Source: an uncultured Candidatus Bathyarchaeia archaeon
GTDB lineage: Archaea > Thermoproteota > Bathyarchaeia > Bathyarchaeales > Bathyarchaeaceae
Direction: 5' to 3'
Length of the DNA: 64,000 bases
Assembly (NCBI GenBank): GCA_964556565.1
Contig: CAZKWF010000001.1
Coordinates: 33,035 to 97,034 of the forward strand
Made by a program: the position numbers and the translations under genes. The notes beneath the pieces are model-generated. The model had not been told where the DNA came from. It did not search any database and was given only the letters and a program-made list of their open reading frames with translations. Below are positions 1 through 64,000 of this stretch, piece by piece. Positions within the stretch are counted from its first letter, which is position 1; each line of letters begins with the position of its first letter.

Positions 1-395
1 CAATATAGAATCGAAATGTTTATTAAATCTTACGACATAATATTACTTGGCAGAAACCAAAACCCAAAACACAGTATGCCACAGGTGGAAGCATGAGAAA
101 AACCCAACGCCAAAAATGGCTGATAAGCGCGTACGTAACTCAAATCTTCCACTACTGGGACACTTTCAGAATTGTAATGAGCATTCGCTGAAAACGTACG
201 CGCTATCCTATTTTTTAAAATTTCCACCACAAATACACACACGCAAGAAAGCCTTCTAGACAAAAAACTGAAATCACAACAATAATTATCAATCATATCC
301 AAGGAAAGCCTAAGATAAAATATAGTGAATACCTAGACTATTAGGTTTTATAATCAGAAGAGACATATAACTCGTCTTACAGGAGATTTTTAACC

Positions 396-1682
396 ATGCT
401 TAGTCGTTACGTGTCTAAGACACCCAAATCTCAGCAACTGTATCAAAAAGCTGAGAGAGTTCTTCCCGCTGGAGTCTCATATTTCCTCCGACACATAGAG
501 CCTTATCCCTTCTACACAGCGAAAGCAAAGGGAAGCAAACTGACCGATGTAGATGGAAACGAATACATCGATTTCTGGCTCGGCCACACCGCCCTCATCT
601 TGGGACACAGCCCACCAGAAGTCATGAAAGAAGTTAGAAGACAAATTGATAATGGAACCCATTACGGAACAGCGCACGAACTCGAAATCGCCTTAGCCGA
701 ACAGATAGTGAAGATGGTTCCAAGCGCTGAAATGGTTCGCTTCACGAACTCCGGAACCGAAGCAAACATGTACGCCACACGACTAGCCCGCACATACACT
801 AACAGAGACAAAATCGCAAAGTTTGAAGGCGGATGGCACGGAGGCTACGACGCTCTCGATATAGCTATCAAACCTCCGCTGGATGTTCCCGAATCCGGTG
901 GATTAACACCTGGAACCTTGAAGGATACAATTGCACTTCCATTCAACAACATTGAAGAAGCAAGAAGAGTGATAAAAAATGAGAGACTTGCTGCGATTAC
1001 CATGGAACCTGTGCAGGGAGCTGGAGGCTGCATCCCAGCCGAAAGAGAATTTCTACAAGAGCTGAGAGAATTGTGCACCGAAAATGGGACACTTCTAATT
1101 TTCGATGAAGTCATAACCGGATTCAGACTAGCACCTGGAGGAGCACAACAACACTACGGAGTCCTACCAGACATCACGGTGATGGGAAAAATCCTGGGAG
1201 GAGGATTCCCAGTCGGCGCCTTCGCAAGCCGCAAAGAAATCATGGACCGCATGAACCCTATTCTCCATGAACGACCAAAATTCTCCTTTCATGGAGGAAC
1301 ATTCTGCGCAAACCCCATCACTATGACCGCGGGCTTAGCAACACTAAAACTGCTCCAAGATGGACAACTGTTGAATAAACTGAACAAGCGTGGAAACAAC
1401 CTTCGACAAAAACTTTCCAACATCTTTGAGAAAAACCGCGTTGATGTTCAAGTTACGGGTGAGGGATCGCTTTTACACACACACTTCACACGCGAAAATG
1501 TGAAAGACGTTCGTGACGTTTTTCGAGCAGACCGAGGAAAACTGTTAGACTATCATATGCACTTGATTATGAACGGAGTCTTTTTCCTTCCAACGCGCAC
1601 AGGTGCATTGAGCACTGCACACTCAGAAAGCGACATAGAAAAGCTTTTGACAGAGGCAGAAATCTTCGCAAAGAAAGACTAG
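396..1682 (+). CDS. Class-III PLP aminotransferase, glutamate-1-semialdehyde 2,1-aminomutase (HemL)-like
   Basis: 428-aa ORF. Motifs DVDGNEYIDF, FTNSGTEANM and FDEVITGFR, plus the PLP-lysine context MGKILGGGFP, are typical of the GSA-aminomutase family. Confidence 0.85.
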   Translation: MLSRYVSKTPKSQQLYQKAERVLPAGVSYFLRHIEPYPFYTAKAKGSKLTDVDGNEYIDFWLGHTALILGHSPPEVMKEVRRQIDNGTHYGTAHELEIALAEQIVKMVPSAEMVRFTNSGTEANMYATRLARTYTNRDKIAKFEGGWHGGYDALDIAIKPPLDVPESGGLTPGTLKDTIALPFNNIEEARRVIKNERLAAITMEPVQGAGGCIPAEREFLQELRELCTENGTLLIFDEVITGFRLAPGGAQQHYGVLPDITVMGKILGGGFPVGAFASRKEIMDRMNPILHERPKFSFHGGTFCANPITMTAGLATLKLLQDGQLLNKLNKRGNNLRQKLSNIFEKNRVDVQVTGEGSLLHTHFTRENVKDVRDVFRADRGKLLDYHMHLIMNGVFFLPTRTGALSTAHSESDIEKLLTEAEIFAKKD

Positions 1683-1815
1683 TCACCAAGCCCTTATGTC
1701 AGAAATATCGCGTACACATTCAGTTACTCTTGCTTGTCAATTCCCTGTGTCGCTCAAATACTATGCAGTAGAGACGATTTCGCAAAGATTTCACAACATG
1801 TGGTCGAAAACTACG

Positions 1816-2475
1816 CTAAGACATTTTGGTATCCACTTTAAACCCGTATTCTGCTTTTCTCAAGTCTTCCAAAGTGTTAATGTTGAAAAAGGTTAGTAGT
1901 TTTGGGTCAAATTGTCGAAGAACTAGAGTAGAAACGTATCGTATGTCCTTCATGTGGGCTATCATAGATCGCAAGTCAAGTTTTTTCTCTTTCAAGGCAG
2001 CTTTTGTTACAATCAGAGCTGATTTTGTATGGTAAACAGCTTGAAGCGGTTCGATATATCCGTTAGGCCATCTAGGAATAACTGCACTTTTGTTGATACA
2101 CAAGTCCAAGAGTAGCGACGCTATCTGGCTTGAGACAAACGGCGTGTCGCACGGAAGAAGAAGTGAATATTTGCCTTTAGCATTCCCAAAGCCAGTTGAT
2201 GCGCCAATAAGAGGGCTTTGCGTTCTACTTTCATCGACTACTATTTTTGCTTTGCCTTGCAACAAGCATTCAATTGGGTTTATTTGGCCTTCTGAGCTGA
2301 CAACAACTACGGTTTCATCAACCACTCCAGAAATCGTATCAAGTACGTGGAGAACGAGGGGTTTACCCGCTAATTTAACCAGCCCTTTGTCCTGGCCAAA
2401 TCGCTTGGAGAAACCACCCGCAAGAATTACTGCCGATCTTTTCAGAAGCATCAGCCTCATTTCATTTGTAACCAT
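1816..2475 (-). CDS. mobA: Molybdenum cofactor guanylyltransferase (MobA-like NTP transferase)
   Basis: 219 aa. N-terminal AVILAGGFSKRFG nucleotide-binding loop and LLLPCDTPF motif. Confidence 0.8.
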   Translation of the reverse strand: MVTNEMRLMLLKRSAVILAGGFSKRFGQDKGLVKLAGKPLVLHVLDTISGVVDETVVVVSSEGQINPIECLLQGKAKIVVDESRTQSPLIGASTGFGNAKGKYSLLLPCDTPFVSSQIASLLLDLCINKSAVIPRWPNGYIEPLQAVYHTKSALIVTKAALKEKKLDLRSMIAHMKDIRYVSTLVLRQFDPKLLTFFNINTLEDLRKAEYGFKVDTKMS

Positions 2476-2566
2476 TCGTTCTCTTTCGCCAAGTCTCCCT
2501 TCTGCTCAATTTTTTTTGGTAAAAACACCTATCGCAAAACTTGATCTTTTGCATAACCGATTTCCT

Positions 2567-3463
2567 CTATACTTTCAATTCGGAGAGAACGTACTGGATT
2601 ATCTCGTCTGCAATGTTAATTGTAGTAACCGATTGTAATCCTCTCCATCCTGGTTGACTGTTCAGTTCAACTATCAGGGGTCCTTCGGGTCCTTCTAAGA
2701 TGTCGACGCCAGCCACTCTACAACCGATCACTTTCGCTGATTTCACCGCAAGATTCTCCATCTCTTTATCCAACTTCAACGCCACCGGCTTCGCGCCCAA
2801 GCTTACATTTGTTTTCCAGTTGTCAGCTATCCGTCTCATAGAGGCTACGACATGAACACCTAAAACCAACGCTCGAATATCGGAATTTCCATGAGGGATA
2901 AACTCTTGTATGTACAGAACACCGTGAAGGAAAGAAACTGCCCTGAACACTCTTGCAGCAACCTCTGGATCCGAAACTCTTGTGGAGCCAACTCCCCTTG
3001 ATCCAAACAAAGGCTTTACCACAACATCTTCTCCCAACTCGTAGAAGACCTTCAAAGCCTCATCAGGATTTTCTGTCACTGCTGTGCGCGGGACAGGCAA
3101 TCCGTGCTCCTCCAAAAGAGCCAGTGCACAGTATTTGTCTACTGAACGTTCAATGGACAACGGGGGATTAATGATCAGCATTCCTAGGCGTTCAAGGCGA
3201 TGCAGAAGGTCCATCCTGAAGATGATTTCCTCAAGAGAACCGCGTCCGATAGGGCGTATGATTAACGCGCGTAAATCTCTAAGGATGTCTGTCTTCTCTA
3301 CCGATGCTTTAGCCTTATGTTTGATGCGAGCAACGATTTTGGGAAAGCTGAAACACATAGGCGTGACGTTTCGCCTTTCCATTGCTCTTCGCAGTTGAGT
3401 GATGTCCCATCCATTCTCGTTTATCGTGACGATTCCCATCTCCAAAGCAGCATCCCTCATCAT
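2567..3463 (-). CDS. RimK-type ATP-grasp alpha-L-glutamate ligase (RimK/MptN/CofF family)
   Basis: 298 aa. ATP-grasp signatures VVVKPLFGSRGVG, YIQEFIP and AGVDILE...VELNSQPGW. Confidence 0.75.
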   Translation of the reverse strand: MMRDAALEMGIVTINENGWDITQLRRAMERRNVTPMCFSFPKIVARIKHKAKASVEKTDILRDLRALIIRPIGRGSLEEIIFRMDLLHRLERLGMLIINPPLSIERSVDKYCALALLEEHGLPVPRTAVTENPDEALKVFYELGEDVVVKPLFGSRGVGSTRVSDPEVAARVFRAVSFLHGVLYIQEFIPHGNSDIRALVLGVHVVASMRRIADNWKTNVSLGAKPVALKLDKEMENLAVKSAKVIGCRVAGVDILEGPEGPLIVELNSQPGWRGLQSVTTINIADEIIQYVLSELKV

Positions 3464-3527
3464 TAGCCTTTACTTGGATTAAGGAATAAAGGTTAGCGCC
3501 GCCAAACGCTTTTTTACCTGTGAGAAC

Positions 3528-4478
3528 CTAAAACCTATGAATATATTGTGCGAGTTGTTTGGCGTTTTCTATTTTCTCGGAGAGATTTAGATGCAGGTAC
3601 GCTCCAAACTCGTTGTAGTATGGTGGACCCCTCCTTGAAAACAACGTTAAAATCTTTCCATCATGATTTATCTTGAAACCTTCTCCAGTTGGTTCGTGCC
3701 CCCGAATTAACACTTTGGCATTCAACATTTTTAGAAGCTTCTTTGTGATATCTTCACCAAAAAGCCTTCCAGCTCCTCTAGGCGAGGGATAAATCCCCCT
3801 CACACCCTCTCTAGGATCACTCCAAAGTATCTCCTCCAGATGGGTTTCGCGCGGATGCTTCTCATGAGCGAAGGCTAAATCCTCTATTGTAGAAGCTTGG
3901 CTTGGCACTCCGCCGTGAAGCAAAACGTACCTTTCATTTACAAGCACTCCACTGTACAAATAGTTGAAAAGTCCACGTATCCTTGTATAGACCTGTGATG
4001 CAGCGTCGCCGAACTTCCTCTGCAGGTGAGCTGGCAAATCGTGTGGATGGGCGAGGAGGTCGTCGGGTCCTTCGTGATTGCCTCTCATAAGAACAACATG
4101 CTTTGGAAACAGTTCTTTGAGCTTTAAGATAACGTAGTAGACCTCGGGCGAGTGGAGTCCTCGGTCTCCGTAGTCTCCAAGGAAGATCATAGTGACATCT
4201 TCATCTTTACGGCTTTTCTTCATGAAATCGCCGCCTTTCAAGGCAATCAGGAGGCTTTCCAAGTCTCCATGGATGTCTCCAACGACGATTGCTTCACCTA
4301 CTGGCGGTGTTGAAACGAACCTGCCTGTAACTTGCCTGCTTCCTATTTGCCCGTTCTCTTTGGCCAATAGCTGCGTGACTTTTTCAACTAGCTGAAGAAA
4401 TTCGTTGCTATCTACTTTCTTAGCCATGTCGATCAAGTCAGAAGGTTCTTTAATGTTGACGACCACATTCATCACCAT
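3528..4478 (-). CDS. PPP-family Ser/Thr protein phosphatase (metallophosphoesterase)
   Basis: 316 aa. Contains the GDIHGD, GDYGDRG, RGNHE and LHGG motifs. Confidence 0.8.
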   Translation of the reverse strand: MVMNVVVNIKEPSDLIDMAKKVDSNEFLQLVEKVTQLLAKENGQIGSRQVTGRFVSTPPVGEAIVVGDIHGDLESLLIALKGGDFMKKSRKDEDVTMIFLGDYGDRGLHSPEVYYVILKLKELFPKHVVLMRGNHEGPDDLLAHPHDLPAHLQRKFGDAASQVYTRIRGLFNYLYSGVLVNERYVLLHGGVPSQASTIEDLAFAHEKHPRETHLEEILWSDPREGVRGIYPSPRGAGRLFGEDITKKLLKMLNAKVLIRGHEPTGEGFKINHDGKILTLFSRRGPPYYNEFGAYLHLNLSEKIENAKQLAQYIHRF

Positions 4479-4620
4479 TCGTCCAAATAAGTACTATAGA
4501 TGATTAAGCTTCTTCAAATATTGTTTCCAAGTCTCGGTTCTTGCCTGACCATTTTTTTGATGTTTTCACTTGGCGATTCATCTGTGGGTGTTAAAAAAGG
4601 GGCACCACTAGATGTTACTT

Positions 4621-4971
4621 CTAGTATGGAATGAAGCAGAGGAACTTTAGAGTTTTGTCTCCTATGTTTCTGAAGGAATGTGGGATGTTTGGTGGGATGA
4701 AGATTGCGTAGCCTGGGACGACGCATTTTTATTGGTCTCCGCATTCAACTAAGCATTGTCCATCTAGAATGAAGACTTCGTGTTCCCAACTGTGTGAGTG
4801 ATGTGCTGAGTGTCCTTCTGGCTTGACTTCGAAGTAGCGCATAGCGAAGTTTTTTGCGCCGTCATCTTTCGTTATCAACCATCTGACTTGGATGTCTTTG
4901 TATGCGGGGTCTTCCACTTTTGCTGCTTCTATTTCGCTGAAGTGAACAGCCTTAAATCCCAAATGTTTCAC
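4621..4971 (-). pseudogene. Cupin-domain protein interrupted by one in-frame TAA (4729-4731)
   Basis: The track ORF ends ...HSHSWEHEVFILDGQCLVECGDQ*. The same frame continues KCVVPGYAIFIPPNIPHSFRNIGDKTLKFLCFIPY to TAG at 4621-4623, which is the second cupin motif. GTG start at 4969-4971. Confidence 0.7.
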
Positions 4972-5054
4972 CTTCTCTTGTTTTGATTGCGATCTAACGA
5001 TTATATAAAACTAGTCTTGTGTAAGCGTGTTTTTGTCATGTTGTTTGCTTGTTT

Positions 5055-5097
5055 CTCTCTCTTTCTAAGCCTCCTATAACCCCCTATAATTTATTTT
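5055..5097 (-). promoter_or_regulatory. Conserved promoter/leader module copy (CT-tract, C-run, TATA-like box), facing the cupin gene
   Basis: Sequence ctctctctttctaagcctcctataaccccctataatttatttt. It lies 83 nt from the GTG at 4971 and belongs to the family with copies at 7876, 20243, 23499, 36173, 36229 and 56481. Confidence 0.55.
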
Positions 5098-5387
5098 AAT
5101 GAGCATCTATAGAGGAGGATCTGATTGAGTGTTCTGGTCTGTTTGTGATTTTTGTTTCTGTTTCCGAGTCCTCCTTGATCCGCCAATTTTTCAAGCGCAT
5201 AAACTGTAACGGTAGAGAGAACATCGTAATAGTAGCAGCAAGGGCCCTGAAATGTTGATTATATCTTCATAAACCTCTTAAAAGGGGTAGTTGACGTAGA
5301 ATTTGGCGATTGAAATGGGGATATTGTTGGTGGTGCCTCAGCTTGTTTCATCTATCCTCTGTGTCACATATATGGAACAATCATGCA

Positions 5388-6464
5388 ATGAATAATTTGT
5401 TTGGTGAAATTAGAATGATAGAGGTTGAAAAGAAGGGAATTGGAAAGGCAAAAGTTGGTTTATTGATACCTGTTATCTTAGTGGTCATACTTGCCGTTTC
5501 AAATGTCTGGTCTTATGCAACCCTACAAGACCAAATAAACACTCTTAGCAATGAGAGAGATAATCTGCAGAGTAACGCGAACACATTTCAGTCCCAAATA
5601 AATTCACTAAATACAACACATCAAGATTATGTATCAACGCACAATCACTCAAATTCTGAATACGATACGCTCCAATCTCAAGTAAGCACGCTCAAAAATG
5701 AGAATCTAATACTGCAAGCGCAGGTTGCTGGGATGAATGAGACGCTGACTTTGTTTGAAAGGCAAACAAGAGAAGTGTTTTACTTTAGAATTTTTTCATT
5801 GTACAACTACAAGACTGAAGAGTACTGGTATGCGTGGTACAAGATAAAATCTGCTGATTATTACAACTATAGGTTCGATGTTGAGACTCATGCTCCAGCA
5901 CTTTTGAACGATAGAGTTACTGAAGAGTTGATATCGAAGACTACTGGCTCTTGGAATGACTCGGAAAGCGATGTTATAGAAGAACTAGCGTACGATCTTT
6001 GGCAAGTTAGTCAAGGAGATGAGGAGGTATTCGTGAATCTTGTGATGCAACTCGTCCATCAACTTTGTTATAACGTGACATTATACACAAAATATCCCAT
6101 AGAGACACTAGTTGAAGTATCAGGGGATTGTGATAACTTAGCGGTCTTAACAGCATCGATACTAAATGCTGGCGGATTCGATGTTGTGCTCTTGCTTGTA
6201 TATGCCGATGGCGGAGGTCATTGTATGCTTGGAGTTTCCATGGATTCTCCGCCTGACGATCTTTATGGTTACGGAAGAATTGAGAGCTACTATGTAGATG
6301 ATGATGACGAGCGATACTGGTTGATCGAGGCTACTTGGGGAGACCCTGGAGGAGCCAATTGGATAGACCCTGCAACGCCTGAGGCTTACAATTACGTAGG
6401 TGCTTTTGTAGGGGACAATCCTTGGGAAGAGATAGAGATAGTAAGCATAATCCATCCAGACTAA
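5388..6464 (+). CDS. Membrane-anchored coiled-coil protein with C-terminal transglutaminase-like Cys-His core
   Basis: The track ORF starts at TTG 5310; the first in-frame ATG is at 5388. One TM helix (LLIPVILVVILAV), a Q/N/S-rich coiled coil, and GDCDNLAVL...GGHCMLGV...WLIEAT. Confidence 0.55.
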   Translation: MNNLFGEIRMIEVEKKGIGKAKVGLLIPVILVVILAVSNVWSYATLQDQINTLSNERDNLQSNANTFQSQINSLNTTHQDYVSTHNHSNSEYDTLQSQVSTLKNENLILQAQVAGMNETLTLFERQTREVFYFRIFSLYNYKTEEYWYAWYKIKSADYYNYRFDVETHAPALLNDRVTEELISKTTGSWNDSESDVIEELAYDLWQVSQGDEEVFVNLVMQLVHQLCYNVTLYTKYPIETLVEVSGDCDNLAVLTASILNAGGFDVVLLLVYADGGGHCMLGVSMDSPPDDLYGYGRIESYYVDDDDERYWLIEATWGDPGGANWIDPATPEAYNYVGAFVGDNPWEEIEIVSIIHPD

Positions 6465-6633
6465 CAATTGATTTAGATCAACCTTTGAGAGACTTTTTCG
6501 AGGCAAACAGAAGTCTACACATCAATATTCTATAGAGTGAATGTTGATGGACAAGTGTGTAGTTGCCGCTCTTTCCTTCCTCGTCCTGGATGCAGCAAAT
6601 TTATAAAAGAAGCGATGATGGACAGTATGCGGT

Positions 6634-7554
6634 ATGAGGCCATTTTTGGAATCCATGAAAGAGATGCAGGGTTACGTCTTAATTACTGTAGCGTCGATCT
6701 TATGGGGTACGCTGGGGATTCTCGCGAAGTTATCTTTTGAACATGGGGTTCTTCCAGAAACTTTGATTGCCTTGAGACTTGCCATTAGTTTCGCAACATT
6801 ATCGGTTGTTCTGGCATTATTTAGCAGAAAATCATTTAAAGTCAAGAAAACTGATGCACTTCTCTTTTTGATTTTTGGTGTGTTTGCCACGGCTCTTCAA
6901 AGGATTTCCTATTTTTATGCTGTGGATCTTACAACGGCCACAGTGGCAGCAATACTTTTCTACACATATCCTGTTTTTGTAACCATTTCAGCTTCTTTCT
7001 TTCTAAAGGAGAAAATTACATCAGAAGAATTGTTAGCTATTATTTTGACATTTTCAGGGGTTGCCCTTGTTGTTAGGATATATGACACATCCTCATTGAA
7101 AGGTAACCTTGTCGGAATAATCTTTGGACTGCTTTCAAGCCTTCTCTTCACCCTCTACTTCATGATAACTAAAGAACTTAGAAATAGGTACGCTAGTTGG
7201 ACGTTAACCATTTATGGCGACGGTGTAGGCTTGTTGACTCTAACACCAGTTATTTTCCTTTCTATTCCACAGATAATGAATTTTTCACTGCAACTTTGGT
7301 TACTGATTTTCACGATAGCTTGGATTCCCTCTCTTCTAGCTTACCTACTGTACTCTTACGCGTTAAAACATGTTAAAGCCTCGAAAGGAAGCATACTCTC
7401 AGTAATAGAACCATTGTCAGCAGCACTATTCTCTACAATTTTTATAGGAGAAAGCCTCGAAAAGCTGCAAACAGTAGGAATAGCGCTTGCGTTAATAGGA
7501 GTTGTCCTACTCTTCAGAATGAAAGAAAAACGCATAACAAGGGGATCAGAGTAG
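6634..7554 (+). CDS. EamA/DMT-family transporter
   Basis: 306 aa, about 10 hydrophobic helices, with a duplicated EamA-like architecture. Confidence 0.8.
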   Translation: MRPFLESMKEMQGYVLITVASILWGTLGILAKLSFEHGVLPETLIALRLAISFATLSVVLALFSRKSFKVKKTDALLFLIFGVFATALQRISYFYAVDLTTATVAAILFYTYPVFVTISASFFLKEKITSEELLAIILTFSGVALVVRIYDTSSLKGNLVGIIFGLLSSLLFTLYFMITKELRNRYASWTLTIYGDGVGLLTLTPVIFLSIPQIMNFSLQLWLLIFTIAWIPSLLAYLLYSYALKHVKASKGSILSVIEPLSAALFSTIFIGESLEKLQTVGIALALIGVVLLFRMKEKRITRGSE

Positions 7555-7875
7555 CAAAGGCGCTGATTAACAGTCTTTTAACTTCAGAATACCCACTAAA
7601 ACCTTTAGCGTCACAGCTTACGTTGACCAAAACAACGCGGTTGTCGATAACAAGTCACCACCACAACCCAAACATTTTCTTCGTATTGCTCTACTGATAC
7701 CACGCAAGTGTAAGAATTGTGGTGCATTTAAATCTTCAATGATTCATACCTTCCACACCTCGGACAAACGAACAGGCAAAACAAGTTTTCATTCAACATG
7801 CATCACAATGACAAGTGCGGGTCTATGCCTTTCTCAACACATTACACACACGATTGGCAGTTAACAAGCTTTCCA

Positions 7876-7915
7876 GCAACCACCCCCCTAGGTAGGGGGG
7901 TCTAGAAAGAGAAAG
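7876..7915 (+). promoter_or_regulatory. Promoter/leader module copy, palindromic subtype (CCCCCCTAGGTAGGGGGG + TCTAGAAAGAGAAAG)
   Basis: Matches the reverse complement of 23499-23540 at 43 of 44 positions. It ends 101 nt before ATG 8017. Confidence 0.55.
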
Positions 7916-8016
7916 ATTAACGTAAATAACAGAACAGAATAGTTAACTTTTCAGAGAAAGGCTTATAACATAGCAACGTTTTCTTGTGGCAATCTTCCAG
8001 AAAGGAGAATTACGCT

Positions 8017-8343
8017 ATGCAGATTGTCAAGGAACCATGTGGACACCAAACGCTCTACCGACTTGTAGACAAGCTAGATTGTATACTAGGTCGAGCAACA
8101 ACCTCAGAAACCGCTGAAGAAGTCAGACTACACGAGATCTACGTAAAGCCTGAACATCGCGGAAAAGGCTACGGAAGCACTCTCATACAAGCAATCCTCA
8201 ACGGAGACAAAACAAAACTGATAACATTATGCACAGGATTTACAAACATTCCATTCTTCAAACGACACAACTTTGAAGTAACAGAAACCAGTGACAGCCT
8301 AGTTTTTATGAGCAGAAAAACATTGACACCCAAGATACAGTAA
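8017..8343 (+). CDS. Small GNAT-family N-acetyltransferase
   Basis: Acetyl-CoA motif IYVKPEHRGKGYGSTLIQ. ATG 8017 is preceded by AAAGGAG (8001-8007). The track start is TTG 7984. Confidence 0.6.
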   Translation: MQIVKEPCGHQTLYRLVDKLDCILGRATTSETAEEVRLHEIYVKPEHRGKGYGSTLIQAILNGDKTKLITLCTGFTNIPFFKRHNFEVTETSDSLVFMSRKTLTPKIQ

Positions 8344-8426
8344 CAGCATTCTGAAACTGCTCTCCTTTTACAAGCTACAAAAAATTATTGTCTCTCATTA
8401 TACATAATGAATGTTAGGGCTTCAAC

Positions 8427-9464
8427 TTGGGAGTCAACCTCACACCCATCATAATCAAAAAAACAATACGTTTAGAAGACCTCAGAGACAAAAACCTTGC
8501 AGTAGACGCCAACAACACACTATATCAATTCTTATCGCTAATTCGAACACCAGACGGAACACCCCTAAAAGACTCAAACGGACACATCACCTCCCACCTC
8601 ACAGGACTCATGTTCCGCTCCACACACCTAATACACAATTACGGAATCAACCTAATCTTCGTTTTCGACGGAAAACCCCCACCACTCAAAGAACAAGAAA
8701 TCGCAAAGAGACGAGAACTCCGAAAAAAAGCCACAAAAGAATGGGAAAAAGCACTCGAAACAAAAGACTACGCCACAGCATTCTCCAAAGCAGTTATGAC
8801 AAGCCGCTTGACAAAACCATTAATTGATGACGCAAAACAACTCCTCAAACTCCTCGGAATACCTTTTATTCAAGCACCCAGCGAAGCTGAAGCTCAAACA
8901 TCCTACATGGCTGCAAGAGGCGACGTTTGGGCTTCAAGCAGTCGTGACTACGACGCTCTTCTTTTTGGATCACCCCGCCTCTTAAGATATCTCACAATCT
9001 CAGGCAAGGAGTTTCTACCCAGCAAGGGAGTTTCTCGACCATTGAAACCAGAACTCATCGACTTGAAGAAACTCCTTTCCTATCATGAACTCACTCATAA
9101 ACAACTCATAGACCTAACAATCTTGATTGGAACCGACTTTAATAATAGAGTGAAAGGAATAGGCCCTAAAACAGCCTTGAAGCTGTTGAAAAAATATGGT
9201 AACATAGAGAAACTACCCAGCAACGTTAGGTCAAAGGTTCCTGAACACTACAATGAGGTTCGAAAAATCTTCTTAAAACCTAACGTCACATCTGACTACG
9301 CTCTTAAATATGGAAAACTCGACGAAAAGAACCTCCATCAATTTCTCTGTAACCAACGAGATTTTTCTGAAAAAAGTGTAGGAACTGTTATTCAAAGAAT
9401 GAAGAAGTTTTACTCAACCAAAAAACAAACTAGCCTGAAAAAATGGTTTGCCATGCCTAACTAG
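8427..9464 (+). CDS. fen: Flap endonuclease 1 (FEN-1)
   Basis: 345 aa with a TTG start. MGVNLTPII..., AVDANNTLYQFL, FVFDGKPPPLK and GTDFN match the XPG-N/XPG-I organisation. Confidence 0.95.
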   Translation: MGVNLTPIIIKKTIRLEDLRDKNLAVDANNTLYQFLSLIRTPDGTPLKDSNGHITSHLTGLMFRSTHLIHNYGINLIFVFDGKPPPLKEQEIAKRRELRKKATKEWEKALETKDYATAFSKAVMTSRLTKPLIDDAKQLLKLLGIPFIQAPSEAEAQTSYMAARGDVWASSSRDYDALLFGSPRLLRYLTISGKEFLPSKGVSRPLKPELIDLKKLLSYHELTHKQLIDLTILIGTDFNNRVKGIGPKTALKLLKKYGNIEKLPSNVRSKVPEHYNEVRKIFLKPNVTSDYALKYGKLDEKNLHQFLCNQRDFSEKSVGTVIQRMKKFYSTKKQTSLKKWFAMPN

Positions 9465-9550
9465 TATTTTTGAGACGTAACCGTCATTTACTTCTGAATC
9501 TCCGAACGGCAAGACAGAACTGACCAAGAAAAAAGACAAGGCCCTTTAGG

Positions 9551-9844
9551 CTACTCAGTTTCGCCTTCCTTCGCTTCCTCTACGGTTTCTGCTTCCACTT
9601 TTTCCTCCGCTTTTCCAACCACTTCTGCTTCAGCGAATCTTCGACTTATCTTAGTTATCTTTATCCGCACATGCTCACCAGGTTTGGCATTTGGAATGAA
9701 GCACACGAGTCCCTTGATTCGCGCAATGCCTTCGCCTCGACGGCTAGTCTCTTGAATTTCCACATCGTATTCTTTTCCTAACTCAACGGGTTTTGGGGGA
9801 AATCGTGAGGCATATCCTCTGCGCTCTCCTCTTTCATATCTCAT
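9551..9844 (-). CDS. TRAM-domain protein
   Basis: 97 aa. GKEYDVEIQETSRRGEGIARIKGLVCFIPNAKPGEHVRIKI is a TRAM beta-barrel signature. Acidic C-terminal tail. Confidence 0.85.
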   Translation of the reverse strand: MRYERGERRGYASRFPPKPVELGKEYDVEIQETSRRGEGIARIKGLVCFIPNAKPGEHVRIKITKISRRFAEAEVVGKAEEKVEAETVEEAKEGETE

Positions 9845-9903
9845 GTTTTCACCTCTGCTTATTTTTGAACAAAACTCTTCATTTTAAAGAAACTGATGTT
9901 GAC

Positions 9904-10194
9904 CTATGTGATGTTCAGGGTCCCGTATTTCCCTACGTTTAGTTGAATCTCTCCTCTGAACGAAGTGATATATCCGTTTTCAATCTTGACTGTGTCGTCA
10001 ACGTTAACTTGATCGATTTGTTCGTTCCACAGAGTTAGCTTTATTGTACCAGTGTCGTCGCTAACGAGAGCATCCGCAACGCGGTATGTCTCATTTTTGT
10101 ACCTTGACTGAACCTCACGAGGATCTGATTTTTCGGTCACCTTTGCTACGACATTTACTCTCCGCATTCCATTCCTCAACTCTTTAATTTTCAC
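9904..10194 (-). CDS. Single OB-fold nucleic-acid-binding protein (short SSB/RPA-like)
   Basis: 96 aa. OB pattern VNVVAKV...DDTGTIKLTLWNEQ...V.IENGYI. Has a 4-nt ATGA overlap with the upstream TRAM gene. Confidence 0.7.
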   Translation of the reverse strand: MKIKELRNGMRRVNVVAKVTEKSDPREVQSRYKNETYRVADALVSDDTGTIKLTLWNEQIDQVNVDDTVKIENGYITSFRGEIQLNVGKYGTLNIT

Positions 10195-10484
10195 AACGTT
10201 TCCTCCTGTCTGCTTATTTTCTCCGCGATAGCAAATTTTTTCCCAACACTCACGATTTTCACCTTCAGACGCTCCCCAACCTTGACTTGAGGTACAAATA
10301 TTAGAAAGTTTTGTATTCTCGCTATTCCGTCGCCTCTTGTGCCTATGTCATTTATGACCACATCGATTTCTTGCCCTTTTCTAACTGGAACTGGTTGAAA
10401 AGGTATAGCGTCGAACTTCCGTTCTCTTTTATGTTTACGCCTCGGTCTTACGTGCCTTGGTTTTTCTGAAAGCCTTCTCGGCAT
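10191..10484 (-). CDS. TRAM-domain protein with basic N-terminal tail
   Basis: 97 aa. GQEIDVVINDIGTRGDGIARIQNFLIFVPQVKVGERLKVKI. Paralog of 9551-9844. Confidence 0.85.
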   Translation of the reverse strand: MPRRLSEKPRHVRPRRKHKRERKFDAIPFQPVPVRKGQEIDVVINDIGTRGDGIARIQNFLIFVPQVKVGERLKVKIVSVGKKFAIAEKISRQEETL

Positions 10485-10810
10485 CTGTTCTTTCGTCCCT
10501 TATCGCGGAACCAGCCATCCAGACAGAACTGCATTGTCGGTAAAGCGACTTCTAGCGTAGCTCCGTTCCGGTATGCCGGTGAAGATGAAGGATTATTGAT
10601 GTTGAATATAAATTTTGTCATGTGGCGATTTCGTAGATTGGAGGCGGTGGTAAGCAGGCTAGATCAAAAGACGCACGTGAACTAAACAGGCCAGGACCCA
10701 CATAGAGAGACAAAGACGGGCATTTTCTTTCTGTCTGTCTCCAAGAAAACATTCAAATCTATCATAAAACGATAAGCTGAAAGCTATTCCTAGAGTTGGT
10801 AAGAGCTTAG

Positions 10811-10834
10811 TCGGCGTCATAGCCGAGTTTTTTT
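10811..10834 (+). terminator. Hairpin plus T7 tract with no annotated plus-strand gene upstream
   Basis: tcggc-gtcata-gccga followed by g+ttttttt (T-run 10828-10834), inside a 409-bp ORF-free gap. Confidence 0.3.
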
Positions 10835-10893
10835 GGTACTGAGAATGCGAAAAACTTGAAAGGTTAAAGAATGAATGGTAGACTTTCCGCTTG

Positions 10894-12096
10894 TCAGGTG
10901 GTATAAGGTTTGAATTTCCATTTTTCTCGCTCTGAACAAAGTTTCTTCATGATTTCTACAGCTTTTTCTTCAGGTATGGACATCATAATCTTGCCTACGT
11001 GTTTGCAAAGCTGTTTAACGGGGATGCATCTGCTCCAATCCGCACAATCATGAATCACGGTTTGATTAGAAATGTCGATTAACACGCGATATTTACGAAT
11101 CAACGCATTAACTCGTTCATCCGTAACCTCTTGAATTATGACTTCGCTATCCTTGATACCCTTGGCTCGCTTAATTTTGTAAACGGGCATTAGCACTTGG
11201 AGAAGCTCTTGGAAACCCATTTTCTCAATTTTTTCAGGCATGAACGTGGTCAAAGCCAGAGTCCGTTTCTCCATCGGCGGTGCCGTAGCTTTGGTTTTGA
11301 AATATGTCTCCACGGTCTTTTTTGCTTCTTTTTGTTTTGGCGTTAGGATGTCAAGCATTTCTAATACTTGTAAGCAATTTCTCACCGCGTAGCCATGGTA
11401 GTGGTTGTTGAAGTATCCGTACACGGTTTTGGCTTTTTTTGCAGTTTCCTTGACCTTCGGAATCCAAGGCTCTAGTTCCTCCGTCTTGTAGCTGTAGTTG
11501 TACCATGGGCGTTCGCCTTTTCCATGCCACCTTATGTAGGCGATGTCACTTGTCACTTTCACTTCGGGCGGAAGTAATGGTTCATCCACAATCGTGTATG
11601 CAACCTCATACTTTTCAAGAAGCCTCCAGGTTTCATCTCTCAACCAAGAAGGGTCTCGAAACTCGATGGCAAACTTAGACTCTGTGGGCAACAATTCGAA
11701 GAAAGTCTCCATTAGATCGAGGTCAAATTTTATGCCAGGAGGCAACTGAATGAGCACACATCCGAGTTTTCCGTTCAACTGCAACGGTTGCATCAGTTCA
11801 CAAAAGCGTTGAATATCCTCCTCCACACCCTGTTTTGGGTCCAACTTCTTTTTATGCGTGATCAATCTCGGAAGCTTGGCCGCGTACACAAAATCTGACT
11901 TGGTATATTTGAGCCAGCCCATGACCATGCCCTTTGAAGGATATGCGTAGAAGGTGGAGTTGATTTCGGCTGTCTTGAAAACTTCTGAATATGCTTTGAG
12001 CTTACTCGCTTTCTCAACCTTGTAAAAAGGGCCTATCCAATCTTTGTAGGACCATCCAGAGCACCCTAACAATATTTTGTTCACTAAACCCACCAC
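10894..12096 (-). CDS. DUF72 (YecE-like TIM-barrel) protein with about 130-aa C-terminal extension carrying a SWIM-like ...C..CKH... element
   Basis: The N-terminal 270 aa are about 70% identical by eye to the 43687-44517 product. The C-terminus contains HDCADWSRCIPVKQLCKHVGKIM. Confidence 0.75.
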   Translation of the reverse strand: MVGLVNKILLGCSGWSYKDWIGPFYKVEKASKLKAYSEVFKTAEINSTFYAYPSKGMVMGWLKYTKSDFVYAAKLPRLITHKKKLDPKQGVEEDIQRFCELMQPLQLNGKLGCVLIQLPPGIKFDLDLMETFFELLPTESKFAIEFRDPSWLRDETWRLLEKYEVAYTIVDEPLLPPEVKVTSDIAYIRWHGKGERPWYNYSYKTEELEPWIPKVKETAKKAKTVYGYFNNHYHGYAVRNCLQVLEMLDILTPKQKEAKKTVETYFKTKATAPPMEKRTLALTTFMPEKIEKMGFQELLQVLMPVYKIKRAKGIKDSEVIIQEVTDERVNALIRKYRVLIDISNQTVIHDCADWSRCIPVKQLCKHVGKIMMSIPEEKAVEIMKKLCSEREKWKFKPYTT

Positions 12097-12173
12097 GAGA
12101 CTTGTATAATAAATGGAAACAGACTTGTATATTACTAATTGTTGAATTTGAAGCTGTTTGATTCAGCCAAGCA

Positions 12174-12332
12174 CTAGCGTTTTTCACCTCTAACGAAAAG
12201 GTAAGTTCTGTACGGTTTGAACCCTACTTTCTCGTATGCCCGTACAGCAGATGGATTGTCGCTGAGAACATGAATAAACGCCATTGGGCATCTTGTTAAG
12301 ATTTTCTTAACCAATGAGGACACGATTGATGT
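12174..12332 (-). pseudogene. C-terminal fragment of a disrupted GNAT acetyltransferase
   Basis: Translates as TSIVSSLVKKILTRCPMAFIHVLSDNPSAVRAYEKVGFKPYRTYLFVRGEKR* (stop at 12174-12176). It continues the GNAT fold that breaks off at 14333. Confidence 0.7.
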
Positions 12333-12442
12333 TTACGTATAGATTAACGTGTTGCGAATGTTCTTGTGCCCTAGGGTTCTCATCATATGAGGATTCTTGG
12401 TCTGTAAATGAGGGCAAGGATAGACGAGGCGACGTGATGTGG

Positions 12443-13564
12443 TCAAGTTTGTGCCTTGATTCCGTCGACTTTATGCTCCGCTTCGGTAATGTAAAGCCGA
12501 ACGTTTTTTTTACACTTAATTTTTTCAATTATTCCTTGTGTGGTCAATTTCTGTACATGGTAGTTTACGGTGTTCTTATGGAGCTTTAGTTGCCTGCAAA
12601 TCACGACTTGGGTTATACCTGGGTTAGAGGCTATAAAACCTAATATTTTAGCTGCGTTCTTGTTCAGCAACGCAATACGAATTTGGACTTGGAGTCTGCT
12701 AGGTCTTCTTCCAGTTGGATAGAAGATGAGGTATCGCCCGCATCGATCGTGGCCGATGAAACGGAAACGTTCAAGCACACTTAGGTGCCACTTAACTGCA
12801 TGAACGCCTAAGCCAAAGTTTTTCGTTATTTCACGTAAGTGTGCCCCCGGGTGCTTTTTTAGATACTCGTAGATTTTTCTGCGCTTCTCATTCGACAGAA
12901 TAACAGTCTCTGAAAGTCGCCCCACTTGTACTAAAATTGTTATCGTTAAAGGATAGATATGATCATCTGACAACCTTAAAGTTAGATGAAGTTTAAGAAA
13001 AGTAGTAAAAGAATCTTTTTTAATGATGCCAGATCCAACATAATGCATTTGAATAGGAGTCTGTTGAGCTGGCTTTGTACTTAAGTTCATAGCTTCTGCT
13101 TTGAAAATCTGGTCAGAAACTACCGTTGTAAAATTAAGTTTCCATGACTGTTCAGGAGATTTTATTGTAATGATAAAGGAATGGTCATTTGTAGTTTTAT
13201 TACTACATTTTTCGTCAGACAAGTTATTGTCGTGTTGTACTTCAAACACAGATTTTATCTGTAAATGTATAATTGTCGTTTGATTAAACATAAGTAACGT
13301 GTCATTGACAATTTCAATTACATTATCCGTATAATTTCTCGCGTAATTATTTACCTCGGTCCCTAATTCAATAAGTTTGGTTTGAGTCAGTACCTTAGCA
13401 GAACTACCTTCAAAAGAAAGAACTCTCGGCGTTTGCAACGAGAAACAGACTAAAAGTAGAAGTGCTATAATCACGCTAAAACGAATTTTCAACGTGTTAC
13501 CCGCAATATTTAGGACCAAACTAATATAATTAAGATTTGGTACAAACTTTGTTCCAAAATCCAA
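12443..13564 (-). CDS. Membrane-anchored protein with extracytoplasmic domain and two C-terminal ArsR-like wHTH domains
   Basis: 373 aa. N-terminal TM helix (VIIALLLLVCF). C-terminal KIYEYLKKHPGAHLREITK...VKWHLSVLE and AKILGFIASNPGITQVVICRQLKLHKNTVNYHVQKL. Confidence 0.6.
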   Translation of the reverse strand: MDFGTKFVPNLNYISLVLNIAGNTLKIRFSVIIALLLLVCFSLQTPRVLSFEGSSAKVLTQTKLIELGTEVNNYARNYTDNVIEIVNDTLLMFNQTTIIHLQIKSVFEVQHDNNLSDEKCSNKTTNDHSFIITIKSPEQSWKLNFTTVVSDQIFKAEAMNLSTKPAQQTPIQMHYVGSGIIKKDSFTTFLKLHLTLRLSDDHIYPLTITILVQVGRLSETVILSNEKRRKIYEYLKKHPGAHLREITKNFGLGVHAVKWHLSVLERFRFIGHDRCGRYLIFYPTGRRPSRLQVQIRIALLNKNAAKILGFIASNPGITQVVICRQLKLHKNTVNYHVQKLTTQGIIEKIKCKKNVRLYITEAEHKVDGIKAQT

Positions 13565-13604
13565 TTATGCATGTCTTCCCATCCTATTTATATGGGATGA
13601 AGGA

Positions 13605-14165
13605 ATGAAAATAAAACTAATGTGGACTAATGTGGCTCTGATTGCCTCATTAATCCTCGCGGTGAGTTTTCTGCCCCTGTTGATAAGCAATCCCAAACTC
13701 AGCCCTATTGTTACGTCGGAAGCTCAGCAAGAAGGGATACGTATGATTATGGAGACTATTATAATCTTCGACAATGGTACTAAAGTAAAAATAGGCCCCA
13801 TAGAAGTTCCATGTCGTGTCGTCGAAGTGACTGATAGAGGTGACGTGGTCGTACCTGAGTATCTCCCTCCAGAAGCAAACATGGTAACAAAGACTCCAAG
13901 TGATTCCGATACCACGATAGCTGGACGAATAACATGGAGTGGACTAGGAAGCGGTTGGCATTATCTTCAGGCACCATTTAATTATACATTTTCAGCAACT
14001 CCAGTAGTAGCTATCGGGTGTTTCTACTCTTGGTCAGATTCTGGGCATATTGAGGATAAAAATAATCCCGACAGTGGACTTGGGATATATACAACATATT
14101 TCTGGTACCGTGTCCAGTCTAGTGGCGCTGGCAGGGCGGGAGTTAATTTCTACGCGACGGATTAG
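13605..14165 (+). CDS. Secreted or membrane-anchored hypothetical protein
   Basis: 186 aa. N-terminal signal/TM segment (VALIASLILAVSFLPLLI). No recognisable catalytic motif. Confidence 0.5.
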   Translation: MKIKLMWTNVALIASLILAVSFLPLLISNPKLSPIVTSEAQQEGIRMIMETIIIFDNGTKVKIGPIEVPCRVVEVTDRGDVVVPEYLPPEANMVTKTPSDSDTTIAGRITWSGLGSGWHYLQAPFNYTFSATPVVAIGCFYSWSDSGHIEDKNNPDSGLGIYTTYFWYRVQSSGAGRAGVNFYATD

Positions 14166-14332
14166 CACCAGAGCATCAGAGTTTTAGCGTCAACTCCTTT
14201 TCCTTTTTTGTCTGAGAGTTTTAGATTATAGTTGGATAAACGATTCTAAGGTGGAAAAAGCATTTGGAAGATATGTGACTAAGACTTCAAGGACTCCTTG
14301 CCTTTTTTCCTGCCTATATCACTTCTTTTGTT

Positions 14333-14901
14333 TGCGTAGCCTTTGCATTTATGTGACTCTTCAGTGGCTACCACTCCGATGTTACTTCCCCACCCAGTGA
14401 AACGTGTACCCCCTAGCGAAATAAGCTTTCCATCAACCTTTATTCCCAACCAAAGCCTTCCATCATACCTTCAATGATCCGTTGGGATGCAGTCTCTCTC
14501 CACGACTCTGGATTTGCCTGTCTCATCAAACTAGCTATTTCTTTTGCATCAGTGGGAGTTAGCTTAACTACTGGATGTTTAATGTGTAATCTTTCCTCAC
14601 CTTTTTGCAAGGTCATTAAAATCAATTCGTGCCTTGTCAAGGGCTTGTATTTCTTGAGCACTAGGTTTTCATGTTCCATCAAAACTTGGATCTCAGCTTT
14701 TTCCAAATCGAGATATTCTAAAAGAGCGTTAGCAGCTTCAGCGCTTCCCCTCAGTTGAACTATGCTTTGTCTATAAGTCAACATCATTCCCTGTATCCGA
14801 TTGTCTTTCAAAGCCAGCAGTATCTTTGTCGAGTTTTTCTCGAATTTCCAATCAAGAATGAAAAAATGGTGATGAGGGCATCTTGATATACGTAGTTCCA
14901 A
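14333..14901 (-). pseudogene. N-terminal part of the disrupted GNAT (FR47-like architecture), with a frameshift near 14445-14460
   Basis: The 153-aa track ORF (14440-14901) ends EGFGWE*. The adjacent frame continues WLGIKVDGKLISLGGTRFTGWGSNIGVVATEESHKCKGYA, then runs into the inserted DNA. Confidence 0.65.
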
Positions 14902-15042
14902 AAAATATCCTCAAACCTAGAGTCAAGAGGTAGTATTTCCATTTAAAATCACTCGTCTTTTCCACGTTTTCCTCTTTTTTTGAGATTACTACCGAAAAAG
15001 TCAAAAAGCACAGGCTTTGTTATACGTTTCGGTTACTTAACA

Positions 15043-15771
15043 ATGTGTCCTGCGAGGAAGAAAACGACTATTAAAAAGAGCGACTTCATCATCCTCAATT
15101 ATGTAGGTAGAGTTAAAGAAACAGGAGAAATCTTTGACACCACCTTCGAAGACGTAGCGAAAAAGGAAAAACTGTACAAAGAGGGAGAAATCTATGAACC
15201 GAGACTGATCGTTGTCGGAGAAGGCTGGGTATTGAAGGCCTTAGATGAGAGTCTACTAAAGTTCAAACTAAAGAAAGCTTCCTCCGTCGAAATACCTCCG
15301 GAAAAGGCGTTCGGACCCCGAGATCCAGAAAAGGTCAAAATGGTCGCCCTTCGGAGACTAATCTCCCGCGGAATTACGCCTAAAATAGGAATGCGTCTCG
15401 AAGTTGATGGAAAACTCGCTACTATAAGAACTATGGGGTCTGGAAGAGTTCAACTGGATCATAACCCTCCCTTAGCTGGCAAAACCTTGGTTTATGACGT
15501 GACAGTTGAGAAAAAGCTTGAGACAAAAGCGGAAAAAATTGCTGCTCTCATCCACCGAAGAATACCTTCAGTAGACTTGAAGATGTTTCATGTGAAAATA
15601 GGAAAAACGGGCGTGGTTATAAACGTGCCCGAGGAAGCGTTTTATGTGGAAGGGCTACAGCTTGCGAAAAGAGGCATCGCTACCGACACACAAAGGTTTT
15701 TCCCAGAGACAACAACAGTGAAATTCGTTGAAACGTTTAAGAAGAAGGAAGTCAAGGCAAAAAAACCTTGA
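15043..15771 (+). CDS. Long archaeal FKBP-type peptidyl-prolyl isomerase
   Basis: DFIILNYVGRVKETGEIFDTT... and VQLDHNPPLAGKTLVYDVTVEK. First ATG is at 15043; the track start is TTG 14980. Confidence 0.85.
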   Translation: MCPARKKTTIKKSDFIILNYVGRVKETGEIFDTTFEDVAKKEKLYKEGEIYEPRLIVVGEGWVLKALDESLLKFKLKKASSVEIPPEKAFGPRDPEKVKMVALRRLISRGITPKIGMRLEVDGKLATIRTMGSGRVQLDHNPPLAGKTLVYDVTVEKKLETKAEKIAALIHRRIPSVDLKMFHVKIGKTGVVINVPEEAFYVEGLQLAKRGIATDTQRFFPETTTVKFVETFKKKEVKAKKP

Positions 15772-15845
15772 TGACGACAAGTTTTCACATTGCTTGACAA
15801 CTACAAAGGTAACCACCGGCTTTCTGAGTCAACACCACTCCTGTT

Positions 15846-16910
15846 TCAATCTATCACACCCGTGGCTTTTACAATTTTCTCCGCAGAATCATAATCCAAT
15901 CTTTTTTCTTCCAAAATCGTATATCGCTCAGGACGAATTGCACGAGCTCGTACTAAAGCCTGTATAATATACTTCGGTTCTATTCCAAGCTCCGCAGCAG
16001 TGGTAGGAGCACCCACTTTTCGTAGCGTCTCTTTGATGTGTTTCCAATTCATTTCATAAAGGTATGCCATCATTATTGTTCCCACGCCACACTGTTCCCC
16101 ATGCAAGCCTGGTTTTGACGCGATAAGATCGAGAGCGTGACTGAATAAATGTTCGGAGCCACTACAAGGTCTACTGCTTCCCGCGATGCTCATGGCGACC
16201 CCACAACTTATCAACGCCTCCAAGAGAACCCGAACTCCCTCTTCAATTCTATGTTCCATTATGCCCGCATTTTTCGCAACAAGCTTTGCACTCATCAAGG
16301 CTAAACTTGCAGCATATTCACCATAATACTCGTTTTTCACGCTATTGGCTAGTTTCCAGTCGCGAACCGCTGTGAATTTAGATATTGCGTCTCCACATCC
16401 GCTTGCTGTGAAACGATGAGGTGCTTGGGTGATTATACTGGTATCTGCAATAATGGCCATAGGAGACTGCGCCACATCAGAGTAAGGTTTGTCTAGCCCT
16501 TTAACTGACACGAAGGGGCTTGCAATTCCATCATGAGAGGCAGCGGTAGGTATGCTTATGAATGGAATGTTTTGACGTGCAGAACTAAGTTTTGCAACGT
16601 CGATTTTGGTGCCGCCACCGACCCCAAGAACCACCTGCGGTTTTAACTCATGTATCCTTTTTTCAACCAACTCAACATCTTTCATGGTGGAAGAGTCTAC
16701 GATTATTTGATCAACATTCATTCTTGCATCATCGAGTAAATCAATGATTTTTTGACCTGCAATTGAACGTGTGTGAGGACCCGTTACCGCAAAGGCGGAT
16801 TCCGAAAAGCCAAGTTTTTTGCAAATATCCCAAACAAGTTCTAAGGTTTCGTTTCCCACAATGACTTCTCTCGGAAGTTGCATGCGATGTAGCTTCATAG
16901 TCAAGGGCAA
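15846..16910 (-). CDS. egsA: sn-glycerol-1-phosphate dehydrogenase
   Basis: 354 aa. GVGGGTKIDVAK, ASHDGIASP and GSEHLFSH...HGEQCG metal-site motifs. This is an archaeal lipid hallmark enzyme. Confidence 0.9.
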   Translation of the reverse strand: MPLTMKLHRMQLPREVIVGNETLELVWDICKKLGFSESAFAVTGPHTRSIAGQKIIDLLDDARMNVDQIIVDSSTMKDVELVEKRIHELKPQVVLGVGGGTKIDVAKLSSARQNIPFISIPTAASHDGIASPFVSVKGLDKPYSDVAQSPMAIIADTSIITQAPHRFTASGCGDAISKFTAVRDWKLANSVKNEYYGEYAASLALMSAKLVAKNAGIMEHRIEEGVRVLLEALISCGVAMSIAGSSRPCSGSEHLFSHALDLIASKPGLHGEQCGVGTIMMAYLYEMNWKHIKETLRKVGAPTTAAELGIEPKYIIQALVRARAIRPERYTILEEKRLDYDSAEKIVKATGVID

Positions 16911-17011
16911 TCACTGTTTCAAGGTCTCATTTTAATGAGTCTCAAAGCATTTTTAAATTGGTCGGTGAAGTGCCCATATTGTTAAATTCGCATTTACTTC
17001 AGTAAAACGAG

Positions 17012-17359
17012 CTATTCAGCTGGAGTTTCCCCAAGAAAGTCTTTTAGCACTTGTTGCACCGGCATTTCGAAAAGCTCCCGCAGTCGTTCCAGCAATTTCG
17101 TTCCTTCTTCTGTTATCGAGTAGTAATTGATACGCCTTCTACCTCTTTGCCTCCACTTGCTGACAGTGAACCCTTTTTCTTCCAGCTCGTAGAGTAGAGG
17201 GTACACTATGCCCGGACGGAAACTTTGACCAGTTAATCTTTTCATCTCCTTCACAATTCTGTATCCCGACATAGGCTCCCGGCTGACTAACCAAAGAATG
17301 ATAGCTCTGTTAAAACCTCTGATGGTAGTTTTAATCAAGTCTTTCTCCATGTCAGCCAA
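17012..17359 (-). CDS. PadR-family transcriptional regulator
   Basis: 115 aa. wHTH pattern MSGYRIVKEMKRLTG...PGIVYPLLYELEEKGF. Confidence 0.85.
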   Translation of the reverse strand: MADMEKDLIKTTIRGFNRAIILWLVSREPMSGYRIVKEMKRLTGQSFRPGIVYPLLYELEEKGFTVSKWRQRGRRRINYYSITEEGTKLLERLRELFEMPVQQVLKDFLGETPAE

Positions 17360-17491
17360 TGATGAAGCCTCTAGCTACCTCATTAGACTTCCTCAGGTCT
17401 TGATATGATTTACGTGAAGGCCAGTTGAAGCCTTTTCCCACAAGTGTAGGAGACTCGAGGAACTTCAATTTTCAAAAAGTTGATACATAAA

Positions 17492-17833
17492 CTAATCGAT
17501 CTCGCCTTTGTCAGCCAGCATATCTGTAATGAGCTCTTTGATCGGCATTTTGAAAAAATTGCGAACTCTACCTAGAAGGTTCTCGCCTTTTTTGGTTAGT
17601 GAGTAATATTTTATTTTACGTTTGCCCTTTTCAATCCATTTACTTACGGTGAAACCGCCTTTTTCTAAATGGTGGAGAAAAGGATATACTATTCCAGGCT
17701 TCAACTTCTGCCCAGTTAGTTTAGTGAACTCCTTCATGAGCTCGTATCCAGATCTTGGTTTAACGTACAGAAGCCATAGTATTATTGGTTTATTGAGCCC
17801 TCGTATGAATGCGTAAACGAAGTTTTTGACCAT
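17492..17833 (-). CDS. PadR-family transcriptional regulator (tandem paralog)
   Basis: 113 aa. RSGYELMKEFTKLTG...PGIVYPFLHHLEKGGF. Confidence 0.85.
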   Translation of the reverse strand: MVKNFVYAFIRGLNKPIILWLLYVKPRSGYELMKEFTKLTGQKLKPGIVYPFLHHLEKGGFTVSKWIEKGKRKIKYYSLTKKGENLLGRVRNFFKMPIKELITDMLADKGEID

Positions 17834-17916
17834 GTGCTCACCAGGTAGTAAGTCTTATATATATCAAAATTTAAATGTTTTGCAATTTGTGATACGAAAT
17901 CTCTGGGGGTGCTTGG

Positions 17917-18798
17917 ATGTTTCAATATCTCAGGGCTTGCAGAGTCGATAGTTGGATCGGATGGGCTTTCAGTTTTGGTTTGGGAAGCATAATCTTTGAC
18001 CTTCCCCCTTTTGAACGCGCTGCCATAGTTTTTACAGCTTTCCTGCTCGTCACAGCCAGCGTCTTCGTTTTAAATCAATACGTTGACCGTGAAGCGGATC
18101 AAAAAAACAAAGTCAAATCACGTTTACCTGTTGCATCAGGGAAAATAACACCACGTAATGCATTGATTTTTTCCTTATTACTGATCATCTTAGGTTTAGC
18201 TCTGGTTTTCGTAGTTGATGTTTATCTCTCTGCGTTGTTTCTTATATATCTCGGACTATGGACTGCCTACTCCACTCCACCTTTCAGGCTTAAAGCTCTG
18301 CCAGTTGTAGACCTCGTCGTTTCAGGTTTAGGTGCCGGGTTTTTACCATTCTTCATGGGTTTGGGAGTGACTCACCACCTAAACAGTGATGTTTCATTAA
18401 TTATGTTAGTTGCCATACCCTTAACATTGATTCACTCAGGAGGTCACATAATTCAAGCCGTCGGAGACTGTGAAGCAGACAGTGAAACGGGGATTAACAC
18501 CTCTGCCGTAAAGTATGGAAAGAAGAAAACTGTTGTAGTTGCTGGGTTAATGATACTTGTGGCAGTTCTCTCACCATTTGTATATTCAGCTTTTGGTTTA
18601 CTCTCTTATAGCCACCTACTTTTGTTTTTTATACTCTTTCCGCTTTCCATGCCTGTTGTTAAACGATATGCAGATGTTTTGAAAGACCCTTCAACAAGAA
18701 GCGTCGTTAACCTACAGAAAACAGCTGGAAAGTATGGGACCATCGCAATAGCCGTAGTGTGGGCTTATGCAGTGTTTACAAAGATAGCTGGCTTCTAA
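17917..18798 (+). CDS. UbiA-family prenyltransferase (possible ether-lipid or quinone prenyltransferase)
   Basis: 293 aa, about 8 TM helices, with Asp-rich motif NQYVDREADQKN. Confidence 0.8.
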   Translation: MFQYLRACRVDSWIGWAFSFGLGSIIFDLPPFERAAIVFTAFLLVTASVFVLNQYVDREADQKNKVKSRLPVASGKITPRNALIFSLLLIILGLALVFVVDVYLSALFLIYLGLWTAYSTPPFRLKALPVVDLVVSGLGAGFLPFFMGLGVTHHLNSDVSLIMLVAIPLTLIHSGGHIIQAVGDCEADSETGINTSAVKYGKKKTVVVAGLMILVAVLSPFVYSAFGLLSYSHLLLFFILFPLSMPVVKRYADVLKDPSTRSVVNLQKTAGKYGTIAIAVVWAYAVFTKIAGF

Positions 18799-18867
18799 AG
18801 GCTCAACATAGAACCTGCAAGATGTTAATGGCTAATCTCAACGCCAAAAAAGCTGGGGAGGTTTGCG

Positions 18868-19245
18868 CTATTCGATTCCCCATCGTTTGGTGACTTTGAC
18901 TATTATGAAGATTACGAAGGCTACGATGAGAAAGGTTATCAATGCACCCAAGAAGTGCCCAACTAGAAACGGGCCAACTGATATTTCATCCCACTTACCC
19001 ATGCCTGGAACTAGCTGTATTGTTGGCATGATAAGATCGCTTACTAGTGCTTGAACCAATGCACCAAGGTATATACCCATAATGAAAGCTACTGCTAATC
19101 CCATGACCTTGTATTTTGAGAGGAACTCTAAGAACTCGGCCCACACTCCTTTGGGTGCTGGGGTAGGTGGAGTAGGTTTAGGTTCAACAGCTTCCCTAAT
19201 CTTCTTAAGTTCTTCCAACATTTCCTTCTCAATAGAGTTTGACAA
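18868..19245 (-). CDS. mscL: Large-conductance mechanosensitive channel
   Basis: 125 aa. FLEFLSKYKVMGLAVAFIMGIYLGALVQALVSDLIMP matches the MscL TM1 signature. Confidence 0.8.
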   Translation of the reverse strand: MSNSIEKEMLEELKKIREAVEPKPTPPTPAPKGVWAEFLEFLSKYKVMGLAVAFIMGIYLGALVQALVSDLIMPTIQLVPGMGKWDEISVGPFLVGHFLGALITFLIVAFVIFIIVKVTKRWGIE

Positions 19246-19349
19246 TTAATCCCCTCAAAACTATCTTTTCGATCCATGTTCAGTTTTAAATGTTTCGAAA
19301 AGAAGAAACCTATAAAACGTGAAAAAGTCTGAAATGCCAATTACACAAG

Positions 19350-19667
19350 TTAGATGACATCTTCCAACTCGAAAGCCATGAACTCATCTGCATCTGGGTA
19401 AAGCTCTCTCGTTGCCTTAACAGCCTTAAACACAGTCGAGGCTTCAGGAAATATTCGCTTGTAGTTTACATCTTTAAAGATTCTCGCTAGTGATCCCCTA
19501 TGAACCCTCGTGATCCTCTTTCTTAGAAGAGCTTTTCCACATTGAATAGTAGCTATGTCTCCTGCCTTGCTGTTTTTCCATTGAGGCTTGACTGCTCTCA
19601 AATCCACATCTCTCTTGCCCAATCTGCACGAGTCAAAAGCTTCTTTCTTAACCATGAACAAGGGCAT
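19350..19667 (-). CDS. ASCH/PUA-like small beta-barrel protein (tentative)
   Basis: 105 aa. The pattern ...FD..RLGKRDVDLR...KAGDIATI....LLRKRITRV resembles ASCH-type domains. Confidence 0.4.
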   Translation of the reverse strand: MPLFMVKKEAFDSCRLGKRDVDLRAVKPQWKNSKAGDIATIQCGKALLRKRITRVHRGSLARIFKDVNYKRIFPEASTVFKAVKATRELYPDADEFMAFELEDVI

Positions 19668-20130
19668 AACATCACAATTTTCATTATAGCGTTCACTCTT
19701 TGAAAGTCTTGTGCATCATTCGAATATCTTAGGAAATAGTTCATCAAGAAGTTCAATTGAACTTGTGCAGGAAGTAACTACCTTAGGGGCAGAAATTGAA
19801 TATGTATAGTTACTCACACGCTTACCATTCATAACAAGCATGAGTTATGGGATCCTAAAATGGGAACAAGCACATCAAGCAGATGGACTTCTATCATTGC
19901 TGGACTGGTCATAAATTGCCATCTAATATTTCTCTAGCAAGCTGTGATAGAGCTTGCTCCCTATATTTCTCTCATTCTGGCTTACTGAATGCCAAATCCT
20001 CCCATTCAAAACCGTTTAGGTGGTGGCGGGCAATTTGTTCTTGAGTTCGGTGGAGGAACTCGCAGTTAAGGACTACACGCGTTTACAACATCACATGAAA
20101 ACCGCATCGTCTAATACAGACGCCGTCGAT

Positions 20131-20180
20131 TCCCATCTTTTCGTATCTTTTCCTATCTTTTGCTATCTATTCCTATCGTG
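20131..20180 (+). promoter_or_regulatory. Five 10-bp-periodic repeats (TATCTTTTCC-like) upstream of the psmB/aCPSF1 promoter module
   Basis: tcccatcttt/tcgtatcttt/tcctatcttt/tgctatctat/tcctatcgtg. Homologous to the reverse complement of 36314-36360. Confidence 0.6.
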
Positions 20181-20242
20181 ATATAAACCGTTTTCAAGCT
20201 TAGCTTCAAAAAACCAATCAGAAACAAGCTTTGTGAAAAACT

Positions 20243-20276
20243 AAAAAAATATAGGGGGGGTCTATAAGAGAGAGAC
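20243..20276 (+). promoter_or_regulatory. Promoter/leader module copy (AAAAAAATATA, G7, TCTATAAGAGAGAGAC)
   Basis: Same architecture as the copies at 5055, 36173, 36229 and 56481. Followed by a G-poor leader, GCAAACAACCAAGCAAAAAACACACACAG... Confidence 0.6.
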
Positions 20277-20466
20277 TAGTGCAAACAACCAAGCAAAAAA
20301 CACACACAGAAAACACATCTATTCTCAACAAGTCAGCTTCTCACAAACCACCACAAAAACAAGAAAAATAACGTAAAGTTTTTATGCAAACACACCATGA
20401 ATACATCTCTCTCACTTCTCCCGAGAAAATCTCTTGGGGAAATAGATTATCTAGGAGGAACAACAA

Positions 20467-21111
20467 ACGCATCAAAACCCAGATCACCCAACACTAAAAG
20501 GAACAACAACAATAGGAGTAATCTGCAAAGACGGAGTCATCCTAGCCTCAGACACCCGCGTAACAATGGGATACTTCGTAGCCCACAAAAAAGGAAAAAA
20601 AGTATACAAAATCGACAACCACCTAGCAATGACCATCTCAGGAAGCGTCGCCGATGCACAACGAACAGTAGACATCCTCAAAGCAAACGCACAACTATAC
20701 AAACTAAACACCAAACGCCCAATACCAGTAAACTCAGCAGCCAGACTCATCGCAAACCTTCTGTTCTCAGCCCGCCTAGCCCCACTGATAGCTCAAGTTC
20801 TCGTCGGAGGCATCGATGACACAGGACCACACATATTTTCGTTAGATCCCTTCGGCAGCCTCACCGAAGAAAAATGCGTCGCCACCGGTTCAGGCTCGCC
20901 CATAGCCTACGGAGTACTGGAAGACAAATACAAAGAAAATATGATAATCAAGGATCTCCTATCTGTAGTCGTGCGCGCCGTTGACTCAGCTATGAAAAGA
21001 GACGCTGCAAGTGGAGATAACTTTGACGTAGCAATCATAGACAAGAAAGGATTTCACGAATTAAACGATGAAGAAAAAGGAAACATTCTAGGAGGCTCTG
21101 AGGAGCGATAA
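20467..21111 (+). CDS. psmB: Proteasome subunit beta; 5' end unresolved
   Basis: The frame encodes ...HPTLKG/TTTIGVICKDGVILASDTRVT, with the catalytic Thr1 codon at 20503-20505, upstream of the track ATG (20566). No ATG, GTG or TTG lies between the TAG at 20452 and Thr1. AGGAGG (20453-20458) sits 8 nt before ACG 20467. Confidence 0.8.
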   Translation, partial: THQNPDHPTLKGTTTIGVICKDGVILASDTRVTMGYFVAHKKGKKVYKIDNHLAMTISGSVADAQRTVDILKANAQLYKLNTKRPIPVNSAARLIANLLFSARLAPLIAQVLVGGIDDTGPHIFSLDPFGSLTEEKCVATGSGSPIAYGVLEDKYKENMIIKDLLSVVVRAVDSAMKRDAASGDNFDVAIIDKKGFHELNDEEKGNILGGSEER

Positions 21112-21117
21112 AACAGC

Positions 21118-23034
21118 GTGACAGCACTCGACAAAACAAAAGTAGAAATCAGTCAATCAATACTAGAACGTGTTCCTAAAGAGGCAGAAATCACACGAAT
21201 AGAATTCGAAGGTCCAGCTCTAGCCGTTTATACAAAAAAGCCAGAAGTTCTCATCGAGCAAAGTTACGTAATCGCAGACATCGTCAACCTGATCAGAAAA
21301 CGAATCGTTGTACGTTCTGACCCCTCGGTAAGACTGCCTGAGAAGGACACAGAAAAAATCATACAGAAAGTAGTTCCTCCAGAAGCACAAATTTCAGGAA
21401 TGAGTTTTGATCCCAGCCTAGGCGAGGTTATCATCGAAGCCGAAAAACCCGGCTTGGTCATTGGAAAAAACGGGGTTATCCTACAAGAGATCATAAAACA
21501 GTCACGATGGAGGCCCCGCGTTCTAAGGAGCCCTCCAATACCATCTAAAATCATGGCCCACATGCGACATTATCTCCACACTGAAAGCAAGGAACGAGAA
21601 AGAATACTCCGTACAGTGGGCGAAAGGATTTTCAGACCAACAGTTTACGGAGTCGGAGACATCCGAATCTCTGCGTTAGGTGGCTTTCAACAGGTGGGAA
21701 GGTCTGCCATCCTTGTACAAACAAGAGAAAGTCAAGTCCTACTGGATTGTGGCATAAACCCGGGCTCCTCGAATTCGCTCTTAATTTTCCCAAGACTCGA
21801 TGCACCTCAGTTTGATTTAGACACGTTAGACGCTGTTGTAATAAGTCATTCACATCTAGATCACTGCGGCTTCCTTCCATTTCTTTTTAAATATGGGTAT
21901 GATGGTCCGGTTTATTGTTCAGCCCCCACGTCAAATCTGATGACTTTGCTTCAATTAGATTATCTTGACGTAGCGAGTAAACAAGGGGTGATGCCGCCAT
22001 ACGATCAAAGAGATGTGCGGTCAACCGTGTTACACACCATCCCCCTGCGATACGGCGCCGTGACTGACATAGCCCCAGATGTTCGTTTAACCCTTCATAA
22101 CGCTGGACACATTTTGGGTTCATCGATCGTTCATTTGCATGTTGGAGAAGGTTTGCATAACATCGTCTACACTGGCGATTATAAATACGGGAAAACGATG
22201 CTTCTTGAACCTGCGGTCGCAGAGTTTCCCAGAGTAGAGACCATAATAACTGAAAGCACGTATGGAGCTCCGCAAGATGTAATGCCATCTAGAGTTGAAG
22301 TTGAAGAAAAACTTACGGCGGTCATAAATGGCACTTTAGATAGGAGAGGCAAAGTTTTAATCCCAGTTCCAGCTGTCGGCAGAGCTCAGGAGATTATGCT
22401 GGTCATTGATGGGTATATGCGCCGAGGACTGATGAGGGAAACGCCCGTGTTTATTGAGGGTATGATTTCTGAGGCTACTGCTATTCACACAGCTTATCCA
22501 GAGTATTTAGAAAGGGAAGTGCGAAACAGCATTTTGCATGAGGGAGTTAATCCGTTTCAATCGGATTATTTCACGATTGTGGAGCACCCCAGTGCCCGAG
22601 AAGAAATTGTGGATGGAGATCAATGTATTATCATAGCAACTTCTGGCATGCTTGAGGGTGGGCCGGTGATAGATTACTTTAAGCGTTTGGCATCAGATGA
22701 ACGCAATACGATAATTTTTGTGAGTTATCAAATTGAGGGGACACGAGGGAGTAGGGTGCAAAAGGGTTTGGCAGAAACGCCTATAATAAATAGTGAGGGA
22801 AAAATTGAAGTTATAAAATCGAATATGAAGGCTGAAACTATTAATGGGTTTTCTGGGCATTCTGATAGGAGGCAGATTATTAATTATATTCGCCGAGTTA
22901 TGCCGAAACCTGAGAGAATAATTGTGTGTCATGGTGAGAGCGCAAAATGTTTGGGTTTAGCGAACTTTTTGCGGAGAAGGTATAATGTTGAAACGTTAGT
23001 GCCAGAGGTTTTGGAGACTGTTAAGCTGCGGTAG
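21118..23034 (+). CDS. aCPSF1/FttA-type beta-CASP ribonuclease (2x KH + metallo-beta-lactamase + beta-CASP)
   Basis: 638 aa with a GTG start. N-terminal KH repeats, HSHLDHCG motif and a beta-CASP C-terminal region. Confidence 0.9.
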   Translation: MTALDKTKVEISQSILERVPKEAEITRIEFEGPALAVYTKKPEVLIEQSYVIADIVNLIRKRIVVRSDPSVRLPEKDTEKIIQKVVPPEAQISGMSFDPSLGEVIIEAEKPGLVIGKNGVILQEIIKQSRWRPRVLRSPPIPSKIMAHMRHYLHTESKERERILRTVGERIFRPTVYGVGDIRISALGGFQQVGRSAILVQTRESQVLLDCGINPGSSNSLLIFPRLDAPQFDLDTLDAVVISHSHLDHCGFLPFLFKYGYDGPVYCSAPTSNLMTLLQLDYLDVASKQGVMPPYDQRDVRSTVLHTIPLRYGAVTDIAPDVRLTLHNAGHILGSSIVHLHVGEGLHNIVYTGDYKYGKTMLLEPAVAEFPRVETIITESTYGAPQDVMPSRVEVEEKLTAVINGTLDRRGKVLIPVPAVGRAQEIMLVIDGYMRRGLMRETPVFIEGMISEATAIHTAYPEYLEREVRNSILHEGVNPFQSDYFTIVEHPSAREEIVDGDQCIIIATSGMLEGGPVIDYFKRLASDERNTIIFVSYQIEGTRGSRVQKGLAETPIINSEGKIEVIKSNMKAETINGFSGHSDRRQIINYIRRVMPKPERIIVCHGESAKCLGLANFLRRRYNVETLVPEVLETVKLR

Positions 23035-23401
23035 GTGTTTCCTCTCCAGAGATAGTAGTTTTTTCTCGCCATATTCGAACGAAGGAGGGCGTGATGACGA
23101 CGCGTTCTTCGCCTAGTCGGGCTATGTCTCCTCCTACTGATTCGGTGAATTTGCATAGTTCGTTTACTGCGTGTTTGATGTCTTCGATGCTTTTTTTTGC
23201 GAGTGGGCTGACTCTTAGGATGAGGATGTTTCCTGATTTGACTTCGCGTTTGATTGTGTCTATGTCGTTGAGGTTGCGCAAAGGTAGAGCTCTTAGGTAA
23301 ACTTTGGCGGGGAGATTGGTGGAAGGAGTTTGTTCGGTTAGTTTTTCGGTTCTTTTGATTCTGTCGACGAATCTGTCTATTGCTTTTCCAAAACTTGACA
23401 A
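23021..23401 (-). CDS. sepF: SepF-like cell-division protein (DUF552)
   Basis: 126 aa with a TTG start after GAGGAG. Core LRNLNDIDTIKREVKSGNILILRVSPLAKKSIEDIKHAVNEL...GGDIARLGEERVVITP. Its 3' end overlaps the aCPSF1 gene's by 14 bp, convergently. Confidence 0.75.
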   Translation of the reverse strand: MSSFGKAIDRFVDRIKRTEKLTEQTPSTNLPAKVYLRALPLRNLNDIDTIKREVKSGNILILRVSPLAKKSIEDIKHAVNELCKFTESVGGDIARLGEERVVITPSFVRIWREKTTISGEETPTAA

Positions 23402-23498
23402 GTCTATCTCCTCATGTAGTTTGGTTGTGGCTTGAAGTTTAAATTTTTCCTTTTTTTGGTGCTTAAATATGTGCGTGTGTTTGTTTCGTTATTTGCAT

Positions 23499-23540
23499 AT
23501 CTCTCTCTTTCTAGACCCCCCTACCTAGGGGGGTGGTTGC
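23499..23540 (-). promoter_or_regulatory. Promoter/leader module copy, palindromic subtype
   Basis: atctctctctttctagacccccctacctaggggggtggttgc. The CT-tract lies 99 nt from the sepF start. Confidence 0.55.
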
Positions 23541-23704
23541 TTTATCAGATTTGCTTTTGTGTCTCGGTCCTCTCTCTAAGCGTTGTGGATGTTCTGTCTA
23601 GGTAGTGATTCACGTGAGATTCGCATTATAATGTGGGCTTTTGCGATGTGGAATGCTAGTTCAGTGATAACGTGTAGTCTGCGATCTGAAGAGTTTGTGG
23701 AGTT

Positions 23705-24160
23705 TTAGGCTTGTTGTTCTCCGAAAATGAACTCGCAGTGTTCGTCTCCTTTTCCAGCGCATTTTTCTTCGGTTACGATTATTGTTTTCTTCAAGAGTTC
23801 TGAGAGAAAACCTGCTATGAAGCCTCTGAAGAAGTGGCAACTTGGCTGATTTGTTTTACGAGTCATTGCCTCAAACGAGTCGTCTATTATGATTCGTCCG
23901 GACCCGTTTTTGAAGTCAACTTTTTGGAAAGACATTTTTCCCCAGTTCTCTTTCTTTTTTAACGAGGAGAGATAGTTGAGTGCCTCTTCTTTTTTGTTAA
24001 ATTCTTTTTTCTTTTTTTGGTGTAAATGTACGCCGCATTTTATTGCTGCTGTATATAGTATCACTGAAGCTGCAGAAGGAGAGAAAATCAGTTCTAGAGC
24101 ATTTTCCATTTGGCCGAACGTTTCGAACTGAAATGTGAAGCTTCCTTCTCTTGCTTTCAA
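23705..24160 (-). CDS. V4R-domain protein
   Basis: 151 aa. C-terminal CHFFRGFIAGFLSELL...EEKCAGKGDEHCEF is typical of V4R domains. Confidence 0.7.
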   Translation of the reverse strand: MKAREGSFTFQFETFGQMENALELIFSPSAASVILYTAAIKCGVHLHQKKKKEFNKKEEALNYLSSLKKKENWGKMSFQKVDFKNGSGRIIIDDSFEAMTRKTNQPSCHFFRGFIAGFLSELLKKTIIVTEEKCAGKGDEHCEFIFGEQQA

Positions 24161-24417
24161 ATTACATGTTCACCTTTGCGTTTGCCAATCTGAGGTTATG
24201 ATTAATGCTATATACGTATATAATTTTCGAGAATAAACAAGATTGCTTGATTCTGAATTCGATTTTGTCTTATGCGTTTAGGTATTGACGGAATAACTGT
24301 GAAATCCTTATCCTGACCATCAGCTGAACTGCTTTCTAGCTTCTGATGATTTTCATCTATTGAATTCTTCTTGAAAGCAAAAATTTTTTAATTTCAGTTT
24401 AGACTAAGCAAGTTGCT

Positions 24418-26235
24418 GTGATGAAAATGGATCTCTTTGAGAAGATCAAACTGATAATCGAAACACAGGGCTACATCCCATTTGATATTGGGAATGCGAA
24501 GAAATTGTTTACTGGGCCTTTTCTGACGCCAAATAATGCTTTTATCTTGCATCTAACATCTTTGGAAAATCCGAATGATCATAGTCCTGTTCTTCCAGAA
24601 AATGCCTACACTGCTGACGCCAAATTTTCTCCGGATGACTCTTGGATTGCGATTCCTGTTGACTACACTGGAAAAGAAGAAAGTGCACTGTATCGGTTAT
24701 CTACGACAAATCCTGAACGTCCAATACCTATGGAACGTCTTAGCAAAATTGCGGGTAGACATTTGGGTTTTGACTGGAGTCCCGATGGGAAGAAAATTGT
24801 TTGGGGATTTTCTAAACAGAAGAAAAATCATGTTGCAATTCAAAAGAACGAAGCTGAAACAGATGAACATTCTTTATGGAAAGGGGATGAGACGGTTCAA
24901 GCTTTTCACTGGAAACATCCCAATTTTTTGAAGTTCACTCGAATAAATGGTAAAACCAATGAATTCGATGAAATAATAATGAATCCCAACTCAGGCGAGA
25001 TTATTCGGACCATTCCAGTCGTCAGTTCTTTTATTTTTGATGGTTCATGGCATCCCCAGAAACCGATTATTCCGTTTCTGAATAGAGAAGATGGCAAATT
25101 AACAGTGTTAGATGTGGATTCCGGTGAAAAAATAGCCCTGCCACAGCCAGAGGGCGAAATAGAGAAAATTGTTTGGAGTATTGATGGCAATACTCTCTAT
25201 TTGTCTTCAACAAAGGATGCACGAGACAAAGTTTATTCAATTGATTTTGATTCACTAGAGCTGAATCCTCTTCCATTGCCACAGGGGATTAACAAAATTG
25301 GTAAAATACGAAAAATAGACAATGAAGAAATTCTGTTTTTTGCACATGCGGATGCAACTACACGTATGAATTTGTGGAAGTTCGACTTGGGGTCACATAA
25401 TGTTGAACAGTTAACAAGGAAGCGCTCTCCCAAAATCGGAACAGATGAGTTCCCTTTGGTCAATTCAATCAGTGAACACTGGAACTCGAAAGATGGACTT
25501 GGAATCCACGGCTTTGTTATGGTTCCTCAGTCTCCACCGCCTGTAGAAGGATACCCTGCCATTGTTTTTGTTCATGGTGGGCCTACAGGACAAGACGTAG
25601 ACTCTTTTGTAGGGACATATCAAATTTTGGTACAGGAAGGCTTTGTTGTCTTTCGTCCTAATTTTCGTGGTTCAACAGGGTATGGTGTGGCTTTTCAGAG
25701 AGCCAACTATAGAGAGATAGGGAATGCAGATTTAGTGGACATAGTGAGTGGGGTCGAAATGTTAATCGAAAAATACCGAGTGAATCCGAAGAAGGTGGCT
25801 ATAACTGGAGGGTCATATGGCGGGTATATGACTTTACGAGCTCTAACTAAACCAGAGATATTCGAGTTTGCTACAGGTTGGGCAACGGCAGCTATTTCAG
25901 ATTTTGAATACCTGTGCAATAATAGTGATGCCGTATTCCGTGATTATATTGCTTATCTGTTTGGTCCAATAGAAGAGAGTCGTTCACTCTTGAAAGAGGC
26001 CTCACCCATGACAGACTGGGAAAAAGTTAGAAAGCCTTTAGGAATAGTTCAGTTTGCTAATGACACTAGGACTCCACTGAAACCAGTATGGGATTTTGCA
26101 AACAAGCTTGTTGAAAGAGGCGACCATGTTGAATTCCATGTTGAACCAGCGATGGGACATGCTAACATACCTAAGGGATACTTAATTCGTTCAGTTGCTC
26201 GGCAGATCCAGTTTTTTCAAAAAGTAATGAAATGA
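24418..26235 (+). CDS. S9-family serine peptidase (acylaminoacyl-peptidase/prolyl oligopeptidase type)
   Basis: 605 aa. Beta-propeller N-terminal half, with an alpha/beta hydrolase C-terminal half carrying the nucleophile elbow GGSYGGYM. Confidence 0.85.
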   Translation: MMKMDLFEKIKLIIETQGYIPFDIGNAKKLFTGPFLTPNNAFILHLTSLENPNDHSPVLPENAYTADAKFSPDDSWIAIPVDYTGKEESALYRLSTTNPERPIPMERLSKIAGRHLGFDWSPDGKKIVWGFSKQKKNHVAIQKNEAETDEHSLWKGDETVQAFHWKHPNFLKFTRINGKTNEFDEIIMNPNSGEIIRTIPVVSSFIFDGSWHPQKPIIPFLNREDGKLTVLDVDSGEKIALPQPEGEIEKIVWSIDGNTLYLSSTKDARDKVYSIDFDSLELNPLPLPQGINKIGKIRKIDNEEILFFAHADATTRMNLWKFDLGSHNVEQLTRKRSPKIGTDEFPLVNSISEHWNSKDGLGIHGFVMVPQSPPPVEGYPAIVFVHGGPTGQDVDSFVGTYQILVQEGFVVFRPNFRGSTGYGVAFQRANYREIGNADLVDIVSGVEMLIEKYRVNPKKVAITGGSYGGYMTLRALTKPEIFEFATGWATAAISDFEYLCNNSDAVFRDYIAYLFGPIEESRSLLKEASPMTDWEKVRKPLGIVQFANDTRTPLKPVWDFANKLVERGDHVEFHVEPAMGHANIPKGYLIRSVARQIQFFQKVMK

Positions 26236-26375
26236 TTCTTCCAAAGTTTTGAACTAACCCTCTTGTCTTTCCGTCAATAATACTCGCGTTCGTCATGCAC
26301 GTATATTTGTGTTTGGGATTAAAGTTTAAATCTTTATAAGCACAATCAAATGGTGGAAAAAGGAAGGAAAACTGC

Positions 26376-27062
26376 ATGGTTACGGCTGGAAAGGTCTTTA
26401 AGCTTGTTGAACCCGCGCCGTTGTCTGATCTGGCGTCTAGGCTTAGTGGCTACAAAAGGGAGGAACCTTACGAAGAAGGCGACTACAAGTTCACGTTAAT
26501 CACGGAAATTGTACGTCTTACGCCTCGTGGTAACACTCTCACAGGTGTATATTCCCATGATTATGTCACTCAGGCGTTTCATCGAGGGAAAACCATTCCG
26601 CTTCCGCGAACTGTTGAGGCGTTATTCAGTTTTGCACAACGTGGAGACCGAGCGTTTTTGACTGTTGTTGAAAGAAAGAAAATAGCTAATTCTATCGCCA
26701 ACAAACTCAGTGATACAATCTATGAAAAGGTTGGGCACATATTGGAAGCACGAATACCTCCAGAAAGTCTTCGAGATTTCCACACGCAAAATCCTGAGGA
26801 TACAAAGATCACTTTTTTCGACAACGTGGACATTCCTAATATAAATAAGCTTTCTTTGTATGGGCCAGACTTGGTGGGCACTACGCTTTTTGAGGATTAT
26901 GGGAAGCACGGCGACCTGTGGTACGTTGTGGCAAGGTCTAAAGAATATGGATACGTGGTTGGGGTGACGCGGGATGCCTCGGTTACGATATTCAATGTCA
27001 CTGACAAAGACAAGTATCTAGAGTATGTTGCGAAGGAAATTTATCCACTAATTTTGGTTTGA
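26376..27062 (+). CDS. Hypothetical protein
   Basis: 228-aa ORF with ordinary composition and no recognisable motif. Confidence 0.5.
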   Translation: MVTAGKVFKLVEPAPLSDLASRLSGYKREEPYEEGDYKFTLITEIVRLTPRGNTLTGVYSHDYVTQAFHRGKTIPLPRTVEALFSFAQRGDRAFLTVVERKKIANSIANKLSDTIYEKVGHILEARIPPESLRDFHTQNPEDTKITFFDNVDIPNINKLSLYGPDLVGTTLFEDYGKHGDLWYVVARSKEYGYVVGVTRDASVTIFNVTDKDKYLEYVAKEIYPLILV

Positions 27063-27069
27063 TACCAGC

Positions 27070-27080
27070 TGCATGCATGC
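27070..27080. repeat. ATGCATGCAT-family palindrome
   Basis: tgcatgcatgc, between the convergent stops at 27062 and 27085. Confidence 0.7.
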
Positions 27081-27084
27081 GATT

Positions 27085-28248
27085 CTATTGTGTAACAGAG
27101 TGATACCAATTGATTATGTATTCTGGCAGGTTTAGTCCTCTTTCACTCAGTCTTTCAGCAAGTTTCACGGGTAATGGGCTTAGGACGTATGCTGCTCGCA
27201 TATAAAACCTCCTAGGTTGACCTAACTTCACAGTTTCTTCTAGGGCTATTTGGAAGTCTGACTTCTCGGCTAAAGTTGACTTTCTTGTCCCCGTGATTGA
27301 CAGAACCATTCCGTTCAGTTTTTTGAAGACATCACACCAGTTGATGACAGGTTTTGTTTCTCCGGAAAACGACACCAAGATCTCAAAGTCTCCGGCTCTA
27401 GGATGTGGTGTGTTCACCCCCCGGGCTATGTATACGTTGTCTCCCAAAAAGCCCTTGATGTGAAAAAGCCTTATGGCAACCATCTTAATGATCTCGTTTG
27501 CCGTGCCTCGCCCCCCAAGAAAAACGTTGGTCCGCTTTTCCATCATATCAACAAGGTGTGCATAGGTTTCCGACTCCAAATTCGAGTCGATCATGGGTCC
27601 TAGCTTTGTGAATTCCTCTTCACAAAGTTGAAACACTCCATCCAATTTGAGGTTTCGGAAGATCGCTTCGGTCATCATACACAAAAGGAATAGGCTACCA
27701 AGTTCGAACACATCGCCCATAATACCTATCTCGCTGTATTCCAAGGAAGGCTTCGAGCTTCGTCGCCCTTTCAATTTGGCGACATGCCCGTGTTCACGAA
27801 CTATTTTGGCTAATGGTGAGTTCGTGTTAGAGGTTATAAGTCCCATAGAAAATTTCGACGTCTTCTTGTCTTCGATATATCTTGCCAAGTCTTGCGCCAT
27901 TGTCACGGAGTCTCCGGAGAGGCCGCTTCCAGAGTTGATTAATAGCAAGATCTTTTTGTATCTTCTTTCAAGTTCGGCTGCCGCATCGTACATGTTTTTC
28001 CCAGGAAAACCTGGGTCGTCGGGGGTCAACACCACTTTGTTTCTCCAGCCTATCTGGCTCATTGCAATTTGGCTCATTGCAGCGTTCAGGGAATATAATG
28101 ATCTTCCAGATCCGCCACAGACTACGCAGTTTGCAGATTTTAAGTTCTCATAAAGTGGTAACAGTTTTTTTCTTTTTATGGCAAGAATGTTATCTTGTAT
28201 CCTATTAACGTATCCTATACGACTAATCTTGCTTCTGATTGTACTCAC
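27085..28248 (-). CDS. Tandem SIS-domain sugar-phosphate-binding protein
   Basis: 387 aa with two SIS-like halves (CVVCGGSGRS...LLLINSGSGLSGDS...LITSNTNSPLA and FLGGRGTANE...LVSFSGETKP...SITGTRKSTLA). Confidence 0.6.
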   Translation of the reverse strand: MSTIRSKISRIGYVNRIQDNILAIKRKKLLPLYENLKSANCVVCGGSGRSLYSLNAAMSQIAMSQIGWRNKVVLTPDDPGFPGKNMYDAAAELERRYKKILLLINSGSGLSGDSVTMAQDLARYIEDKKTSKFSMGLITSNTNSPLAKIVREHGHVAKLKGRRSSKPSLEYSEIGIMGDVFELGSLFLLCMMTEAIFRNLKLDGVFQLCEEEFTKLGPMIDSNLESETYAHLVDMMEKRTNVFLGGRGTANEIIKMVAIRLFHIKGFLGDNVYIARGVNTPHPRAGDFEILVSFSGETKPVINWCDVFKKLNGMVLSITGTRKSTLAEKSDFQIALEETVKLGQPRRFYMRAAYVLSPLPVKLAERLSERGLNLPEYIINWYHSVTQ

Positions 28249-28331
28249 ACCTTATTAGAAGAAATGCCTCTAGCAATTTAAATCTTGAACCATTATGCGT
28301 GCATTTGTGTACAAAATAGTGGGCTCTAGGG

Positions 28332-29033
28332 TCATGAATCCGTTGCTTTTCTCAGTGCAGCCATCGCTAGTAACCGCGTAGAATCCAATGTTGGCAGAGG
28401 TGAATCTTCTTGGGTTATGAGAAGAGGTATCTCGGTGCAGCCAAGAACTACGGCGTCACAGCCTCGGTTTTTCAATTGGTCAATAACCTTGGTGAAGTAA
28501 GCACGAGATTTGGTGGTGAACAAGCCCTTAACCAGTTTGTCGAAAATTATCTCGTTAATGTGTCCTTGTTCATTTGTCGTTGGTATCAGGTGGTCAATGT
28601 TCACGGCGGCAAGCTTGGTGGGATAAACTGGGCCTTCCATCAAATAGCATGTGCCCAGTATGCCGAGGCATTTGTAGTTTTTGCGTGCTGCCTCAGCGGC
28701 AACTATTTCAGCAATGTGAAGCCAAGGTAATGTTGATTCCTCGGTGACTTGGTCAAATGCTTGATGGATTGTGTTGTCGGGACATATGATGAAGTCTGCT
28801 CCTGCCTTCGCCACCTTTTCTGCTGACGATAACATCAAATCTGCTACTTGGTCCCAATTGCCTGCTTCGATGTGTCGCATGTATTCGTTAAGGGGATAAG
28901 TGTGCATTGTGATCTCGGGATGTGAGTGTTTTCCCATCTGTTTCATCCCTTCTATGCAGATTGTGCGATAACAGAGGGCGGCTCCTTCTGCGCTGCATGC
29001 GACTATGCCGATGTGCTCAGTCTTTTTCTTCAC
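28332..29033 (-). CDS. Aspartate/glutamate racemase-family protein
   Basis: 233 aa. IGIVACSAEGAALCY and VVLGCTEIPLL match the two catalytic-Cys regions. Confidence 0.8.
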   Translation of the reverse strand: MKKKTEHIGIVACSAEGAALCYRTICIEGMKQMGKHSHPEITMHTYPLNEYMRHIEAGNWDQVADLMLSSAEKVAKAGADFIICPDNTIHQAFDQVTEESTLPWLHIAEIVAAEAARKNYKCLGILGTCYLMEGPVYPTKLAAVNIDHLIPTTNEQGHINEIIFDKLVKGLFTTKSRAYFTKVIDQLKNRGCDAVVLGCTEIPLLITQEDSPLPTLDSTRLLAMAALRKATDS

Positions 29034-29227
29034 TATGTTATAACCCCCACAGTTTTGTCATAGTTTTTGCCTTTTGAAAGCTTTGCTCTTGAACGCCTGA
29101 AACACTGTTTGCTGAATTGGAATGAGCAGGTGACAGCTACATAGAAGATAAGTTTCAACATTCAACTATTGGAAAAAGCCAAGATATATGAATAAATTAT
29201 ATAAACGAATTAGCTTAACCACTCTTC

Positions 29228-29503
29228 ATGCCAAACAAAGTTCATTGCGCCCACATCCTCGTAAAGACTGAAAAAGAGGCAAAAGAGATTCTGGAACGGT
29301 TGAAGAAAGGAGAAAAGTTTACAAACATCGCCAAAGAAGTTTCGCTCTGTCCCTCAGGAAAACAGGGTGGAGACCTTGGAACATTCGGCAGAGGAAAGAT
29401 GGTGAAGGAATTCGAGAACGCCGCTTTTGCCCTCCAGAAAGGACAGACTTCACCTATTGTAAAAACGAAGTTTGGATACCACATAGTAAAGAGGCTTGAA
29501 TAA
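29228..29503 (+). CDS. Parvulin-type peptidyl-prolyl isomerase (PpiC/PinA-like)
   Basis: 91 aa. HILVKTE...CPSGKQGGDLGTFGRGKMVKEFE...FGYHIVKR. Confidence 0.9.
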   Translation: MPNKVHCAHILVKTEKEAKEILERLKKGEKFTNIAKEVSLCPSGKQGGDLGTFGRGKMVKEFENAAFALQKGQTSPIVKTKFGYHIVKRLE

Positions 29504-29749
29504 CCAAAATTCTCCTTCGTACAATCGTGTCTAAAGACTAAATGCTGGTTGTATAGAGCTAGTTGTGACACGGTGACCGTGCATTACGAGTTGGACTTGA
29601 CCTAATTTTCCTTCGCGCTTGCTAAACCTTTTTATATGAGGGTTGCTGTTTAGTCGGTTGTCACATTAACTCATGTTGAATTAAAGAAGCTTTTTGAAGG
29701 CTTTTGAAAGATTACATGCGGAATTTTTGTGACAGGAGATGTGAAATAT

Positions 29750-30865
29750 ATGCAAATAGAATATTTCAAAGATTTGCCTTTGAGTTCAGAAGTTATGAAA
29801 GGCATTGAGGAGCTTGGATTCAGTAATCTTTTCCCAATTCAAGCTCAAGCGATAATACCATTACTTGAAGGAAAAGATGTCATTGGACAGGCAAAGACCG
29901 GAACAGGAAAGACTGCGGCTTTCGGAATACCGATGATTGAACGACTAGACCCGAAAATCAACAGTGTTCAAGGTTTAGTCTTGGAGCCTACACGCGAGCT
30001 TGCTATACAGGTTGCAGAACACATAAGTCGACTCAACAAATATGCACCATTCAAGGTTTTGCCAATTTACGGAGGAGAATCTATTCGGAAACAGATATAC
30101 GCATTGGAAAGAGGGGTCCACATTGTTGTGGGCACGCCGGGTCGCATGATAGATCATTTGAAACGAGGAACATTGAATCTGGCGTCAGTGAAAATTGTTG
30201 TTCTTGATGAGGCTGATAGAATGCTGGATATGGGGTTCATAGATGATATAGAATACATACTTTCAAAGGTGCCGGTGAACAGGCAGACAAGTCTTTTCTC
30301 GGCAACAATAGACAAGTCTGTAATGAATGTGTGCAATAGATACATGAGGAACCCTGAAAAAATACTTGTAAGCAAAGACGAAATAGCCCTTACACAGATA
30401 GACCAGTATTACATGGTTGTAAACCCTAAAGGCAAATTCAGAATCCTATGTGACATATTAGACGAAAATCACATAGAACGGGCTATAATATTCTGCAGAA
30501 CACGCATAGGCACAAGCACACTAGCAGACAAATTGAGGGAAAGAGGCTACGACGCAAGACCTTTGCATGCAGGCTTCACACAAGCGCAAAGAGACTTTGT
30601 TCTTAATTCCTTCAGAGACAGAAAGCTGAAGTTGCTTGTTGCAACGGATGTAGCTGCAAGAGGCTTGGACATTCAAGGAATAACCCATATAATAAACTAT
30701 GACATCCCATTAGACGCATTAGTGTACTTTCACAGGATTGGGCGGACAGCTAGAGTGGGACGCCCGGGAACAGCGATTACGCTTGTAGGCTACGGAGAAA
30801 TACCTGAACTTAACCAGATAAAATCTTTGACGAAAACTACTATTGACGAGTTGGAGCATAGCTAG
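29750..30865 (+). CDS. DEAD-box RNA helicase
   Basis: Q motif, AKTGTGKT, DEAD, SAT and HRIGRTAR. I prefer ATG 29750 (after AGGAG) to the track's GTG at 29729. Confidence 0.9.
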   Translation: MQIEYFKDLPLSSEVMKGIEELGFSNLFPIQAQAIIPLLEGKDVIGQAKTGTGKTAAFGIPMIERLDPKINSVQGLVLEPTRELAIQVAEHISRLNKYAPFKVLPIYGGESIRKQIYALERGVHIVVGTPGRMIDHLKRGTLNLASVKIVVLDEADRMLDMGFIDDIEYILSKVPVNRQTSLFSATIDKSVMNVCNRYMRNPEKILVSKDEIALTQIDQYYMVVNPKGKFRILCDILDENHIERAIIFCRTRIGTSTLADKLRERGYDARPLHAGFTQAQRDFVLNSFRDRKLKLLVATDVAARGLDIQGITHIINYDIPLDALVYFHRIGRTARVGRPGTAITLVGYGEIPELNQIKSLTKTTIDELEHS

Positions 30866-31033
30866 GCACAGATAAAACGGGAGAATTTGTGAGGATATAT
30901 AGCCGCTTTGTCTGCAGGCTAGATGTTGCAGAGAAAGTGGTCACTTTTTCCCAGAAAAGATAACCGTAGTGACCAAGATTATTATTGGGTTGAAATGTAA
31001 GTTGAGCCAATAATAGGTGTAAATGTAGGAGCA

Positions 31034-32317
31034 ATGCGATTGCCGATCATCTCTAGGCTGAAGCAAGAATTCTCGTTCATTCAAGGAAACTATGCTATTC
31101 TTGTGTTAAGCTGGATCATCATGGATTTCGCTATGGAACTGCCAGGCACATACTACTCGCTTTACGTTATCGATCCTGCGTTAGGGGGCACAGAGACAAT
31201 CCTTGGCGTCATAGGGTTTGCTTCTTTCTTAGCCTTAGCTCTGGTTCAGTTTCCTGGGGGTTACTTGGCGGACAGACATGGAAGAAAATGGTTGATTTCA
31301 ACAATGACTTTCGGAGTAGCGCTGTCATACATTTTTTATGCTTTAGCTCCCAGTTGGCATTCGATCTTGGTTGGAGCTATGATTGGAAACTTATGCCTAA
31401 TCTATCAGCCAGCTCTCTTGGCCATGGTCGCAGATTCGCTTCCGTCTGAGAAAAGGGGCATGGGTTTCTCGATCATCACCCTTATTACCCGTGTTGCGAC
31501 GACTCCTGCTCCTGCAGTGGCCGCTTTTCTGGTAACCTTTTACGAGTTTGTCCCTGGTATGAGAATATGTTATTTTATTCTGGTGGCTCTTTTCTTGACT
31601 GCAGCTACTTTGAGGTCACGATTGCGAGAAACTGTGGGAGAGGGTGGGAGTATAGATCGTCGAGAGTTCGTGAGCTCTTATCCTAGAGCTATAAGAGAGG
31701 GTGTGGCTGTTTGGAGGAAGGTGCCTCGTTCAATGATCTATCTTTTCTTGTCCAATCTGGTAGGAACACTCGGTTTTGCTGTAGGTATGCTTCTTTTCAA
31801 TGTCTATGCGGTGGACACTTATGATGCGTACGGGAACATCGTGCACGCATCTGTGTTACATATTTCAACTGTTGACTGGGCGATATTAGGGATGTTCCTT
31901 TTTGTGACAATGATAATATTCGCCATTCCCGTTGGCAAACTTGTTGATAAGGTGGGAAGAAAGATTCCGATACTATTAGGGCTAGGGCTCCTTGCGCCTT
32001 CCAGTTTGCTCTTTGTCTATGGAGATTTACCAAAGCTGTATATTTGTATGCCATTATTTGGTCTAGCACAAATACTACTGATGGTTGGATTTTCAGCTCT
32101 GCAAGCTGACTTGGTTCCTAAAGAGCAGCGAGGAAAAATCATTGGGTCTTCGAACTTCGTTAACTACATCATAATGGCGCTGGGTACGTTAGCTGGGGGT
32201 TTCATCTATGAACATGTCTCTCCTCAACTTCCGTTTCTTATTCCGGTAGTGTTTGTTGTTCCCGAGATTTTGATAATTCTGTTCTTAGTTCATGAACCTG
32301 AGAAGAGAGAAGAATAA
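31034..32317 (+). CDS. MFS transporter
   Basis: 427 aa, about 12 TM helices, with GGYLADRHGRK loop motif. Paralog of 61784-63028. Confidence 0.85.
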   Translation: MRLPIISRLKQEFSFIQGNYAILVLSWIIMDFAMELPGTYYSLYVIDPALGGTETILGVIGFASFLALALVQFPGGYLADRHGRKWLISTMTFGVALSYIFYALAPSWHSILVGAMIGNLCLIYQPALLAMVADSLPSEKRGMGFSIITLITRVATTPAPAVAAFLVTFYEFVPGMRICYFILVALFLTAATLRSRLRETVGEGGSIDRREFVSSYPRAIREGVAVWRKVPRSMIYLFLSNLVGTLGFAVGMLLFNVYAVDTYDAYGNIVHASVLHISTVDWAILGMFLFVTMIIFAIPVGKLVDKVGRKIPILLGLGLLAPSSLLFVYGDLPKLYICMPLFGLAQILLMVGFSALQADLVPKEQRGKIIGSSNFVNYIIMALGTLAGGFIYEHVSPQLPFLIPVVFVVPEILIILFLVHEPEKREE

Positions 32318-32377
32318 GACGAGTGTGGGTTAACCGATTTCTTGATAGAAGCGTCACTTTGTTTCAATAATGTTGTT

Positions 32378-32920
32378 CTAGTATTCGATTCCTTTTCTGC
32401 CGAGTGTGCCTTGGGCATAAGGATGCTTGACTTCTCTCATTTCAGTAACGAGGTCAGCTGCATCAATGATTTCAGAAGGAGCGTAACGACCGGTTAGAAC
32501 CAATTCTACGTGTTTAGGCTTGTTTTCAATTAGTTCAACCACTTCATTAGTCTTTATCATTTTTAGGTTCAGAGCTACGTTGATCTCATCCAAAATGACG
32601 ATGTCGTATTCACCGCTGTTAACGATTTCCTTGGCAAACTTCAAGGCTTCATTGGCTCGTTTGACATCTTCTACGAGTGGAGGGTCTTCCGTAATGTATC
32701 TGCCTTGGCCGAAAGCCTTCAGTTTGAAGTCTGGAAGTTGCTCGATAATGTGAAGTTCGCCATGTTTGAAGTCGCCGCCTTTGATGAACTGGATCATATG
32801 AACCTTGAAACCCCATCCGATGGCGCGTAATGCTAATCCGAGAGCGGCTGATGTCTTGCCCTTTCCATCTCCTGTATAGACCTGCGTTAGTCCTTTTTCT
32901 AATCGTTGTTTCGTCATCAC
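32378..32920 (-). CDS. cobO: Cob(I)alamin adenosyltransferase (CobO/BtuR type)
   Basis: 180 aa. VYTGDGKGKTSAALGLALRA P-loop, with ILDEINVAL. Confidence 0.85.
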   Translation of the reverse strand: MMTKQRLEKGLTQVYTGDGKGKTSAALGLALRAIGWGFKVHMIQFIKGGDFKHGELHIIEQLPDFKLKAFGQGRYITEDPPLVEDVKRANEALKFAKEIVNSGEYDIVILDEINVALNLKMIKTNEVVELIENKPKHVELVLTGRYAPSEIIDAADLVTEMREVKHPYAQGTLGRKGIEY

Positions 32921-32935
32921 GGTTTCTCCATTACC

Positions 32936-33901
32936 TTACCGGTGTCTTTTGAATCCTTTCAGCCTCTCTTCAAGTAATGTATCTGCAGCTGAATATGGAT
33001 CTGTTTTCTTTGCAAAAATTTTCTCAACGAGTTTTTCTAATTCGCCCTTGCGCTTCAGCTCGTCTATGATAGAATCAGTTGTCTTTTGCTTGATTGCTTC
33101 GACCAGTTCTGTTTCAGCTTTTTGTCTGCGCTGTGTGTCAAAGCCTTCTTTTTTCAGATATTTCATGTGCTGGTTTATGTGGTTGAGAAGCTCTGTGGTT
33201 CCTTCGCCTTTCGCGGCTGTTGTCTTGATGACTGGTGGCTTCCATTTTTCCTTCTCTGAACTCATATTCAACATTGTTTCTATGTCAATCACAGCCTCAT
33301 CTGCGTTCTCGCGGTCAGCCTTGTTCACTACGAAAATGTCTCCTATTTCCATCATGCCTGCTTTGATGGCTTGTATGTCATCGCCTAATCCTGGAGCCAG
33401 CACAACAACTACGGTGTGAGCGACTTTTATGATGTCAACTTCGGATTGTCCGGCTCCAACGGTTTCAACTATGACCGCGTCTTTGCCCGAAGCGTCTAAC
33501 ACTTTAACTGCGTCTTTTGTAGCCCTCGCTAGTCCGCCAGGACTGTTTCTTGTTGCCATGCTTCGGATGAAAACTTCTTCGTCTGTGCTGAGTTTCTGCA
33601 TGCGTATGCGGTCTCCGAGGAATGCGCCTCCTGTGAAGGGGCTGCTTGGGTCTACGGCTATTATGCCTACGCGTTTTCGTTTTTTTCGTAGTTCTTCGAC
33701 TAGTCTTTTTATTAATGTGCTTTTTCCTGAGCCTGTGGGTCCGGTTATGCCTATTATGTGTGCTTTGCCTGTGTGTGGGTAGAGTTTGGATACGGCTTTT
33801 TGGGCTTCTGTTGGGTTGTTTTCGATGAGGGTGATGGTTTTGGCTATGGATCTTTGGTTGCCTTTGAGTACGCCGTTGACGAGTTGTTTGGTTTGGTTCA
33901 A
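32936..33901 (-). CDS. meaB: MeaB/ArgK-type G-protein chaperone of methylmalonyl-CoA mutase
   Basis: 321 aa. GITGPTGSGKSTL, ETVGAGQSE and VVNKADR motifs. Confidence 0.9.
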   Translation of the reverse strand: MNQTKQLVNGVLKGNQRSIAKTITLIENNPTEAQKAVSKLYPHTGKAHIIGITGPTGSGKSTLIKRLVEELRKKRKRVGIIAVDPSSPFTGGAFLGDRIRMQKLSTDEEVFIRSMATRNSPGGLARATKDAVKVLDASGKDAVIVETVGAGQSEVDIIKVAHTVVVVLAPGLGDDIQAIKAGMMEIGDIFVVNKADRENADEAVIDIETMLNMSSEKEKWKPPVIKTTAAKGEGTTELLNHINQHMKYLKKEGFDTQRRQKAETELVEAIKQKTTDSIIDELKRKGELEKLVEKIFAKKTDPYSAADTLLEERLKGFKRHR

Positions 33902-33932
33902 TGTTGGTCCCGTGTTTTTGAGAGTCGGTGGA

Positions 33933-34340
33933 CTATTTTCTTTCTTGTGTGTGCTTTTTGATGTACCCTATGATTGTGTTTGTGGGGGTGTCTGGTCCGA
34001 ATACTTCGGCTATGCCGATTTTCTTTAATGCGGGGATATCTTCATCTGGGATGACTCCTCCTCCGAGTACTAGGATGTCGTTTAGTCCTTTTTGTTTCAT
34101 TAGTTCTGTTATTTTTGGGAAGAGTGTCATGTGGGCGCCTGATAGTATGCTCAGGGCGACTACGTCTACGTCTTCTTGTAAAGCGGTTTCTACGATTTGT
34201 TCGGGTGTTTGCCATAGCCCTGTGTAGATGACTTCCATGCCGGCGTCTCTGAACGCTCTTGCGATGACTTTGGCTCCTCTGTCGTGGCTGTCAAGTCCTG
34301 GTTTTGCGACTACGATTCTGATTTTTCTTTTTGTGCTCAT
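33933..34340 (-). CDS. Methylmalonyl-CoA mutase, B12-binding subunit
   Basis: 135 aa. [15 protein letters not shown] (the DxHxxG cobalamin motif) and a GGGVIP tail. Confidence 0.9.
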
Positions 34341-34359
34341 TTTTTCGGTTCGCCCTCCT

Positions 34360-36075
34360 TTAAATTATGATTTGTTCTTTATATTGTCCGTAGACATTGC
34401 GGAGGACGTCGCAGATTTCTCCAAGCGTAGCATAAGCCTTTACGGCTTCTATTATTGTGGGCATCAGGTTTTCGTCATGTTCAGCGGCCTTGTGGAGCTT
34501 ATCAAGCATGTCTTTTGGTTTTTTGTTGTTTCGTTTCTTTTTCAGCCTTTCTAGTCCGTCTACTTGTTCTTTTTCTGCTTGCTGCTCTATTCTCAACAGT
34601 TTTATGGGTATCCATTCTTTCTCTACCGTGTATTCGTTGACTCCGACTATGGTTCTTTGTTCGTTTTCTATCTCTTTTTGATATTTGTAAGCGCTATCAG
34701 CGATTTCTTTTTGGAAGAATCCTTTTTCTATTCCAGCGATTACTCCGCCCATTGAATCTATTTTGTTAATGTATTCCATCGCGTGTTCTTCCATTTCGTT
34801 TGTTAAGGCTTCTAGGCAGTATGATCCTGCGAGTGGGTCTATGGTGTCTGTTACTCCGGTTTCGTGGGCGATTATTTGTTGAGTTCGTAGAGCTACTCTG
34901 ACTGCCTCTTCAGACGGTAGAGCTAGTGCCTCGTCAAATGAGTTGGTGTGTAGTGATTGTGTGCCTCCTAGTACTGATGCTAAGGATTGGAATGCGACTC
35001 GTATGACGTTGTTGATTGGTTGCGTTGCGGTTAGTGTGCATCCTGATGTTTGGATGTGCATTCTCATCCATTGTGATCGTGGTTTTTTGGCTTTGAATCG
35101 TTCTTTCATGATCTTAGCCCATAGTCTTCGTGCTGCTCTGAATTTGGCTATTTCTTCTAGGAAGTTGTTGTGGGCTGCGAAGAAGAATGATAGTCTGGGT
35201 GCGAATTGGTCGACTTTTAGTCCTCGTTCGAGTGCGGATTCTACGTAGGTGATTCCGTCTGCTAGTGTGAAGGCGAGTTCTTGTACGGCGTTTGAGCCTG
35301 CTTCTCGGATGTGGTATCCGCTGATGCTTATGGGGTTCCATTTAGGCAAATGTTTCGCACAGTATTCTGTGATGTCTGTGACGAGTTTGACTGAGGGTTT
35401 TGGTGGGAATATGCATAGTTTTTGTGCGTGGAATTCTTTTAGGTTGTCGTTTTGGGTTGTTCCTCCGAGTTTTTTTCTGGGTACTCCTTGCATATCCCCT
35501 ATTGCGATGTACATTGCTAGTAGCATGGTTGCTGGTCCGTTTATGGTCATGGATGTGGTTACTTTGTTTAAGGGTATTCCGTTGAATAGAACCTCCATGT
35601 CTTGTAATGAAGATACTGCTACGCCGCATTTGCCTACTTCGCCTTGTGACAGTGGGTGGTCTGAGTCTAGGCCTAGTATGGTTGGGTAGTCGAATGCGAT
35701 GCTTAGTCCTGTCTCGCCTTCTTTCAGTAGGTATTTGAATCGTTTGTTTGTTTGTTGGGCTGTTCCGTATCCTGAGAATTGTCTCATGGTCCATAGGCGT
35801 CCTCTGTACATGGTTGCGTGTAGGCCTCTTGTGAATGGGGGTTCTCCTGGGAAGCCTAGGTCTCGTGTGTAGTCTACGTTTTTGTTGTCTTCTGGTGTGT
35901 ATAATCGTTTGATGTGTATGTTTGATGAAGTGTGAAAATCATTTTTTCTTTCAGGGTGTCTGCTTATCCATTCTGGAACTGTTTTTGTTTTCCAGTTTTT
36001 TCTTTTTTTCTGGACTTCGCTGAGTTTGTGTTCGTCAAACACTTGTTTCTTGCCTCCGTCAATTTTAGTAATCAT
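34360..36075 (-). CDS. Methylmalonyl-CoA mutase, catalytic (substrate-binding) subunit
   Basis: 571 aa. [24 protein letters not shown] and IAFDYPT match the mutase TIM-barrel signatures. Confidence 0.9.
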
Positions 36076-36172
36076 ATTATTGTTCGTCCTAAAAAGTTGT
36101 TTCTGCTTGATTCTTCTTGTTTATGGGTGTTCTGTTTTGTATTTGTGTTTGGGTTTTTCACATTCTTTTATT

Positions 36173-36210
36173 CTCTCTCTTTTATAGACCCCCCTATAGC
36201 CCCCCCTAAT
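36173..36210 (-). promoter_or_regulatory. Promoter/leader module copy (proximal of a tandem pair)
   Basis: ctctctcttttatagacccccctatagccccccctaat. The CT-tract lies 97 nt from the mutase ATG (36075). Confidence 0.6.
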
Positions 36211-36228
36211 TCTTTGTAGCTCCTTATG

Positions 36229-36260
36229 TCTCTCTCTAGACCCCCTACCTAATTTTTTTT
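36229..36260 (-). promoter_or_regulatory. Promoter/leader module copy (distal of the tandem pair)
   Basis: tctctctctagaccccctacctaatttttttt. Confidence 0.5.
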
Positions 36261-36313
36261 GATAAGCTTGAAGTGAGCTTCTTTTTGTGAACAGCGCTTG
36301 AATATTGCTCAAG

Positions 36314-36360
36314 TCACGAGGGAATAGATGGGAAAAGATGCAAAAAGGCGGGAAAAGTGA
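36314..36360 (-). promoter_or_regulatory. 10-bp-periodic repeat array upstream of the mutase promoter modules
   Basis: cacgagggaatagatgggaaaagatgcaaaaaggcgggaaaagtga aligns with the reverse complement of 20131-20180 (cacgataggaatagatagcaaaagataggaaaagatacgaaaagatggga). Confidence 0.6.
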
Positions 36361-36936
36361 GCCAGGTTGCTGGAGTGAATGTCGTAAGTAAGGTGCAGTT
36401 GTATGTAGACCTTTTTAATTACCCAGCCTGTGGAGAGGAAGCCGCTGAGATGATACTTAGGGTTCTAGAGAAGGAGTGGGCCATCCAAGAAAGCTAGAGG
36501 CAATTCAAAATTTTCGCTTGAGTTTAAATAGTTTCGCTATTAACGAAAACGCTACCATATGAAATGCACACGTTTCCTTTTGTCTTAGATTTTCTTCTTA
36601 ACGAAACTGTAAGGCAATCCGACAGAAGATGCACTATCGCTATCGGATATTTTTCTCGGGAAATACGTACGCATGAACGACAGATCAGGGTATAAAACAT
36701 GGAGAAACTCGTATGTCTTGTAGAGAGGAAAAGTTGGCCTGACCAAGCCTAGAGTCTGCCATGGGCATGGAGAGATTATTGCGCTATTCTATTTGGAGCA
36801 TATTTGGCGAGGTATGTTGAAAACAACCGCTTTTTAATGGAGATGTGCTTCGCATGCTTGCTTTTCGTGTGGGTTTGGTTTTCGAAAATGATTTAAGGTT
36901 TGCTGCGTATGTTTGTTTGAGTCTGGTGATTTAGAA

Positions 36937-37179
36937 ATGGAGCCTGTTGTTGCTATGCTTTCAAGGTATGAGGAAAATGCGAAATGGCTTAGTAGTCACT
37001 ATGAGGAGTTGAAGAAGAGGTTTAAGGACGAGTGGATTGGGGTTCTGAACGAAACTGTTGTTGATCATGACCGCGAGTTGGGTAGGCTTGTTAAAAGGTT
37101 GCGTAAGAAGTATTCAGAGGCTTACAATGAGATTGCAGTGGAGTACGTCACTGCTAAAGAGATAGAGCTGATACTCTGA
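36937..37179 (+). CDS. DUF5678-like small protein (antitoxin-like partner)
   Basis: 80 aa from ATG 36937 (track TTG 36913). Pattern ...YEELKKRFKDEWIGVLNETVVDHDRELGRLVKRLRKKY. Confidence 0.55.
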   Translation: MEPVVAMLSRYEENAKWLSSHYEELKKRFKDEWIGVLNETVVDHDRELGRLVKRLRKKYSEAYNEIAVEYVTAKEIELIL

Positions 37180-37192
37180 AAAAGGGGATTTT

Positions 37193-37636
37193 TTGAGGAT
37201 TCCCTGCTTTTTTAAGCCTGGAATTTTTGAAGCGGCTTATGTTGTTGCCGTCTTAGAATCTAATGCTCTGGGTATGTGTGAGACAATTGAGTTTTTGGTT
37301 GATACTGGGGCTTCGAGGACAACGATCTGCGATAAGGATGCGATTAGATTAGGCATAGATTTTGGCAAGTTGGAGAAGCTTGGCGAGGGCATGCTTGGAA
37401 TAGGCGGAGTGGTTGACACCTATGTTTTGAAGGATGTTAAACTCGTTTTCCGCAGGGAAGACGAGAAAGGTCATGTGCAAAATTTTGAAAGAATTTACGT
37501 TTTGAAGCATGCTGCCTTAGACGAGAGAATTATGAGGATTCCAAGCATTCTCGGAAGAGACATACTAAACAAGTACGCGCTTATTTACGATAAAAGACAT
37601 GAAAAGGCATACATAACGGATGAAACGCTTACCTAA
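37193..37636 (+). CDS. Retropepsin-like (clan AA) aspartic protease
   Basis: 147 aa. Catalytic FLVDTGASRTTI (D-T-G-A) and C-terminal ILGRDIL. Starts 13 nt after the upstream gene. Confidence 0.7.
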   Translation: MRIPCFFKPGIFEAAYVVAVLESNALGMCETIEFLVDTGASRTTICDKDAIRLGIDFGKLEKLGEGMLGIGGVVDTYVLKDVKLVFRREDEKGHVQNFERIYVLKHAALDERIMRIPSILGRDILNKYALIYDKRHEKAYITDETLT

Positions 37637-38040
37637 AATCTTAAGCTATATTGGCTTTAAGTTTAGGTTCCAAATATTCTTAGGTTTCACGATGGGATTT
37701 AGGTTTGAAGCAAACCATCAAGGGCTTGTAGGTCTGTCGATGCTTATTGTCAAGTGCAAAGATGACAACGCAACAGGATGCCGAAATGTTGTTAAGGCTG
37801 GATGTGATTTTGTTTCAGAAGTCTGATCTTTCTCTTCTCGAAAGTCTCTTTCTGAAGCATTCATTCAATCGCATTATTTCACTACCGGAAGGTTGCCTTG
37901 GAGCGCGATGCCGTCAACCAACATTCATGTAGAGTGTAAATGAGGATGGCGGCTTTTGTTTTCAATCTCCTCTGCTGAGATATAGACGTGGATCAAACGC
38001 TATGCTATATAGTATTGGTAACAGACCTTGCAGCGTGAGT

Positions 38041-38244
38041 TTACGTTTTCTTAATGAATTCGATTAGTGCAATTATGATGCCAGCTAACGCTACTAGTCC
38101 GCCTAGAATTTCCATAGCTGTCCAGAAGTTCATGTCGCCTCTTGTGATGAAGGCTATTAGGCAATTCCTTTGAGAAGCGTAAAAACCCAAAATTGTGCCG
38201 ACAATGAAAAGAGCTAAACCGAAGAGAATCAAGCTTTTCCTCAT
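38041..38244 (-). CDS. 67-aa two-TM membrane protein (copy 1)
   Basis: Its C-terminal 44 aa are identical to those of the 44575-44778 product. Confidence 0.6.
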   Translation of the reverse strand: MRKSLILFGLALFIVGTILGFYASQRNCLIAFITRGDMNFWTAMEILGGLVALAGIIIALIEFIKKT

Positions 38245-38307
38245 AAATCATCCCAACAAATCATACATCTAATTTAATGCATAGGCAAAGTCTTCTTTTG
38301 AGTTTGG
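38041..38307. repeat. Direct repeat, left copy (pairs with 44575-44840)
   Basis: By hand alignment the first 120 nt have 3 mismatches (97.5%) and the next 84 nt have 16 mismatches (81%). Similarity continues about 60 nt beyond the start codon. Confidence 0.85.
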
Positions 38308-38413
38308 TCTGCATGTATGCGCACGGCCTGCAAGGACCACAGGTTTGGCAGGCTTAGACTCGATTCTCCCCCTACCAGGCTAGGGCAACCCCGTAAAGGT
38401 AACTCCCTCATTT

Positions 38414-38423
38414 TGCATGCATG
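38414..38423. repeat. ATGCATGCAT-family palindrome
   Basis: tgcatgcatg, 61 nt beyond the 3' end of 38484-39173. Confidence 0.7.
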
Positions 38424-38483
38424 GGGCGACTATTCTCTATCTCTTCTGGTCTCTAATCGTTTCTCCTTTCGGTCTTCGCAATG

Positions 38484-39173
38484 TTAGTTTGTCTCTAATG
38501 GAAGAATATGGAATAGGAGTTCTCTCCCTCTCTTTCCAACTTCTGCTATTGTGCCCATCTTCTTAAGACAATAGGTAATTTTGCGTGCCAAGTTGACTGA
38601 AGCGGCAACACGTGCTGAAAGATCTTTGTTGGTGAAGGGATCAGGCAGTTCTCCTGGGAGGAATCTAAGAAAATCCTTTTCATCCTTGAACAGGACCCGT
38701 TCAGTGACACTTATCAGCTTCCTGTCCTTGACGCTCACTCCTCTTCTTCTCCAGCTTCCCCTTCCATCATTGCATCTCACTTCCTCCTCCTCAATCATTA
38801 AGACTTCGAGAGAAAAATTCCTATGCTCTACCAGATCTGGCAGTCTTACAAGTTCATGGAATAAGTCAACCAGCCTTCCTTTCTTCGGAGACTTTCTTCT
38901 GCTAAGTGGTTCGCCAGATTGCGCAACTCGGATTATCCATTTCTGTTTCGCTATAGGGTACACTAGCCGGACCTTGTGATCTCGAACTAATCTTTGGAGT
39001 TTTCTCTTAGCTGCAGAGAAATTATTAGTCTGGATTTCAACCAGCAAGCTACCTTGCACAACATCAACCACAAAGCCCCCAATATTGACTTCAAACATGT
39101 CTCCTGGAAGCGAATACCATTGTTTGATTGCTGAATGGAGAGTATATTCATTCATTGCATTCCAACTGTACAT
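38484..39173 (-). CDS. PD-(D/E)xK-like nuclease-fold protein with C-terminal wHTH-like region (tentative)
   Basis: 229 aa. The segment GGFVVDVVQGSLLVEIQTNNF...KVRLVYPI has a D...E-x-Q/K-like core. Confidence 0.4.
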   Translation of the reverse strand: MYSWNAMNEYTLHSAIKQWYSLPGDMFEVNIGGFVVDVVQGSLLVEIQTNNFSAAKRKLQRLVRDHKVRLVYPIAKQKWIIRVAQSGEPLSRRKSPKKGRLVDLFHELVRLPDLVEHRNFSLEVLMIEEEEVRCNDGRGSWRRRGVSVKDRKLISVTERVLFKDEKDFLRFLPGELPDPFTNKDLSARVAASVNLARKITYCLKKMGTIAEVGKRGRELLFHILPLETN

Positions 39174-39257
39174 AGATGGATAATTGAATTGCTAACATGG
39201 ACCCATATACATCGCGTACACCTGCTTTCGTTTCTTACCAAAAAAAGGGAAGATTAC

Positions 39258-39307
39258 AGGGGACATCTCCACCGTGGCGGAGGTTCAAATCTCTCCGGAC
39301 CCATTGA
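39258..39307 (+). other. tRNA 3'-half-like remnant (T-arm GGAGGTTCAAATCTCTCC plus GGACCCA)
   Basis: Carries the canonical GGTTCAAATC T-loop context but with an 8-nt loop. I found no complementary 5' acceptor strand (TGGGTCC) upstream. Confidence 0.3.
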
Positions 39308-39351
39308 CTCCACAGACCTATCATGCATTTGAAAATTGGAAAGCCTCAGGG

Positions 39352-41652
39352 TTAAAACGAGGTAAGTTTTGTGGACTCGTAGCCTCTAACTGAATTGTAA
39401 ATGTCCTTTGCGGAATAGCCAAATGGGCTCAAAAGGTTGGAAGCCGCTGAATAGAGGAGAAGAAGGTATTTTTTAATATCTGAACTCATGTTTCCCTCAA
39501 TCAATTCTTCCGCTTTGACCCTTCGTTCGTACCGTTTGTTTTTTGCACTCGTAAAGAGAAATCTAACACTCTTCCCAGCGGAAACCTCTACGCCTTCCTT
39601 CAAAAGTTGTTCGGCTGCAATCACTTGGCTGACTTTCTGCTTATAGCTTTCCAGATTCTTAGAAAGACGCTTAGTAACGATCAAGTCCCAGATAGACACT
39701 TCTCCATCTATCAATCTCTTTCTACATTCCCTAACTACGTTCAAAGCGTCGGGTATTTTCTCAATGAAGACCTTAGAATCACCAGCAGTAGCCAACACTC
39801 TGATCATTTCCATCTGCGCATCATACACGAATTTTGGCGTATCCCTTCTTCTAATCTCTATGCCCCTAACTTTAATTCTCCCATCTTCCTTAACACCGTA
39901 ATAGCGATTCAACACGGCAACGTTAGGGTGCATCTTAGAAGGAAGGAAAACAATCCACTTGTAGCGGCCTTCAAAATTTAGAGGTACTCCAATTTTTGCA
40001 CTTACCTCTCTACATAGGCTGATGTATTCCTGTGTTGTGGCGTCTACCTTCTTGAGCCACAGTGAATCAACGATTCCATGAATTATGCTGAATCCTCTTC
40101 TCTCAGCAATATGAGCGGTCTCCAGAAATGCTTGTCTGCCGAAAGCACAAACACCAATATGGCCGTCAACAGTGCCAAATTTAGCGTTTCTATATCCAAG
40201 GTAGCCGAAGCACGTTACTAGAATCCATTTCAAGGCATCTTGACGTCTTTCATAAACTTCTTTTAACCTCTCATCTTTAGCTTCTCTCTTCAACCTCTTA
40301 TAACGCAACCTTTTTGCAACCGCGAACCTCAAAGTCTTGGGCACGATTCCAATACGTTTCTCGCAGATGTTGTATCCAAGCTCAGGGATACGCAATGGCG
40401 AATCTGGACAACACTTGCAAAGAACAGTTTCAGCTGATATGTTGTTTTTGACCATCAAGGAAGGATACATTGACGAGAAATCTACTTCGCCAACCCAATT
40501 GTGAATGCCCATCCTGGGCTCATAGATAAAGCCTCCGCGGTCTCCAACTAATAGCTCATAGGCAGATTTGAAAGCTTCTGGAATACGTTTATTCCTAGGG
40601 ATCAAAACGTCATCCTTTATTGCTTGGTAGAACTGGAGAGACGACATGCTTGAGCCTATTGAAGATCGTGAAGCTCGATGTAGAGGCACTCTGCAGGTTC
40701 TGGCGATTTCGATAAGTCCTTCAATTCCACACTCGTTGAGAATGAACGTGTTGTTTTCGTCGATGTGAACTCTACCATAAAGTCTCCTCATAGGAGCCCG
40801 ATAGTATGTTCTGCCGTAAGAAAAGAAAGTTGTTCCACGTTTCCGCTTGGCAACAAGAGGTATGTTCGCTCTACTCAGAACAAACCTGTCTAAAACACCG
40901 TTAACCAGCGCCCTTCTTGCAAGATAAGGAAGTACATGCGAGTCACCACCGCTAGTCAACAAAATATCTGGATCAAGTTTCTTAGCAACTTCAACAAACT
41001 GCAGTAGTTTATCTTTCTCGTCACCAGAGTCAAGGATTATTTTCTCGCCATCTTGAAAAACAACTATATCCTCCAATGGGTCATCAAGGTTTGCTATCTT
41101 CCCTTTCTTAGCAATATCAACATGGATTCTCATGATACGCAAAGGCGGAATCTGATAATCAACACTTTCCACAGAGTCTAAAAGCCGATATCTCAACCCA
41201 TGCTTTTCAACCTCGATTTCAACAAAAGCAAGTGGAAAAATATCACGGTCATAAAGATAGGCTTGAGTGCTCCGCAGATCACAGTTGTGCACTTGATAAC
41301 GTAAATATCCACCGATTTCTAGGATTTCACGCACAAAGAATGGAATCCTTCTGCAATCTTTCAATGTAACCTCTAAAACCTTTGACTTTTCAGTATCAAT
41401 TGGATTAGCATATTTGTGAACGAAACTGCATGAGATTATTGATCTGTTAGCAAAGAATCGAGTTGAAAGTCTCTCTATATCTTCTTCTTTGCCGGAAATG
41501 TAGATTTTCGGTTTAAACTCATCTATCAAACGGATTCTTTCGCCATCCTCAGTGATAATCCAAATGCTCATCTGGCCAAATGCTGAAGGATAGAGGTCGA
41601 AAACCCAACCTTTCACATGCTTAAGGTTGACTGCATTACTTTCTGATTGCAT
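39352..41652 (-). CDS. Family-B DNA polymerase, PolB2-like, with degenerate exonuclease motifs and altered motif C
   Basis: 766 aa. Motif A DFSSMYPS is intact. Motif B reads KWILVTCFGYLG. Motif C reads HGIVDS instead of YxDTDS. ExoI reads HVDIA (E lost) and ExoII reads GGDSHVLPYL (FD lost). Confidence 0.85.
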   Translation of the reverse strand: MQSESNAVNLKHVKGWVFDLYPSAFGQMSIWIITEDGERIRLIDEFKPKIYISGKEEDIERLSTRFFANRSIISCSFVHKYANPIDTEKSKVLEVTLKDCRRIPFFVREILEIGGYLRYQVHNCDLRSTQAYLYDRDIFPLAFVEIEVEKHGLRYRLLDSVESVDYQIPPLRIMRIHVDIAKKGKIANLDDPLEDIVVFQDGEKIILDSGDEKDKLLQFVEVAKKLDPDILLTSGGDSHVLPYLARRALVNGVLDRFVLSRANIPLVAKRKRGTTFFSYGRTYYRAPMRRLYGRVHIDENNTFILNECGIEGLIEIARTCRVPLHRASRSSIGSSMSSLQFYQAIKDDVLIPRNKRIPEAFKSAYELLVGDRGGFIYEPRMGIHNWVGEVDFSSMYPSLMVKNNISAETVLCKCCPDSPLRIPELGYNICEKRIGIVPKTLRFAVAKRLRYKRLKREAKDERLKEVYERRQDALKWILVTCFGYLGYRNAKFGTVDGHIGVCAFGRQAFLETAHIAERRGFSIIHGIVDSLWLKKVDATTQEYISLCREVSAKIGVPLNFEGRYKWIVFLPSKMHPNVAVLNRYYGVKEDGRIKVRGIEIRRRDTPKFVYDAQMEMIRVLATAGDSKVFIEKIPDALNVVRECRKRLIDGEVSIWDLIVTKRLSKNLESYKQKVSQVIAAEQLLKEGVEVSAGKSVRFLFTSAKNKRYERRVKAEELIEGNMSSDIKKYLLLLYSAASNLLSPFGYSAKDIYNSVRGYESTKLTSF

Positions 41653-41896
41653 CTAACTTCTTCTCTAGCCTGTTCAAAGTCTTCTGTTGATGTAGGAGAA
41701 TCGACATGACCATGGATTCGAATAGTACAGGACGCGTGGCGTTGCCCCCGGCAGACGCGTAGTTTCTACATGCATCCATCATACGATCAAAAGCTGTTCT
41801 ATCTTCCTTTCGCAGAGCTCTCGCAAATCCACTCCAACTCTGCAATTCTCTATCTAGTGCCATTCGATATGATTCAACTGTTTTTCCCATCTTCAC
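41636..41896 (-). CDS. 86-aa helical hypothetical protein, translationally coupled within the polymerase operon
   Basis: Overlaps the polB start by 17 nt and the upstream RadA-like stop by 4 nt. Confidence 0.55.
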   Translation of the reverse strand: MKMGKTVESYRMALDRELQSWSGFARALRKEDRTAFDRMMDACRNYASAGGNATRPVLFESMVMSILLHQQKTLNRLEKKLDAIRK

Positions 41897-42612
41897 ACCT
41901 TCATGAATCTAGTGAGTGAGCGATTTTCTGAAGGGAAGCGAGCACTTCCTAAGGTGAAAAAAGGATGCTTCTCCAAGAGAAACTGCTGGCCTTGTTTAGA
42001 AGGTTTAATTGATGCTACAGCGTTGGCTCGTCCACAAACTACTGCTTTAAGAAAAATATTCTGCTTTGATGGATAATGAGGGGGGTAAGTAGCAACTACG
42101 ATCGCACGTTTTTCTTCAGCAAACTTTGAGAGAAAGAGGATCACTTTGTTGAAAACATGTCTAGCCTCTCTCTTAGGCACATCCTTGTCAAGATACAAGC
42201 CTGCAATATCTGATATAATAACAAGCTTCGAATTATGTTTCTTAACAGCCGTCTCCATTTTGTCAAGAATTAGAGAAGTCATCTGATAGGCTGTGAATGC
42301 TCTAGAAATGAAGATCCGTTCTAAAACTTCCTTCGGGCCAAGCTTGTGAAGTTGGGCAATATATGAAATGTCATACAATCTGAAAGTGTTGCCCCCGTCG
42401 ACGAACACCACGTTTGTCTCTAAGCCTCCAAGTTGATATGGAAGCTGGGCTCTAACGCAGAGAAGCATTGATAAGGGCAAGATTGTAGAAGCGCCATGAA
42501 GGACAGCAAAGTCGCCTAGGACAAAGCCTGGAAACAAGGCATCTATATTTTTGATGTTGAAAGATAAGCGAAGTTGAGAGGAAACGGTCTCTAACAATGT
42601 GCTTGCTGACAA
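41893..42612 (-). CDS. RadA/RadB-like RecA-fold protein lacking the Walker A lysine
   Basis: 239 aa. Collinear with RadB (NIDALFPGFVLGDFAVLHG, VVFVDGGNTFRL, LVIISDIAGLY), but GxxGxGKT is replaced by HGASTILP. Confidence 0.7.
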   Translation of the reverse strand: MSASTLLETVSSQLRLSFNIKNIDALFPGFVLGDFAVLHGASTILPLSMLLCVRAQLPYQLGGLETNVVFVDGGNTFRLYDISYIAQLHKLGPKEVLERIFISRAFTAYQMTSLILDKMETAVKKHNSKLVIISDIAGLYLDKDVPKREARHVFNKVILFLSKFAEEKRAIVVATYPPHYPSKQNIFLKAVVCGRANAVASIKPSKQGQQFLLEKHPFFTLGSARFPSENRSLTRFMKV

Positions 42613-42775
42613 AACTATCTTTCTCTCCTAACGTTGGGGTTAAAAACTTGGGATTCGAAGATTCTTAAAGATTTGGCAGTAGAATATTCTGGAAAAGGGG
42701 ACAGAGTAGAGCAAAAGTGAAAGCGGGGATGAAGATTAATTTGTCTGAATGTGAAAGTAAACAAGAGGGCGAAGA

Positions 42776-43690
42776 TTGACAGAGTACCTTGTTGGAACAG
42801 GCGGTTGGGCCTACTTCAAAGTTCCGAACAAACTTTCACTAAAAGCTTATTCTGAAAACTTCAACTTTGTAGAAGTGAACTATACCTTTTACAAATATCC
42901 TAGCGCCAAAATGGTGGAGAGATGGCGGCAAATAGTACCTAAGGATTTCACATTCACCGTTAGATGTCATCAAGACCTAACTCATAGAATCGGCTTTGTA
43001 CCAGTAGACCAAGCTTACGCAGTATTCGGTCGGATGATAGGTATATGTAGAATCCTTGACGCTCCCTTTCTACATTTGCTGACACCTGCAAGCTGTGTTC
43101 TCGACCACGTAAAGATAAGACAAGCAGAAGATTTCTTCTCAACAATCGATCTGAAGGGCGTACGCCTTGTTTGGGAAGTAAGAAGCCCCATAACTACGAA
43201 ACTCGTCAATCTTATGGAAGACTTTGGGATAGTCTATTCAGTTGACCTATCAAGGGAACCGCCAGCATACGAATCTGGTGTTATCTACAGCAGGGTTTTC
43301 GGTAAGGGGAAGCACAACCTCTACCAGTTCACTGATGAGGAGCTTGGGGAGATCGATCAGAAAATACTCAAAACTGAAGCGAAAATCGCAGTCATTACAT
43401 ATCATGGTCCACGAATGACAAGCGATGCTTTGAGATTCACGAAATACAAAGAAACAGGGAAATTTCCGCCAGTTACTGCTCACACAGGGATTGAATCAGC
43501 CAAAACAGTTCTTCAAGAGGATGCTAGACTTCCCTCAACAAAAGCAGAACTTGTCAGGCACCAAGGCTGGAAGGTAATCGATCTAGCAGCCGACAAGAGA
43601 GTCCACCTACATGAGTTACTTTCTAAAATACCTGAGAAGACTTACAATAGCATCCAAGAAGTGATTGAAGAATTGGAGGGTATCCAATGA
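42776..43690 (+). CDS. DUF72-family protein (divergent)
   Basis: 304 aa with a TTG start. YLVGTGGWAY...VEVNYTFYKYPS matches the DUF72 N-terminal signature. Confidence 0.75.
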   Translation: MTEYLVGTGGWAYFKVPNKLSLKAYSENFNFVEVNYTFYKYPSAKMVERWRQIVPKDFTFTVRCHQDLTHRIGFVPVDQAYAVFGRMIGICRILDAPFLHLLTPASCVLDHVKIRQAEDFFSTIDLKGVRLVWEVRSPITTKLVNLMEDFGIVYSVDLSREPPAYESGVIYSRVFGKGKHNLYQFTDEELGEIDQKILKTEAKIAVITYHGPRMTSDALRFTKYKETGKFPPVTAHTGIESAKTVLQEDARLPSTKAELVRHQGWKVIDLAADKRVHLHELLSKIPEKTYNSIQEVIEELEGIQ

Positions 43691-44517
43691 GCACAAGCAA
43701 CATTTTGCTAGGCACTTCAGGTTGGAGCTACAGGGAGTGGATAGGACCCTTCTATAGTAAGGGGGAGAAGAGTATGTTGCGTGCTTATGGAAGAGTCTTC
43801 AAAACGGCTGAGATAAATTCCACGTTCTACAGGTACCCTACAGATAAAATGGTCATGGGTTGGACGAGATATAGCCCTGCTGACTTCGTGTTCACGGCGA
43901 AGCTACCTAAGCTTATCACTCATGAGAAGAAACTCGATTTGGAGCAAGGGGTTGAGGAGGATCTTCAAAGATTTTGTGAAACAATGCGAATTCTGCTATT
44001 GAACGGGAAACTTGGGTGTTTGCTCATTCAGTTGCCCCCAAAATACGGGTATGATGTTGACCATTTGGAGTCTTTCTTCAAAATTCTTCCCGCCGACTTC
44101 AAATTTGCCGTGGAATTTCGCAACCTATCGTGGCTACAGAGTGAAACATGGAATTTGCTGAACAGATACAAGGTTGCTTACACCATCGTCGACGAGCCTC
44201 TGTTGCCGCCTGAAATTCACGTAACCTCAAGCTTTGCCTATTTCCGTTGGCACGGAAAGGGTGACAAACCGTGGTTTAACTACAGATATTCAAAGGATGA
44301 GTTGGAGCCTTGGATACCAAAGGTGAAGGAGACTTCTAAGAAAGTCAAGAAGGTATACGGCTATTTTAACAATCATTTCCACGGGTATGCACCTGAGAAC
44401 TGCCTGCAGGTATTGAAAATACTTGGCATGATCGAGTCTGGTCAGCAAGAAGCAATGCGACGCGTCAAAAAACACAGGCAAAAGCCGAAACAGACAACTC
44501 TCGGAGCATTTGGTTAG
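43687..44517 (+). CDS. DUF72-family protein
   Basis: 276 aa. ATGA overlap with the upstream DUF72 gene. About 70% identical by eye to residues 1-270 of the 10894-12096 product. Confidence 0.85.
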   Translation: MSTSNILLGTSGWSYREWIGPFYSKGEKSMLRAYGRVFKTAEINSTFYRYPTDKMVMGWTRYSPADFVFTAKLPKLITHEKKLDLEQGVEEDLQRFCETMRILLLNGKLGCLLIQLPPKYGYDVDHLESFFKILPADFKFAVEFRNLSWLQSETWNLLNRYKVAYTIVDEPLLPPEIHVTSSFAYFRWHGKGDKPWFNYRYSKDELEPWIPKVKETSKKVKKVYGYFNNHFHGYAPENCLQVLKILGMIESGQQEAMRRVKKHRQKPKQTTLGAFG

Positions 44518-44574
44518 AAAGAATGATAGCGTCTGACCTTTGGCCTGCGTTGTGATATGTCCGTAATGCATACA

Positions 44575-44778
44575 TTATGTTTTCTTAATGAATTCGATTA
44601 GTGCAATTATGATGCCAGCTAACGCTACTAGTCCGCCTAGAATTTCCATGGCTGTCCAGAAGTTCATGTCGCCTCTTGTGATGAAAGCTATTAGACAGTT
44701 CCTCTGAGAAGCAGAAAAACCCAAAGCTGCGCCAACAACAAAAAGAACCAAACCGAACAGAATCAAGCTTCTCCTCAC
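44575..44778 (-). CDS. 67-aa two-TM membrane protein (copy 2, GTG start)
   Basis: Paralog of 38041-38244. Confidence 0.6.
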   Translation of the reverse strand: MRRSLILFGLVLFVVGAALGFSASQRNCLIAFITRGDMNFWTAMEILGGLVALAGIIIALIEFIKKT

Positions 44779-44840
44779 AAGTCAACCCAACAAATCAACA
44801 TCTAGGATAATGCAAAGGCAAAATATTCTTTTAAACTTTG
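44575..44840. repeat. Direct repeat, right copy (pairs with 38041-38307)
   Basis: See the left copy. Same orientation, 6534 bp apart. Confidence 0.85.
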
Positions 44841-45016
44841 ATTATCATTCAAGGAGTAACTCGACGCTTTGATAATTATGCTGCGTTTCGAACAACCATT
44901 CATGACTAAACCCTCAATTTAATATGTCCAACTTTCAAACATGAAAACCTAAAATAATGCTTGTATTTTTCTCCTTCCCATAGCAGGAGACCAGCAAGCC
45001 TGTGTATACACCATGC

Positions 45017-45757
45017 CTAGGTTCTCTGGAATATCTGCGATAAATCTTCAAAGATTCTTTCATAACGTTTTACTTTTGTGCTTTCCCATCCTTTCTTGAA
45101 ATCCTCTCTGAGAATGTAAACACCATCCAACTCATACTCAGCGATTATTCTGTTTCTGCTTTTCCCGTCAAACGACCCTTTTTTATTCTTACTTATGATG
45201 AAGTCGTCGTCATTATCCGTAGTCGCTAAAAAGACACGGATGTTTTTTGTAACGTCCGATGATACTAGTTTCAACTTCCAATAACATGCTTGTGCTATCC
45301 GCTCTCGCAAGCTTGTCTTACAAGATATTATTGCTATTATATCGGATTTCCAAGGCTCTAAATTCGCAAATTTAACAATAGCTAGATCAGTATCTGGAAG
45401 TAGCAAGTATTCTCCATACTTCACAGCAAGTTTTCTGAGGATAATATCATTCTTTTTTATCTCGTTTTCTTGCAGAACTTCAAAATCCCGAAAGCTCTGG
45501 TCTTGGCTTTTAAGCTTAAGCAGGTACCCTTTGGTGATGGAGTAAATAACTTTTTGAAACTTATTTCCTATGTAACCATGCCAAGATTGTTCTAGGTCTT
45601 TGTCAGGATGAATCTGCCTCAAAACTTCGATGTACTCGTCTTTCAGTTTCTGAATCTCGTCCCATGCTGTCTCAGGAGGCAACTCTCCGGTTTTGACTTG
45701 ACTTATTAAGTTGTCTATCTTTTTTCTTGGGTCTGCTTTCATTTCTTTCCTCTCCAA
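45017..45757 (-). CDS. Type II restriction endonuclease-like PD-(D/E)xK protein
   Basis: 246 aa. LLLPDTDLAIV ... IIAIISCKTSLRERIAQ is a PD...SxK variant with the K-T-S-x-R-E-R tail common in type II REases. Lies 27 nt downstream of the methyltransferase gene. Confidence 0.65.
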   Translation of the reverse strand: MERKEMKADPRKKIDNLISQVKTGELPPETAWDEIQKLKDEYIEVLRQIHPDKDLEQSWHGYIGNKFQKVIYSITKGYLLKLKSQDQSFRDFEVLQENEIKKNDIILRKLAVKYGEYLLLPDTDLAIVKFANLEPWKSDIIAIISCKTSLRERIAQACYWKLKLVSSDVTKNIRVFLATTDNDDDFIISKNKKGSFDGKSRNRIIAEYELDGVYILREDFKKGWESTKVKRYERIFEDLSQIFQRT

Positions 45758-45784
45758 TTGAAGGGTCGACTACTCATTTGACTT

Positions 45785-47038
45785 TTACCTTTCGTATTGG
45801 GTCCACTCAATTTTCCGCGGCTTAGTCCTTTTGATTTTCTCTCCATTTGACTTTCGCATAATAAACAAATATTTGAAGCCTCGTAGAAAGAAGTTGAATC
45901 GTCTTGCACGATTGTACCACAAGCCCGTATGTGATGCTTGTCCTCTTCTGGCTATACATATAATATCGACTGTATCGAAGTGTTTGCATAATCTTTGATA
46001 AACTTTGAACCCTACTGGAGTAAATTGTCTTTTTACCCATTGGTCGCCAATTAGCCATCCAAGTACTTTTCCAGACTTTAGAATCCGATGACATTCTTTC
46101 ATCACCTTTTCAAGCTCATCGTAGAACAGTTCATTTTCACTTGAAATCTTACCTATGCAGTCGGCATGTTCATTATATCTTATGTTATCCCCATATGGAG
46201 AGTCAACGAATACTAGATCTACATGATTACCTGTGAGAGGAATTTTTCGTGAGTCATTTTGAATAATATCAGATCTTACTGGCGCAATATCGTAACCAAT
46301 CACTCTACGACCTTCTTCTTTGCAAACATCAATTGTGGTGCCACTACCGCACATTGGGTCGACTACCAAATCTCCAGGTTCGGTGTATCTCCAAATAATG
46401 TTCCATATAAGTAGAGCAGGTGTCACACCCGGATACTTATTATCCCCTTTGGGATATTTACCGTAGCTTTGTCTAGGAAAATCCCAAAGAGTTGTGGCCT
46501 CCAACAAAGGCAGTTCTTCATGAGGATCTTGGCCAATTTGCTTCACTTCACCTAGTAACTCCCATGATCTAAGTTCCTTTGATACCTCGAGATCTGAACC
46601 TTCGGTTTCTAACAAGAATTGGAACCAGTCGTCCATCCGTAAATTTTTGGGACGATAAAGCTCAAGGAGTTTAATAGTGACTTTCCTGTTCATAGGAGAA
46701 GAACGTTCTATTCCCAATGTTTTCAGCAGTTTCTTTGCGTTTTTTGTTGGTATAATTTTTCCAAGGGGTTCTGCTTTCACCTGATATGGATATTTGCCAT
46801 CCCATGCTTCTGGCTGGATGTTCATCTCTGCATCAGAGGTCGCTCTGAATACACCGTATAGCATGTCAGAGTCCAGATTTAGAAGGAATAAGAAGCTTCC
46901 CTTTCTCACTTTCATTGCAGCGGGCGCATAGAGCCTGTTTGTTCCGAAGAGCAGACGACTGAAGCATTCATTCTCCGATTTATTCGTACATGCAAAAACT
47001 TGTCCATGTATGATTGATTTCTTGGAGAGCTGAAGCAA
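45785..47038 (-). CDS. DCD (PUA-like) domain fused to an N4/N6-type DNA methyltransferase
   Basis: 417 aa. The N-terminus IHGQVFACTNKSENECFSRLLFGTN...GSFLFLLNLDSDMLYGVFRATSDAEMNIQPEAWDGKYPYQVK matches the DCD consensus. The C-terminal half has LVVDPMCGSGTT (motif I) followed by VFVDSPYG (motif IV). Confidence 0.8.
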   Translation of the reverse strand: MLQLSKKSIIHGQVFACTNKSENECFSRLLFGTNRLYAPAAMKVRKGSFLFLLNLDSDMLYGVFRATSDAEMNIQPEAWDGKYPYQVKAEPLGKIIPTKNAKKLLKTLGIERSSPMNRKVTIKLLELYRPKNLRMDDWFQFLLETEGSDLEVSKELRSWELLGEVKQIGQDPHEELPLLEATTLWDFPRQSYGKYPKGDNKYPGVTPALLIWNIIWRYTEPGDLVVDPMCGSGTTIDVCKEEGRRVIGYDIAPVRSDIIQNDSRKIPLTGNHVDLVFVDSPYGDNIRYNEHADCIGKISSENELFYDELEKVMKECHRILKSGKVLGWLIGDQWVKRQFTPVGFKVYQRLCKHFDTVDIICIARRGQASHTGLWYNRARRFNFFLRGFKYLFIMRKSNGEKIKRTKPRKIEWTQYER

Positions 47039-47230
47039 TAGTAAATATCTCCCTTCAACTTGTTAAGTAGAACTGCTTATTTAAGCATAGCAGAACTCGA
47101 AAACTTACCTTCCTAGCTTATGCGCACTTGGATAAATAATAAAATGTTTGTTAAGAAAAAAAGGAAAACTGTTCTTTTAATCTATTCTATCTCTGGAAAA
47201 GTTATAAGAGAACACGTGCTCTGATTAAAT

Positions 47231-47238
47231 TGCATGCA
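47231..47238. repeat. ATGCATGCAT-family palindrome (8-mer core)
   Basis: tgcatgca, 34 nt upstream of ATG 47272. Confidence 0.6.
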
Positions 47239-47271
47239 GTTTTTATATTCTGATTACTACTATCCTTAGTC

Positions 47272-48312
47272 ATGAGTTCAAAATTAGGCTTCTCAGAGTG
47301 GCCTTTCCGTACAATCCCAGACGAGGAATTCGTCAAGATATGGTGCGGTCGTAAAGAACTCTACGAAAGATTAGATAGGATATTCAACGGTATTGTCCGA
47401 AGACCGATGTTCCAGATTCATTTGGTGTACGGAGATTTTGGAACAGGGAAAACACACAGTATCAAGCATATGATAACCAAGTACCGTGAAAAGGTTAAGC
47501 TCTTGACGTCAGAGTTAGAATACGATATCACAATTAGGACGTTCACACAGTTATATCAGGCTCTGGTGAGTCGGTTAGACTTCAAAACAATTATAAAGTG
47601 GCCTAATCCCCCAGAAAAGAATTTCTGGCATGATTTTAGGTCTTTTGTTGGAGCAATCAAATCAAAGGACGAAGAAGAAAAAACAATAGCCACGAGATGG
47701 TTTACAGGTGAAGAAAAAAGCAAGAAAGCTCTAAGCAGAATCGGTATCAGAAGCCCTGTAGACAGCGTTGACACAACTATACGTGCATTTTCGCAACTCA
47801 CCAAACTGGCTGGGAGAAACAGATCTGCAGTTGTGTTGTTTATAGACGAGTTCCAACATATTGGCAAGCTCAACAGGAATTGGAAGGAGAGCATCCTGAA
47901 TGGATTAACCAAACTGGTGAACTCAAGCCCAAAGCATTTTTGTCTAATAATCTCGTTCAGACTTAGAATGCCGATGAAAATCCTTTCAATTATCCCGGAG
48001 AGCATGAAAACTAGATTCTCAGGGGATCCATTCATAGAGGTTACAAACTTTTCCAGAGATGAAGCGGAAGAATTCATGAAATGCCTTTTTAGGAAATTTC
48101 GCACTCGTAAATCTGAAGATCCATATCTTCCCTTCACACCCGAAGCTTTTGAAGCAATATTTGCGTTTCTAAAGAAGAGGAATGTAGAGTACAATCCCAG
48201 ATCTTTAATGAAGGTATTCGGATATGTAAGTGAGCGCTTTGAGGATTCCTCCCAAAACCCACCAATTTCTGAAGATTTCACAAAGGTATCATTGTGGTCT
48301 TATCAGGCATAA
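47272..48312 (+). CDS. ORC/Cdc6-like P-loop ATPase (paralog of 52274-53437)
   Basis: 346 aa. CGRKELYERL..., Walker A VYGDFGTGKTHS and Walker B VVLFIDEFQH. Its stop lies 1 nt from the convergent 48314-49351 stop. Confidence 0.7.
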   Translation: MSSKLGFSEWPFRTIPDEEFVKIWCGRKELYERLDRIFNGIVRRPMFQIHLVYGDFGTGKTHSIKHMITKYREKVKLLTSELEYDITIRTFTQLYQALVSRLDFKTIIKWPNPPEKNFWHDFRSFVGAIKSKDEEEKTIATRWFTGEEKSKKALSRIGIRSPVDSVDTTIRAFSQLTKLAGRNRSAVVLFIDEFQHIGKLNRNWKESILNGLTKLVNSSPKHFCLIISFRLRMPMKILSIIPESMKTRFSGDPFIEVTNFSRDEAEEFMKCLFRKFRTRKSEDPYLPFTPEAFEAIFAFLKKRNVEYNPRSLMKVFGYVSERFEDSSQNPPISEDFTKVSLWSYQA

Positions 48313-48313
48313 G

Positions 48314-49351
48314 TCATTCCGGTAAATTGTGTGGATACGTGTATAAACCATCGATTATGGGTGAAAACGCTTCTTTGTCGAAGACAAGATTTGTCGAAGT
48401 AGTATGAACCTCAATCCGACCTCTTAGCCTAGAAAAAATTTCTGGGCCTTCGGGGACTTCTGAAAGATCTCTCCAAATAGGATTCTTCGTTGGAACTTCC
48501 TTTTCAACTGCTGCTATTGATTCCACGAATTTCGGAGCATGACTTGTTATGCAGGAAGTTTCAACTATCCGAGAATTGTAAAGAATTAACACGTTTTGTA
48601 GAAATCGTTTCTGAACTGAGTTATCTTTCGAGAACATGAGGACGGGATCACCACGATAGAGAGGTTGGTTTATGTAGGCGTCTAACATGCCACTAATGAA
48701 GTTTTTCAGTTGTTTTGAATTCAGCTGCATACACACTCTTTCAAGCCGAGCAGCACATATTATTCTATGAAGTTCTGCCAACGCATTTCCCTTGAGTATA
48801 ATCCACAAATGTCCAAGCTTTCCTTTTTTTATTTTCACCACAATCTTCCTGTTTATACTATCTGCTAAACTCGTGATGCAATGTTCGACGAATTTTACAT
48901 ATTTAGGATCGGTCGCATTACGGACCAGCGAGACAATACATTTGTTGTTACTACTTACAATATCGGTAGCCAACCCGCTTCCATACACCGCATCGGATTG
49001 CCAATCCATGATTTCTCCTTTCACTCCTGGTACGAACTCAGGGGATTTAGGGGGATTGTAAAATTCAATAGCGCTGACCGAACATAGATCCTTTGTCTTG
49101 AAAGGCCTCTCTGAAAAAACAACAGTTTCAGGTACCAGAACACTATCTGTAGTTTGTGTGATCAGCCTAGTGCCACAGGATTTCTCTTCATTGCGTAATC
49201 CGACTTTCCGGTATTTTGTGTGCTTACCTATTCCTTCGACACCTAAGACCTTCGCATCTCTTGGAAGTTGGTTCAGAGAAATGACTCCACATCTGGTGAA
49301 AACAAAGCTATCCTTCGAAACTACTACGCCATAGCTCATTTCATATCCCAA
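48314..49351 (-). CDS. Free-standing intein-like protein (degenerate Hint + LAGLIDADG domains)
   Basis: 345 aa. Block-A-like VVSKDSFVFTRCGVISLNQL, LAGLIDADG-like YGSGLATDI and FISGMLDAYI, and terminal IEVHTTSTNLVF...IDGLYTYPHN followed by only 3 residues. The nucleophile and the TxxH His are absent. Confidence 0.55.
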   Translation of the reverse strand: MGYEMSYGVVVSKDSFVFTRCGVISLNQLPRDAKVLGVEGIGKHTKYRKVGLRNEEKSCGTRLITQTTDSVLVPETVVFSERPFKTKDLCSVSAIEFYNPPKSPEFVPGVKGEIMDWQSDAVYGSGLATDIVSSNNKCIVSLVRNATDPKYVKFVEHCITSLADSINRKIVVKIKKGKLGHLWIILKGNALAELHRIICAARLERVCMQLNSKQLKNFISGMLDAYINQPLYRGDPVLMFSKDNSVQKRFLQNVLILYNSRIVETSCITSHAPKFVESIAAVEKEVPTKNPIWRDLSEVPEGPEIFSRLRGRIEVHTTSTNLVFDKEAFSPIIDGLYTYPHNLPE

Positions 49352-49776
49352 GGTATAAAGAAAGTTGGTGAATCTAGGGTACCCTGATAGTCCACTATAC
49401 CTTCTAAAAGAAGATGTGTAAACAAGGTCCTCACTATTAACGATGAATATCCAGTGAGTCGCGAAGCATCTGTGACAGACAACTTCTTTTTCTTGTACAG
49501 CATTTTCATTAACGGTGATAGAATGCTACTTAGATTGTTCTCCTTTGTCGCAAGCGTAAAAAAGGAGTAAGGTCTCTCTTTTTTGCTCAATGCAATATGC
49601 TCGTAGATTTTTCGTTCGATCACCAATTTCTTTATGATTTCATTTACTTCATTTCTTGATGTATCACTTGCTACATTTTGGATAATATGAATCAAATGTG
49701 GTTTGTTCACGATCAATCTTGATCCTATCTGCTCAAAAACGTGTTCCACGATTTTCTTGTAACTGTTGATTGTCAA
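49336..49776 (-). CDS. Small protein with two wHTH-like halves
   Basis: 146 aa. 16-nt overlap with the downstream Hint-like gene. Confidence 0.45.
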   Translation of the reverse strand: MTINSYKKIVEHVFEQIGSRLIVNKPHLIHIIQNVASDTSRNEVNEIIKKLVIERKIYEHIALSKKERPYSFFTLATKENNLSSILSPLMKMLYKKKKLSVTDASRLTGYSSLIVRTLFTHLLLEGIVDYQGTLDSPTFFIPWDMK

Positions 49777-49787
49777 AGTAGTTCAAC

Positions 49788-50831
49788 CTAAAGTTTGATT
49801 CTGAGAAACCTTTTTTCGCCGTATCTGTCTGGAAGTATCTGATACCTATGCCTATCGTTTGTTTGCGCCTCATTTATCATTTCCCTAGCTTCAGATTCCT
49901 TCAGTCTATAACCTTGTAAGCCTTTTTGAATCACCAGTATATTAATCAAAGTGTTTATGTCGCAAACATTGAAAGCTGGGTCACGCAATTTTTCGTACAG
50001 GTTCTCTACATGTTCAATCGTTTCTTGACCTGAAACTATCTTGGTTCCTGGGTATCCACAGTTTCTAAGAAGAGTGTGCAATAGATCCTCCTGCGCTCGT
50101 GAAACAACTGTCTTGTAATTTGGTAAGAATCTAATGATTTCACAGTATGGCCTTACAACGTTTTTCTCTAAGAAGGAAATTCTATTGTTGCTGGGTCCCT
50201 CTCTATTTACAAGGTTCAAGTCTTCCATGATGCCAAGCGAAGGCTTTATCTTTGGATATAACGCCTTGGCGGTTTTTCCTCGTCTAACCGCTTTTCTATA
50301 CAACTTTAGATATCTCCTTCGAATGTCTAGACTATGAACAGACTCGACAGCAATCTTGAGTGCGTGGACGTAGACGGAGAAAGCATGATCAACCAATTCG
50401 TTTTTTGGCAGCATTTTTCTCGCCTTATACCAGCGGTAATCGTCACGGATTTCCCCAAATCTCTCAAGGTGATCGTGAAGCGATTTCACCATAGCATAAT
50501 TCTCCAATAGAAAACATCTCAAAAAAAAGATCTTGAATTCAACGGGAAGCTCTATCGGAATTTCCTCTACTGGTGTGAAAAATTCCAGAGTTCTACCCCA
50601 TGGAGTCAATTTGTTGTTCCTGAAAATCACTTCCAGTTCTTTTGCTATCGTTATTGTGTATTGTATAGACCTTTTATTCTGTTTATATCCTTCTTCAATC
50701 CCATGGATTTTCCTGAAGGAACTCAATGCCTCTCCAAACTTTCGAGCAATCATCATATCAGAACTTGGCTCTCTTGTCTTGACGCATCCCTTGAGAAGCA
50801 GTGCAAAATAGACAATCTTGTCAACTTGCAT
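49788..50831 (-). CDS. Alpha-helical hypothetical protein of the island operon
   Basis: 347 aa with no recognisable motif. Gaps of 11 and 23 nt to the neighbouring genes. Confidence 0.5.
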   Translation of the reverse strand: MQVDKIVYFALLLKGCVKTREPSSDMMIARKFGEALSSFRKIHGIEEGYKQNKRSIQYTITIAKELEVIFRNNKLTPWGRTLEFFTPVEEIPIELPVEFKIFFLRCFLLENYAMVKSLHDHLERFGEIRDDYRWYKARKMLPKNELVDHAFSVYVHALKIAVESVHSLDIRRRYLKLYRKAVRRGKTAKALYPKIKPSLGIMEDLNLVNREGPSNNRISFLEKNVVRPYCEIIRFLPNYKTVVSRAQEDLLHTLLRNCGYPGTKIVSGQETIEHVENLYEKLRDPAFNVCDINTLINILVIQKGLQGYRLKESEAREMINEAQTNDRHRYQILPDRYGEKRFLRIKL

Positions 50832-50854
50832 ATGTGTATTAATAAGAAGAGGCT

Positions 50855-52267
50855 TCAGTACTCTTTTCCACCATGAACGCTTACACGGGGTCTTATTTTG
50901 ATTGTGAATAGTCTGTTGACCGTCTCAGAGGAGATTATGCAGTACCCAAGTTTTAGGTCTCTACCTACCTCTTTAAAGAGATTTCTTTGTATTTCTCTCG
51001 AACCTATCTTTGCTCTTTCGAAATCTGATGTATTTCTCATGTTATATGCAGTCAAGATGTCTTGATCTCTTGATAGGCTATGGATAATTCCGATGTCTAG
51101 ATTCGCCTGAATTGAGGCATCGAGAGCTGAAGGCGATTGTGTGGCGAAAGCAGCAGATAACCCTATGTTCCGACCCTCTTTAACATATTTTAAAAGAGGC
51201 CCTTTTGAAGGCGGACTTCTTGTGGCAGGTATGTAGTTATGTGCTTCATCCATCAGGATCCAACCTCTTGGCGTCCACTCTTTTTTTAGTAAGAGTTGAA
51301 GTTTCTTAATTTCCCCTTTGTAATCAGATGAAGATGACTTGGTTAATAATTCCAATCTCTTCTCACATTCGTCCGTTATACCTCGGGCTTGGAAGATTTT
51401 TCGAGTTAGGACACCAACCACAGTCGTTCTCAACTCTTGTTCTAGATCCCGTAGCAACAAAACTGAGATTTTTCCATCCTTGAATATTTCCCGCACAGGT
51501 ATAGAGAAAGAGCCAAATATTTTTGCCAATTCAAGAGACCGTACTCTTCTAAATGCCGCATCCAAAGTTTTTTGTTCATATCGGTTCTTGGTTGAAGATG
51601 ATTCAAGCTTCGAATAAATATCAGAAAATGAAATTTCATCTTGCTCTTGCAGTGAAGTAATTAGATCCATGAATAGCTGTCCAAGGGGATCGGCTATCGG
51701 ATCTAATCCAAACATAAAACACCAATCTGCAGGTTCAAGATCTTTTAGGCTCAGCGAAAACTCAGTGAACTCAGGCGGATAATAATCCCTCTTGTATCCG
51801 TATGGAAAATAGAAGTCCGCAGGGACTTTTTCCTCCTTAATTCCCCATCTTTCAAGTTCGTTAATTCTCTCTTTTCCCTCCATGCTGGCTAGGTATTGCA
51901 TGCCCCAAAATACGTTGAGGGAATCAAACACTATAACAGCTTGGTGATCCTTCATCTGATTTATCCACTGCTTGCTAACTAGGCCCTCTGCAAGCACACC
52001 TAATGTATAGCTCTTGCCACTACGTCTTTTTCCCATAACGTAAACTATGTGGGCTCTATCAGTGTCCATCCAGACATCACAAGAATTAGTATCATATTCA
52101 TTGGATTTGCCAAGATATATACAAGATGGCGAATCCTCAGATGAGGAGCCAATGATCATGCCAGTTTTGGATGACCATGGCTTTTGTGGCTTAAGTTTTG
52201 GCAGAAAGCGATACCATTGTTCAAAAAGGATTCGTCTGAATTCAGGAATGTTTTCTGGTTTATCCAT
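50855..52267 (-). CDS. HerA/FtsK-superfamily ATPase (DUF87-like)
   Basis: 470 aa. Walker A MGKRRSGKSYTLG and Walker B WILMDEAHNYIP, plus GRNIGLSAAFATQSPSALD and GIIHSLSRDQD, as in HerA-type ATPases. Confidence 0.75.
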   Translation of the reverse strand: MDKPENIPEFRRILFEQWYRFLPKLKPQKPWSSKTGMIIGSSSEDSPSCIYLGKSNEYDTNSCDVWMDTDRAHIVYVMGKRRSGKSYTLGVLAEGLVSKQWINQMKDHQAVIVFDSLNVFWGMQYLASMEGKERINELERWGIKEEKVPADFYFPYGYKRDYYPPEFTEFSLSLKDLEPADWCFMFGLDPIADPLGQLFMDLITSLQEQDEISFSDIYSKLESSSTKNRYEQKTLDAAFRRVRSLELAKIFGSFSIPVREIFKDGKISVLLLRDLEQELRTTVVGVLTRKIFQARGITDECEKRLELLTKSSSSDYKGEIKKLQLLLKKEWTPRGWILMDEAHNYIPATRSPPSKGPLLKYVKEGRNIGLSAAFATQSPSALDASIQANLDIGIIHSLSRDQDILTAYNMRNTSDFERAKIGSREIQRNLFKEVGRDLKLGYCIISSETVNRLFTIKIRPRVSVHGGKEY

Positions 52268-52273
52268 ATCGAT

Positions 52274-53437
52274 CTACTCAACAAAACGTGAGTAAACATA
52301 TGGGGATTTGTCTAAGGCTGCGTTTCCAACAGCATTTGATAAGGCGTCGATCAATCTTCTCGGAGTTAGCTGAGACTCTTCAGTTATGCCTGCCAAAATT
52401 TGTTCCAAAGCTTCTTCAGAAAATGGATAAGTCGAATCATCGACTTTTTCATTTGGTGGGCTTTTAGCTGTCTTTGCTTTAATGTTGCATTTTGGGTCTC
52501 TCACGTATTGTATAACATCCTTCATAAACCTCATGGCATCAGGTTGTTCTAGTGTTGGGATTTCAATCCTGTTTCTCGGCCCTATTCTACTTATCACAGG
52601 CTCTTCGACAACTGTGGTTTCTGTTTCCCACCCACCAGCCTCAGTCGAGATTGACCAAATTACTGAAATGTACTTATTCGATTTGTCTGCCAATCTTAGA
52701 AATCCAAGGTTTAGTGAATCAAGTGCGTCATTGCTCAGGTCTTCCCAGCGTTCACACTCGTCCAACAGAATAATGATTTTCTTTTTCTCATAGGTCTCAA
52801 ACAATTTACCTATTGTTTCTAGCATCTTCACTAACATCTGTGGGTCAGCTTCTTTCAAATGAGAAGATACGCCTAAGTTGCTCAAATCTGAACTTGAGCT
52901 TGTGCTTCCTATCAGCCAGCGCCACACTAGGTTCTCGTCGGCCAAACTAATGCTCAGAACGCTCGCAAGATCATAATTAACTTCCTCAAGTCTCTTGTGG
53001 ATTGCAGCTGCCAGTTCGTCTCGCTTCCATCCAATTTTTTGCTTTATGAAATCTTGTTGTAGCTTTTGGAATAGCGTCAATATTTTTGGCTTACCTATAT
53101 TTTTGAGGATGTGTGCATACAAATCAAGAAACCTTGCATTTCTCGGGAAATCAGGGGCAGAGACGTACACAATCTCCACACCATATGGCGTTTTAGAAAG
53201 AGCTTGCTTAAGAGCAGTCGTCACCGTGAACAGAGTATGTGTCTTTCCTGCCCCATATGTACCAGTGACAAATCGCTTAGGACATCTAGCGGTTACAAGA
53301 TCAACTCGGATCTTTCTGGTTATTGAATCTACGTCGACTCCACTTCGTGGAACGTAAAAACCTGAATCTTTATCAGCGTATATTTCGAAGTTGTTTCTGC
53401 CTTTTTTAAGAGAGTATAGTTCTTGCACTGTAGACAC
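52274..53437 (-). CDS. ORC/BrxC-like P-loop ATPase
   Basis: 387 aa. Walker A TGTYGAGKTHTL and Walker B KIIILLDECERW. Shares the post-P-loop pattern (..F..LY..) with the 47272-48312 product. Confidence 0.7.
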   Translation of the reverse strand: MSTVQELYSLKKGRNNFEIYADKDSGFYVPRSGVDVDSITRKIRVDLVTARCPKRFVTGTYGAGKTHTLFTVTTALKQALSKTPYGVEIVYVSAPDFPRNARFLDLYAHILKNIGKPKILTLFQKLQQDFIKQKIGWKRDELAAAIHKRLEEVNYDLASVLSISLADENLVWRWLIGSTSSSSDLSNLGVSSHLKEADPQMLVKMLETIGKLFETYEKKKIIILLDECERWEDLSNDALDSLNLGFLRLADKSNKYISVIWSISTEAGGWETETTVVEEPVISRIGPRNRIEIPTLEQPDAMRFMKDVIQYVRDPKCNIKAKTAKSPPNEKVDDSTYPFSEEALEQILAGITEESQLTPRRLIDALSNAVGNAALDKSPYVYSRFVE

Positions 53438-53449
53438 AAAACAACCCTT

Positions 53450-54193
53450 CTAGTTGGAAATCTTAAACCTTTTCCAAGTAATAAGACTTGCTAATCTTGC
53501 TTTGGCTTCTCTAAATAATCTATCATCGTATATACAAAGAGAAAGTTCAGGGTTTCTAGAGAAGGTGAGGTTTTCCGAACCCAATAACAGGACTCGATTT
53601 CTCCAAGAATCTATGCTTTGTTCAAGCAAGTAGACCTTGGCATGTACACTTCCATGTAGACTTATTTTTCTAATACCTTGATTCCAGAGCCATCTAAGAG
53701 AGTTCTCAATACTATTTCTTAGATTAGCAGTTGCCGTCTTTTCCGGAGGTCGAGTTATGATCTGAACTCTATGCACCTTCTCCAAACATCTCTTGAAACG
53801 AGATTGATGTTCCTTTCCTATCACAATCCAAGGTGAACAGATCCAAAAACTCTCCAATTTTGGCAATTTTTCCATAAAAGACATGATGAAGTTACAAGCA
53901 TCATTCACCAAACGAGGTTTGCGGCTTTGCCGATGAAAATTCATTAGCGCCTGTAGAGAGCGTTTTCCAAATAGATATCCAAGATGGTAGAACCATTCCT
54001 TACCCTTATCTGTGAGACATACCATATCCTCTTTCACATCAATGAGAAGGGTACCAGACATCTGCTCAATCTGGTCAAACGATAGATTATATGTCGAAAG
54101 CACGCCCGAGAAATACACTCTAGAAACTGGACCGCGTTGAAGAACTGAGCAGATATTTAAGAGAGCTTCAAGACTTGCTGGTTTTGAACTCAT
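53450..54193 (-). CDS. wHTH + single-HKD phospholipase-D-family nuclease
   Basis: 247 aa. FWICSPWI, then LHGSVHAKVYLLE...LLLGSENLT (HxK...GSxN). The N-terminal ~90 aa are wHTH-like. Confidence 0.75.
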   Translation of the reverse strand: MSSKPASLEALLNICSVLQRGPVSRVYFSGVLSTYNLSFDQIEQMSGTLLIDVKEDMVCLTDKGKEWFYHLGYLFGKRSLQALMNFHRQSRKPRLVNDACNFIMSFMEKLPKLESFWICSPWIVIGKEHQSRFKRCLEKVHRVQIITRPPEKTATANLRNSIENSLRWLWNQGIRKISLHGSVHAKVYLLEQSIDSWRNRVLLLGSENLTFSRNPELSLCIYDDRLFREAKARLASLITWKRFKISN

Positions 54194-54340
54194 GAATTGA
54201 AACCAGCTTATGATTTACAAAAGTAATACTATTTATATTTCTCCGCCCCGCGAATCGAATTTTTAAGAAATAAACATTTCTCGCATGCGTGCATTTTCAA
54301 AGGTTGAGAAAGGCGGAAGAAAGCAATGTAGTTGTTATCT

Positions 54341-54348
54341 TGCATGCA
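54341..54348. repeat. ATGCATGCAT-family palindrome (8-mer core)
   Basis: tgcatgca. A degenerate gcatgcgtgcat lies at 54283-54294. Both sit between the island operon start and the amidohydrolase 3' end. Confidence 0.6.
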
Positions 54349-54471
54349 GAACATAGGGTGTCTGCAAGGAGATTATACGCGAATTGAAAGAGAAGGTTTT
54401 CACCTTTGTATTTGGTTCATATCTTAGACCCTGGTAGAAGCCGTCACACAGGCACACGATCCTTCAAACAA

Positions 54472-56046
54472 TCACTCTGACCTGACATAGACCACGTTTC
54501 CGCCTACAATGGTCATCTCCACTTTAACGTCTCTAATTTCATTAGGCGGGATTTCATGTGGTTCACGAGACAAAACTACGAGGTCCGCCAGTTTACCAAC
54601 ATCAATCAACCCCTTAATATCCTCTTCAAAAGATGCATACGCCGCGTTAACCGTGTAGAGACGTAGAGCATCATCCACACTGATTCGTTCCTCAGGAAAG
54701 GCTTCTCTCGCCACAGCCGCCCAAACGCCTAATAAAGGATCAATAGGCTCAACTGGACAATCTGACCCGCCAGTCGTCAACACACCCTCTTGAACCAGTG
54801 TTCTGAAAGGATAAACCCATCTAGCTCTGGTAGAACCTACACGATTTGCCACCCAGAAATCAGAAACAACAAAATGCGGCTGTACAGATGCTATCACCTT
54901 CAACTTCTTCATATGTTGAATCAGCCTCTCGTTAAGAACAGACGCGTGCTCTATACGGTGACGATGATTCTCCTTCGGCGCTTCCTTTAACGCGTTTTCC
55001 AGTACGGTCAACACCATGTCTATAGCCCGATCACCGATAGCATGTATGGCCAACTGAAAGCCAGCTCTATGTGCCTCCATAACAAGCGTATTCAGCTTCT
55101 CTTGAGTGTACAGCATCATTCCTTTCCTTGTAGGCTCATCTTGATACGGCTGAAATAAAGCTGCAGTACGCGCACCTAGAGAACCGTCTGAAAAGATTTT
55201 CACACTTCCAATTCGTACCCTGTTGTCTCCGAAGCCTGTGTGCATGCCTAAATCGATCAGATGGTCCAAAAGCTTCACTGAAACTATGACATACACTCTT
55301 AGAAGCAGTTTATTCTGTTCACGAAGCTTCTGGATAACGCGTATCTCGGTTGGTGAGCTGATCAGCCAGTGGACGCTGGTCAGTCCCGCTTCTACGGCTT
55401 TCTGGCACGCTAGACTGCACGCTTCTGTGAGTTCTTCCTCGCTGGGCTCCGGCTTCACCTCCCAAACTAGATTCATTGCATTTTCACGTAAGATGCCCGT
55501 CGGTTCGCCTGTTTTCGGATCTTTATCGATCTGTCCAGCGGGTGGAAGCGTGGCTTCTCTTGTAATGTTTGCTAGTTCTAATGCTTGGCTGTTTGCAACG
55601 CAGACGTGTCCGCATACGCGTGTAAGAATTACTGGGTTGTTCGGTGAAAACTTGTCCAAGTCCCATCGAGTAGGGTATCGTCTCTCTGTGAGGCGGTCTT
55701 GGTCCCATCCGCGGCCTAAAATCCATTGTCCTTTGCCTGTCTTTTGTATACGTTTTTTTAGTTTTTTCTGCATTTCTTTGATGGAGTTGACTCCTCTAAG
55801 GTTGATTTGTTTTAGTGATTTTCCGTATCCTGTGACGTGTGCGTGAGTGTCTATGAAGCCGGGAACAACGGTTTTTCCTTTAAGGCTTATTATCTTCGTG
55901 TTTTTTCCAATCCATGGTTTGATTTCTTTGTTTGTGCCCACTTCAATGATTCTGTCATCTTTGACGGCTATGGCTTGAGCGTGGGGCTTAGAAGGGTTCA
56001 TGGTCAAAACGTTTCCGTTGGTTAAAACCAAGTCTGCCCACATCAT
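54472..56046 (-). CDS. Amidohydrolase-3 (YtcJ-like) metal-dependent hydrolase
   Basis: 524 aa. PGFIDTHAHV (HxH), HAIGDRA and a GSDCPVEP tail. Confidence 0.85.
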   Translation of the reverse strand: MMWADLVLTNGNVLTMNPSKPHAQAIAVKDDRIIEVGTNKEIKPWIGKNTKIISLKGKTVVPGFIDTHAHVTGYGKSLKQINLRGVNSIKEMQKKLKKRIQKTGKGQWILGRGWDQDRLTERRYPTRWDLDKFSPNNPVILTRVCGHVCVANSQALELANITREATLPPAGQIDKDPKTGEPTGILRENAMNLVWEVKPEPSEEELTEACSLACQKAVEAGLTSVHWLISSPTEIRVIQKLREQNKLLLRVYVIVSVKLLDHLIDLGMHTGFGDNRVRIGSVKIFSDGSLGARTAALFQPYQDEPTRKGMMLYTQEKLNTLVMEAHRAGFQLAIHAIGDRAIDMVLTVLENALKEAPKENHRHRIEHASVLNERLIQHMKKLKVIASVQPHFVVSDFWVANRVGSTRARWVYPFRTLVQEGVLTTGGSDCPVEPIDPLLGVWAAVAREAFPEERISVDDALRLYTVNAAYASFEEDIKGLIDVGKLADLVVLSREPHEIPPNEIRDVKVEMTIVGGNVVYVRSE

Positions 56047-56198
56047 GAGACCTCCTTTGTAATTCCGATATGTTTTGAGACTATTTGAACAATCTTATCA
56101 ATTAATAAAACTCTTTAGAAATTCTGATAATTACAGATGCTTTTTGTTGGGATGAACAGTTTTCAGAATGTTTGTGGATGATTTTGAGGCTGTGAGTT

Positions 56199-56384
56199 TC
56201 AGCGTCGTCTTCTTCGTCTTCGCTTGAGCGGATTTTGGCCTGGGGTGCGTTGTAGGACTACTCGTTTTTCGTAATTGCGTCGGCATCGTACCCTTGGCAT
56301 TCGTGTTTTTCTCGGCGTGGTTGCGATCTTTGGGGTTTGTGACCGAACTTTTCCGGCTTTTGACAGTGATCCGTGTGTTGGCAT
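56199..56384 (-). CDS. rps30e: Ribosomal protein eS30
   Basis: 61 aa. MPTHGSLSKAGKVRSQTPKI matches the eS30 signature. Ends in an R7 run. Confidence 0.8.
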   Translation of the reverse strand: MPTHGSLSKAGKVRSQTPKIATTPRKTRMPRVRCRRNYEKRVVLQRTPGQNPLKRRRRRRR

Positions 56385-56480
56385 TTATTGTTCCTCTGTC
56401 CTGTGTACTTTTGTGTTGGTCGGGGTTCTTTTAAGTGTTTTTCTTTTTGTCCTTGATGTGTTTGTCCTGTTGTTTGCGCG

Positions 56481-56510
56481 TATCTCTCTTTAGGCCCCCT
56501 ATAATTTTTT
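56481..56510 (-). promoter_or_regulatory. Promoter/leader module copy
   Basis: tatctctctttaggccccctataatttttt. The CT-tract lies 99 nt from the eS30 ATG. Followed directly by ATGCAT. Confidence 0.6.
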
Positions 56511-56688
56511 ATGCATACATAAAGCGGTTAACATAGATCGTTTACATTTAAACATTATAGAGTGTAAAGAACGTGTAAAACTCCAAAAATCGGGGACTGA
56601 TGGGCTCCGCTTATATACATTTCAGAAATCAGTTTTTAGAAAAAAGAGAGGGGGAATGTTTTTCTCAGCAGATTCTTCTAAGGGCTAC

Positions 56689-57150
56689 TTATGATATTAC
56701 CCAGATGTACACACGTATCTCCTCCCAACGAATATCGTCGGGGGCTCTATGAACGAGGATCTGGTTGATGCTCTGCGCCCACCAGGAAGCACCATCGTTG
56801 TACCATTCACCATCATAATAGTATGCAAAGCCTCCATACAGCATTTGGTGGAGGTCACTATTTACCCACCTCCCAACCATATAAACGAAGAGCTCATTGG
56901 TTCCAAGATTGTGCTCGCATATGACCCCCCCAGGGCTAACTGCCATCCATCCACTGTCGTATGCTGGTGGACCCATAAATCCAAGCGGTAATGATTGATT
57001 CTCCAACACTTCAATTCTGGATTCAAGACCATAGAATGCTTCCCAAATCTGATCAAAGGGATTACCACCATTTGAAGCCATACTTGTTCCAATTAGGAAA
57101 CAGATGAGTGCAATGCTTGTTATCATAACAGCTTGTTTCTTCCCAATCAC
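56689..57150 (-). CDS. Small secreted/anchored hypothetical protein
   Basis: 153 aa. N-terminal TM/signal segment (VMITSIALICFLIGT), W/Y/G-rich. Confidence 0.5.
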   Translation of the reverse strand: MIGKKQAVMITSIALICFLIGTSMASNGGNPFDQIWEAFYGLESRIEVLENQSLPLGFMGPPAYDSGWMAVSPGGVICEHNLGTNELFVYMVGRWVNSDLHQMLYGGFAYYYDGEWYNDGASWWAQSINQILVHRAPDDIRWEEIRVYIWVIS

Positions 57151-57258
57151 GTTATCACCCCCTTATCCCTTCTAACAACCTAACAGACTCTTTCAACCCA
57201 TACTAAACATTTGAGGAACTAACTTCTATAACATACATGCACAATGTAAAATTCCTTA

Positions 57259-57268
57259 ATGCATGCAT
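57259..57268. repeat. ATGCATGCAT palindrome
   Basis: Exact 10-mer, 109 nt upstream of the 57150 start. Confidence 0.7.
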
Positions 57269-57425
57269 AGTCACATCGAGTAGCCTTTTCTCCTTAGCAA
57301 GGATTCAGAATCTTTAAATCCTAGTGTGAGAATGTCGAATTAAATAGCGGTTGGTAATTTCTGGAGTACTAGATGTTCTGTTGTTTCTGGAAGTTTCTGG
57401 CTAACAAATAAATTGAGGTGATAAA

Positions 57426-57521
57426 ATGCCATATAAACCTAGAAAAAAGCGTATGCCAATTAAACAGGTATTAAGGATAGAAAAAGGATTTAGGATGGAG
57501 GACCTGGAAGGGAAATACTGA
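57426..57521 (+). CDS. Candidate 31-aa basic micro-ORF
   Basis: MPYKPRKKRMPIKQVLRIEKGFRMEDLEGKY*. GAGGTGA lies 6 nt upstream of the ATG. The stop abuts ATGCATGCAT (57521-57530). Confidence 0.25.
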   Translation: MPYKPRKKRMPIKQVLRIEKGFRMEDLEGKY

Positions 57522-57530
57522 TGCATGCAT
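57521..57530. repeat. ATGCATGCAT palindrome
   Basis: Exact 10-mer. Confidence 0.7.
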
Positions 57531-57581
57531 TAAATTTGTTGGTTTCTACATCTTCGTAACATCCTCTGATTCTTCAAGAGC

Positions 57582-57612
57582 AACAAATCCAACATCAAAA
57601 TAATCCATGCAT
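57582..57612 (+). repeat. 31-nt direct repeat, left copy (AACAAATCCAACATCAAAATAATCCATGCAT)
   Basis: 29 of 31 positions identical to 59922-59952. Lies 74 nt beyond the 3' end of 57686-59524. Confidence 0.8.
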
Positions 57613-57685
57613 ACTGAAAATCCGTTAGAAAAAATGGAGTGTACGGGAGATATCTCCACATTTTTGTTGCTCGCGTAGAGGGCGG

Positions 57686-59524
57686 TTAAGCCAAGTTGGC
57701 AATGTAGATATCGATGAGTTCTCGAATCTCTACCTGCGCTGTACAGTCCACGATCCAGTCGTTTCCGTCAGGTGACAAGCCGCAACCATCAACGTGCCGT
57801 CGTGTGTTCTCCAGCAGCTTCATCGCTTCATCAATATTGCCGTCAGCCACGGCTAGTTCGACATCGTTGAGTATGTTGATCATGGCATTCCTAAGACCTC
57901 GGCTACGACTTCGATCCTTGAAAGCACTATCTGGCAAAGCGTTTATGGCATTCTGAAGCCACTCCACGTCTTCCCCGTCTGGTATGCCGTCGTCGTCAGT
58001 ATCAGAGTCCAACGGGTCAGTTCCGTACTCAACCTCCAAACCATCAGTGAGACCATCGTCGTCAGTATCGGAGTCTAGGGGATCAGTGCCGTAGACGTCA
58101 ACCTCGTCACCATCCGTGAGTCCATCGTCGTCACTATCAGGGTCCAAGGGGTCAGTACCGTAAACATTAACCTCGTCACCGTCAGTTAAGCCGTCGTCGT
58201 CGCTGTCCGTGTCTAGTGGGTCTGTACCATAGACATTAACTTCGTCACCGTCTGTCAGTCCATCGTCGTCGCTATCAGAGTCATCCGGGTCTGTGCCCAT
58301 CGCGATCTCCGTTCCATCCATGAGACCGTCGTCGTCGCTGTCCAAGTCAATTGCGAATGTTAGATTTCCAAGCGGTGGGGTGTATGTTGCGTTGATTGCT
58401 CCGATTTCGGGTTCAAGGAGGGGAACTGGAAGGTTGCCCATACCTACGAGGGTTCCGACACCTGGGTCGAGGCCTAGGATGTTAGTTGCTGCAACTGCGT
58501 CTCCGATTGTATCATCTAGACCTATCTGCTGGTAGAGGGGGCCTAGGCTGCCGGAGAATATGTTGATAGTTCGATCACCAACTATGGGGTCCAAGAAGCC
58601 CTTCATGTCGAGGTTCAGGTCTATGTCTGCAGATGTATTCAGCCAGTGGAGAACGGGTGTTAATAGTGCATTGACGGTATCAGGTTCATCTGGGAGCTGA
58701 ACGGTAACATCTAGAGTCTCACCGGCAGTTCCCCACTCGAGGATGCTTGGAAACCCTGGAAACCCCAATATCGGACCTGGATCTGTGATGTTAGCTCCAG
58801 TGGCATCGATGAAAGCCACCGCGCCACCGGCACCGCCTCCTATAGGTGTATCAGGAAAGTCATCTAGAGGCACAGGCGAAAGCGTAAGGGCGCTTGTTAA
58901 ACTCGCATCAAGTATGTGAAGGGTGAAGAGAGTCAAACCGATTGTACTACTACTCATAGGGACAACGACAGACGGTTCTCCGTTGAGAGGTGCTGTGAAG
59001 TTTGCTGATCCTGTGGCCAGATCCATGGGTACTGGTACGTTGTCGATAAGTTCAAGTTCTACGAGAAAGGGAATGATAGCGGCACCGAAGGGAATTATTA
59101 GCTCAGTCCAGGCTAGCGCGGTGACATTGAAAGAGACGGTGATCACTGCTGATGCATCAAGGCTGATCTCTGGGCCAGAATCATCGGTGGGTGTGTAGGT
59201 TATCTGTAGTGGCATGGGTTGTCCGGGCAGAATATCCGCAGTGTCATAGGTGAGAGTTATGTCAACTCCCATGTCAACCATGACATTAGCCGTTCCATTG
59301 ATGTCAAATTCGTAATTGATTAGTTCCTCACCAAAAGGTCCTAGAAGCGCATCGTCTATGTTTTCGTCAAACGTGAAAGTAGCGTTGAATCCAAGTCGCA
59401 GATGCTCCGTAATGGTGACCTCGGTTTGGGCATGTACAGATGGGACGAGTGCAGACGGAAACAACACCAAGGAAGCGAACATCAGGATTATCAGGCTCAA
59501 TGTGCCTACGTGGTTTCTTCTCAT
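57686..59524 (-). CDS. Secreted protein with thrombospondin-type-3-like Ca-binding repeats
   Basis: 612 aa. Signal/TM segment at the N-terminus, with about 6 tandem units TDPLDxDSDDDGLTDGDEVNVYG. Confidence 0.75.
   Translation of the reverse strand: MRRNHVGTLSLIILMFASLVLFPSALVPSVHAQTEVTITEHLRLGFNATFTFDENIDDALLGPFGEELINYEFDINGTANVMVDMGVDITLTYDTADILPGQPMPLQITYTPTDDSGPEISLDASAVITVSFNVTALAWTELIIPFGAAIIPFLVELELIDNVPVPMDLATGSANFTAPLNGEPSVVVPMSSSTIGLTLFTLHILDASLTSALTLSPVPLDDFPDTPIGGGAGGAVAFIDATGANITDPGPILGFPGFPSILEWGTAGETLDVTVQLPDEPDTVNALLTPVLHWLNTSADIDLNLDMKGFLDPIVGDRTINIFSGSLGPLYQQIGLDDTIGDAVAATNILGLDPGVGTLVGMGNLPVPLLEPEIGAINATYTPPLGNLTFAIDLDSDDDGLMDGTEIAMGTDPDDSDSDDDGLTDGDEVNVYGTDPLDTDSDDDGLTDGDEVNVYGTDPLDPDSDDDGLTDGDEVDVYGTDPLDSDTDDDGLTDGLEVEYGTDPLDSDTDDDGIPDGEDVEWLQNAINALPDSAFKDRSRSRGLRNAMINILNDVELAVADGNIDEAMKLLENTRRHVDGCGLSPDGNDWIVDCTAQVEIRELIDIYIANLA
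57965..58348. repeat. About 69-bp tandem coding repeats (TSP3-like units)
   Basis: Recurrent ccgtcgtcgtc...gggtc(a/t)gt(a/g)cc blocks on the plus strand. Confidence 0.8.
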
Positions 59525-59921
59525 GTGTTTTCACCATTAGGCACACCTTTTGAATCATTTTAAATATTAGACTTGTGAAAGAAAACTCTAGAACGGTTCT
59601 TCTCTTCTTCAGCACGTAAAAAAGGGTTCGCCGGAGCTAACTGGCGGGCTTGCGACCTAGCTGATGTATCATGGCATGCATACTCCGATTTATAGGCATA
59701 CACGAACTTGAGCACAGTTGGGTGCTTTTATATTCAAGAGCCGTTGGAGTTGTGTCCGCCTGCCTGCTATTGCCAAATCATACCCATGCGCGCGCGCAGA
59801 AAAAAACCAGCAAATCAGCTTTGTGCGTTAAGAATTTCAAAGATGCCTTCATTGAAAATCAGAGAATTTCATGTTTTTCCGGACTTGTTGCTTTCCTTGT
59901 TGGTTTTTTGATGTTAAAAGT

Positions 59922-59952
59922 AACAAATCCAACATCAAATTAATTCATGCAT
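59922..59952 (+). repeat. 31-nt direct repeat, right copy
   Basis: AACAAATCCAACATCAAATTAATTCATGCAT. Lies 398 nt upstream of the 59524 start. Confidence 0.8.
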
Positions 59953-59955
59953 GCA
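59946..59955. repeat. ATGCATGCAT-family palindrome
   Basis: catgcatgca, overlapping the end of the 31-nt direct repeat. Confidence 0.7.
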
Positions 59956-60097
59956 AACTCATACGCACAAAAGAGTTTAAATAGCCAGCATGTCAACTGA
60001 TTGAACACACGAGAATTAGAATTCCATGAGAATGCTGGTTTTTCGTTGACTGTTAAATGGAGGTGTAGTTCGATTGTCGTATAGAGAAAAGCGAGAA

Positions 60098-60217
60098 ATG
60101 CACAAGGCTGTATGCGCTGATTGCGGTCAAGAATGTGAAGTTCCCTTCAAACCTGACGGAACCAGGCCCATATATTGCCGAGAATGCTATTCCAAACGAA
60201 GACCCCCAAGAAGATAA
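60098..60217 (+). CDS. 39-aa CxxC-x17-CxxC zinc-ribbon protein (below the ORF-track length cutoff)
   Basis: MHKAVCADCGQECEVPFKPDGTRPIYCRECYSKRRPPRR*. Matches the widespread C..CG....VPF.P...RPvYC..C small-protein pattern. Confidence 0.65.
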   Translation: MHKAVCADCGQECEVPFKPDGTRPIYCRECYSKRRPPRR

Positions 60218-60272
60218 TAAGCTTATTAGCTAAATCTTCGGTCCGTCTTACGCACTTCCTTCCTTTTTATTA

Positions 60273-60283
60273 CATGCATGCAT
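60273..60283. repeat. ATGCATGCAT-family palindrome
   Basis: catgcatgcat, 56 nt after the zinc-ribbon stop. Confidence 0.7.
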
Positions 60284-60339
60284 CAAAATTCGTTATACAC
60301 ATCTTTTACGTTCATGTTAAAAGAATGTAAACATCTTCA

Positions 60340-60350
60340 ATGCATGCATG
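60340..60350. repeat. ATGCATGCAT-family palindrome
   Basis: atgcatgcatg, 8 nt beyond the 3' end of 60358-60675. Confidence 0.7.
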
Positions 60351-60357
60351 GATAGTA

Positions 60358-60675
60358 CTATCTTACAAATGTCTGCGCGTGCGCTTTGTCTGTGCATTCT
60401 GTTAACTTTTTGCATGTTAGGCATTCTTCTGGAATCTGACCTCCACTAGAGAATAGCTTCAGATATCCAAAGTAGTGCGGGCAACTTGACGGGTCTTCTT
60501 TTCTCACTTTGCGAGAATGGCTTGGGAATTTCAAGCCTTCCTCTTCCAAGGTGAGATCAATTCGGTTTTTGCAGTGTGGGCAAGCGTAGTAAGTTTCCCG
60601 CGGGATCCTTGAGAGATCGATCTGTGCAATAAGCTGATTAATCTTCTTTCCACAGCCTGGATGAGGACACTTCAC
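60358..60675 (-). CDS. Cys-rich zinc-finger protein
   Basis: 105 aa. CPHPGCG...CPHC plus a further C..C pair. Confidence 0.5.
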   Translation of the reverse strand: MKCPHPGCGKKINQLIAQIDLSRIPRETYYACPHCKNRIDLTLEEEGLKFPSHSRKVRKEDPSSCPHYFGYLKLFSSGGQIPEECLTCKKLTECTDKAHAQTFVR

Positions 60676-60801
60676 TGGCCTTTCAACCCGATATATTAAG
60701 TATCAATCGGAGGCGTAGTTCCTAACACTCGTAGCATTCTTCTATTGTCAGATTAAACGTTTATGAACAGACAGTCAACATTCAAAAACGCGCATAGAAG
60801 T

Positions 60802-60810
60802 TGCATGCAT
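60802..60810. repeat. ATGCATGCAT-family palindrome
   Basis: tgcatgcat, 42 nt beyond the 3' end of 60852-61553. Confidence 0.7.
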
Positions 60811-60851
60811 TCGAAGGCAGTGGTTGAGCTATAACAAAGATAAGCAGTGAA

Positions 60852-61553
60852 TCAAGTTAGGCCAGAAATGAAAGCAAAAGCCATGATGAGAAGGATAATT
60901 CCACTAACTTTGGGAATGTATTTCTCGTAGTGTTTGACTTTTGATTCGACTTTTTGATATGCTTTGATGCTGAAAAGTGTGACTCCAATCAAAGCTATGG
61001 TAACCGATAGAGCATAGCATATCATTAGAGTGAATGGGTTAACGCCTCCAATAGTCAGCGCTAAGAGTGCAAACTCTTCTTCATGGGCGAAGCCGAGCAC
61101 AAAAGCGAAGACCGCTATGCCTAGAAGAGTCAACTTCACTCTCTTTTTGTGTTTGTGCCAATGACTGTGTCTCCCTGTGTCAGGGTGCTCATGCTCGTGT
61201 TCATGTTCAAACTCCCCAAGGTTCTCATGGAGATGCCCATGTTGACTTTCACCTTCATCTTCAACCTTTTCAAAGAAAAACCTGAGGGCAAGCAATATCA
61301 AAACTGCGCCCGCAAGGTACTTCATGATCTGAGATGGAAAAGTAACGAAAGAACTGATCAAGATGTAAACTATGACAACCGCAATTGATGAGATAAAATG
61401 GAAAAGTGAAATAATAGTTGAGCTAACAAAACCGTAGAATATGGGTCTTCGGGTCCTTGAGGAATATAAAAAAGCGACTGGCCAGCCATGTGCGGGCTCC
61501 AGCCCATGTAACAACCCTATTGCGATCACAGCAAGAAAAACCGAATCAAACAA
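60852..61553 (-). CDS. His-rich-loop metal (Ni/Co-type) transporter-like membrane protein
   Basis: 233 aa, about 6 TM helices. GLLHGLEPAHGWP motif and cytoplasmic loop HGHLHENLGEFEHEHEHEHPDTGRHSHWHKH. Confidence 0.6.
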   Translation of the reverse strand: MFDSVFLAVIAIGLLHGLEPAHGWPVAFLYSSRTRRPIFYGFVSSTIISLFHFISSIAVVIVYILISSFVTFPSQIMKYLAGAVLILLALRFFFEKVEDEGESQHGHLHENLGEFEHEHEHEHPDTGRHSHWHKHKKRVKLTLLGIAVFAFVLGFAHEEEFALLALTIGGVNPFTLMICYALSVTIALIGVTLFSIKAYQKVESKVKHYEKYIPKVSGIILLIMAFAFISGLT

Positions 61554-61783
61554 CTTCCATTCACTTGCTCTTCTTAACGAACCGCTTTAAGAAAAATCTT
61601 CCCGTTCGTCATGTATGCATCCCGAACAAACTGTGACTCCTTGACTTGTTTTGGTTTGGATAGAAACTCTGTGACTCTACATGAATGTACCTGTTCGCTT
61701 TTGAGGGAAGGTTAGGGGTTCTGGGTGTCATGTTGAAACTAAGCCTTATATTGATGGGTATTGTTTGTTCGGGAGTGGAATTC

Positions 61784-63028
61784 ATGGGGTTAGTGGACGT
61801 TCTTAGGCGAGAGTTCTCTTTCATTACAGGGAATTATCGAATTCTTGTAGTGAGCTGGATAATAATGGACTTGGCTTTTGAAATGCCTGCCCCAAACTTT
61901 CAGTACTACGTTGAAGCTCTAGACGGAACAGGCGTAGCTCTAGGACTCATAGGTCTTGCCAACTTCCTCGCAATGGCAGCAGTAGCCTTTCCCGGTGGCT
62001 ACCTTACAGACAAATATGGAAGACGTTGGCTGATAACGACCATGACGTTTGGAATGGCCTTGTCATGGCTGTTCTTTGCGCTTGCACCCACATGGCACTT
62101 CATTCTATTAGGATCAATCGTGAGCAGTCTTTGCCTAATTTATCAACCTGCACTGTTCGCTATGGTCCAGGATTCGCTTCCACCGGAGCGTAGAGGCATG
62201 GGCTCTTCAATTATACAGCTCATCCACGGCACCTTCAATACTCCTGGCCCCATAATCGCTGGTTTTTTGCTGCTACAGTTCGGGCTGATTACAAGCATGA
62301 GAATCATCTACCTAGTTATGACCGCTCTGTTTCTTACCGCAGCAGTGTGGCGGCTCAGATTGAAGGAAACCATTACGAACGGAGAGCCCATTCGCTTTAG
62401 ATACTTCATCTCTTCGTACCCCAAGGCCATCAAAGAAAGCTTCAAGGTCTGGAAAGTCGTGCCACGATCAATGTTCTGGCTGTTTATTATTCAAAGCCTC
62501 ATGATGTTCGGCATGTCGCTTACCAACGTGATCAACGCACTGTACGCTAGAGATGTGCTTCAAATACCCCAGGAACAATGGTGGCTTGTCTTCATCCCAC
62601 TCTTGCTGACCATAGTTGTAGCTTCTATCCCAATTGGCAAAACGGTTGACAAGATTGGAAGAAAAATTCCATTAGCTACTGGCCTCATCATCTTTGGTGT
62701 AGCAACATGGATTTTTATGACTGGCGACTTTTTGAGAGTCATGGTTTCGATGTGCATGTTTGCAATCGGTCAGTTGTTGGTGATGTCTTCGGTGATGGCG
62801 CTTGCAGCAGATCTTGTACCTCCAAAGAATAGGGGCAAGGTAGTTGGATTCAGAAATTTCGTCGGTTACATCGTGATGGGTTTCGGTATGCTGTTTGGTA
62901 ATTATCTCTATGTTAGCTCAATTCCTCAACTGCCCTTTTACGTAACACTTGGATTGATCGCAATAGCACTCTCCATAGTTCTGCTTCATGTACATGAACC
63001 TGAGAAACGAGTGGATGAGCACACATAG
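61784..63028 (+). CDS. MFS transporter (paralog of 31034-32317)
   Basis: I chose the start at ATG 61784 by alignment to its paralog (MGLVDVLRREFSFITGNYRILVVSWIIMD against MRLPIISRLKQEFSFIQGNYAILVLSWIIMD). The track start is 61685. Confidence 0.8.
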   Translation: MGLVDVLRREFSFITGNYRILVVSWIIMDLAFEMPAPNFQYYVEALDGTGVALGLIGLANFLAMAAVAFPGGYLTDKYGRRWLITTMTFGMALSWLFFALAPTWHFILLGSIVSSLCLIYQPALFAMVQDSLPPERRGMGSSIIQLIHGTFNTPGPIIAGFLLLQFGLITSMRIIYLVMTALFLTAAVWRLRLKETITNGEPIRFRYFISSYPKAIKESFKVWKVVPRSMFWLFIIQSLMMFGMSLTNVINALYARDVLQIPQEQWWLVFIPLLLTIVVASIPIGKTVDKIGRKIPLATGLIIFGVATWIFMTGDFLRVMVSMCMFAIGQLLVMSSVMALAADLVPPKNRGKVVGFRNFVGYIVMGFGMLFGNYLYVSSIPQLPFYVTLGLIAIALSIVLLHVHEPEKRVDEHT

Positions 63029-63094
63029 GCGCACATTTACCTTTGTGTGCGTACGTGTAGTACCTTAGCCTCTCTATTCCAAAAGCTTGGAAAT

Positions 63095-63976
63095 CTACTT
63101 TCTTCTTACTTTCAACACTTCAAGACTCATATCGAGTGCTTTTGCGCAACCGGTTAGCTCTCCGAGACTGAGGACGTCTATCCCCGTGGCAGCGTATTCG
63201 AGAATATTTTGTTCGGTTATCCGCCCACTCGCTTCGATTAAAACATTGTTTCGTAATCCTTCCCTTTTCAACAGCGCTACAGCTTCCTTTGCTTGTTGAG
63301 GAGTGAAATTGTCAAACATGACGATATCTGCTCCAGCTTTCGCCGCTTCCAAAGCTTCTTCGACATTGGTAACCTCAATCTCAATTTTCTTAGAAAACGA
63401 AACAGCATCTCTAACCTTTTTCACAGCATCCGCAACGTTTCCAATGATTGCAAGATGATTGTCTTTTATGAGGACAAGGTCATCCATGTGGAGACGATGT
63501 GTGTCACCACCCCCAAGCATTACCGCCTTCTTATCGAAATACAGAAGCCCAGGTGCTACCTTTCGGGTGCATGCGATTCGGGTCTCATAGCCAGCGCCTC
63601 GAACCTTTTTGATCAGCCGATTGGTTGTGGTGGCTATACCGCTCATTCTCGTTAGAAGATTGAGAAGGGTTCTCTCAGTTGAAAGCAACGTTCTAGCGTC
63701 TCCGACAATCTTCATTATGGTTGCTTTCTCCTCAATCTTAGAACCATCAGTCACAAGAGCTTCAGCCTGCAATTTCAAACTCTCCAACAACGTTAAGGCT
63801 TCCTCTACTCCAGCTACTACTCCAGCCTCCTTTGCAACGACTTCGGCTTCAACAATTGTTCCAGAAGAAACTGTGAGCGCGGTAGTTGTGTCTCCCTGTC
63901 CAATGTCCTCCTCTAGAAACTTGCGAACCTTCTCCTCCAAAACTCTCTTAGGAAGAAACATTGCTAATTTCCCCAC
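63095..63976 (-). CDS. nadC: Nicotinate-nucleotide pyrophosphorylase (carboxylating)
   Basis: 293 aa. TRKVAPGLL, GGGDTHR and IVMFDNF motifs. Confidence 0.9.
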   Translation of the reverse strand: MGKLAMFLPKRVLEEKVRKFLEEDIGQGDTTTALTVSSGTIVEAEVVAKEAGVVAGVEEALTLLESLKLQAEALVTDGSKIEEKATIMKIVGDARTLLSTERTLLNLLTRMSGIATTTNRLIKKVRGAGYETRIACTRKVAPGLLYFDKKAVMLGGGDTHRLHMDDLVLIKDNHLAIIGNVADAVKKVRDAVSFSKKIEIEVTNVEEALEAAKAGADIVMFDNFTPQQAKEAVALLKREGLRNNVLIEASGRITEQNILEYAATGIDVLSLGELTGCAKALDMSLEVLKVRRK

Positions 63977-64000
63977 TCAGTTACTTCCATTATGTTTTGA

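What the first reader, a model, noticed from the sequence alone, without database searches (positions are those of the whole stretch)
48314..49351. Free-standing, catalytically degenerate intein-like protein as the last gene of the operon
The 345-aa product shows intein blocks in order. The block-A-like segment is VVSKDSFVFTRCGVISLNQL. The block-B region is GTRLITQTTDSVLV, lacking the TxxH His. Two LAGLIDADG-like motifs follow (YGSGLATDI and FISGMLDAYI), then block F/G-like RIEVHTTSTNLVF...IDGLYTYPHN. There is no N-extein: the protein begins 5 residues before the block-A-like region, with Val at the nucleophile position. Only three residues (LPE) follow the terminal HN. This resembles a domesticated intein, like yeast HO, rather than a splicing element. 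In a nuclease/ATPase operon it could act as a DNA-recognition or nicking subunit.
Basis: partly seen in the sequence, partly recalled or inferred. Interest (0 to 1): 0.65.

Follow-up and report, generated by a model that had tools for sequence, protein, structure and literature searches.

The report
Dead intein recruited into archaeal defence operon
A free-standing archaeal protein has the full fold of an intein with its homing endonuclease but lacks the residues for splicing and DNA cutting, and it is kept under selection as a fixed part of a rare multi-gene anti-virus-like operon, so it looks like a selfish element turned into a host tool.

Summary
The ORF is real (minus strand). Its true start is most likely the ATG at 49339, giving 341 aa, not the TTG at 49351.

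Sequence profiles (Pfam, NCBIfam, PADLOC, PHROGs, PDB) find nothing. A confident AlphaFold model matches endonuclease-containing inteins (TliVMA, PI-SceI), I-DmoI and mini-inteins, so the Hint + LAGLIDADG fold is confirmed.

It is not a splicing element:
- It has no exteins.
- No Cys/Ser/Thr sits at the nucleophile position.
- No conserved His exists anywhere in the family.
- The "HN" end occurs in only 3-4 of 25 homologs.
- Both LAGLIDADG catalytic positions are non-acidic.

dN/dS is about 0.2. The family is tiny (about 30 proteins, Bathyarchaeia-type metagenomes). It always sits in the same operon: PLD nuclease, two Orc/Cdc6-BrxD-like ATPases, a HerA-like ATPase, a probable multi-winged-helix protein and a small protein, next to a methyltransferase or, in a distant relative, a PAPS reductase.

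My reading is a domesticated, doubly inactive intein serving as a fast-evolving, non-catalytic recognition or adaptor subunit of an undescribed HerA/Orc-type defence system. The function is inferred, not shown.

Nicking is unlikely, and HO is only a partial analogy.

The parts
48314..49339 (-). Intein-derived protein, 341 aa from the ATG (an upstream in-frame TTG at 49351 would give 345 aa); stop codon at 48314-48316
   Evidence: ORF. Homologs all start M-x-Y-G. AF2 model pLDDT 81.8. Foldseek hits to TliVMA and PI-SceI inteins and to intein-bearing viral proteins. dN/dS about 0.2.
49040..49339 (-). N-terminal Hint part (residues 1-100): block A-like FVFT..G...L...LG and block B-like R58-L-I-T-Q62-x-T64-D65-S66
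   Evidence: Beta-rich in the model. Most conserved segments of the protein: residues 12-15 at 0.99 and 56-70 at 0.85 majority identity. hhalign places residues 13-36 on PI-SceI 9-32, at low probability. V/I occupies the position of intein Cys1 and there is no His in the TxxH position.
48455..49039 (-). Degenerate LAGLIDADG endonuclease-like domain (residues 101-295)
   Evidence: Foldseek hits to I-DmoI, E 1e-4, TMt about 0.6. Two LAGLIDADG-like helices at H115-123 and H208-222.
48959..48997 (-). LAGLIDADG-like motif 1 (residues 115-127, AYxxGLxxNx); catalytic position non-acidic
   Evidence: Y119 and G122 invariant. Positions 126-129 are N/S/K, I/V/R/P/K, V/I and S/Y/I/H. Aligned to the PI-SceI and I-DmoI motifs by hhalign, prob 7-12%.
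48671..48718 (-). LAGLIDADG-like motif 2 (residues 208-223, F-V-A-G-M-L-D-A-Y-I); catalytic position is Y/H/R
   Evidence: G217, L219 and D220 invariant. Position 222, which corresponds to PI-SceI D326, is Y17/H6/R2. PI-SceI sequence verified against PDB.
48530..48562 (-). Invariant E-T-S-C-I-T-S-H-A-P-K loop (residues 260-270), family-specific and of unknown role
   Evidence: E260, T261, S262, C263, T265 and P269 are invariant. It is the only low-confidence stretch of the model (residues 261-272). It lies where the second subdomain's beta3-beta4 hairpin would be. It is absent from the distant relatives.
48317..48454 (-). C-terminal Hint part (residues 296-341): block F/G-like strands, invariant F325-S-P327..D330.L332...P336
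   Evidence: Strands E302-320, E325-329, E332-334 and E337-339. Residues 321-336 have 0.86 majority identity. The last five residues are variable and HN is not conserved.
49336..49776 (-). Small 146-aa protein translationally coupled to the target (ATGA overlap); weak HTH signal
   Evidence: Pfam HTH_Mga at E 0.033 only. Conserved immediately upstream in all core loci. Replaced by a TFIIB-repeat protein in distant loci L055 and L056.
49788..50831 (-). 347-aa protein of unknown family, probably a multi-winged-helix DNA-binding protein
   Evidence: AF2 pLDDT 87.3. Only weak Foldseek hits: N.BspD6I E 0.04, FokI E 0.2, PaqCI E 0.74, ORC wHTH. Same narrow distribution and same contigs as the target.
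50855..52267 (-). HerA/FtsK-like ATPase (DUF87)
   Evidence: Pfam DUF87 E 3.5e-8. PADLOC mad8 E 7e-16 and several HerA models. Walker A GKRRSGKS.
52274..53437 (-). AAA+ ATPase, BrxD / Orc-Cdc6-like
   Evidence: Pfam BrxC_BrxD E 3.9e-5, AAA_22, KAP_NTPase. NCBIfam BrxD and ORC1, weak. Walker A GTYGAGKT.
53450..54193 (-). PLD/HKD-family nuclease, first gene of the operon and presumed effector
   Evidence: Pfam PLDc_2 E 8e-7. Weak DrmC hits. The sequence shows one HxK...GSxN motif (VHAKVYLLE...GSENLT).
47272..48312 (+). Convergent second AAA+ ATPase (ATPase_2 / BrxC_BrxD / Orc-Cdc6-like), the most constant neighbour of the intein-like gene
   Evidence: Pfam BrxC_BrxD E 2e-11, AAA_16, ATPase_2. 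Paralog of the other AAA+ ATPase. Present next to the target in all core loci and in distant loci L056 and L057.
45785..47038 (-). DNA methyltransferase with an N-terminal DCD (Dev_Cell_Death) domain, the likely modification partner
   Evidence: Pfam N6_N4_Mtase E 4e-25 and Dev_Cell_Death E 9e-20. Adjacent to the operon, on either side, in 7 other core loci (L002-L004, L060, L061, L064, L065).
45017..45757 (-). BsaWI-family type II restriction endonuclease beside the methyltransferase
   Evidence: Pfam RE_BsaWI E 5e-26. Present in several but not all related loci.

Best explanation
The gene encodes an exapted intein: a complete Hint + LAGLIDADG homing-endonuclease scaffold that has lost its host protein, its splicing residues and its nuclease residues, and has been fixed as a subunit of a conserved Bathyarchaeia operon. 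The operon has the make-up of a modification-linked anti-invader system. It contains a PLD/HKD nuclease, a HerA/FtsK-like ATPase, two Orc/Cdc6-BrxD-like AAA+ ATPases, a probable multi-winged-helix protein and a small HTH-like protein. A methyltransferase sits next to it, and in a distant relative a PAPS reductase takes that place. I infer that the protein acts non-catalytically as a fast-evolving recognition or adaptor subunit. On this view it uses the former DNA-binding saddle, the strongly conserved former splicing cleft of the Hint domain and the invariant ETSC loop to bind DNA and/or its partners. The partners would be the translationally coupled small protein and the convergent Orc/Cdc6-like ATPase. 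This would help target or license the HerA-PLD restriction machinery. Shown: fold, absence of exteins and of canonical catalytic residues, purifying selection, strict operon linkage. Inferred: defence role, DNA or partner binding, position in the pathway.
For: Fold: AF2 pLDDT 81.8, pTM 0.86. Foldseek PDB top hits are TliVMA intein (E 1.8e-9), PI-SceI (E 2.5e-7), I-DmoI (E 1e-4) and mini-inteins. In BFVD, 161 hits at E<=1e-3, and nearly all annotated top hits are proteins of classes known to host inteins or carry Hint/homing-endonuclease annotations, aligned over about 370-470 columns. Loss of activity: no column is >=90% His; V/I sits at the Cys1-equivalent position; T-Q-A-T replaces TxxH; HN occurs in 3-4 of 25; LAGLIDADG catalytic positions are I/V/R/P/K (or S/Y/I/H with a 2-residue shift) and Y/H/R (with PI-SceI and I-DmoI verified). 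Free-standing: 27 homologs of 294-352 aa, full-length ones 338-352 aa; ATGA overlap upstream and a convergent gene 1 nt downstream. Selection: dN/dS 0.19-0.21 and no internal stops in six copies. Linkage: the order PLD-AAA-DUF87-unk347-small146-INT with the convergent ATPase is kept in all 16 core loci as far as the contigs reach, and distant relatives keep homologs of the PLD, AAA, DUF87, unknown and convergent-ATPase genes. Fast-evolving set: against L002, INT is 46%, small146 43% and unk347 47% identical, whereas the ATPases are 65-75%. This matches the 'rapidly evolving DNA-binding/sensory' components described for HerA/Orc-Cdc6 systems (PMC12839542; PMC10853773). Basic Hint-N and LAGLIDADG parts (pI 9.2-9.3). 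Precedents for dead or co-opted scaffolds: WhiA, HO, and inactive enzyme domains in HerA capture systems.
Against: No experiment or direct computation shows DNA binding, partner binding or defence. PADLOC recognises no complete system here. Family pI ranges from 4.9 to 9.6, so it is not uniformly basic. The first LAGLIDADG subdomain, the usual DNA-reading surface, is the least conserved part, and the second subdomain's beta-hairpin is not confidently modelled, so an intact DNA saddle is not assured. The operon already has other candidate DNA binders. Residue equivalences rest on motif anchoring and low-probability hhalign (0.7-12%), not on a structural superposition, because model coordinates could not be handled with the tools.
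Confidence: 0.55

Rival explanations
1. It is a protein-protein scaffold or regulator that does not bind DNA. The conserved former splicing cleft of the Hint domain and the ETSC loop would dock a partner, such as the Orc/Cdc6-like ATPase or the small upstream protein, or sense an invader protein. This would control assembly or activation of the HerA-PLD module.
For: The most conserved segments are the Hint block A-, B- and G-like segments and the ETSC loop, not the LAGLIDADG beta-saddle. The invariant loop has low pLDDT, as expected for a segment that orders on binding. The association with the convergent ATPase is constant even in distant loci. Other wHTH-type candidates could supply DNA binding.
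Against: The LAGLIDADG scaffold is retained at full size with both helices and a conserved beta3-beta4 hairpin (GKLGHLW). Known co-opted LAGLIDADG scaffolds bind nucleic acids (WhiA). The N-terminal two thirds are basic.
Confidence: 0.27
2. It is still an enzyme: a nickase or nuclease using non-canonical residues (for example E260, C263 and H267 of the ETSC loop with D220), as the first reader suggested as one option.
For: Invariant polar and acidic residues exist near the LAGLIDADG region: D220, E260, C203, C263, and H267 in 21 of 25. The system lacks a second obvious nuclease besides PLD.
Against: Both canonical metal-binding acid positions are non-acidic in every member, also when a 1-2 residue shift is allowed. 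The ETSC motif is absent from the distant relatives, which keep the same architecture. The operon already encodes a PLD/HKD nuclease with an intact HxK...GSxN motif.
Confidence: 0.1
3. It is a decaying selfish remnant: a dead homing endonuclease or intein that hitch-hikes in a defence island without any function.
For: Catalytic residues are lost. The family is very rare: 13 hits among 1.84 billion representatives.
Against: dN/dS is about 0.2 and no copy has stops or frameshifts. There are 49 invariant columns across sequences down to 39% identity. Position and translational coupling are fixed in every locus. Distant relatives sit in the homologous system.
Confidence: 0.04
4. It is a genuine intein whose exteins are hidden by sequencing frameshifts or wrong gene calls.
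For: None beyond the fold.
Against: The boundaries are the same in about 30 independent assemblies. The upstream gene ends in an ATGA overlap in another frame, and a convergent gene starts 1 nt after the stop, so there is no room for a C-extein. No nucleophile occupies position 1 or +1, and there is no block B His.
Confidence: 0.01

Closest known systems
Homing-endonuclease-containing inteins (PI-SceI / Sce VMA1 intein; Thermococcus litoralis VMA intein, PDB 7qss)
   Same: Overall architecture: a Hint domain split by a two-motif LAGLIDADG endonuclease domain. These are the best structural matches.
   Different: It has no exteins, no Cys/Ser/Thr nucleophile, no TxxH His, no conserved terminal His-Asn and no catalytic Asp/Glu in either LAGLIDADG motif. 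No intein or Hint sequence profile detects it. It is a fixed operon gene under purifying selection, not a mobile insertion.
Yeast HO endonuclease and WHO elements (domesticated intein-derived endonucleases; PMC7282813)
   Same: A free-standing protein derived from an intein with a LAGLIDADG domain, without protein splicing, recruited for a host function.
   Different: [quoted passage not shown] This protein lacks the nuclease residues, has no extra domain, is archaeal and is one subunit of a multi-gene operon.
WhiA (bacterial transcription factor built on a degenerate LAGLIDADG scaffold plus an HTH domain; PMC3384342, PMC3781837)
   Same: A LAGLIDADG homing-endonuclease scaffold without catalytic residues, retained for a non-cleaving host role. 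A helix-turn-helix partner may be present here too, as a separate translationally coupled gene with only a weak signal.
   Different: WhiA has no Hint domain and its HTH is fused. WhiA is widespread in Gram-positive bacteria and regulates cell division and sporulation genes. WhiA did not appear among the top 50 Foldseek PDB hits.
HerA/FtsK + Orc/Cdc6 'capture' counter-invader systems (PMC10853773) and BREX-related capture systems (PMC12839542)
   Same: The operon combines a HerA/FtsK-like ATPase, Orc/Cdc6-BrxD-like AAA+ ATPases, fast-evolving winged-helix-type proteins, an effector nuclease and a linked DNA-modification gene. These systems also use inactivated enzyme domains as binding modules.
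   Different: The described systems use an REase plus an inactive REase inserted in the Orc/Cdc6 protein. Here the nuclease is PLD/HKD, and a Hint-LAGLIDADG protein, not mentioned in either paper (0 occurrences of 'intein'), is a constant component. PADLOC calls no known system.
Arthrobacter Arth_1007 intein (PMC3196547)
   Same: A prokaryotic intein with almost no exteins (66 aa in total), which is not a functional host gene.
   Different: That case is described as a pseudogene of an otherwise recognisable DnaB-type intein. The present family is not recognisable by sequence, is under purifying selection and is embedded in a conserved operon.

Membership tests
Intein (protein-splicing element) | Hint fold formed by N- and C-terminal segments | tested here: met
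   AF2 model. Foldseek hits to full inteins at E 1.8e-9 and to mini-inteins (DnaX, gp41-1, DnaB, BIL) with TMt 0.41-0.55. BFVD hits to proteins of intein-hosting classes.
Intein (protein-splicing element) | Inserted in-frame in a host protein (N- and C-exteins) | tested here: not met
   Four to five residues precede and about five follow the Hint core. There is an ATGA overlap upstream and a convergent gene 1 nt downstream. Boundaries are the same in about 30 homologs.
Intein (protein-splicing element) | Cys/Ser/Thr nucleophile at intein position 1 (block A) | tested here: not met
   The equivalent position 5 is V21/I4 and position 6 is V/E/M/P/K/L/S. The register comes from motif anchoring and low-probability hhalign, not from a superposition.
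Intein (protein-splicing element) | Block B Thr-x-x-His | tested here: not met
   The sequence is T61-Q62-A/T-T64. No alignment column anywhere is >=90% His, so the result does not depend on the register.
Intein (protein-splicing element) | Block G His-Asn (or Gln/Asp) followed by a +1 Cys/Ser/Thr | tested here: not met
   H in 4/25 and N in 3/25 at positions 337-338. Invariant P336 and Y335 probably occupy the His-Asn positions. The following residue is not conserved.
Intein (protein-splicing element) | Recognised by Hint / Intein_splicing / Hom_end_hint sequence profiles | tested here: not met
   0 Pfam families at E<=1 for the window protein. Profile against PDB sequences: 0 hits at E<=10. 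hhalign against PI-SceI is not significant.
LAGLIDADG homing endonuclease | Two LAGLIDADG helices with alpha-beta-beta-alpha-beta-beta-alpha subdomains | tested here: met
   Foldseek I-DmoI E 1e-4, TMt about 0.6. Helices at 115-123 and 208-222 carry YxxGL and AGMLD. The second subdomain's beta3-beta4 region is modelled as a low-confidence loop.
LAGLIDADG homing endonuclease | Acidic metal-binding residue at the end of each LAGLIDADG helix | tested here: not met
   Positions 126-129 and 222 are never conserved Asp/Glu. The invariant D220 corresponds to the non-catalytic Asp (PI-SceI D324).
LAGLIDADG homing endonuclease | Site-specific DNA cleavage and mobility (variable genomic location) | not testable with these tools
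   Cleavage needs biochemistry. The genomic location is fixed in all loci, which argues against mobility.
HO/WHO-type domesticated intein endonuclease | Free-standing intein-derived protein that retains endonuclease residues and has a zinc-finger DNA-binding domain | tested here: not met
   It is free-standing and intein-derived, but the nuclease residues are absent and no extra domain is present (341 aa are fully accounted for by Hint + LAGLIDADG).
WhiA-like degenerate LAGLIDADG regulators | Catalytically dead LAGLIDADG scaffold fused to a C-terminal HTH | tested here: not met
   The dead scaffold is met. There is no fused HTH, only a separate upstream gene with a weak HTH signal (E 0.033). 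WhiA is not among the top Foldseek hits.
HerA/FtsK + Orc/Cdc6 capture systems (PMC10853773) | HerA/FtsK-class ATPase in the operon | tested here: met
   DUF87 E 3.5e-8. PADLOC mad8 E 7e-16 and HerA and DndH C-terminal models.
HerA/FtsK + Orc/Cdc6 capture systems (PMC10853773) | Orc/Cdc6-family AAA+ ATPase | tested here: inconclusive
   BrxC_BrxD E 2e-11 and 3.9e-5. BrxD is classed as Orc/Cdc6 AAA+ in PMC12839542. Direct orc1/cdc6 hits are only weak (E 7e-4 to 0.06).
HerA/FtsK + Orc/Cdc6 capture systems (PMC10853773) | Active REase plus an inactive REase inserted in the Orc/Cdc6 protein; wHTH components | tested here: not met
   No REase-fold hit in the operon. The nuclease is PLDc_2. The multi-wHTH nature of the 347-aa protein is supported only weakly (Foldseek E 0.04-0.7).
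MADS (methylation-associated defence system) | mad6, mad7 and mad8 all present (mandatory in the authors' model) | tested here: not met
   Only the mad8 model hits (E 7e-16). mad2 hits the MTase generically. There are no mad6 or mad7 hits. Definition.
PbeABCD / CxC-ABC-DndE system | PLD fused to an SF2 helicase, a CxC ABC ATPase and a DndE cognate | tested here: not met
   The PLD protein is 247 aa without a helicase, and no ABC ATPase or DndE hits were found. Definitions.

The most novel reading that the evidence does not exclude
A whole intein, Hint domain and homing endonuclease together, has been domesticated in archaea as a catalytically silent specificity or sensor subunit of a new HerA/Orc-Cdc6/PLD immune system. 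In the boldest reading it retains a homing-endonuclease-like ability to recognise a long conserved DNA site of the kind found in essential viral genes (polymerase, terminase, RNR, the classical intein homing sites). This would give the system innate, sequence-specific recognition of invaders, while host DNA is marked by the linked methyltransferase or PAPS reductase.
Probability: 0.12. Interest if true: 0.9.

Novelty: new variant of a known kind. Interest (0 to 1): 0.7.

Why it matters
Inteins are usually regarded as purely selfish elements. The only textbook case of a whole intein turned into a host protein is yeast HO, and the best-known dead LAGLIDADG scaffold is bacterial WhiA. This would be a prokaryotic case in which the complete Hint + endonuclease scaffold is kept, with both activities lost, as an obligatory and fast-evolving component of a multi-gene defence-type operon.

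It would add a new building block to the repertoire of immune systems and a new fate to the intein life cycle. It would also define an apparently undescribed archaeal system: PLD + HerA + two Orc/Cdc6-like ATPases + winged-helix proteins + an interchangeable modification enzyme.

It also shows that such proteins are invisible to sequence profiles and emerge only from structure prediction, so more may be hidden among 'hypothetical' genes.

Tried and rejected
- **Sequence profiles.** Pfam, PADLOC, NCBIfam and PHROGs scans of the target gave no hit, even at E<=1. Scanning 15 family members gave one Hom_end hit at E 0.21.
- **PDB by sequence.** phmmer and the family profile against PDB sequences gave nothing relevant.
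- **hhalign against verified sequences.** hhalign of the family against PI-SceI and I-DmoI gave probabilities of only 0.07-12%. It is usable for checking register, not as evidence of homology.
- **Species genomes.** The GTDB species-genome scan for the family found no locus. Host taxonomy was inferred from PolB instead.
- **Real inteins from the phylum.** L053 and L054 were examined as possible intein-containing PolB genes to obtain Bathyarchaeia inteins. They are fragmented PolB genes, so this was a dead end.
- **Known systems.** MADS and PbeABCD were considered as the system's identity and rejected on their defining components.
- **Broad alignment as a scan query.** The broad alignment A2 was too divergent for locus scans. 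The viral contig scan with A1 found nothing.
- **Class 3 intein mechanism.** An internal block F Cys acting with the block B His was considered and rejected. There is no invariant Cys after residue 263 and no conserved His.
Full report
**1. Observation**

Public gene calls and all aligned homologs begin at M-x-Y-G, which is the ATG at 49339, giving 341 aa. That ATG overlaps the stop of the upstream 146-aa gene as ATGA.

The gene is the last of six tightly spaced minus-strand genes running from 54193 to 48314, with gaps of 6-23 nt. A convergent ATPase gene ends at 48312, 1 nt from the target's stop codon. PolB in the window is up to 81% identical to PolB of Bathyarchaeia MAGs, so the host is a Bathyarchaeia archaeon.

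**2. What the protein is**

Sequence methods see nothing:
- Pfam (which includes Hint, Intein_splicing, Hom_end and the LAGLIDADG models), PADLOC, NCBIfam and PHROGs give 0 families, even at E<=1.
- phmmer and a family profile against all PDB sequences give nothing relevant.
- hhalign against verified PI-SceI and I-DmoI sequences is non-significant.

A search of 5.8 billion proteins finds 27 homologs at 39-100% identity. Full-length ones are 338-352 aa, and none has a Pfam domain.

An AlphaFold2 model built on 25 of them is confident (pLDDT 81.8, pTM 0.86). Its layout is a beta-rich N-terminal part, an alpha/beta middle and a beta-rich C-terminal part.

Foldseek against the PDB returns, in this order:
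- the endonuclease-containing TliVMA intein (E 1.8e-9);
- PI-SceI (E 2.5e-7 to 3e-6);
- the LAGLIDADG enzyme I-DmoI (E 1e-4, TMt about 0.6);
- mini-inteins and a bacterial intein-like domain (E 4e-3 to 0.09, TMt 0.41-0.55).

Against predicted viral structures there are 161 hits at E<=1e-3. Nearly all annotated top hits are terminases, ribonucleotide reductases, polymerases and similar proteins of classes known to host inteins, or carry Hint/homing-endonuclease annotations. They are aligned over about 370-470 columns, with best E 9e-13 and TM up to 0.62. The Hint + LAGLIDADG architecture is therefore confirmed, by structure only.

**3. Catalytic status**

Across the 25 sequences no column is >=90% His, so a block B or block G His is absent whatever the register.

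- *Register.* Motif anchoring matches the low-probability hhalign placement of residues 13-36 on PI-SceI 9-32 and the predicted strand order. It puts intein Cys1 at V5, which is V in 21 and I in 4 sequences.
- *Block B.* The TxxH position reads T61-Q-A/T-T64.
- *C-terminus.* The terminal HN occurs in only 3-4 of 25 sequences. Alignment with the distant relatives, several of which end ...V-H-(S/A/T), suggests that Y335-P336 occupy the His-Asn positions.
- *LAGLIDADG motif 2.* In F-V-A-G-M-L-D-A-Y-I, the invariant D220 matches the non-catalytic Asp (PI-SceI D324). The catalytic position (PI-SceI D326) is Y, H or R.
- *LAGLIDADG motif 1.* In Y-x-x-G-L-x-x-N-x, positions 126-129 are never conserved acids.
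- *Class 3 mechanism.* This is also excluded, because there is no Cys after residue 263 and no conserved His.

The protein is thus doubly inactive by canonical criteria. A non-canonical activity is not formally excluded.

**4. It is functional, not a relic or an artefact**

dN/dS against the two closest homologs is 0.19-0.21, and none of six copies has an internal stop. Forty-nine columns are invariant across sequences down to 39% identity.

The most conserved segments are:
- the Hint block A-like segment (0.99 majority identity);
- the block B-like segment (0.85);
- the block G-like segment (0.86);
- a family-specific invariant loop, E-T-S-C-I-T-S-H-A-P-K (0.81).

That loop is the only low-confidence part of the model. 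It lies where the second subdomain's beta3-beta4 hairpin would be. The first LAGLIDADG subdomain is the least conserved part (0.44-0.58).

The hidden-extein idea fails. Boundaries are identical in about 30 independent assemblies and there is no room for exteins.

**5. Context**

In all 16 core-family loci the gene order is the same, as far as the contigs reach:
- PLD nuclease;
- BrxD/Orc-Cdc6-like AAA+ ATPase;
- DUF87/HerA-like ATPase;
- 347-aa unknown protein;
- 146-aa small protein;
- the intein-like protein;
- a convergent second AAA+ ATPase.

A DCD-domain N6/N4 methyltransferase, often with a BsaWI-family REase, lies on one side or the other. In the window the island spans 45017-54193 and is flanked by housekeeping genes.

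A profile search of 1.84 billion representatives finds only 13 proteins. They include distant free-standing relatives of 338-357 aa. One of 495 aa carries an N-terminal extension.

These distant relatives sit next to TFIIB-repeat proteins instead of the small protein. In L056 the relative sits next to homologs of the following genes:

| Window gene | Identity in L056 | E-value |
|---|---|---|
| PLD | 25% | 3e-16 |
| AAA+ ATPase | 29% | 1e-50 |
| DUF87 | 41% | 4e-125 |
| 347-aa unknown | 26% | 4e-8 |
| Convergent ATPase | 30% | 2e-45 |

In L056 a PAPS reductase takes the place of the methyltransferase. The core system is therefore conserved and the modification enzyme is interchangeable.

The 347-aa protein has the same narrow distribution as the target. 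It models confidently (pLDDT 87). Its only structural matches are weak hits to the DNA-recognition parts of type IIS enzymes (N.BspD6I E 0.04, FokI E 0.2, PaqCI E 0.74) and to an ORC winged helix.

Relative divergence splits the components into two groups. Against L002 the ATPases are 65-75% identical. The 347-aa protein (47%), the small protein (43%) and the intein-like protein (46%) form a fast-evolving trio.

The family is absent from the viral contig collection and from GTDB representative genomes.

**6. Comparison with known systems**

- *MADS.* It requires mad6-8, and only mad8 hits.
- *PbeABCD.* It is a PLD-SF2 helicase, a CxC ABC ATPase and DndE, none of which is present.
- *HerA/FtsK + Orc/Cdc6 counter-invader systems.* These are the closest described class. 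They combine fast-evolving winged-helix proteins, effector nucleases and inactive enzyme domains (PMC10853773; PMC12839542). They use an REase and an inactive REase, and neither paper mentions an intein or LAGLIDADG component.
- *At the protein level.* The closest analogues are HO/WHO (intein-derived but an active nuclease with a zinc finger; PMC7282813) and WhiA (a dead LAGLIDADG scaffold plus HTH, without a Hint domain; PMC3384342, PMC3781837). A review of recruited mobile elements in prokaryotes lists inteins only as splicing switches, not as free-standing domesticated proteins (PMC8987985).

**7. Mechanism (inference)**

The protein most likely acts without catalysis as a recognition or adaptor subunit. 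On this view the retained LAGLIDADG scaffold, the conserved former splicing cleft and the ETSC loop bind DNA and/or partners. The likely partners are the translationally coupled small or TFIIB-like protein and the convergent Orc/Cdc6-like ATPase. This would help localise or license the HerA translocase and the PLD nuclease, while the methyltransferase or PAPS reductase marks self DNA.

Its membership of the fast-evolving trio fits a specificity or sensor role. Whether it binds DNA or only proteins is open. The conservation pattern, with the Hint cleft more conserved than the saddle, keeps the pure protein-adaptor rival credible.

**8. Verdict**

Nicking is unlikely, the HN end is coincidental, and HO is only a partial analogy.

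This is a new variant of a known kind (domesticated homing-endonuclease or intein scaffolds) in an apparently undescribed archaeal defence-type operon. Interest is fairly high. The function still needs experiments.

Noticed in passing
window 45785-47038 (-): The DNA methyltransferase next to the operon carries an N-terminal Dev_Cell_Death (DCD) domain (E 9e-20), otherwise known mainly from plants. This fusion is conserved in all related loci that reach that far. It may be a modified-base or nucleic-acid reader fused to the modification enzyme.
   Followed up: partly
L055 1907-3181 and L056 979-2337: In distant relatives the gene immediately upstream of, and overlapping, the intein-like gene encodes a 424-452 aa protein with TFIIB cyclin repeats (E 4e-23 and 2e-15) instead of the 146-aa protein. 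The window's 146-aa protein shows only a marginal match (E 0.006) to the middle of one of them.
   Followed up: partly
L056 9097-10662: A PAPS-reductase (DndC/BrxP-like) gene with a ferredoxin-type signal sits at the end of the homologous operon, where the core family has a methyltransferase nearby. This suggests an interchangeable DNA-modification module.
   Followed up: no
P0038 (L058 1147-2634; L059 2178-3665): One distant family member is 495 aa, with a 120-residue N-terminal extension ahead of the intein-like body. The extension contains a C-x(24)-C-x2-H pattern. This is a fused-domain variant, in a different gene neighbourhood that showed no hits to the window's operon proteins.
   Followed up: no
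L067 843-1745 and L068 1743-2645: Two metagenome loci hold copies that match only from residue 37 onward and have no detectable upstream small-protein or 347-aa genes, although the convergent ATPase is present. They may be truncated or rearranged systems.
   Followed up: no
window 48455-48499 (residues 281-295 of the target): The conserved 'P-x-x-N-P-x-W' segment gives a short hhalign match (E 0.01-0.03, prob 2-4%) to PI-SceI 278-291 (NTENPLWDAIV). It is probably chance, but it lies within the endonuclease domain in both proteins.
   Followed up: partly
window 49328-49339 (residues 1-4 of the target): Invariant Tyr3-Gly4 immediately precede the Hint core. This resembles the '...Y-V-G' that ends the N-extein of VMA/AtpA inteins, and the best structural hits are VMA inteins. 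It may be a relic of the ancestral insertion site. Untested.
   Followed up: no
window 42776-43690 (+) and 43687-44517 (+): Two tandem, overlapping DUF72 genes (E 3e-27 and 1e-63) lie downstream of the island.
   Followed up: no
window 57686-59524 (-): A 612-aa protein with four bacterial thrombospondin type 3 (TSP3_bac) repeats (E 9e-23) in an archaeal window.
   Followed up: no
L053, L054 (Bathyarchaeota PolB loci): The PolB matches begin only at query residues 351 and 541. The ORFs show fragmented PolB genes rather than intein insertions.
   Followed up: yes
L028 (DATHCJ010000024.1): A contig labelled 'Candidatus Limnocylindrales bacterium' carries a PolB 63% identical to the Bathyarchaeia gene. 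It is probably a mis-binned archaeal contig.
   Followed up: no

Follow-up and report, generated by a model that had tools for sequence, protein, structure and literature searches.

A 10-bp palindrome that probably marks the joints of strain-variable gene segments in a narrow clade of Bathyarchaeia

In the Neisseria dRS3/NIME arrays and in shufflons, small variable intergenic units and invertible segments, respectively, are bounded by inverted-repeat or palindromic sites of about 19–20 bp; both systems are tied to strain-to-strain rearrangement and to trans-acting site-specific recombinases, the known ones being Piv/IS110-like and Rci. REPs, which are associated with RAYT transposases, are imperfect palindromes of 20–40 nt that fold into hairpins, and the cyanobacterial palindrome HIP1 (GCGATCGC) has been reported at deletion borders. 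HIP1 is further described as linked to plasmid recombination and to small mobile repeat insertion (PMC5861425; PMC4390886), and as abundant both within and between genes at positions conserved between genomes, which implies selection (PMC5861425). In T4-type phages, PeSL is described as a short conserved intergenic motif concentrated in hyperplastic regions, whose copies recombine and thereby insert, delete or replace ORFan genes among genomes that are otherwise nearly identical (Arbiol et al. 2010, PMC2839356).

The window analysed here is a stretch of 64,000 nt of a Bathyarchaeia chromosome. It was compared with roughly 150 kb of related sequence, and not with whole genomes, from close relatives whose contigs (designated L001, L002 and so on) were drawn from independent NCBI, JGI, ENA and Logan assemblies. 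The motif ATGCATGCAT is a 10-base perfect palindrome with purines and pyrimidines in strict alternation, and can be written as (ATGC)n, where n ranges from about 1.5 to 3.25. An earlier note on this DNA had described the palindrome as over-represented, and the excess is real: the core TGCATGCA occurs 11 times (at 27070, 30564, 38414, 47231, 54341, 57260, 57522, 59948, 60275, 60341 and 60802) against 0.83 expected, a count reached in 0 of 100 dinucleotide-preserving shuffles, and among all 8-mers of the window it shows the strongest excess (z = 13, order-2 Markov). With at most one mismatch, ATGCATGCAT matches 17 sites (2.3 expected). The coordinates reported earlier were accurate to within 1–2 nt, and all nine sites then listed as degenerate hold ATGCAT or a one-transition variant.

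Ten of the 11 core copies are intergenic, an enrichment of about 32-fold over the 0.31 expected, while the single coding copy compares with 0.77 expected; the pattern is therefore one of intergenic enrichment and not of coding depletion. The coding copy is probably a chance occurrence outside the system, and is missing from the orthologues in L122, L156 and L166. All 10 copies in the close relative L002 are intergenic, so that 20 of 21 copies pooled over the window and L002 fall in an intergenic fraction of about 0.245 (binomial P ~1e-11). The spread along the window is uneven, none of the ten intergenic copies being located in 1–27 kb (6.7 kb intergenic) and all ten in 27–64 kb (8.2 kb intergenic; P ~0.0025 from the counts).

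Motif copies fall at the points where homology between close relatives breaks off. Of 30 such breakpoints, eight are no more than 10 nt from a copy, where 4.5% would be expected (P = 4e-5). About two thirds of the breakpoints are away from any copy, which indicates that other processes rearrange the region too, and some of the non-motif breakpoints are located at a different repeat family. No copy was observed in any conserved syntenic intergenic gap examined, and all 10 copies in L002 are at joints or within L002-specific DNA; the copies at 38413, 47230, 54285, 54340, 57521 and 60340 lie inside strain-specific DNA beyond the reach of the comparison. Segments between copies measure 46 nt to 7 kb, usually carry one self-contained gene in either orientation and, depending on the strain, are present, absent, duplicated elsewhere or inverted, and a single backbone joint bears many alternative neighbours. 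Joint lengths of 6, 8–10 or 12–13 nt match the (ATGC)n registers, with the number of ATGC units per joint changing in 4-nt steps. The phyletic range is narrow: L002 has many copies, L122, L156 and L166 have the motif too, and relatives at 84% identity or less, like all non-Bathyarchaeia controls, have next to none; the sister contig L037 has GCGCGCGC in every intergenic gap instead.

Table 1 Motif copies, segments and backbone blocks in the window (positions in nt).
Feature	Position	Strand	Remarks
Motif copy CTGCATGCAT	27069–27078		Left joint of SIS segment
Variable segment with SIS-domain gene (27085–28248)	27079–28294	-	Pfam SIS
Degenerate copy ATGCGTGCAT	28295–28304		Right joint of SIS segment
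Motif in CDS	30564–30571		Only copy inside a CDS (DEAD-box helicase)
ATGCAT	38277–38282		End of block shared with L002; ATGCATGCATGCA at same point in L002
16-kb segment	38283–54430		Missing in L002, where 2.9 kb of unlike DNA stand instead (synteny)
Motif copy TTGCATGCAT	38413–38422		
Degenerate copy ATGCATACAT	44566–44575		Left edge of duplicated small-membrane-protein segment
Small-membrane-protein gene segment, second copy	44576–44830	-	91% identity to 38041–38290
Motif copy	47230–47239		Between R-M pair and BrxD-like ATPase gene; adjoins TATA-like box TGCATGCAgTTTTTATAT
Degenerate copy ATGCGTGCAT	54285–54294		
Motif copy	54340–54349		124 nt past amidohydrolase stop; near right end of 16-kb segment
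Conserved backbone block	54430–56510	-	Amidohydrolase 54472–56046 (Pfam Amidohydro_3) and 0.47-kb upstream region
Joint copy ATGCATACAT	56511–56520		End of backbone block
Segment c1	56521–57258	-	Gene for 153-aa secreted or membrane protein (56689–57150); missing in L117, L034
Motif copy ATGCATGCAT	57259–57268		Joint in L117
Segment c2	57269–57520	+	31-codon ORF 57427–57521 preceded by GAGGTGAT (read from sequence); present in L117
Motif copy ATGCATGCAT	57521–57530		
Segment c3	57531–57602		72-nt gene-less unit between two copies; imperfect inverted arms TTTGTTGG / CCAACA
Copy ATCCATGCAT	57603–57612		End of 37-nt repeat D5; joint in L117
Segment c4	57613–59946	-	Gene for TSP3-repeat secreted protein (57686–59524) and 420-nt ORF-free stretch; missing in L117, L034, L002
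Motif copy ATGCATGCAA	59947–59956		Joint versus L002
Segment c5	59957–60273	+	Gene for 47-aa zinc-ribbon protein (60075–60218), own TTTAAATA box; present in L117, missing in L002, L034, L116
Motif copy ATGCATGCAT	60274–60283		In L117 fused straight to the 60801 joint of the window
Segment c6	60284–60339		56-nt gene-less unit
Motif copy ATGCATGCAT	60340–60349		10 nt past stop codon of 105-aa gene
Segment c7	60350–60800	-	Gene for 105-aa Cys-rich protein (60358–60675); missing in L117, L002, L034, L116
Joint copy TTGCATGCAT	60801–60810		Downstream of Ni/Co-transporter gene
Conserved backbone	60811–61610	-	NicO/RcnA-like Ni/Co-transporter gene (60852–61553)
Degenerate copy ATGTATGCAT	61611–61620		L002, L034, L121 carry different sequence at this point

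As listed in Table 1, seven motif-bounded segments are arrayed over 4.3 kb of the window (56521–60800), and in relatives some of them are missing, replaced or inverted. The backbone block to its left is 88–91% identical in nucleotides to L002 and L117, with its upstream part also common to L034, and at the joint that ends it four different continuations are observed (window, L002, L034 and L117). L034 joins window position 56520 straight to 60802 through a single ATGCATGCAT, and L002 has a different 2.45 kb in place of 56520–60802. L117 corresponds to ...56516 / 57256–57612 / 59916–60280 / 60801..., without c1, c4 and c6 plus c7, and every one of these joints is at a copy. The end of c1 (the motif followed by aagtggtttaacatagat...) recurs at position 9080 of L002rc and, in opposite orientation, beside the transporter in L121; the stop codon of the c2 ORF overlaps the next motif copy.

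At the right-hand end of the array, the conserved sequence past the transporter stop, ...ccactgccttcga(c) followed by the motif, is continued by six unrelated sequences among the window and seven relatives. The six haplotypes are those of the window, of L002, L119 and L120 (99.9–100% identical across the joint), and of L034, L116, L117 and L121. On the other side of the transporter gene, exact motif copies were found in L116 and L117 at the 61611 point, where L002 carries an insertion of 3.8 kb with the gene for a 1172-aa ATPase/TPR protein.

The copy at 27070 sits in a 22-nt gap between the SIS gene and a convergent gene for a 228-aa protein (26376–27062). Homology ends at 27070 versus L166/L167 and at 27049–27060 versus L122/L156, and resumes at 28303 (L122) and 28314 (L166/L167). 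The prediction that the segment between 27070 and 28295 would be variable was borne out: it is missing in L122, L123 and L156–L159, and in L166/L167 a DUF2061 gene plus TGCATGCA takes its place. In L156–L159 a racemase gene body is replaced by a bare TGCATGCATGCA exactly at the deletion joint. The 16-kb segment encodes PolB, a RadA-like protein, two DUF72 proteins, an R-M pair and HerA-like, BrxD-like and PLD-domain proteins, and is itself subdivided by the copies at 38413, 44566, 47230, 54285 and 54340. Homology of repeat D2 begins about 5 nt past the copy at 44566–44575; the small-membrane-protein segment is one segment in two genomic contexts (38041 and 44575).

The position of the motif at points of insertion, deletion, swap and flip between close relatives argues for a mark of rearrangement joints and not for a transcription or regulator signal. 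Of the three roles put forward in the earlier note, that of a boundary element comes closest, as the boundaries of strain-variable DNA segments and not of transcripts. The best reading of the motif is as the break-and-rejoin joint of lineage-specific gene-segment shuffling, and we put the probability that ATGCATGCAT is the joint sequence left where accessory segments join each other or the backbone in this clade at roughly 0.62. DNA would be broken and rejoined within the palindrome, with each newly inserted segment flanked by copies on both sides and each loss leaving a solo copy. The self-complementarity of the site would allow segments to insert or flip in either orientation, and copies would be found at gene ends because only gene-sparing joints survive. 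As claimed earlier, many copies lie shortly beyond stop codons, 7 of the 10 intergenic ones being 0–125 nt past a stop on the ORF map. Some events have a copy at one end only (L166), and L156 has a copy at a joint where no relative has one, which fit poorly with simple site-by-site exchange. The shortness and full symmetry of the site are more in keeping with a restriction-endonuclease-like or another small sequence-specific DNA enzyme, combined with end joining, than with the sites of classical integrases or transposases. Against the main reading stand also the length of the site, 10 bp being to our knowledge shorter than any known integrase or transposase site, and the searches of the window and of five related loci, which yielded no recombinase, transposase or nuclease able to act on it. 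As catalyst, a dedicated enzyme is tentatively given somewhat under half of the weight, and host microhomology-mediated recombination the remainder.

A possible but clearly less probable alternative is that the palindrome is a passive hot spot whose primary role lies elsewhere, as a protein-binding or Z-DNA-prone nucleoid or regulatory element in accessory DNA, with indels arising by host microhomology-mediated recombination between identical 8–10-bp copies, as proposed for phage PeSL cassettes and HIP1-bordered deletions. The lack of a dedicated enzyme in the sequences searched is consistent with such a role, as are the 4-nt register of the joint lengths, which out-of-register pairing would give, the 4–5-fold enrichment of alternating purine-pyrimidine runs of at least 10 nt in the intergenic DNA of the clade, and the TATA-like boxes that some copies adjoin (47231, 57522, and 56520 on the minus strand). 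It leaves unexplained why copies are restricted to variable DNA and absent from the intergenic DNA of 1–27 kb, why the L156 deletion joint has a copy without a parental one in any relative, and why 'empty' relatives such as L122 lack the motif; six haplotypes at one joint among strains 96–99% identical would also require a very high rate for microhomology of 8–10 bp. A transposon footprint appears improbable. A cut-and-paste family that targets ATGCAT and duplicates TGCA, with ends plus duplication reading ATGCATGCA...TGCATGCAT, would leave ATGCATGCAT or longer scars upon excision and adjacent deletions through intramolecular transposition. The 10-mer can indeed be parsed as A+TGCA+TGCA+T, empty sites show 1, 2 or 3 TGCA units, the solo TGCATGCATGCA at the L156 racemase site resembles an adjacent deletion plus scar, and gene-less mini-units with inverted arms (57531–57602; L002rc 12054–12128) resemble MITE remnants. 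The segments, however, share no terminal inverted repeats past the palindrome, none encodes a transposase, and known DDE transposases need longer end sequences.

It is very unlikely that the motif serves as a promoter element, such as the operator for a dimeric transcription factor, and that it coincides with breakpoints only incidentally. The perfect symmetry, the intergenic location and the neighbouring TATA-like boxes would suit the operator proposed earlier, but spacing to TATA boxes and start codons varies, flanks are not conserved, some copies separate convergent genes (27070; 60275 and 60341) or flank units that hold no gene, and neither the conserved syntenic gaps examined nor relatives at 84% identity or less have the motif; the breakpoint association also speaks against it. 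Still more doubtful is a transcription termination or RNA 3'-end element, which the earlier note had suggested and which the frequency of copies past stop codons would favor. The copies have no T-tract within or adjoining them, no conserved flank, no stable secondary structure (mean z = -0.39) and no Rfam match; some are solely upstream of genes (47231, 59948) or at gene-free joints, and the genes of the conserved 1–27 kb region have none. The least credible reading, a restriction-avoidance footprint in which coding DNA has lost ATGCAT or GCATGC, or else an artefact of assembly, is contradicted already by the counts. ATGCAT is slightly low in coding DNA (8 vs 14 expected), but the 8-mer is at expectation there, and the local R-M pair, earlier considered as possibly recognising ATGCAT or GCATGC, is BsaWI-like; the recognition site of the characterised BsaWI is WCCGGW. 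As to an artefact, assemblers use k-mers far longer than a 10-nt repeat, and assemblies made independently show the same joints (L002, L119 and L120; L001 and L114, which reproduce the window).

The closest analogues of the motif are HIP1, integron arrays and phage PeSL cassettes, and it falls under the definition of none of them. REP/BIME elements are likewise extragenic, often at 3' ends or between convergent genes, and species-specific, but the motif has neither structure nor conserved flanks, and no IS200/IS605-like gene was found in the sequences examined. In contrast to dRS3/NIME and shufflon sites, it measures 8–10 bp and no recombinase was identified. Integron cassette arrays (attC, IntI; including archaeal integrons, Ghaly et al. 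2022) resemble this locus in their mostly single-gene segments, recurring site, content that differs between close strains and occurrence of the same segment in different places. Here, however, there is no attC-type folded site of 55–140 nt and no integrase nearby, several arrays and joints are scattered along the chromosome and not on a single platform, and segments, apparently with promoters of their own, lie in both orientations, whereas the cassettes of integrons generally point the same way (PMC9668308). PeSL offers the best functional analogy for the passive hot spot; it is a composite promoter plus terminator stem-loop of demonstrated regulatory function in phages, while the present motif, in an archaeal chromosome, is conserved over 8–10 bp only, with no structure and no fixed promoter geometry. 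Unlike HIP1, the motif is at expectation in coding DNA, missing from conserved syntenic gaps and located at variable joints. It shares with HIP1 the form of a short perfect palindrome, massive over-representation, restriction to a lineage and the presence of alternative palindromes in sister lineages, here GCGCGCGC in L037.

No 8-mer in the window was more strongly over-represented than the palindrome core TGCATGCA (z = 13 under an order-2 Markov model), which had 11 exact copies against 0.83 expected; the 10-mer palindrome ATGCATGCAT, here called the motif, was found 17 times at one mismatch or less (2.3 expected). Because the counts far exceed expectation and no shuffle reached 11, the signal is real. 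It is an intergenic excess rather than a coding deficit: with genes mapped simply from ORFs (about 77% coding), 10 copies of the 8-mer were intergenic (0.31 expected) and 1 was coding (0.77 expected). On these counts, a restriction-avoidance footprint in coding DNA, one of the roles proposed in the earlier note, is rejected. Its copy coordinates were right to within 1–2 nt, and ATGCAT or a one-transition variant was present at all nine sites that it listed as degenerate. The copies were unevenly spread: between 1 and 27 kb, 6.7 kb of intergenic sequence contained none, and between 27 and 64 kb, 8.2 kb contained 10 (P about 0.0025).

Among relatives, the distribution of the motif was narrow. 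Contig L002 (JAUWDY010000033), the nearest genome contig in a one-genome-per-species scan that placed the window in Bathyarchaeia (amidohydrolase 89% aa identity), held 10 copies within 21.6 kb, every one intergenic. Related loci at about 88–91% nucleotide identity (L122, L156–L159, L166/L167) carried one to three sites per 15–20 kb, while Bathyarchaeia at 84% identity or less and every non-Bathyarchaeia control locus had essentially none; the L123 and L170 lineages count among the motif-free relatives. A core promoter or terminator role is therefore unlikely, as such elements would not be so narrowly restricted. Exact-protein look-ups with window proteins returned matches from the same sample only. 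Literature searches returned no report of TGCATGCA in archaea, the highly-iterated-palindrome papers that mention archaea being cyanobacterial or general-genomics work only, and nothing on Bathyarchaeota together with integrons and attC.

The key result of the analysis is that the copies represent REARRANGEMENT joints. Aligned with L002, the window shows mosaic synteny in which several homology blocks stop exactly at copies, and the comparison was extended to further close relatives drawn from JGI, ENA, Logan and NCBI assemblies. At 60801–60810, beyond the Ni/Co-transporter gene on its downstream side, a conserved left flank is followed by the motif and then by six unrelated continuations, which are listed in the table. 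The continuation in L034 means that window position 56520 is there fused to 60802 via one ATGCATGCAT, and that in L117 means that 60280 is fused to 60801. Expressed in window coordinates, the whole of L117 runs up to 56516, then through 57256–57612 and 59916–60280, and resumes at 60801. Since L117 and the alternative continuations break at copies, the 4.3 kb at 56521–60800 is an array of seven motif-bounded segments (c1–c7), subsets of which differ from strain to strain. The genes of the array are oriented -, +, -, +, - in order, and from the sequence each appears to have its own predicted TATA-like box and ribosome-binding site. The joints cannot be assembly artefacts, because a 10-nt repeat is far below assembler k-mers and the same joints occur in independent assemblies: L002, L119 and L120 have identical joints, and the window is reproduced by two others, L001 and L114.

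Depending on the strain, segments between copies are present, absent, duplicated or inverted, and solo copies are present where segments were lost. The window has two copies of a small-membrane-protein segment, at 38041 and 44575 (91% identity), the second of them edged by ATGCATACAT. An apparent restriction-modification (R-M) pair forms one motif-bounded segment in L002, and the R-M pair of the window lies between motif copies 44566 and 47230. Joint length was 6, 8–10 or 12–13 nt, corresponding to (ATGC)n in 4-nt registers.

By Pfam, the window is an ordinary archaeal chromosome segment with FEN1, a proteasome subunit, FttA/aCPSF1, methylmalonyl-CoA mutase, PolB and a RadA-like gene, together with the R-M pair (RE_BsaWI-like and N6_N4 methyltransferase) and HerA-like, BrxD-like and PLD-domain proteins. 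R-M systems are cargo of motif-bounded segments in both the window and L002. The earlier note had asked whether the adjacent R-M pair recognises ATGCAT or GCATGC; its endonuclease is BsaWI-like, which does not favour that idea, and characterised BsaWI has a CCGG-type site. At L002 11872–14398, a 171-aa ORF occupies one motif-bounded segment, and a 341-aa ORF and the 284-aa methyltransferase occupy the next; together they look like a putative R-M system carried as cargo. The GC content of the TSP3-repeat gene (0.49) exceeds that of its surroundings, which suggests a foreign origin. Upstream of this gene, a 420-nt ORF-free stretch (59525–59947), without an Rfam match even at an E of 1 or less, holds CATGCGCGCGCGCA (59785–59798) and the 37-nt repeat D5.

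Features of the window and of related loci. L-numbers are handles for related contigs or loci, and c1–c7 are the array segments; coordinates are those of the window unless stated otherwise.
Feature	Sequence	Position	Content or state
Strain-specific segment	window	38283–54430	16 kb; absent from L002 at this locus
Genes of this segment	window		family-B DNA polymerase (39352–41652), either a chromosomal paralogue or mobile-element cargo; RadA-like gene; two DUF72 genes; R-M pair (45017–47038)
Genes, right part	window	47272–54193	HerA-like, BrxD-like and PLD-domain genes
Methyltransferase gene	window	45785–47038	
N6/N4 DNA methyltransferase	L002	13544–14398 (L002 coordinates)	284 aa
TSP3-repeat secreted protein	window	57686–59524, minus strand	612 aa; bacterial TSP3 repeats; 69-nt tandem DNA repeats
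c1	window		153-aa protein gene
c2	window		31-codon ORF
c3	window		72 nt, gene-less
c4	window		TSP3-repeat protein gene
c5	window		47-aa zinc-ribbon gene
c6	window		56 nt, gene-less
c7	window		105-aa Cys-rich protein gene
Continuation at joint	window	60801–60810	105-aa gene segment
Continuation at joint	L002, L119, L120	60801–60810	all three identical
Continuation at joint	L034	60801–60810	directly amidohydrolase block
Continuation at joint	L116	60801–60810	novel DNA
Continuation at joint	L117	60801–60810	zinc-ribbon segment
Continuation at joint	L121	60801–60810	c1 segment end, inverted
SIS locus	L122		gene absent; motif absent there too
SIS locus	L166, L167		DUF2061 gene, then TGCATGCA, instead
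SIS locus	L123		upstream gene joined directly to MFS gene
SIS locus	L156–L159		SIS and neighbouring racemase gene both absent

The SIS-domain gene, which lies between copies 27070 and 28295, was predicted to be a variable segment, and the prediction held, the gene varying among strains. In L156–L159, TGCATGCATGCA marks the precise deletion joint, flanked on one side by what is left of the racemase gene's 3' end and on the other by sequence that corresponds to window position 29092. Overall, 8 of 30 homology breakpoints fell within 10 nt of a copy, compared to 4.5% of intergenic positions (P = 4e-5), and several further breakpoints were within 30 nt of a copy or at a bare ATGCAT (38282). The conserved syntenic intergenic gaps compared among relatives contained zero motif copies, and the copies away from known breakpoints all lie within strain-specific DNA lacking a comparator. 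An indel of about 1.5 kb (L156 2431–3768 versus window 19872–20250), consisting of prenyltransferase and C_GCAxxG_C_C genes that are in L156 and missing from the window, has the motif at neither end, so not all structural variation in the clade is motif-associated.

Conservation around the copies extends only 1 nt past the 8-mer on either side, where enriched flanking A/T yields the 10-mer; no extended conserved motif was found beyond that. The repeat D5 and a TTTGTTGG box accompany a subset of copies only. Folding of 98-nt windows around ten copies gave no more structure than shuffles (mean z = -0.39), leaving an attC-, REP- or terminator-like fold unsupported, and the window gave no Rfam match at the gathering threshold or at an E of 1 or less and no hit in a tRNA scan. 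Gene-less mini-units of 46–78 nt, each with two enclosing copies, were observed at 57531–57602, 60284–60339 and 54295–54340 of the window and at 12054–12128 of the L002 reverse complement. Some carry imperfect inverted arms (TTTGTTGG...CCAACA), and the units could be segment-end remnants or tiny mobile units.

This anatomy bears on the remaining roles put forward in the earlier note. A boundary element was half right: boundaries are marked, but they are those of DNA segments and not of transcripts. Termination finds no support, as the motif contains no T run, flanking T enrichment is absent beyond the +1 position and no structure was detected. The operator of a dimeric regulator is likewise disfavoured. 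A minority of copies adjoin TATA-like boxes; distances from copies to such boxes and to start and stop codons vary, copy 27070 occupies the 22-nt gap of one convergent gene pair, copies 60275 and 60341 both lie between a second such pair, and relatives lack the motif at orthologous positions.

The degenerate window copies ATGCGTGCAT, ATGCATACAT and ATGTATGCAT retain purine–pyrimidine alternation. In an analysis of the window, L002, L156, L166 and controls, alternating runs of at least 10 nt were 4–5 times enriched in intergenic DNA of the clade and not in the non-Bathyarchaeia controls; the window had 28–29 intergenic runs against 6.2 expected and 33–34 coding runs against 21–22. This may reflect a requirement for Z-DNA-prone tracts or simply transition-biased decay of old copies. 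Several non-motif alternating runs adjoin breakpoints (23467, 26294, 38310 and 63044). When other Bathyarchaeia loci were searched for analogous palindromes, apparent 3-copy ones were coding and compatible with chance, the sole exception being GCGCGCGC in L037 (JABAOF010003462.1, 1–5381), a contig of a sister lineage (transporter 83% aa identity). There it occurs at nine separate sites in 5.4 kb (about 0.05 expected from base composition), often as TATGCGCGCGC, at least once per intergenic gap and right at gene ends; at 2125–2142 it directly abuts TGCATGCA. A further relative, L168, has a few GCGCGCGC and a few TGCATGCA sites, all intergenic.

Other repeats were also observed at rearranged positions. 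One is a 43-nt inverted repeat whose arms, at 7875–7917 and 23499–23541, are separated by 15.6 kb and 98% complementary, and whose palindromic core is CCCCCCTAGGTAGGGGGG. It represents a second repeat family at rearrangement joints, unrelated to the motif: L122 and L166 become homologous to the window exactly from 23500, L122 has a copy of the repeat, and related TAGACCCCCC units lie at 36183–36208. About 200 nt of 10-nt tandem units (GGGAAAAGAT / TTCCTATCTT) occur in opposite orientation at 36142–36357 and 20087–20300. Position 36340 is another hypervariable hot spot, without the ATGCATGCAT motif, since the window and four relatives (L002, L122, L156 and L166) diverge there in sequence. A viral origin was considered and rejected: two cassette proteins had no relatives in IMG/VR, and an 18-mer of D5 matched phage tail-fibre coding sequence only, a coincidental match.

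In the main reading, to which we assign a probability of about 0.8, variable segments have recombination joints that are marked by the motif. A fuller statement, in which DNA would be broken and rejoined inside the palindrome, is judged probable. Integration would leave a copy at both ends of a new segment, loss of a segment would leave a solo copy, and the self-complementary site would permit either orientation. In principle, a 4-nt TGCA stagger at ATGCAT, filled in and blunt-joined, would give exactly A-TGCA-TGCA-T. Empty relatives (L122) lack the motif, the L166 segment has a copy at one end only, and the copy at the L156 deletion joint has no parental copy in any relative; these observations favour a motif that moves along with the events or arises from them over one that was simply there beforehand as a target or that serves as a regulatory site.

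With its perfect symmetry and its length of 8–10 bp, the site is closer to what a restriction-endonuclease-like enzyme would recognise than to the sites of integrases or transposases. Searches of the window, L002, L122, L156 and L166 with Pfam, NCBIfam and PADLOC yielded no candidate integrase, transposase or nuclease. For lack of a candidate enzyme in the available sequences, passive microhomology-mediated recombination between abundant copies stays a serious rival, as does the footprint of a TGCA-duplicating transposon. The latter is compatible with the (TGCA)n register variation and with the gene-less units with inverted arms, and is opposed by the segments sharing no ends beyond the palindrome; a MITE or IS would have common terminal repeats of more than about 10 nt and a direct target duplication on its flanks. 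A dedicated enzyme behind the motif is possible, at somewhat under even odds. Less likely than not, and offered tentatively, is an undescribed archaeal system of gene-segment capture and shuffling, in which a lineage-specific enzyme would cut and rejoin at a short alternating purine–pyrimidine palindrome, its site being (TGCA)n here and (GC)n in a sister lineage. Such a system would build integron-like, orientation-free accessory arrays at several chromosomal sites, without attC or a tyrosine integrase.

Few uncultured sediment archaea are as abundant as Bathyarchaeia, and little is known of how they acquire and shed genes. In the DNA analysed here, near-identical strains exchange accessory genes at joints that a 10-base palindrome pinpoints, among them genes for surface proteins and small zinc-finger proteins, R-M systems and a defence-type gene island. 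With a dedicated enzyme behind it, the process would amount to site-specific DNA rearrangement of a new kind, at a site that is very short and orientation-neutral; this would bear on archaeal genome plasticity and could be of use as a tool. Even with a passive process, flexible regions of these genomes have a practical marker in the motif. Since a sister lineage has a different palindrome, nature has set up an experiment in which phyletic profiling could point to the responsible gene.

Among known systems, integron cassettes are tandem, generally co-oriented short ORFs separated by a site (PMC9668308). The motif arrays share their strain-variable content but not their co-orientation, the array genes being in mixed orientation. 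Integron attC sites are imperfect inverted repeats of 55–140 nt with R/L boxes and single-strand folding, whereas only an 8–10-nt core is conserved here, and an integron has an adjacent integrase gene, whereas scanned ORFs of the window and L002 gave no Phage_integrase or IntI match. REP/RAYT systems combine a 20–40-nt imperfect hairpin palindrome with a RAYT gene; the motif does not conform, and no Y1 transposase was found in the sequences examined. The HIP1 literature describes the cyanobacterial palindrome as abundant inside ORFs and positionally conserved (PMC5861425) and links it to recombination (PMC5861425, PMC4390886). Like HIP1, the motif is an 8-bp palindrome that is lineage-specific and hyper-abundant, is replaced by other versions in sister lineages and is linked to recombination, but it is neither abundant in ORFs nor positionally conserved, and its copies mark the ends of homology. 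HIP-type palindromes also have cognate orphan methyltransferases that recognise the core; the methyltransferases seen here are those at 45785–47038 of the window and 13544–14398 of L002. In T4-type phages, PeSL cassettes are concentrated in hyperplastic regions, where recombination between copies produces indels of ORFan genes (PMC2839356), a feature that the motif shares. PeSL is a composite of promoter and terminator stem-loop, whereas the motif has no conserved flank or structure; for modular shuffling mediated by a motif, PeSL is nevertheless the closest analogy in function. The motif is best described as an iterated-palindrome or cassette-junction type system in an archaeal chromosome.
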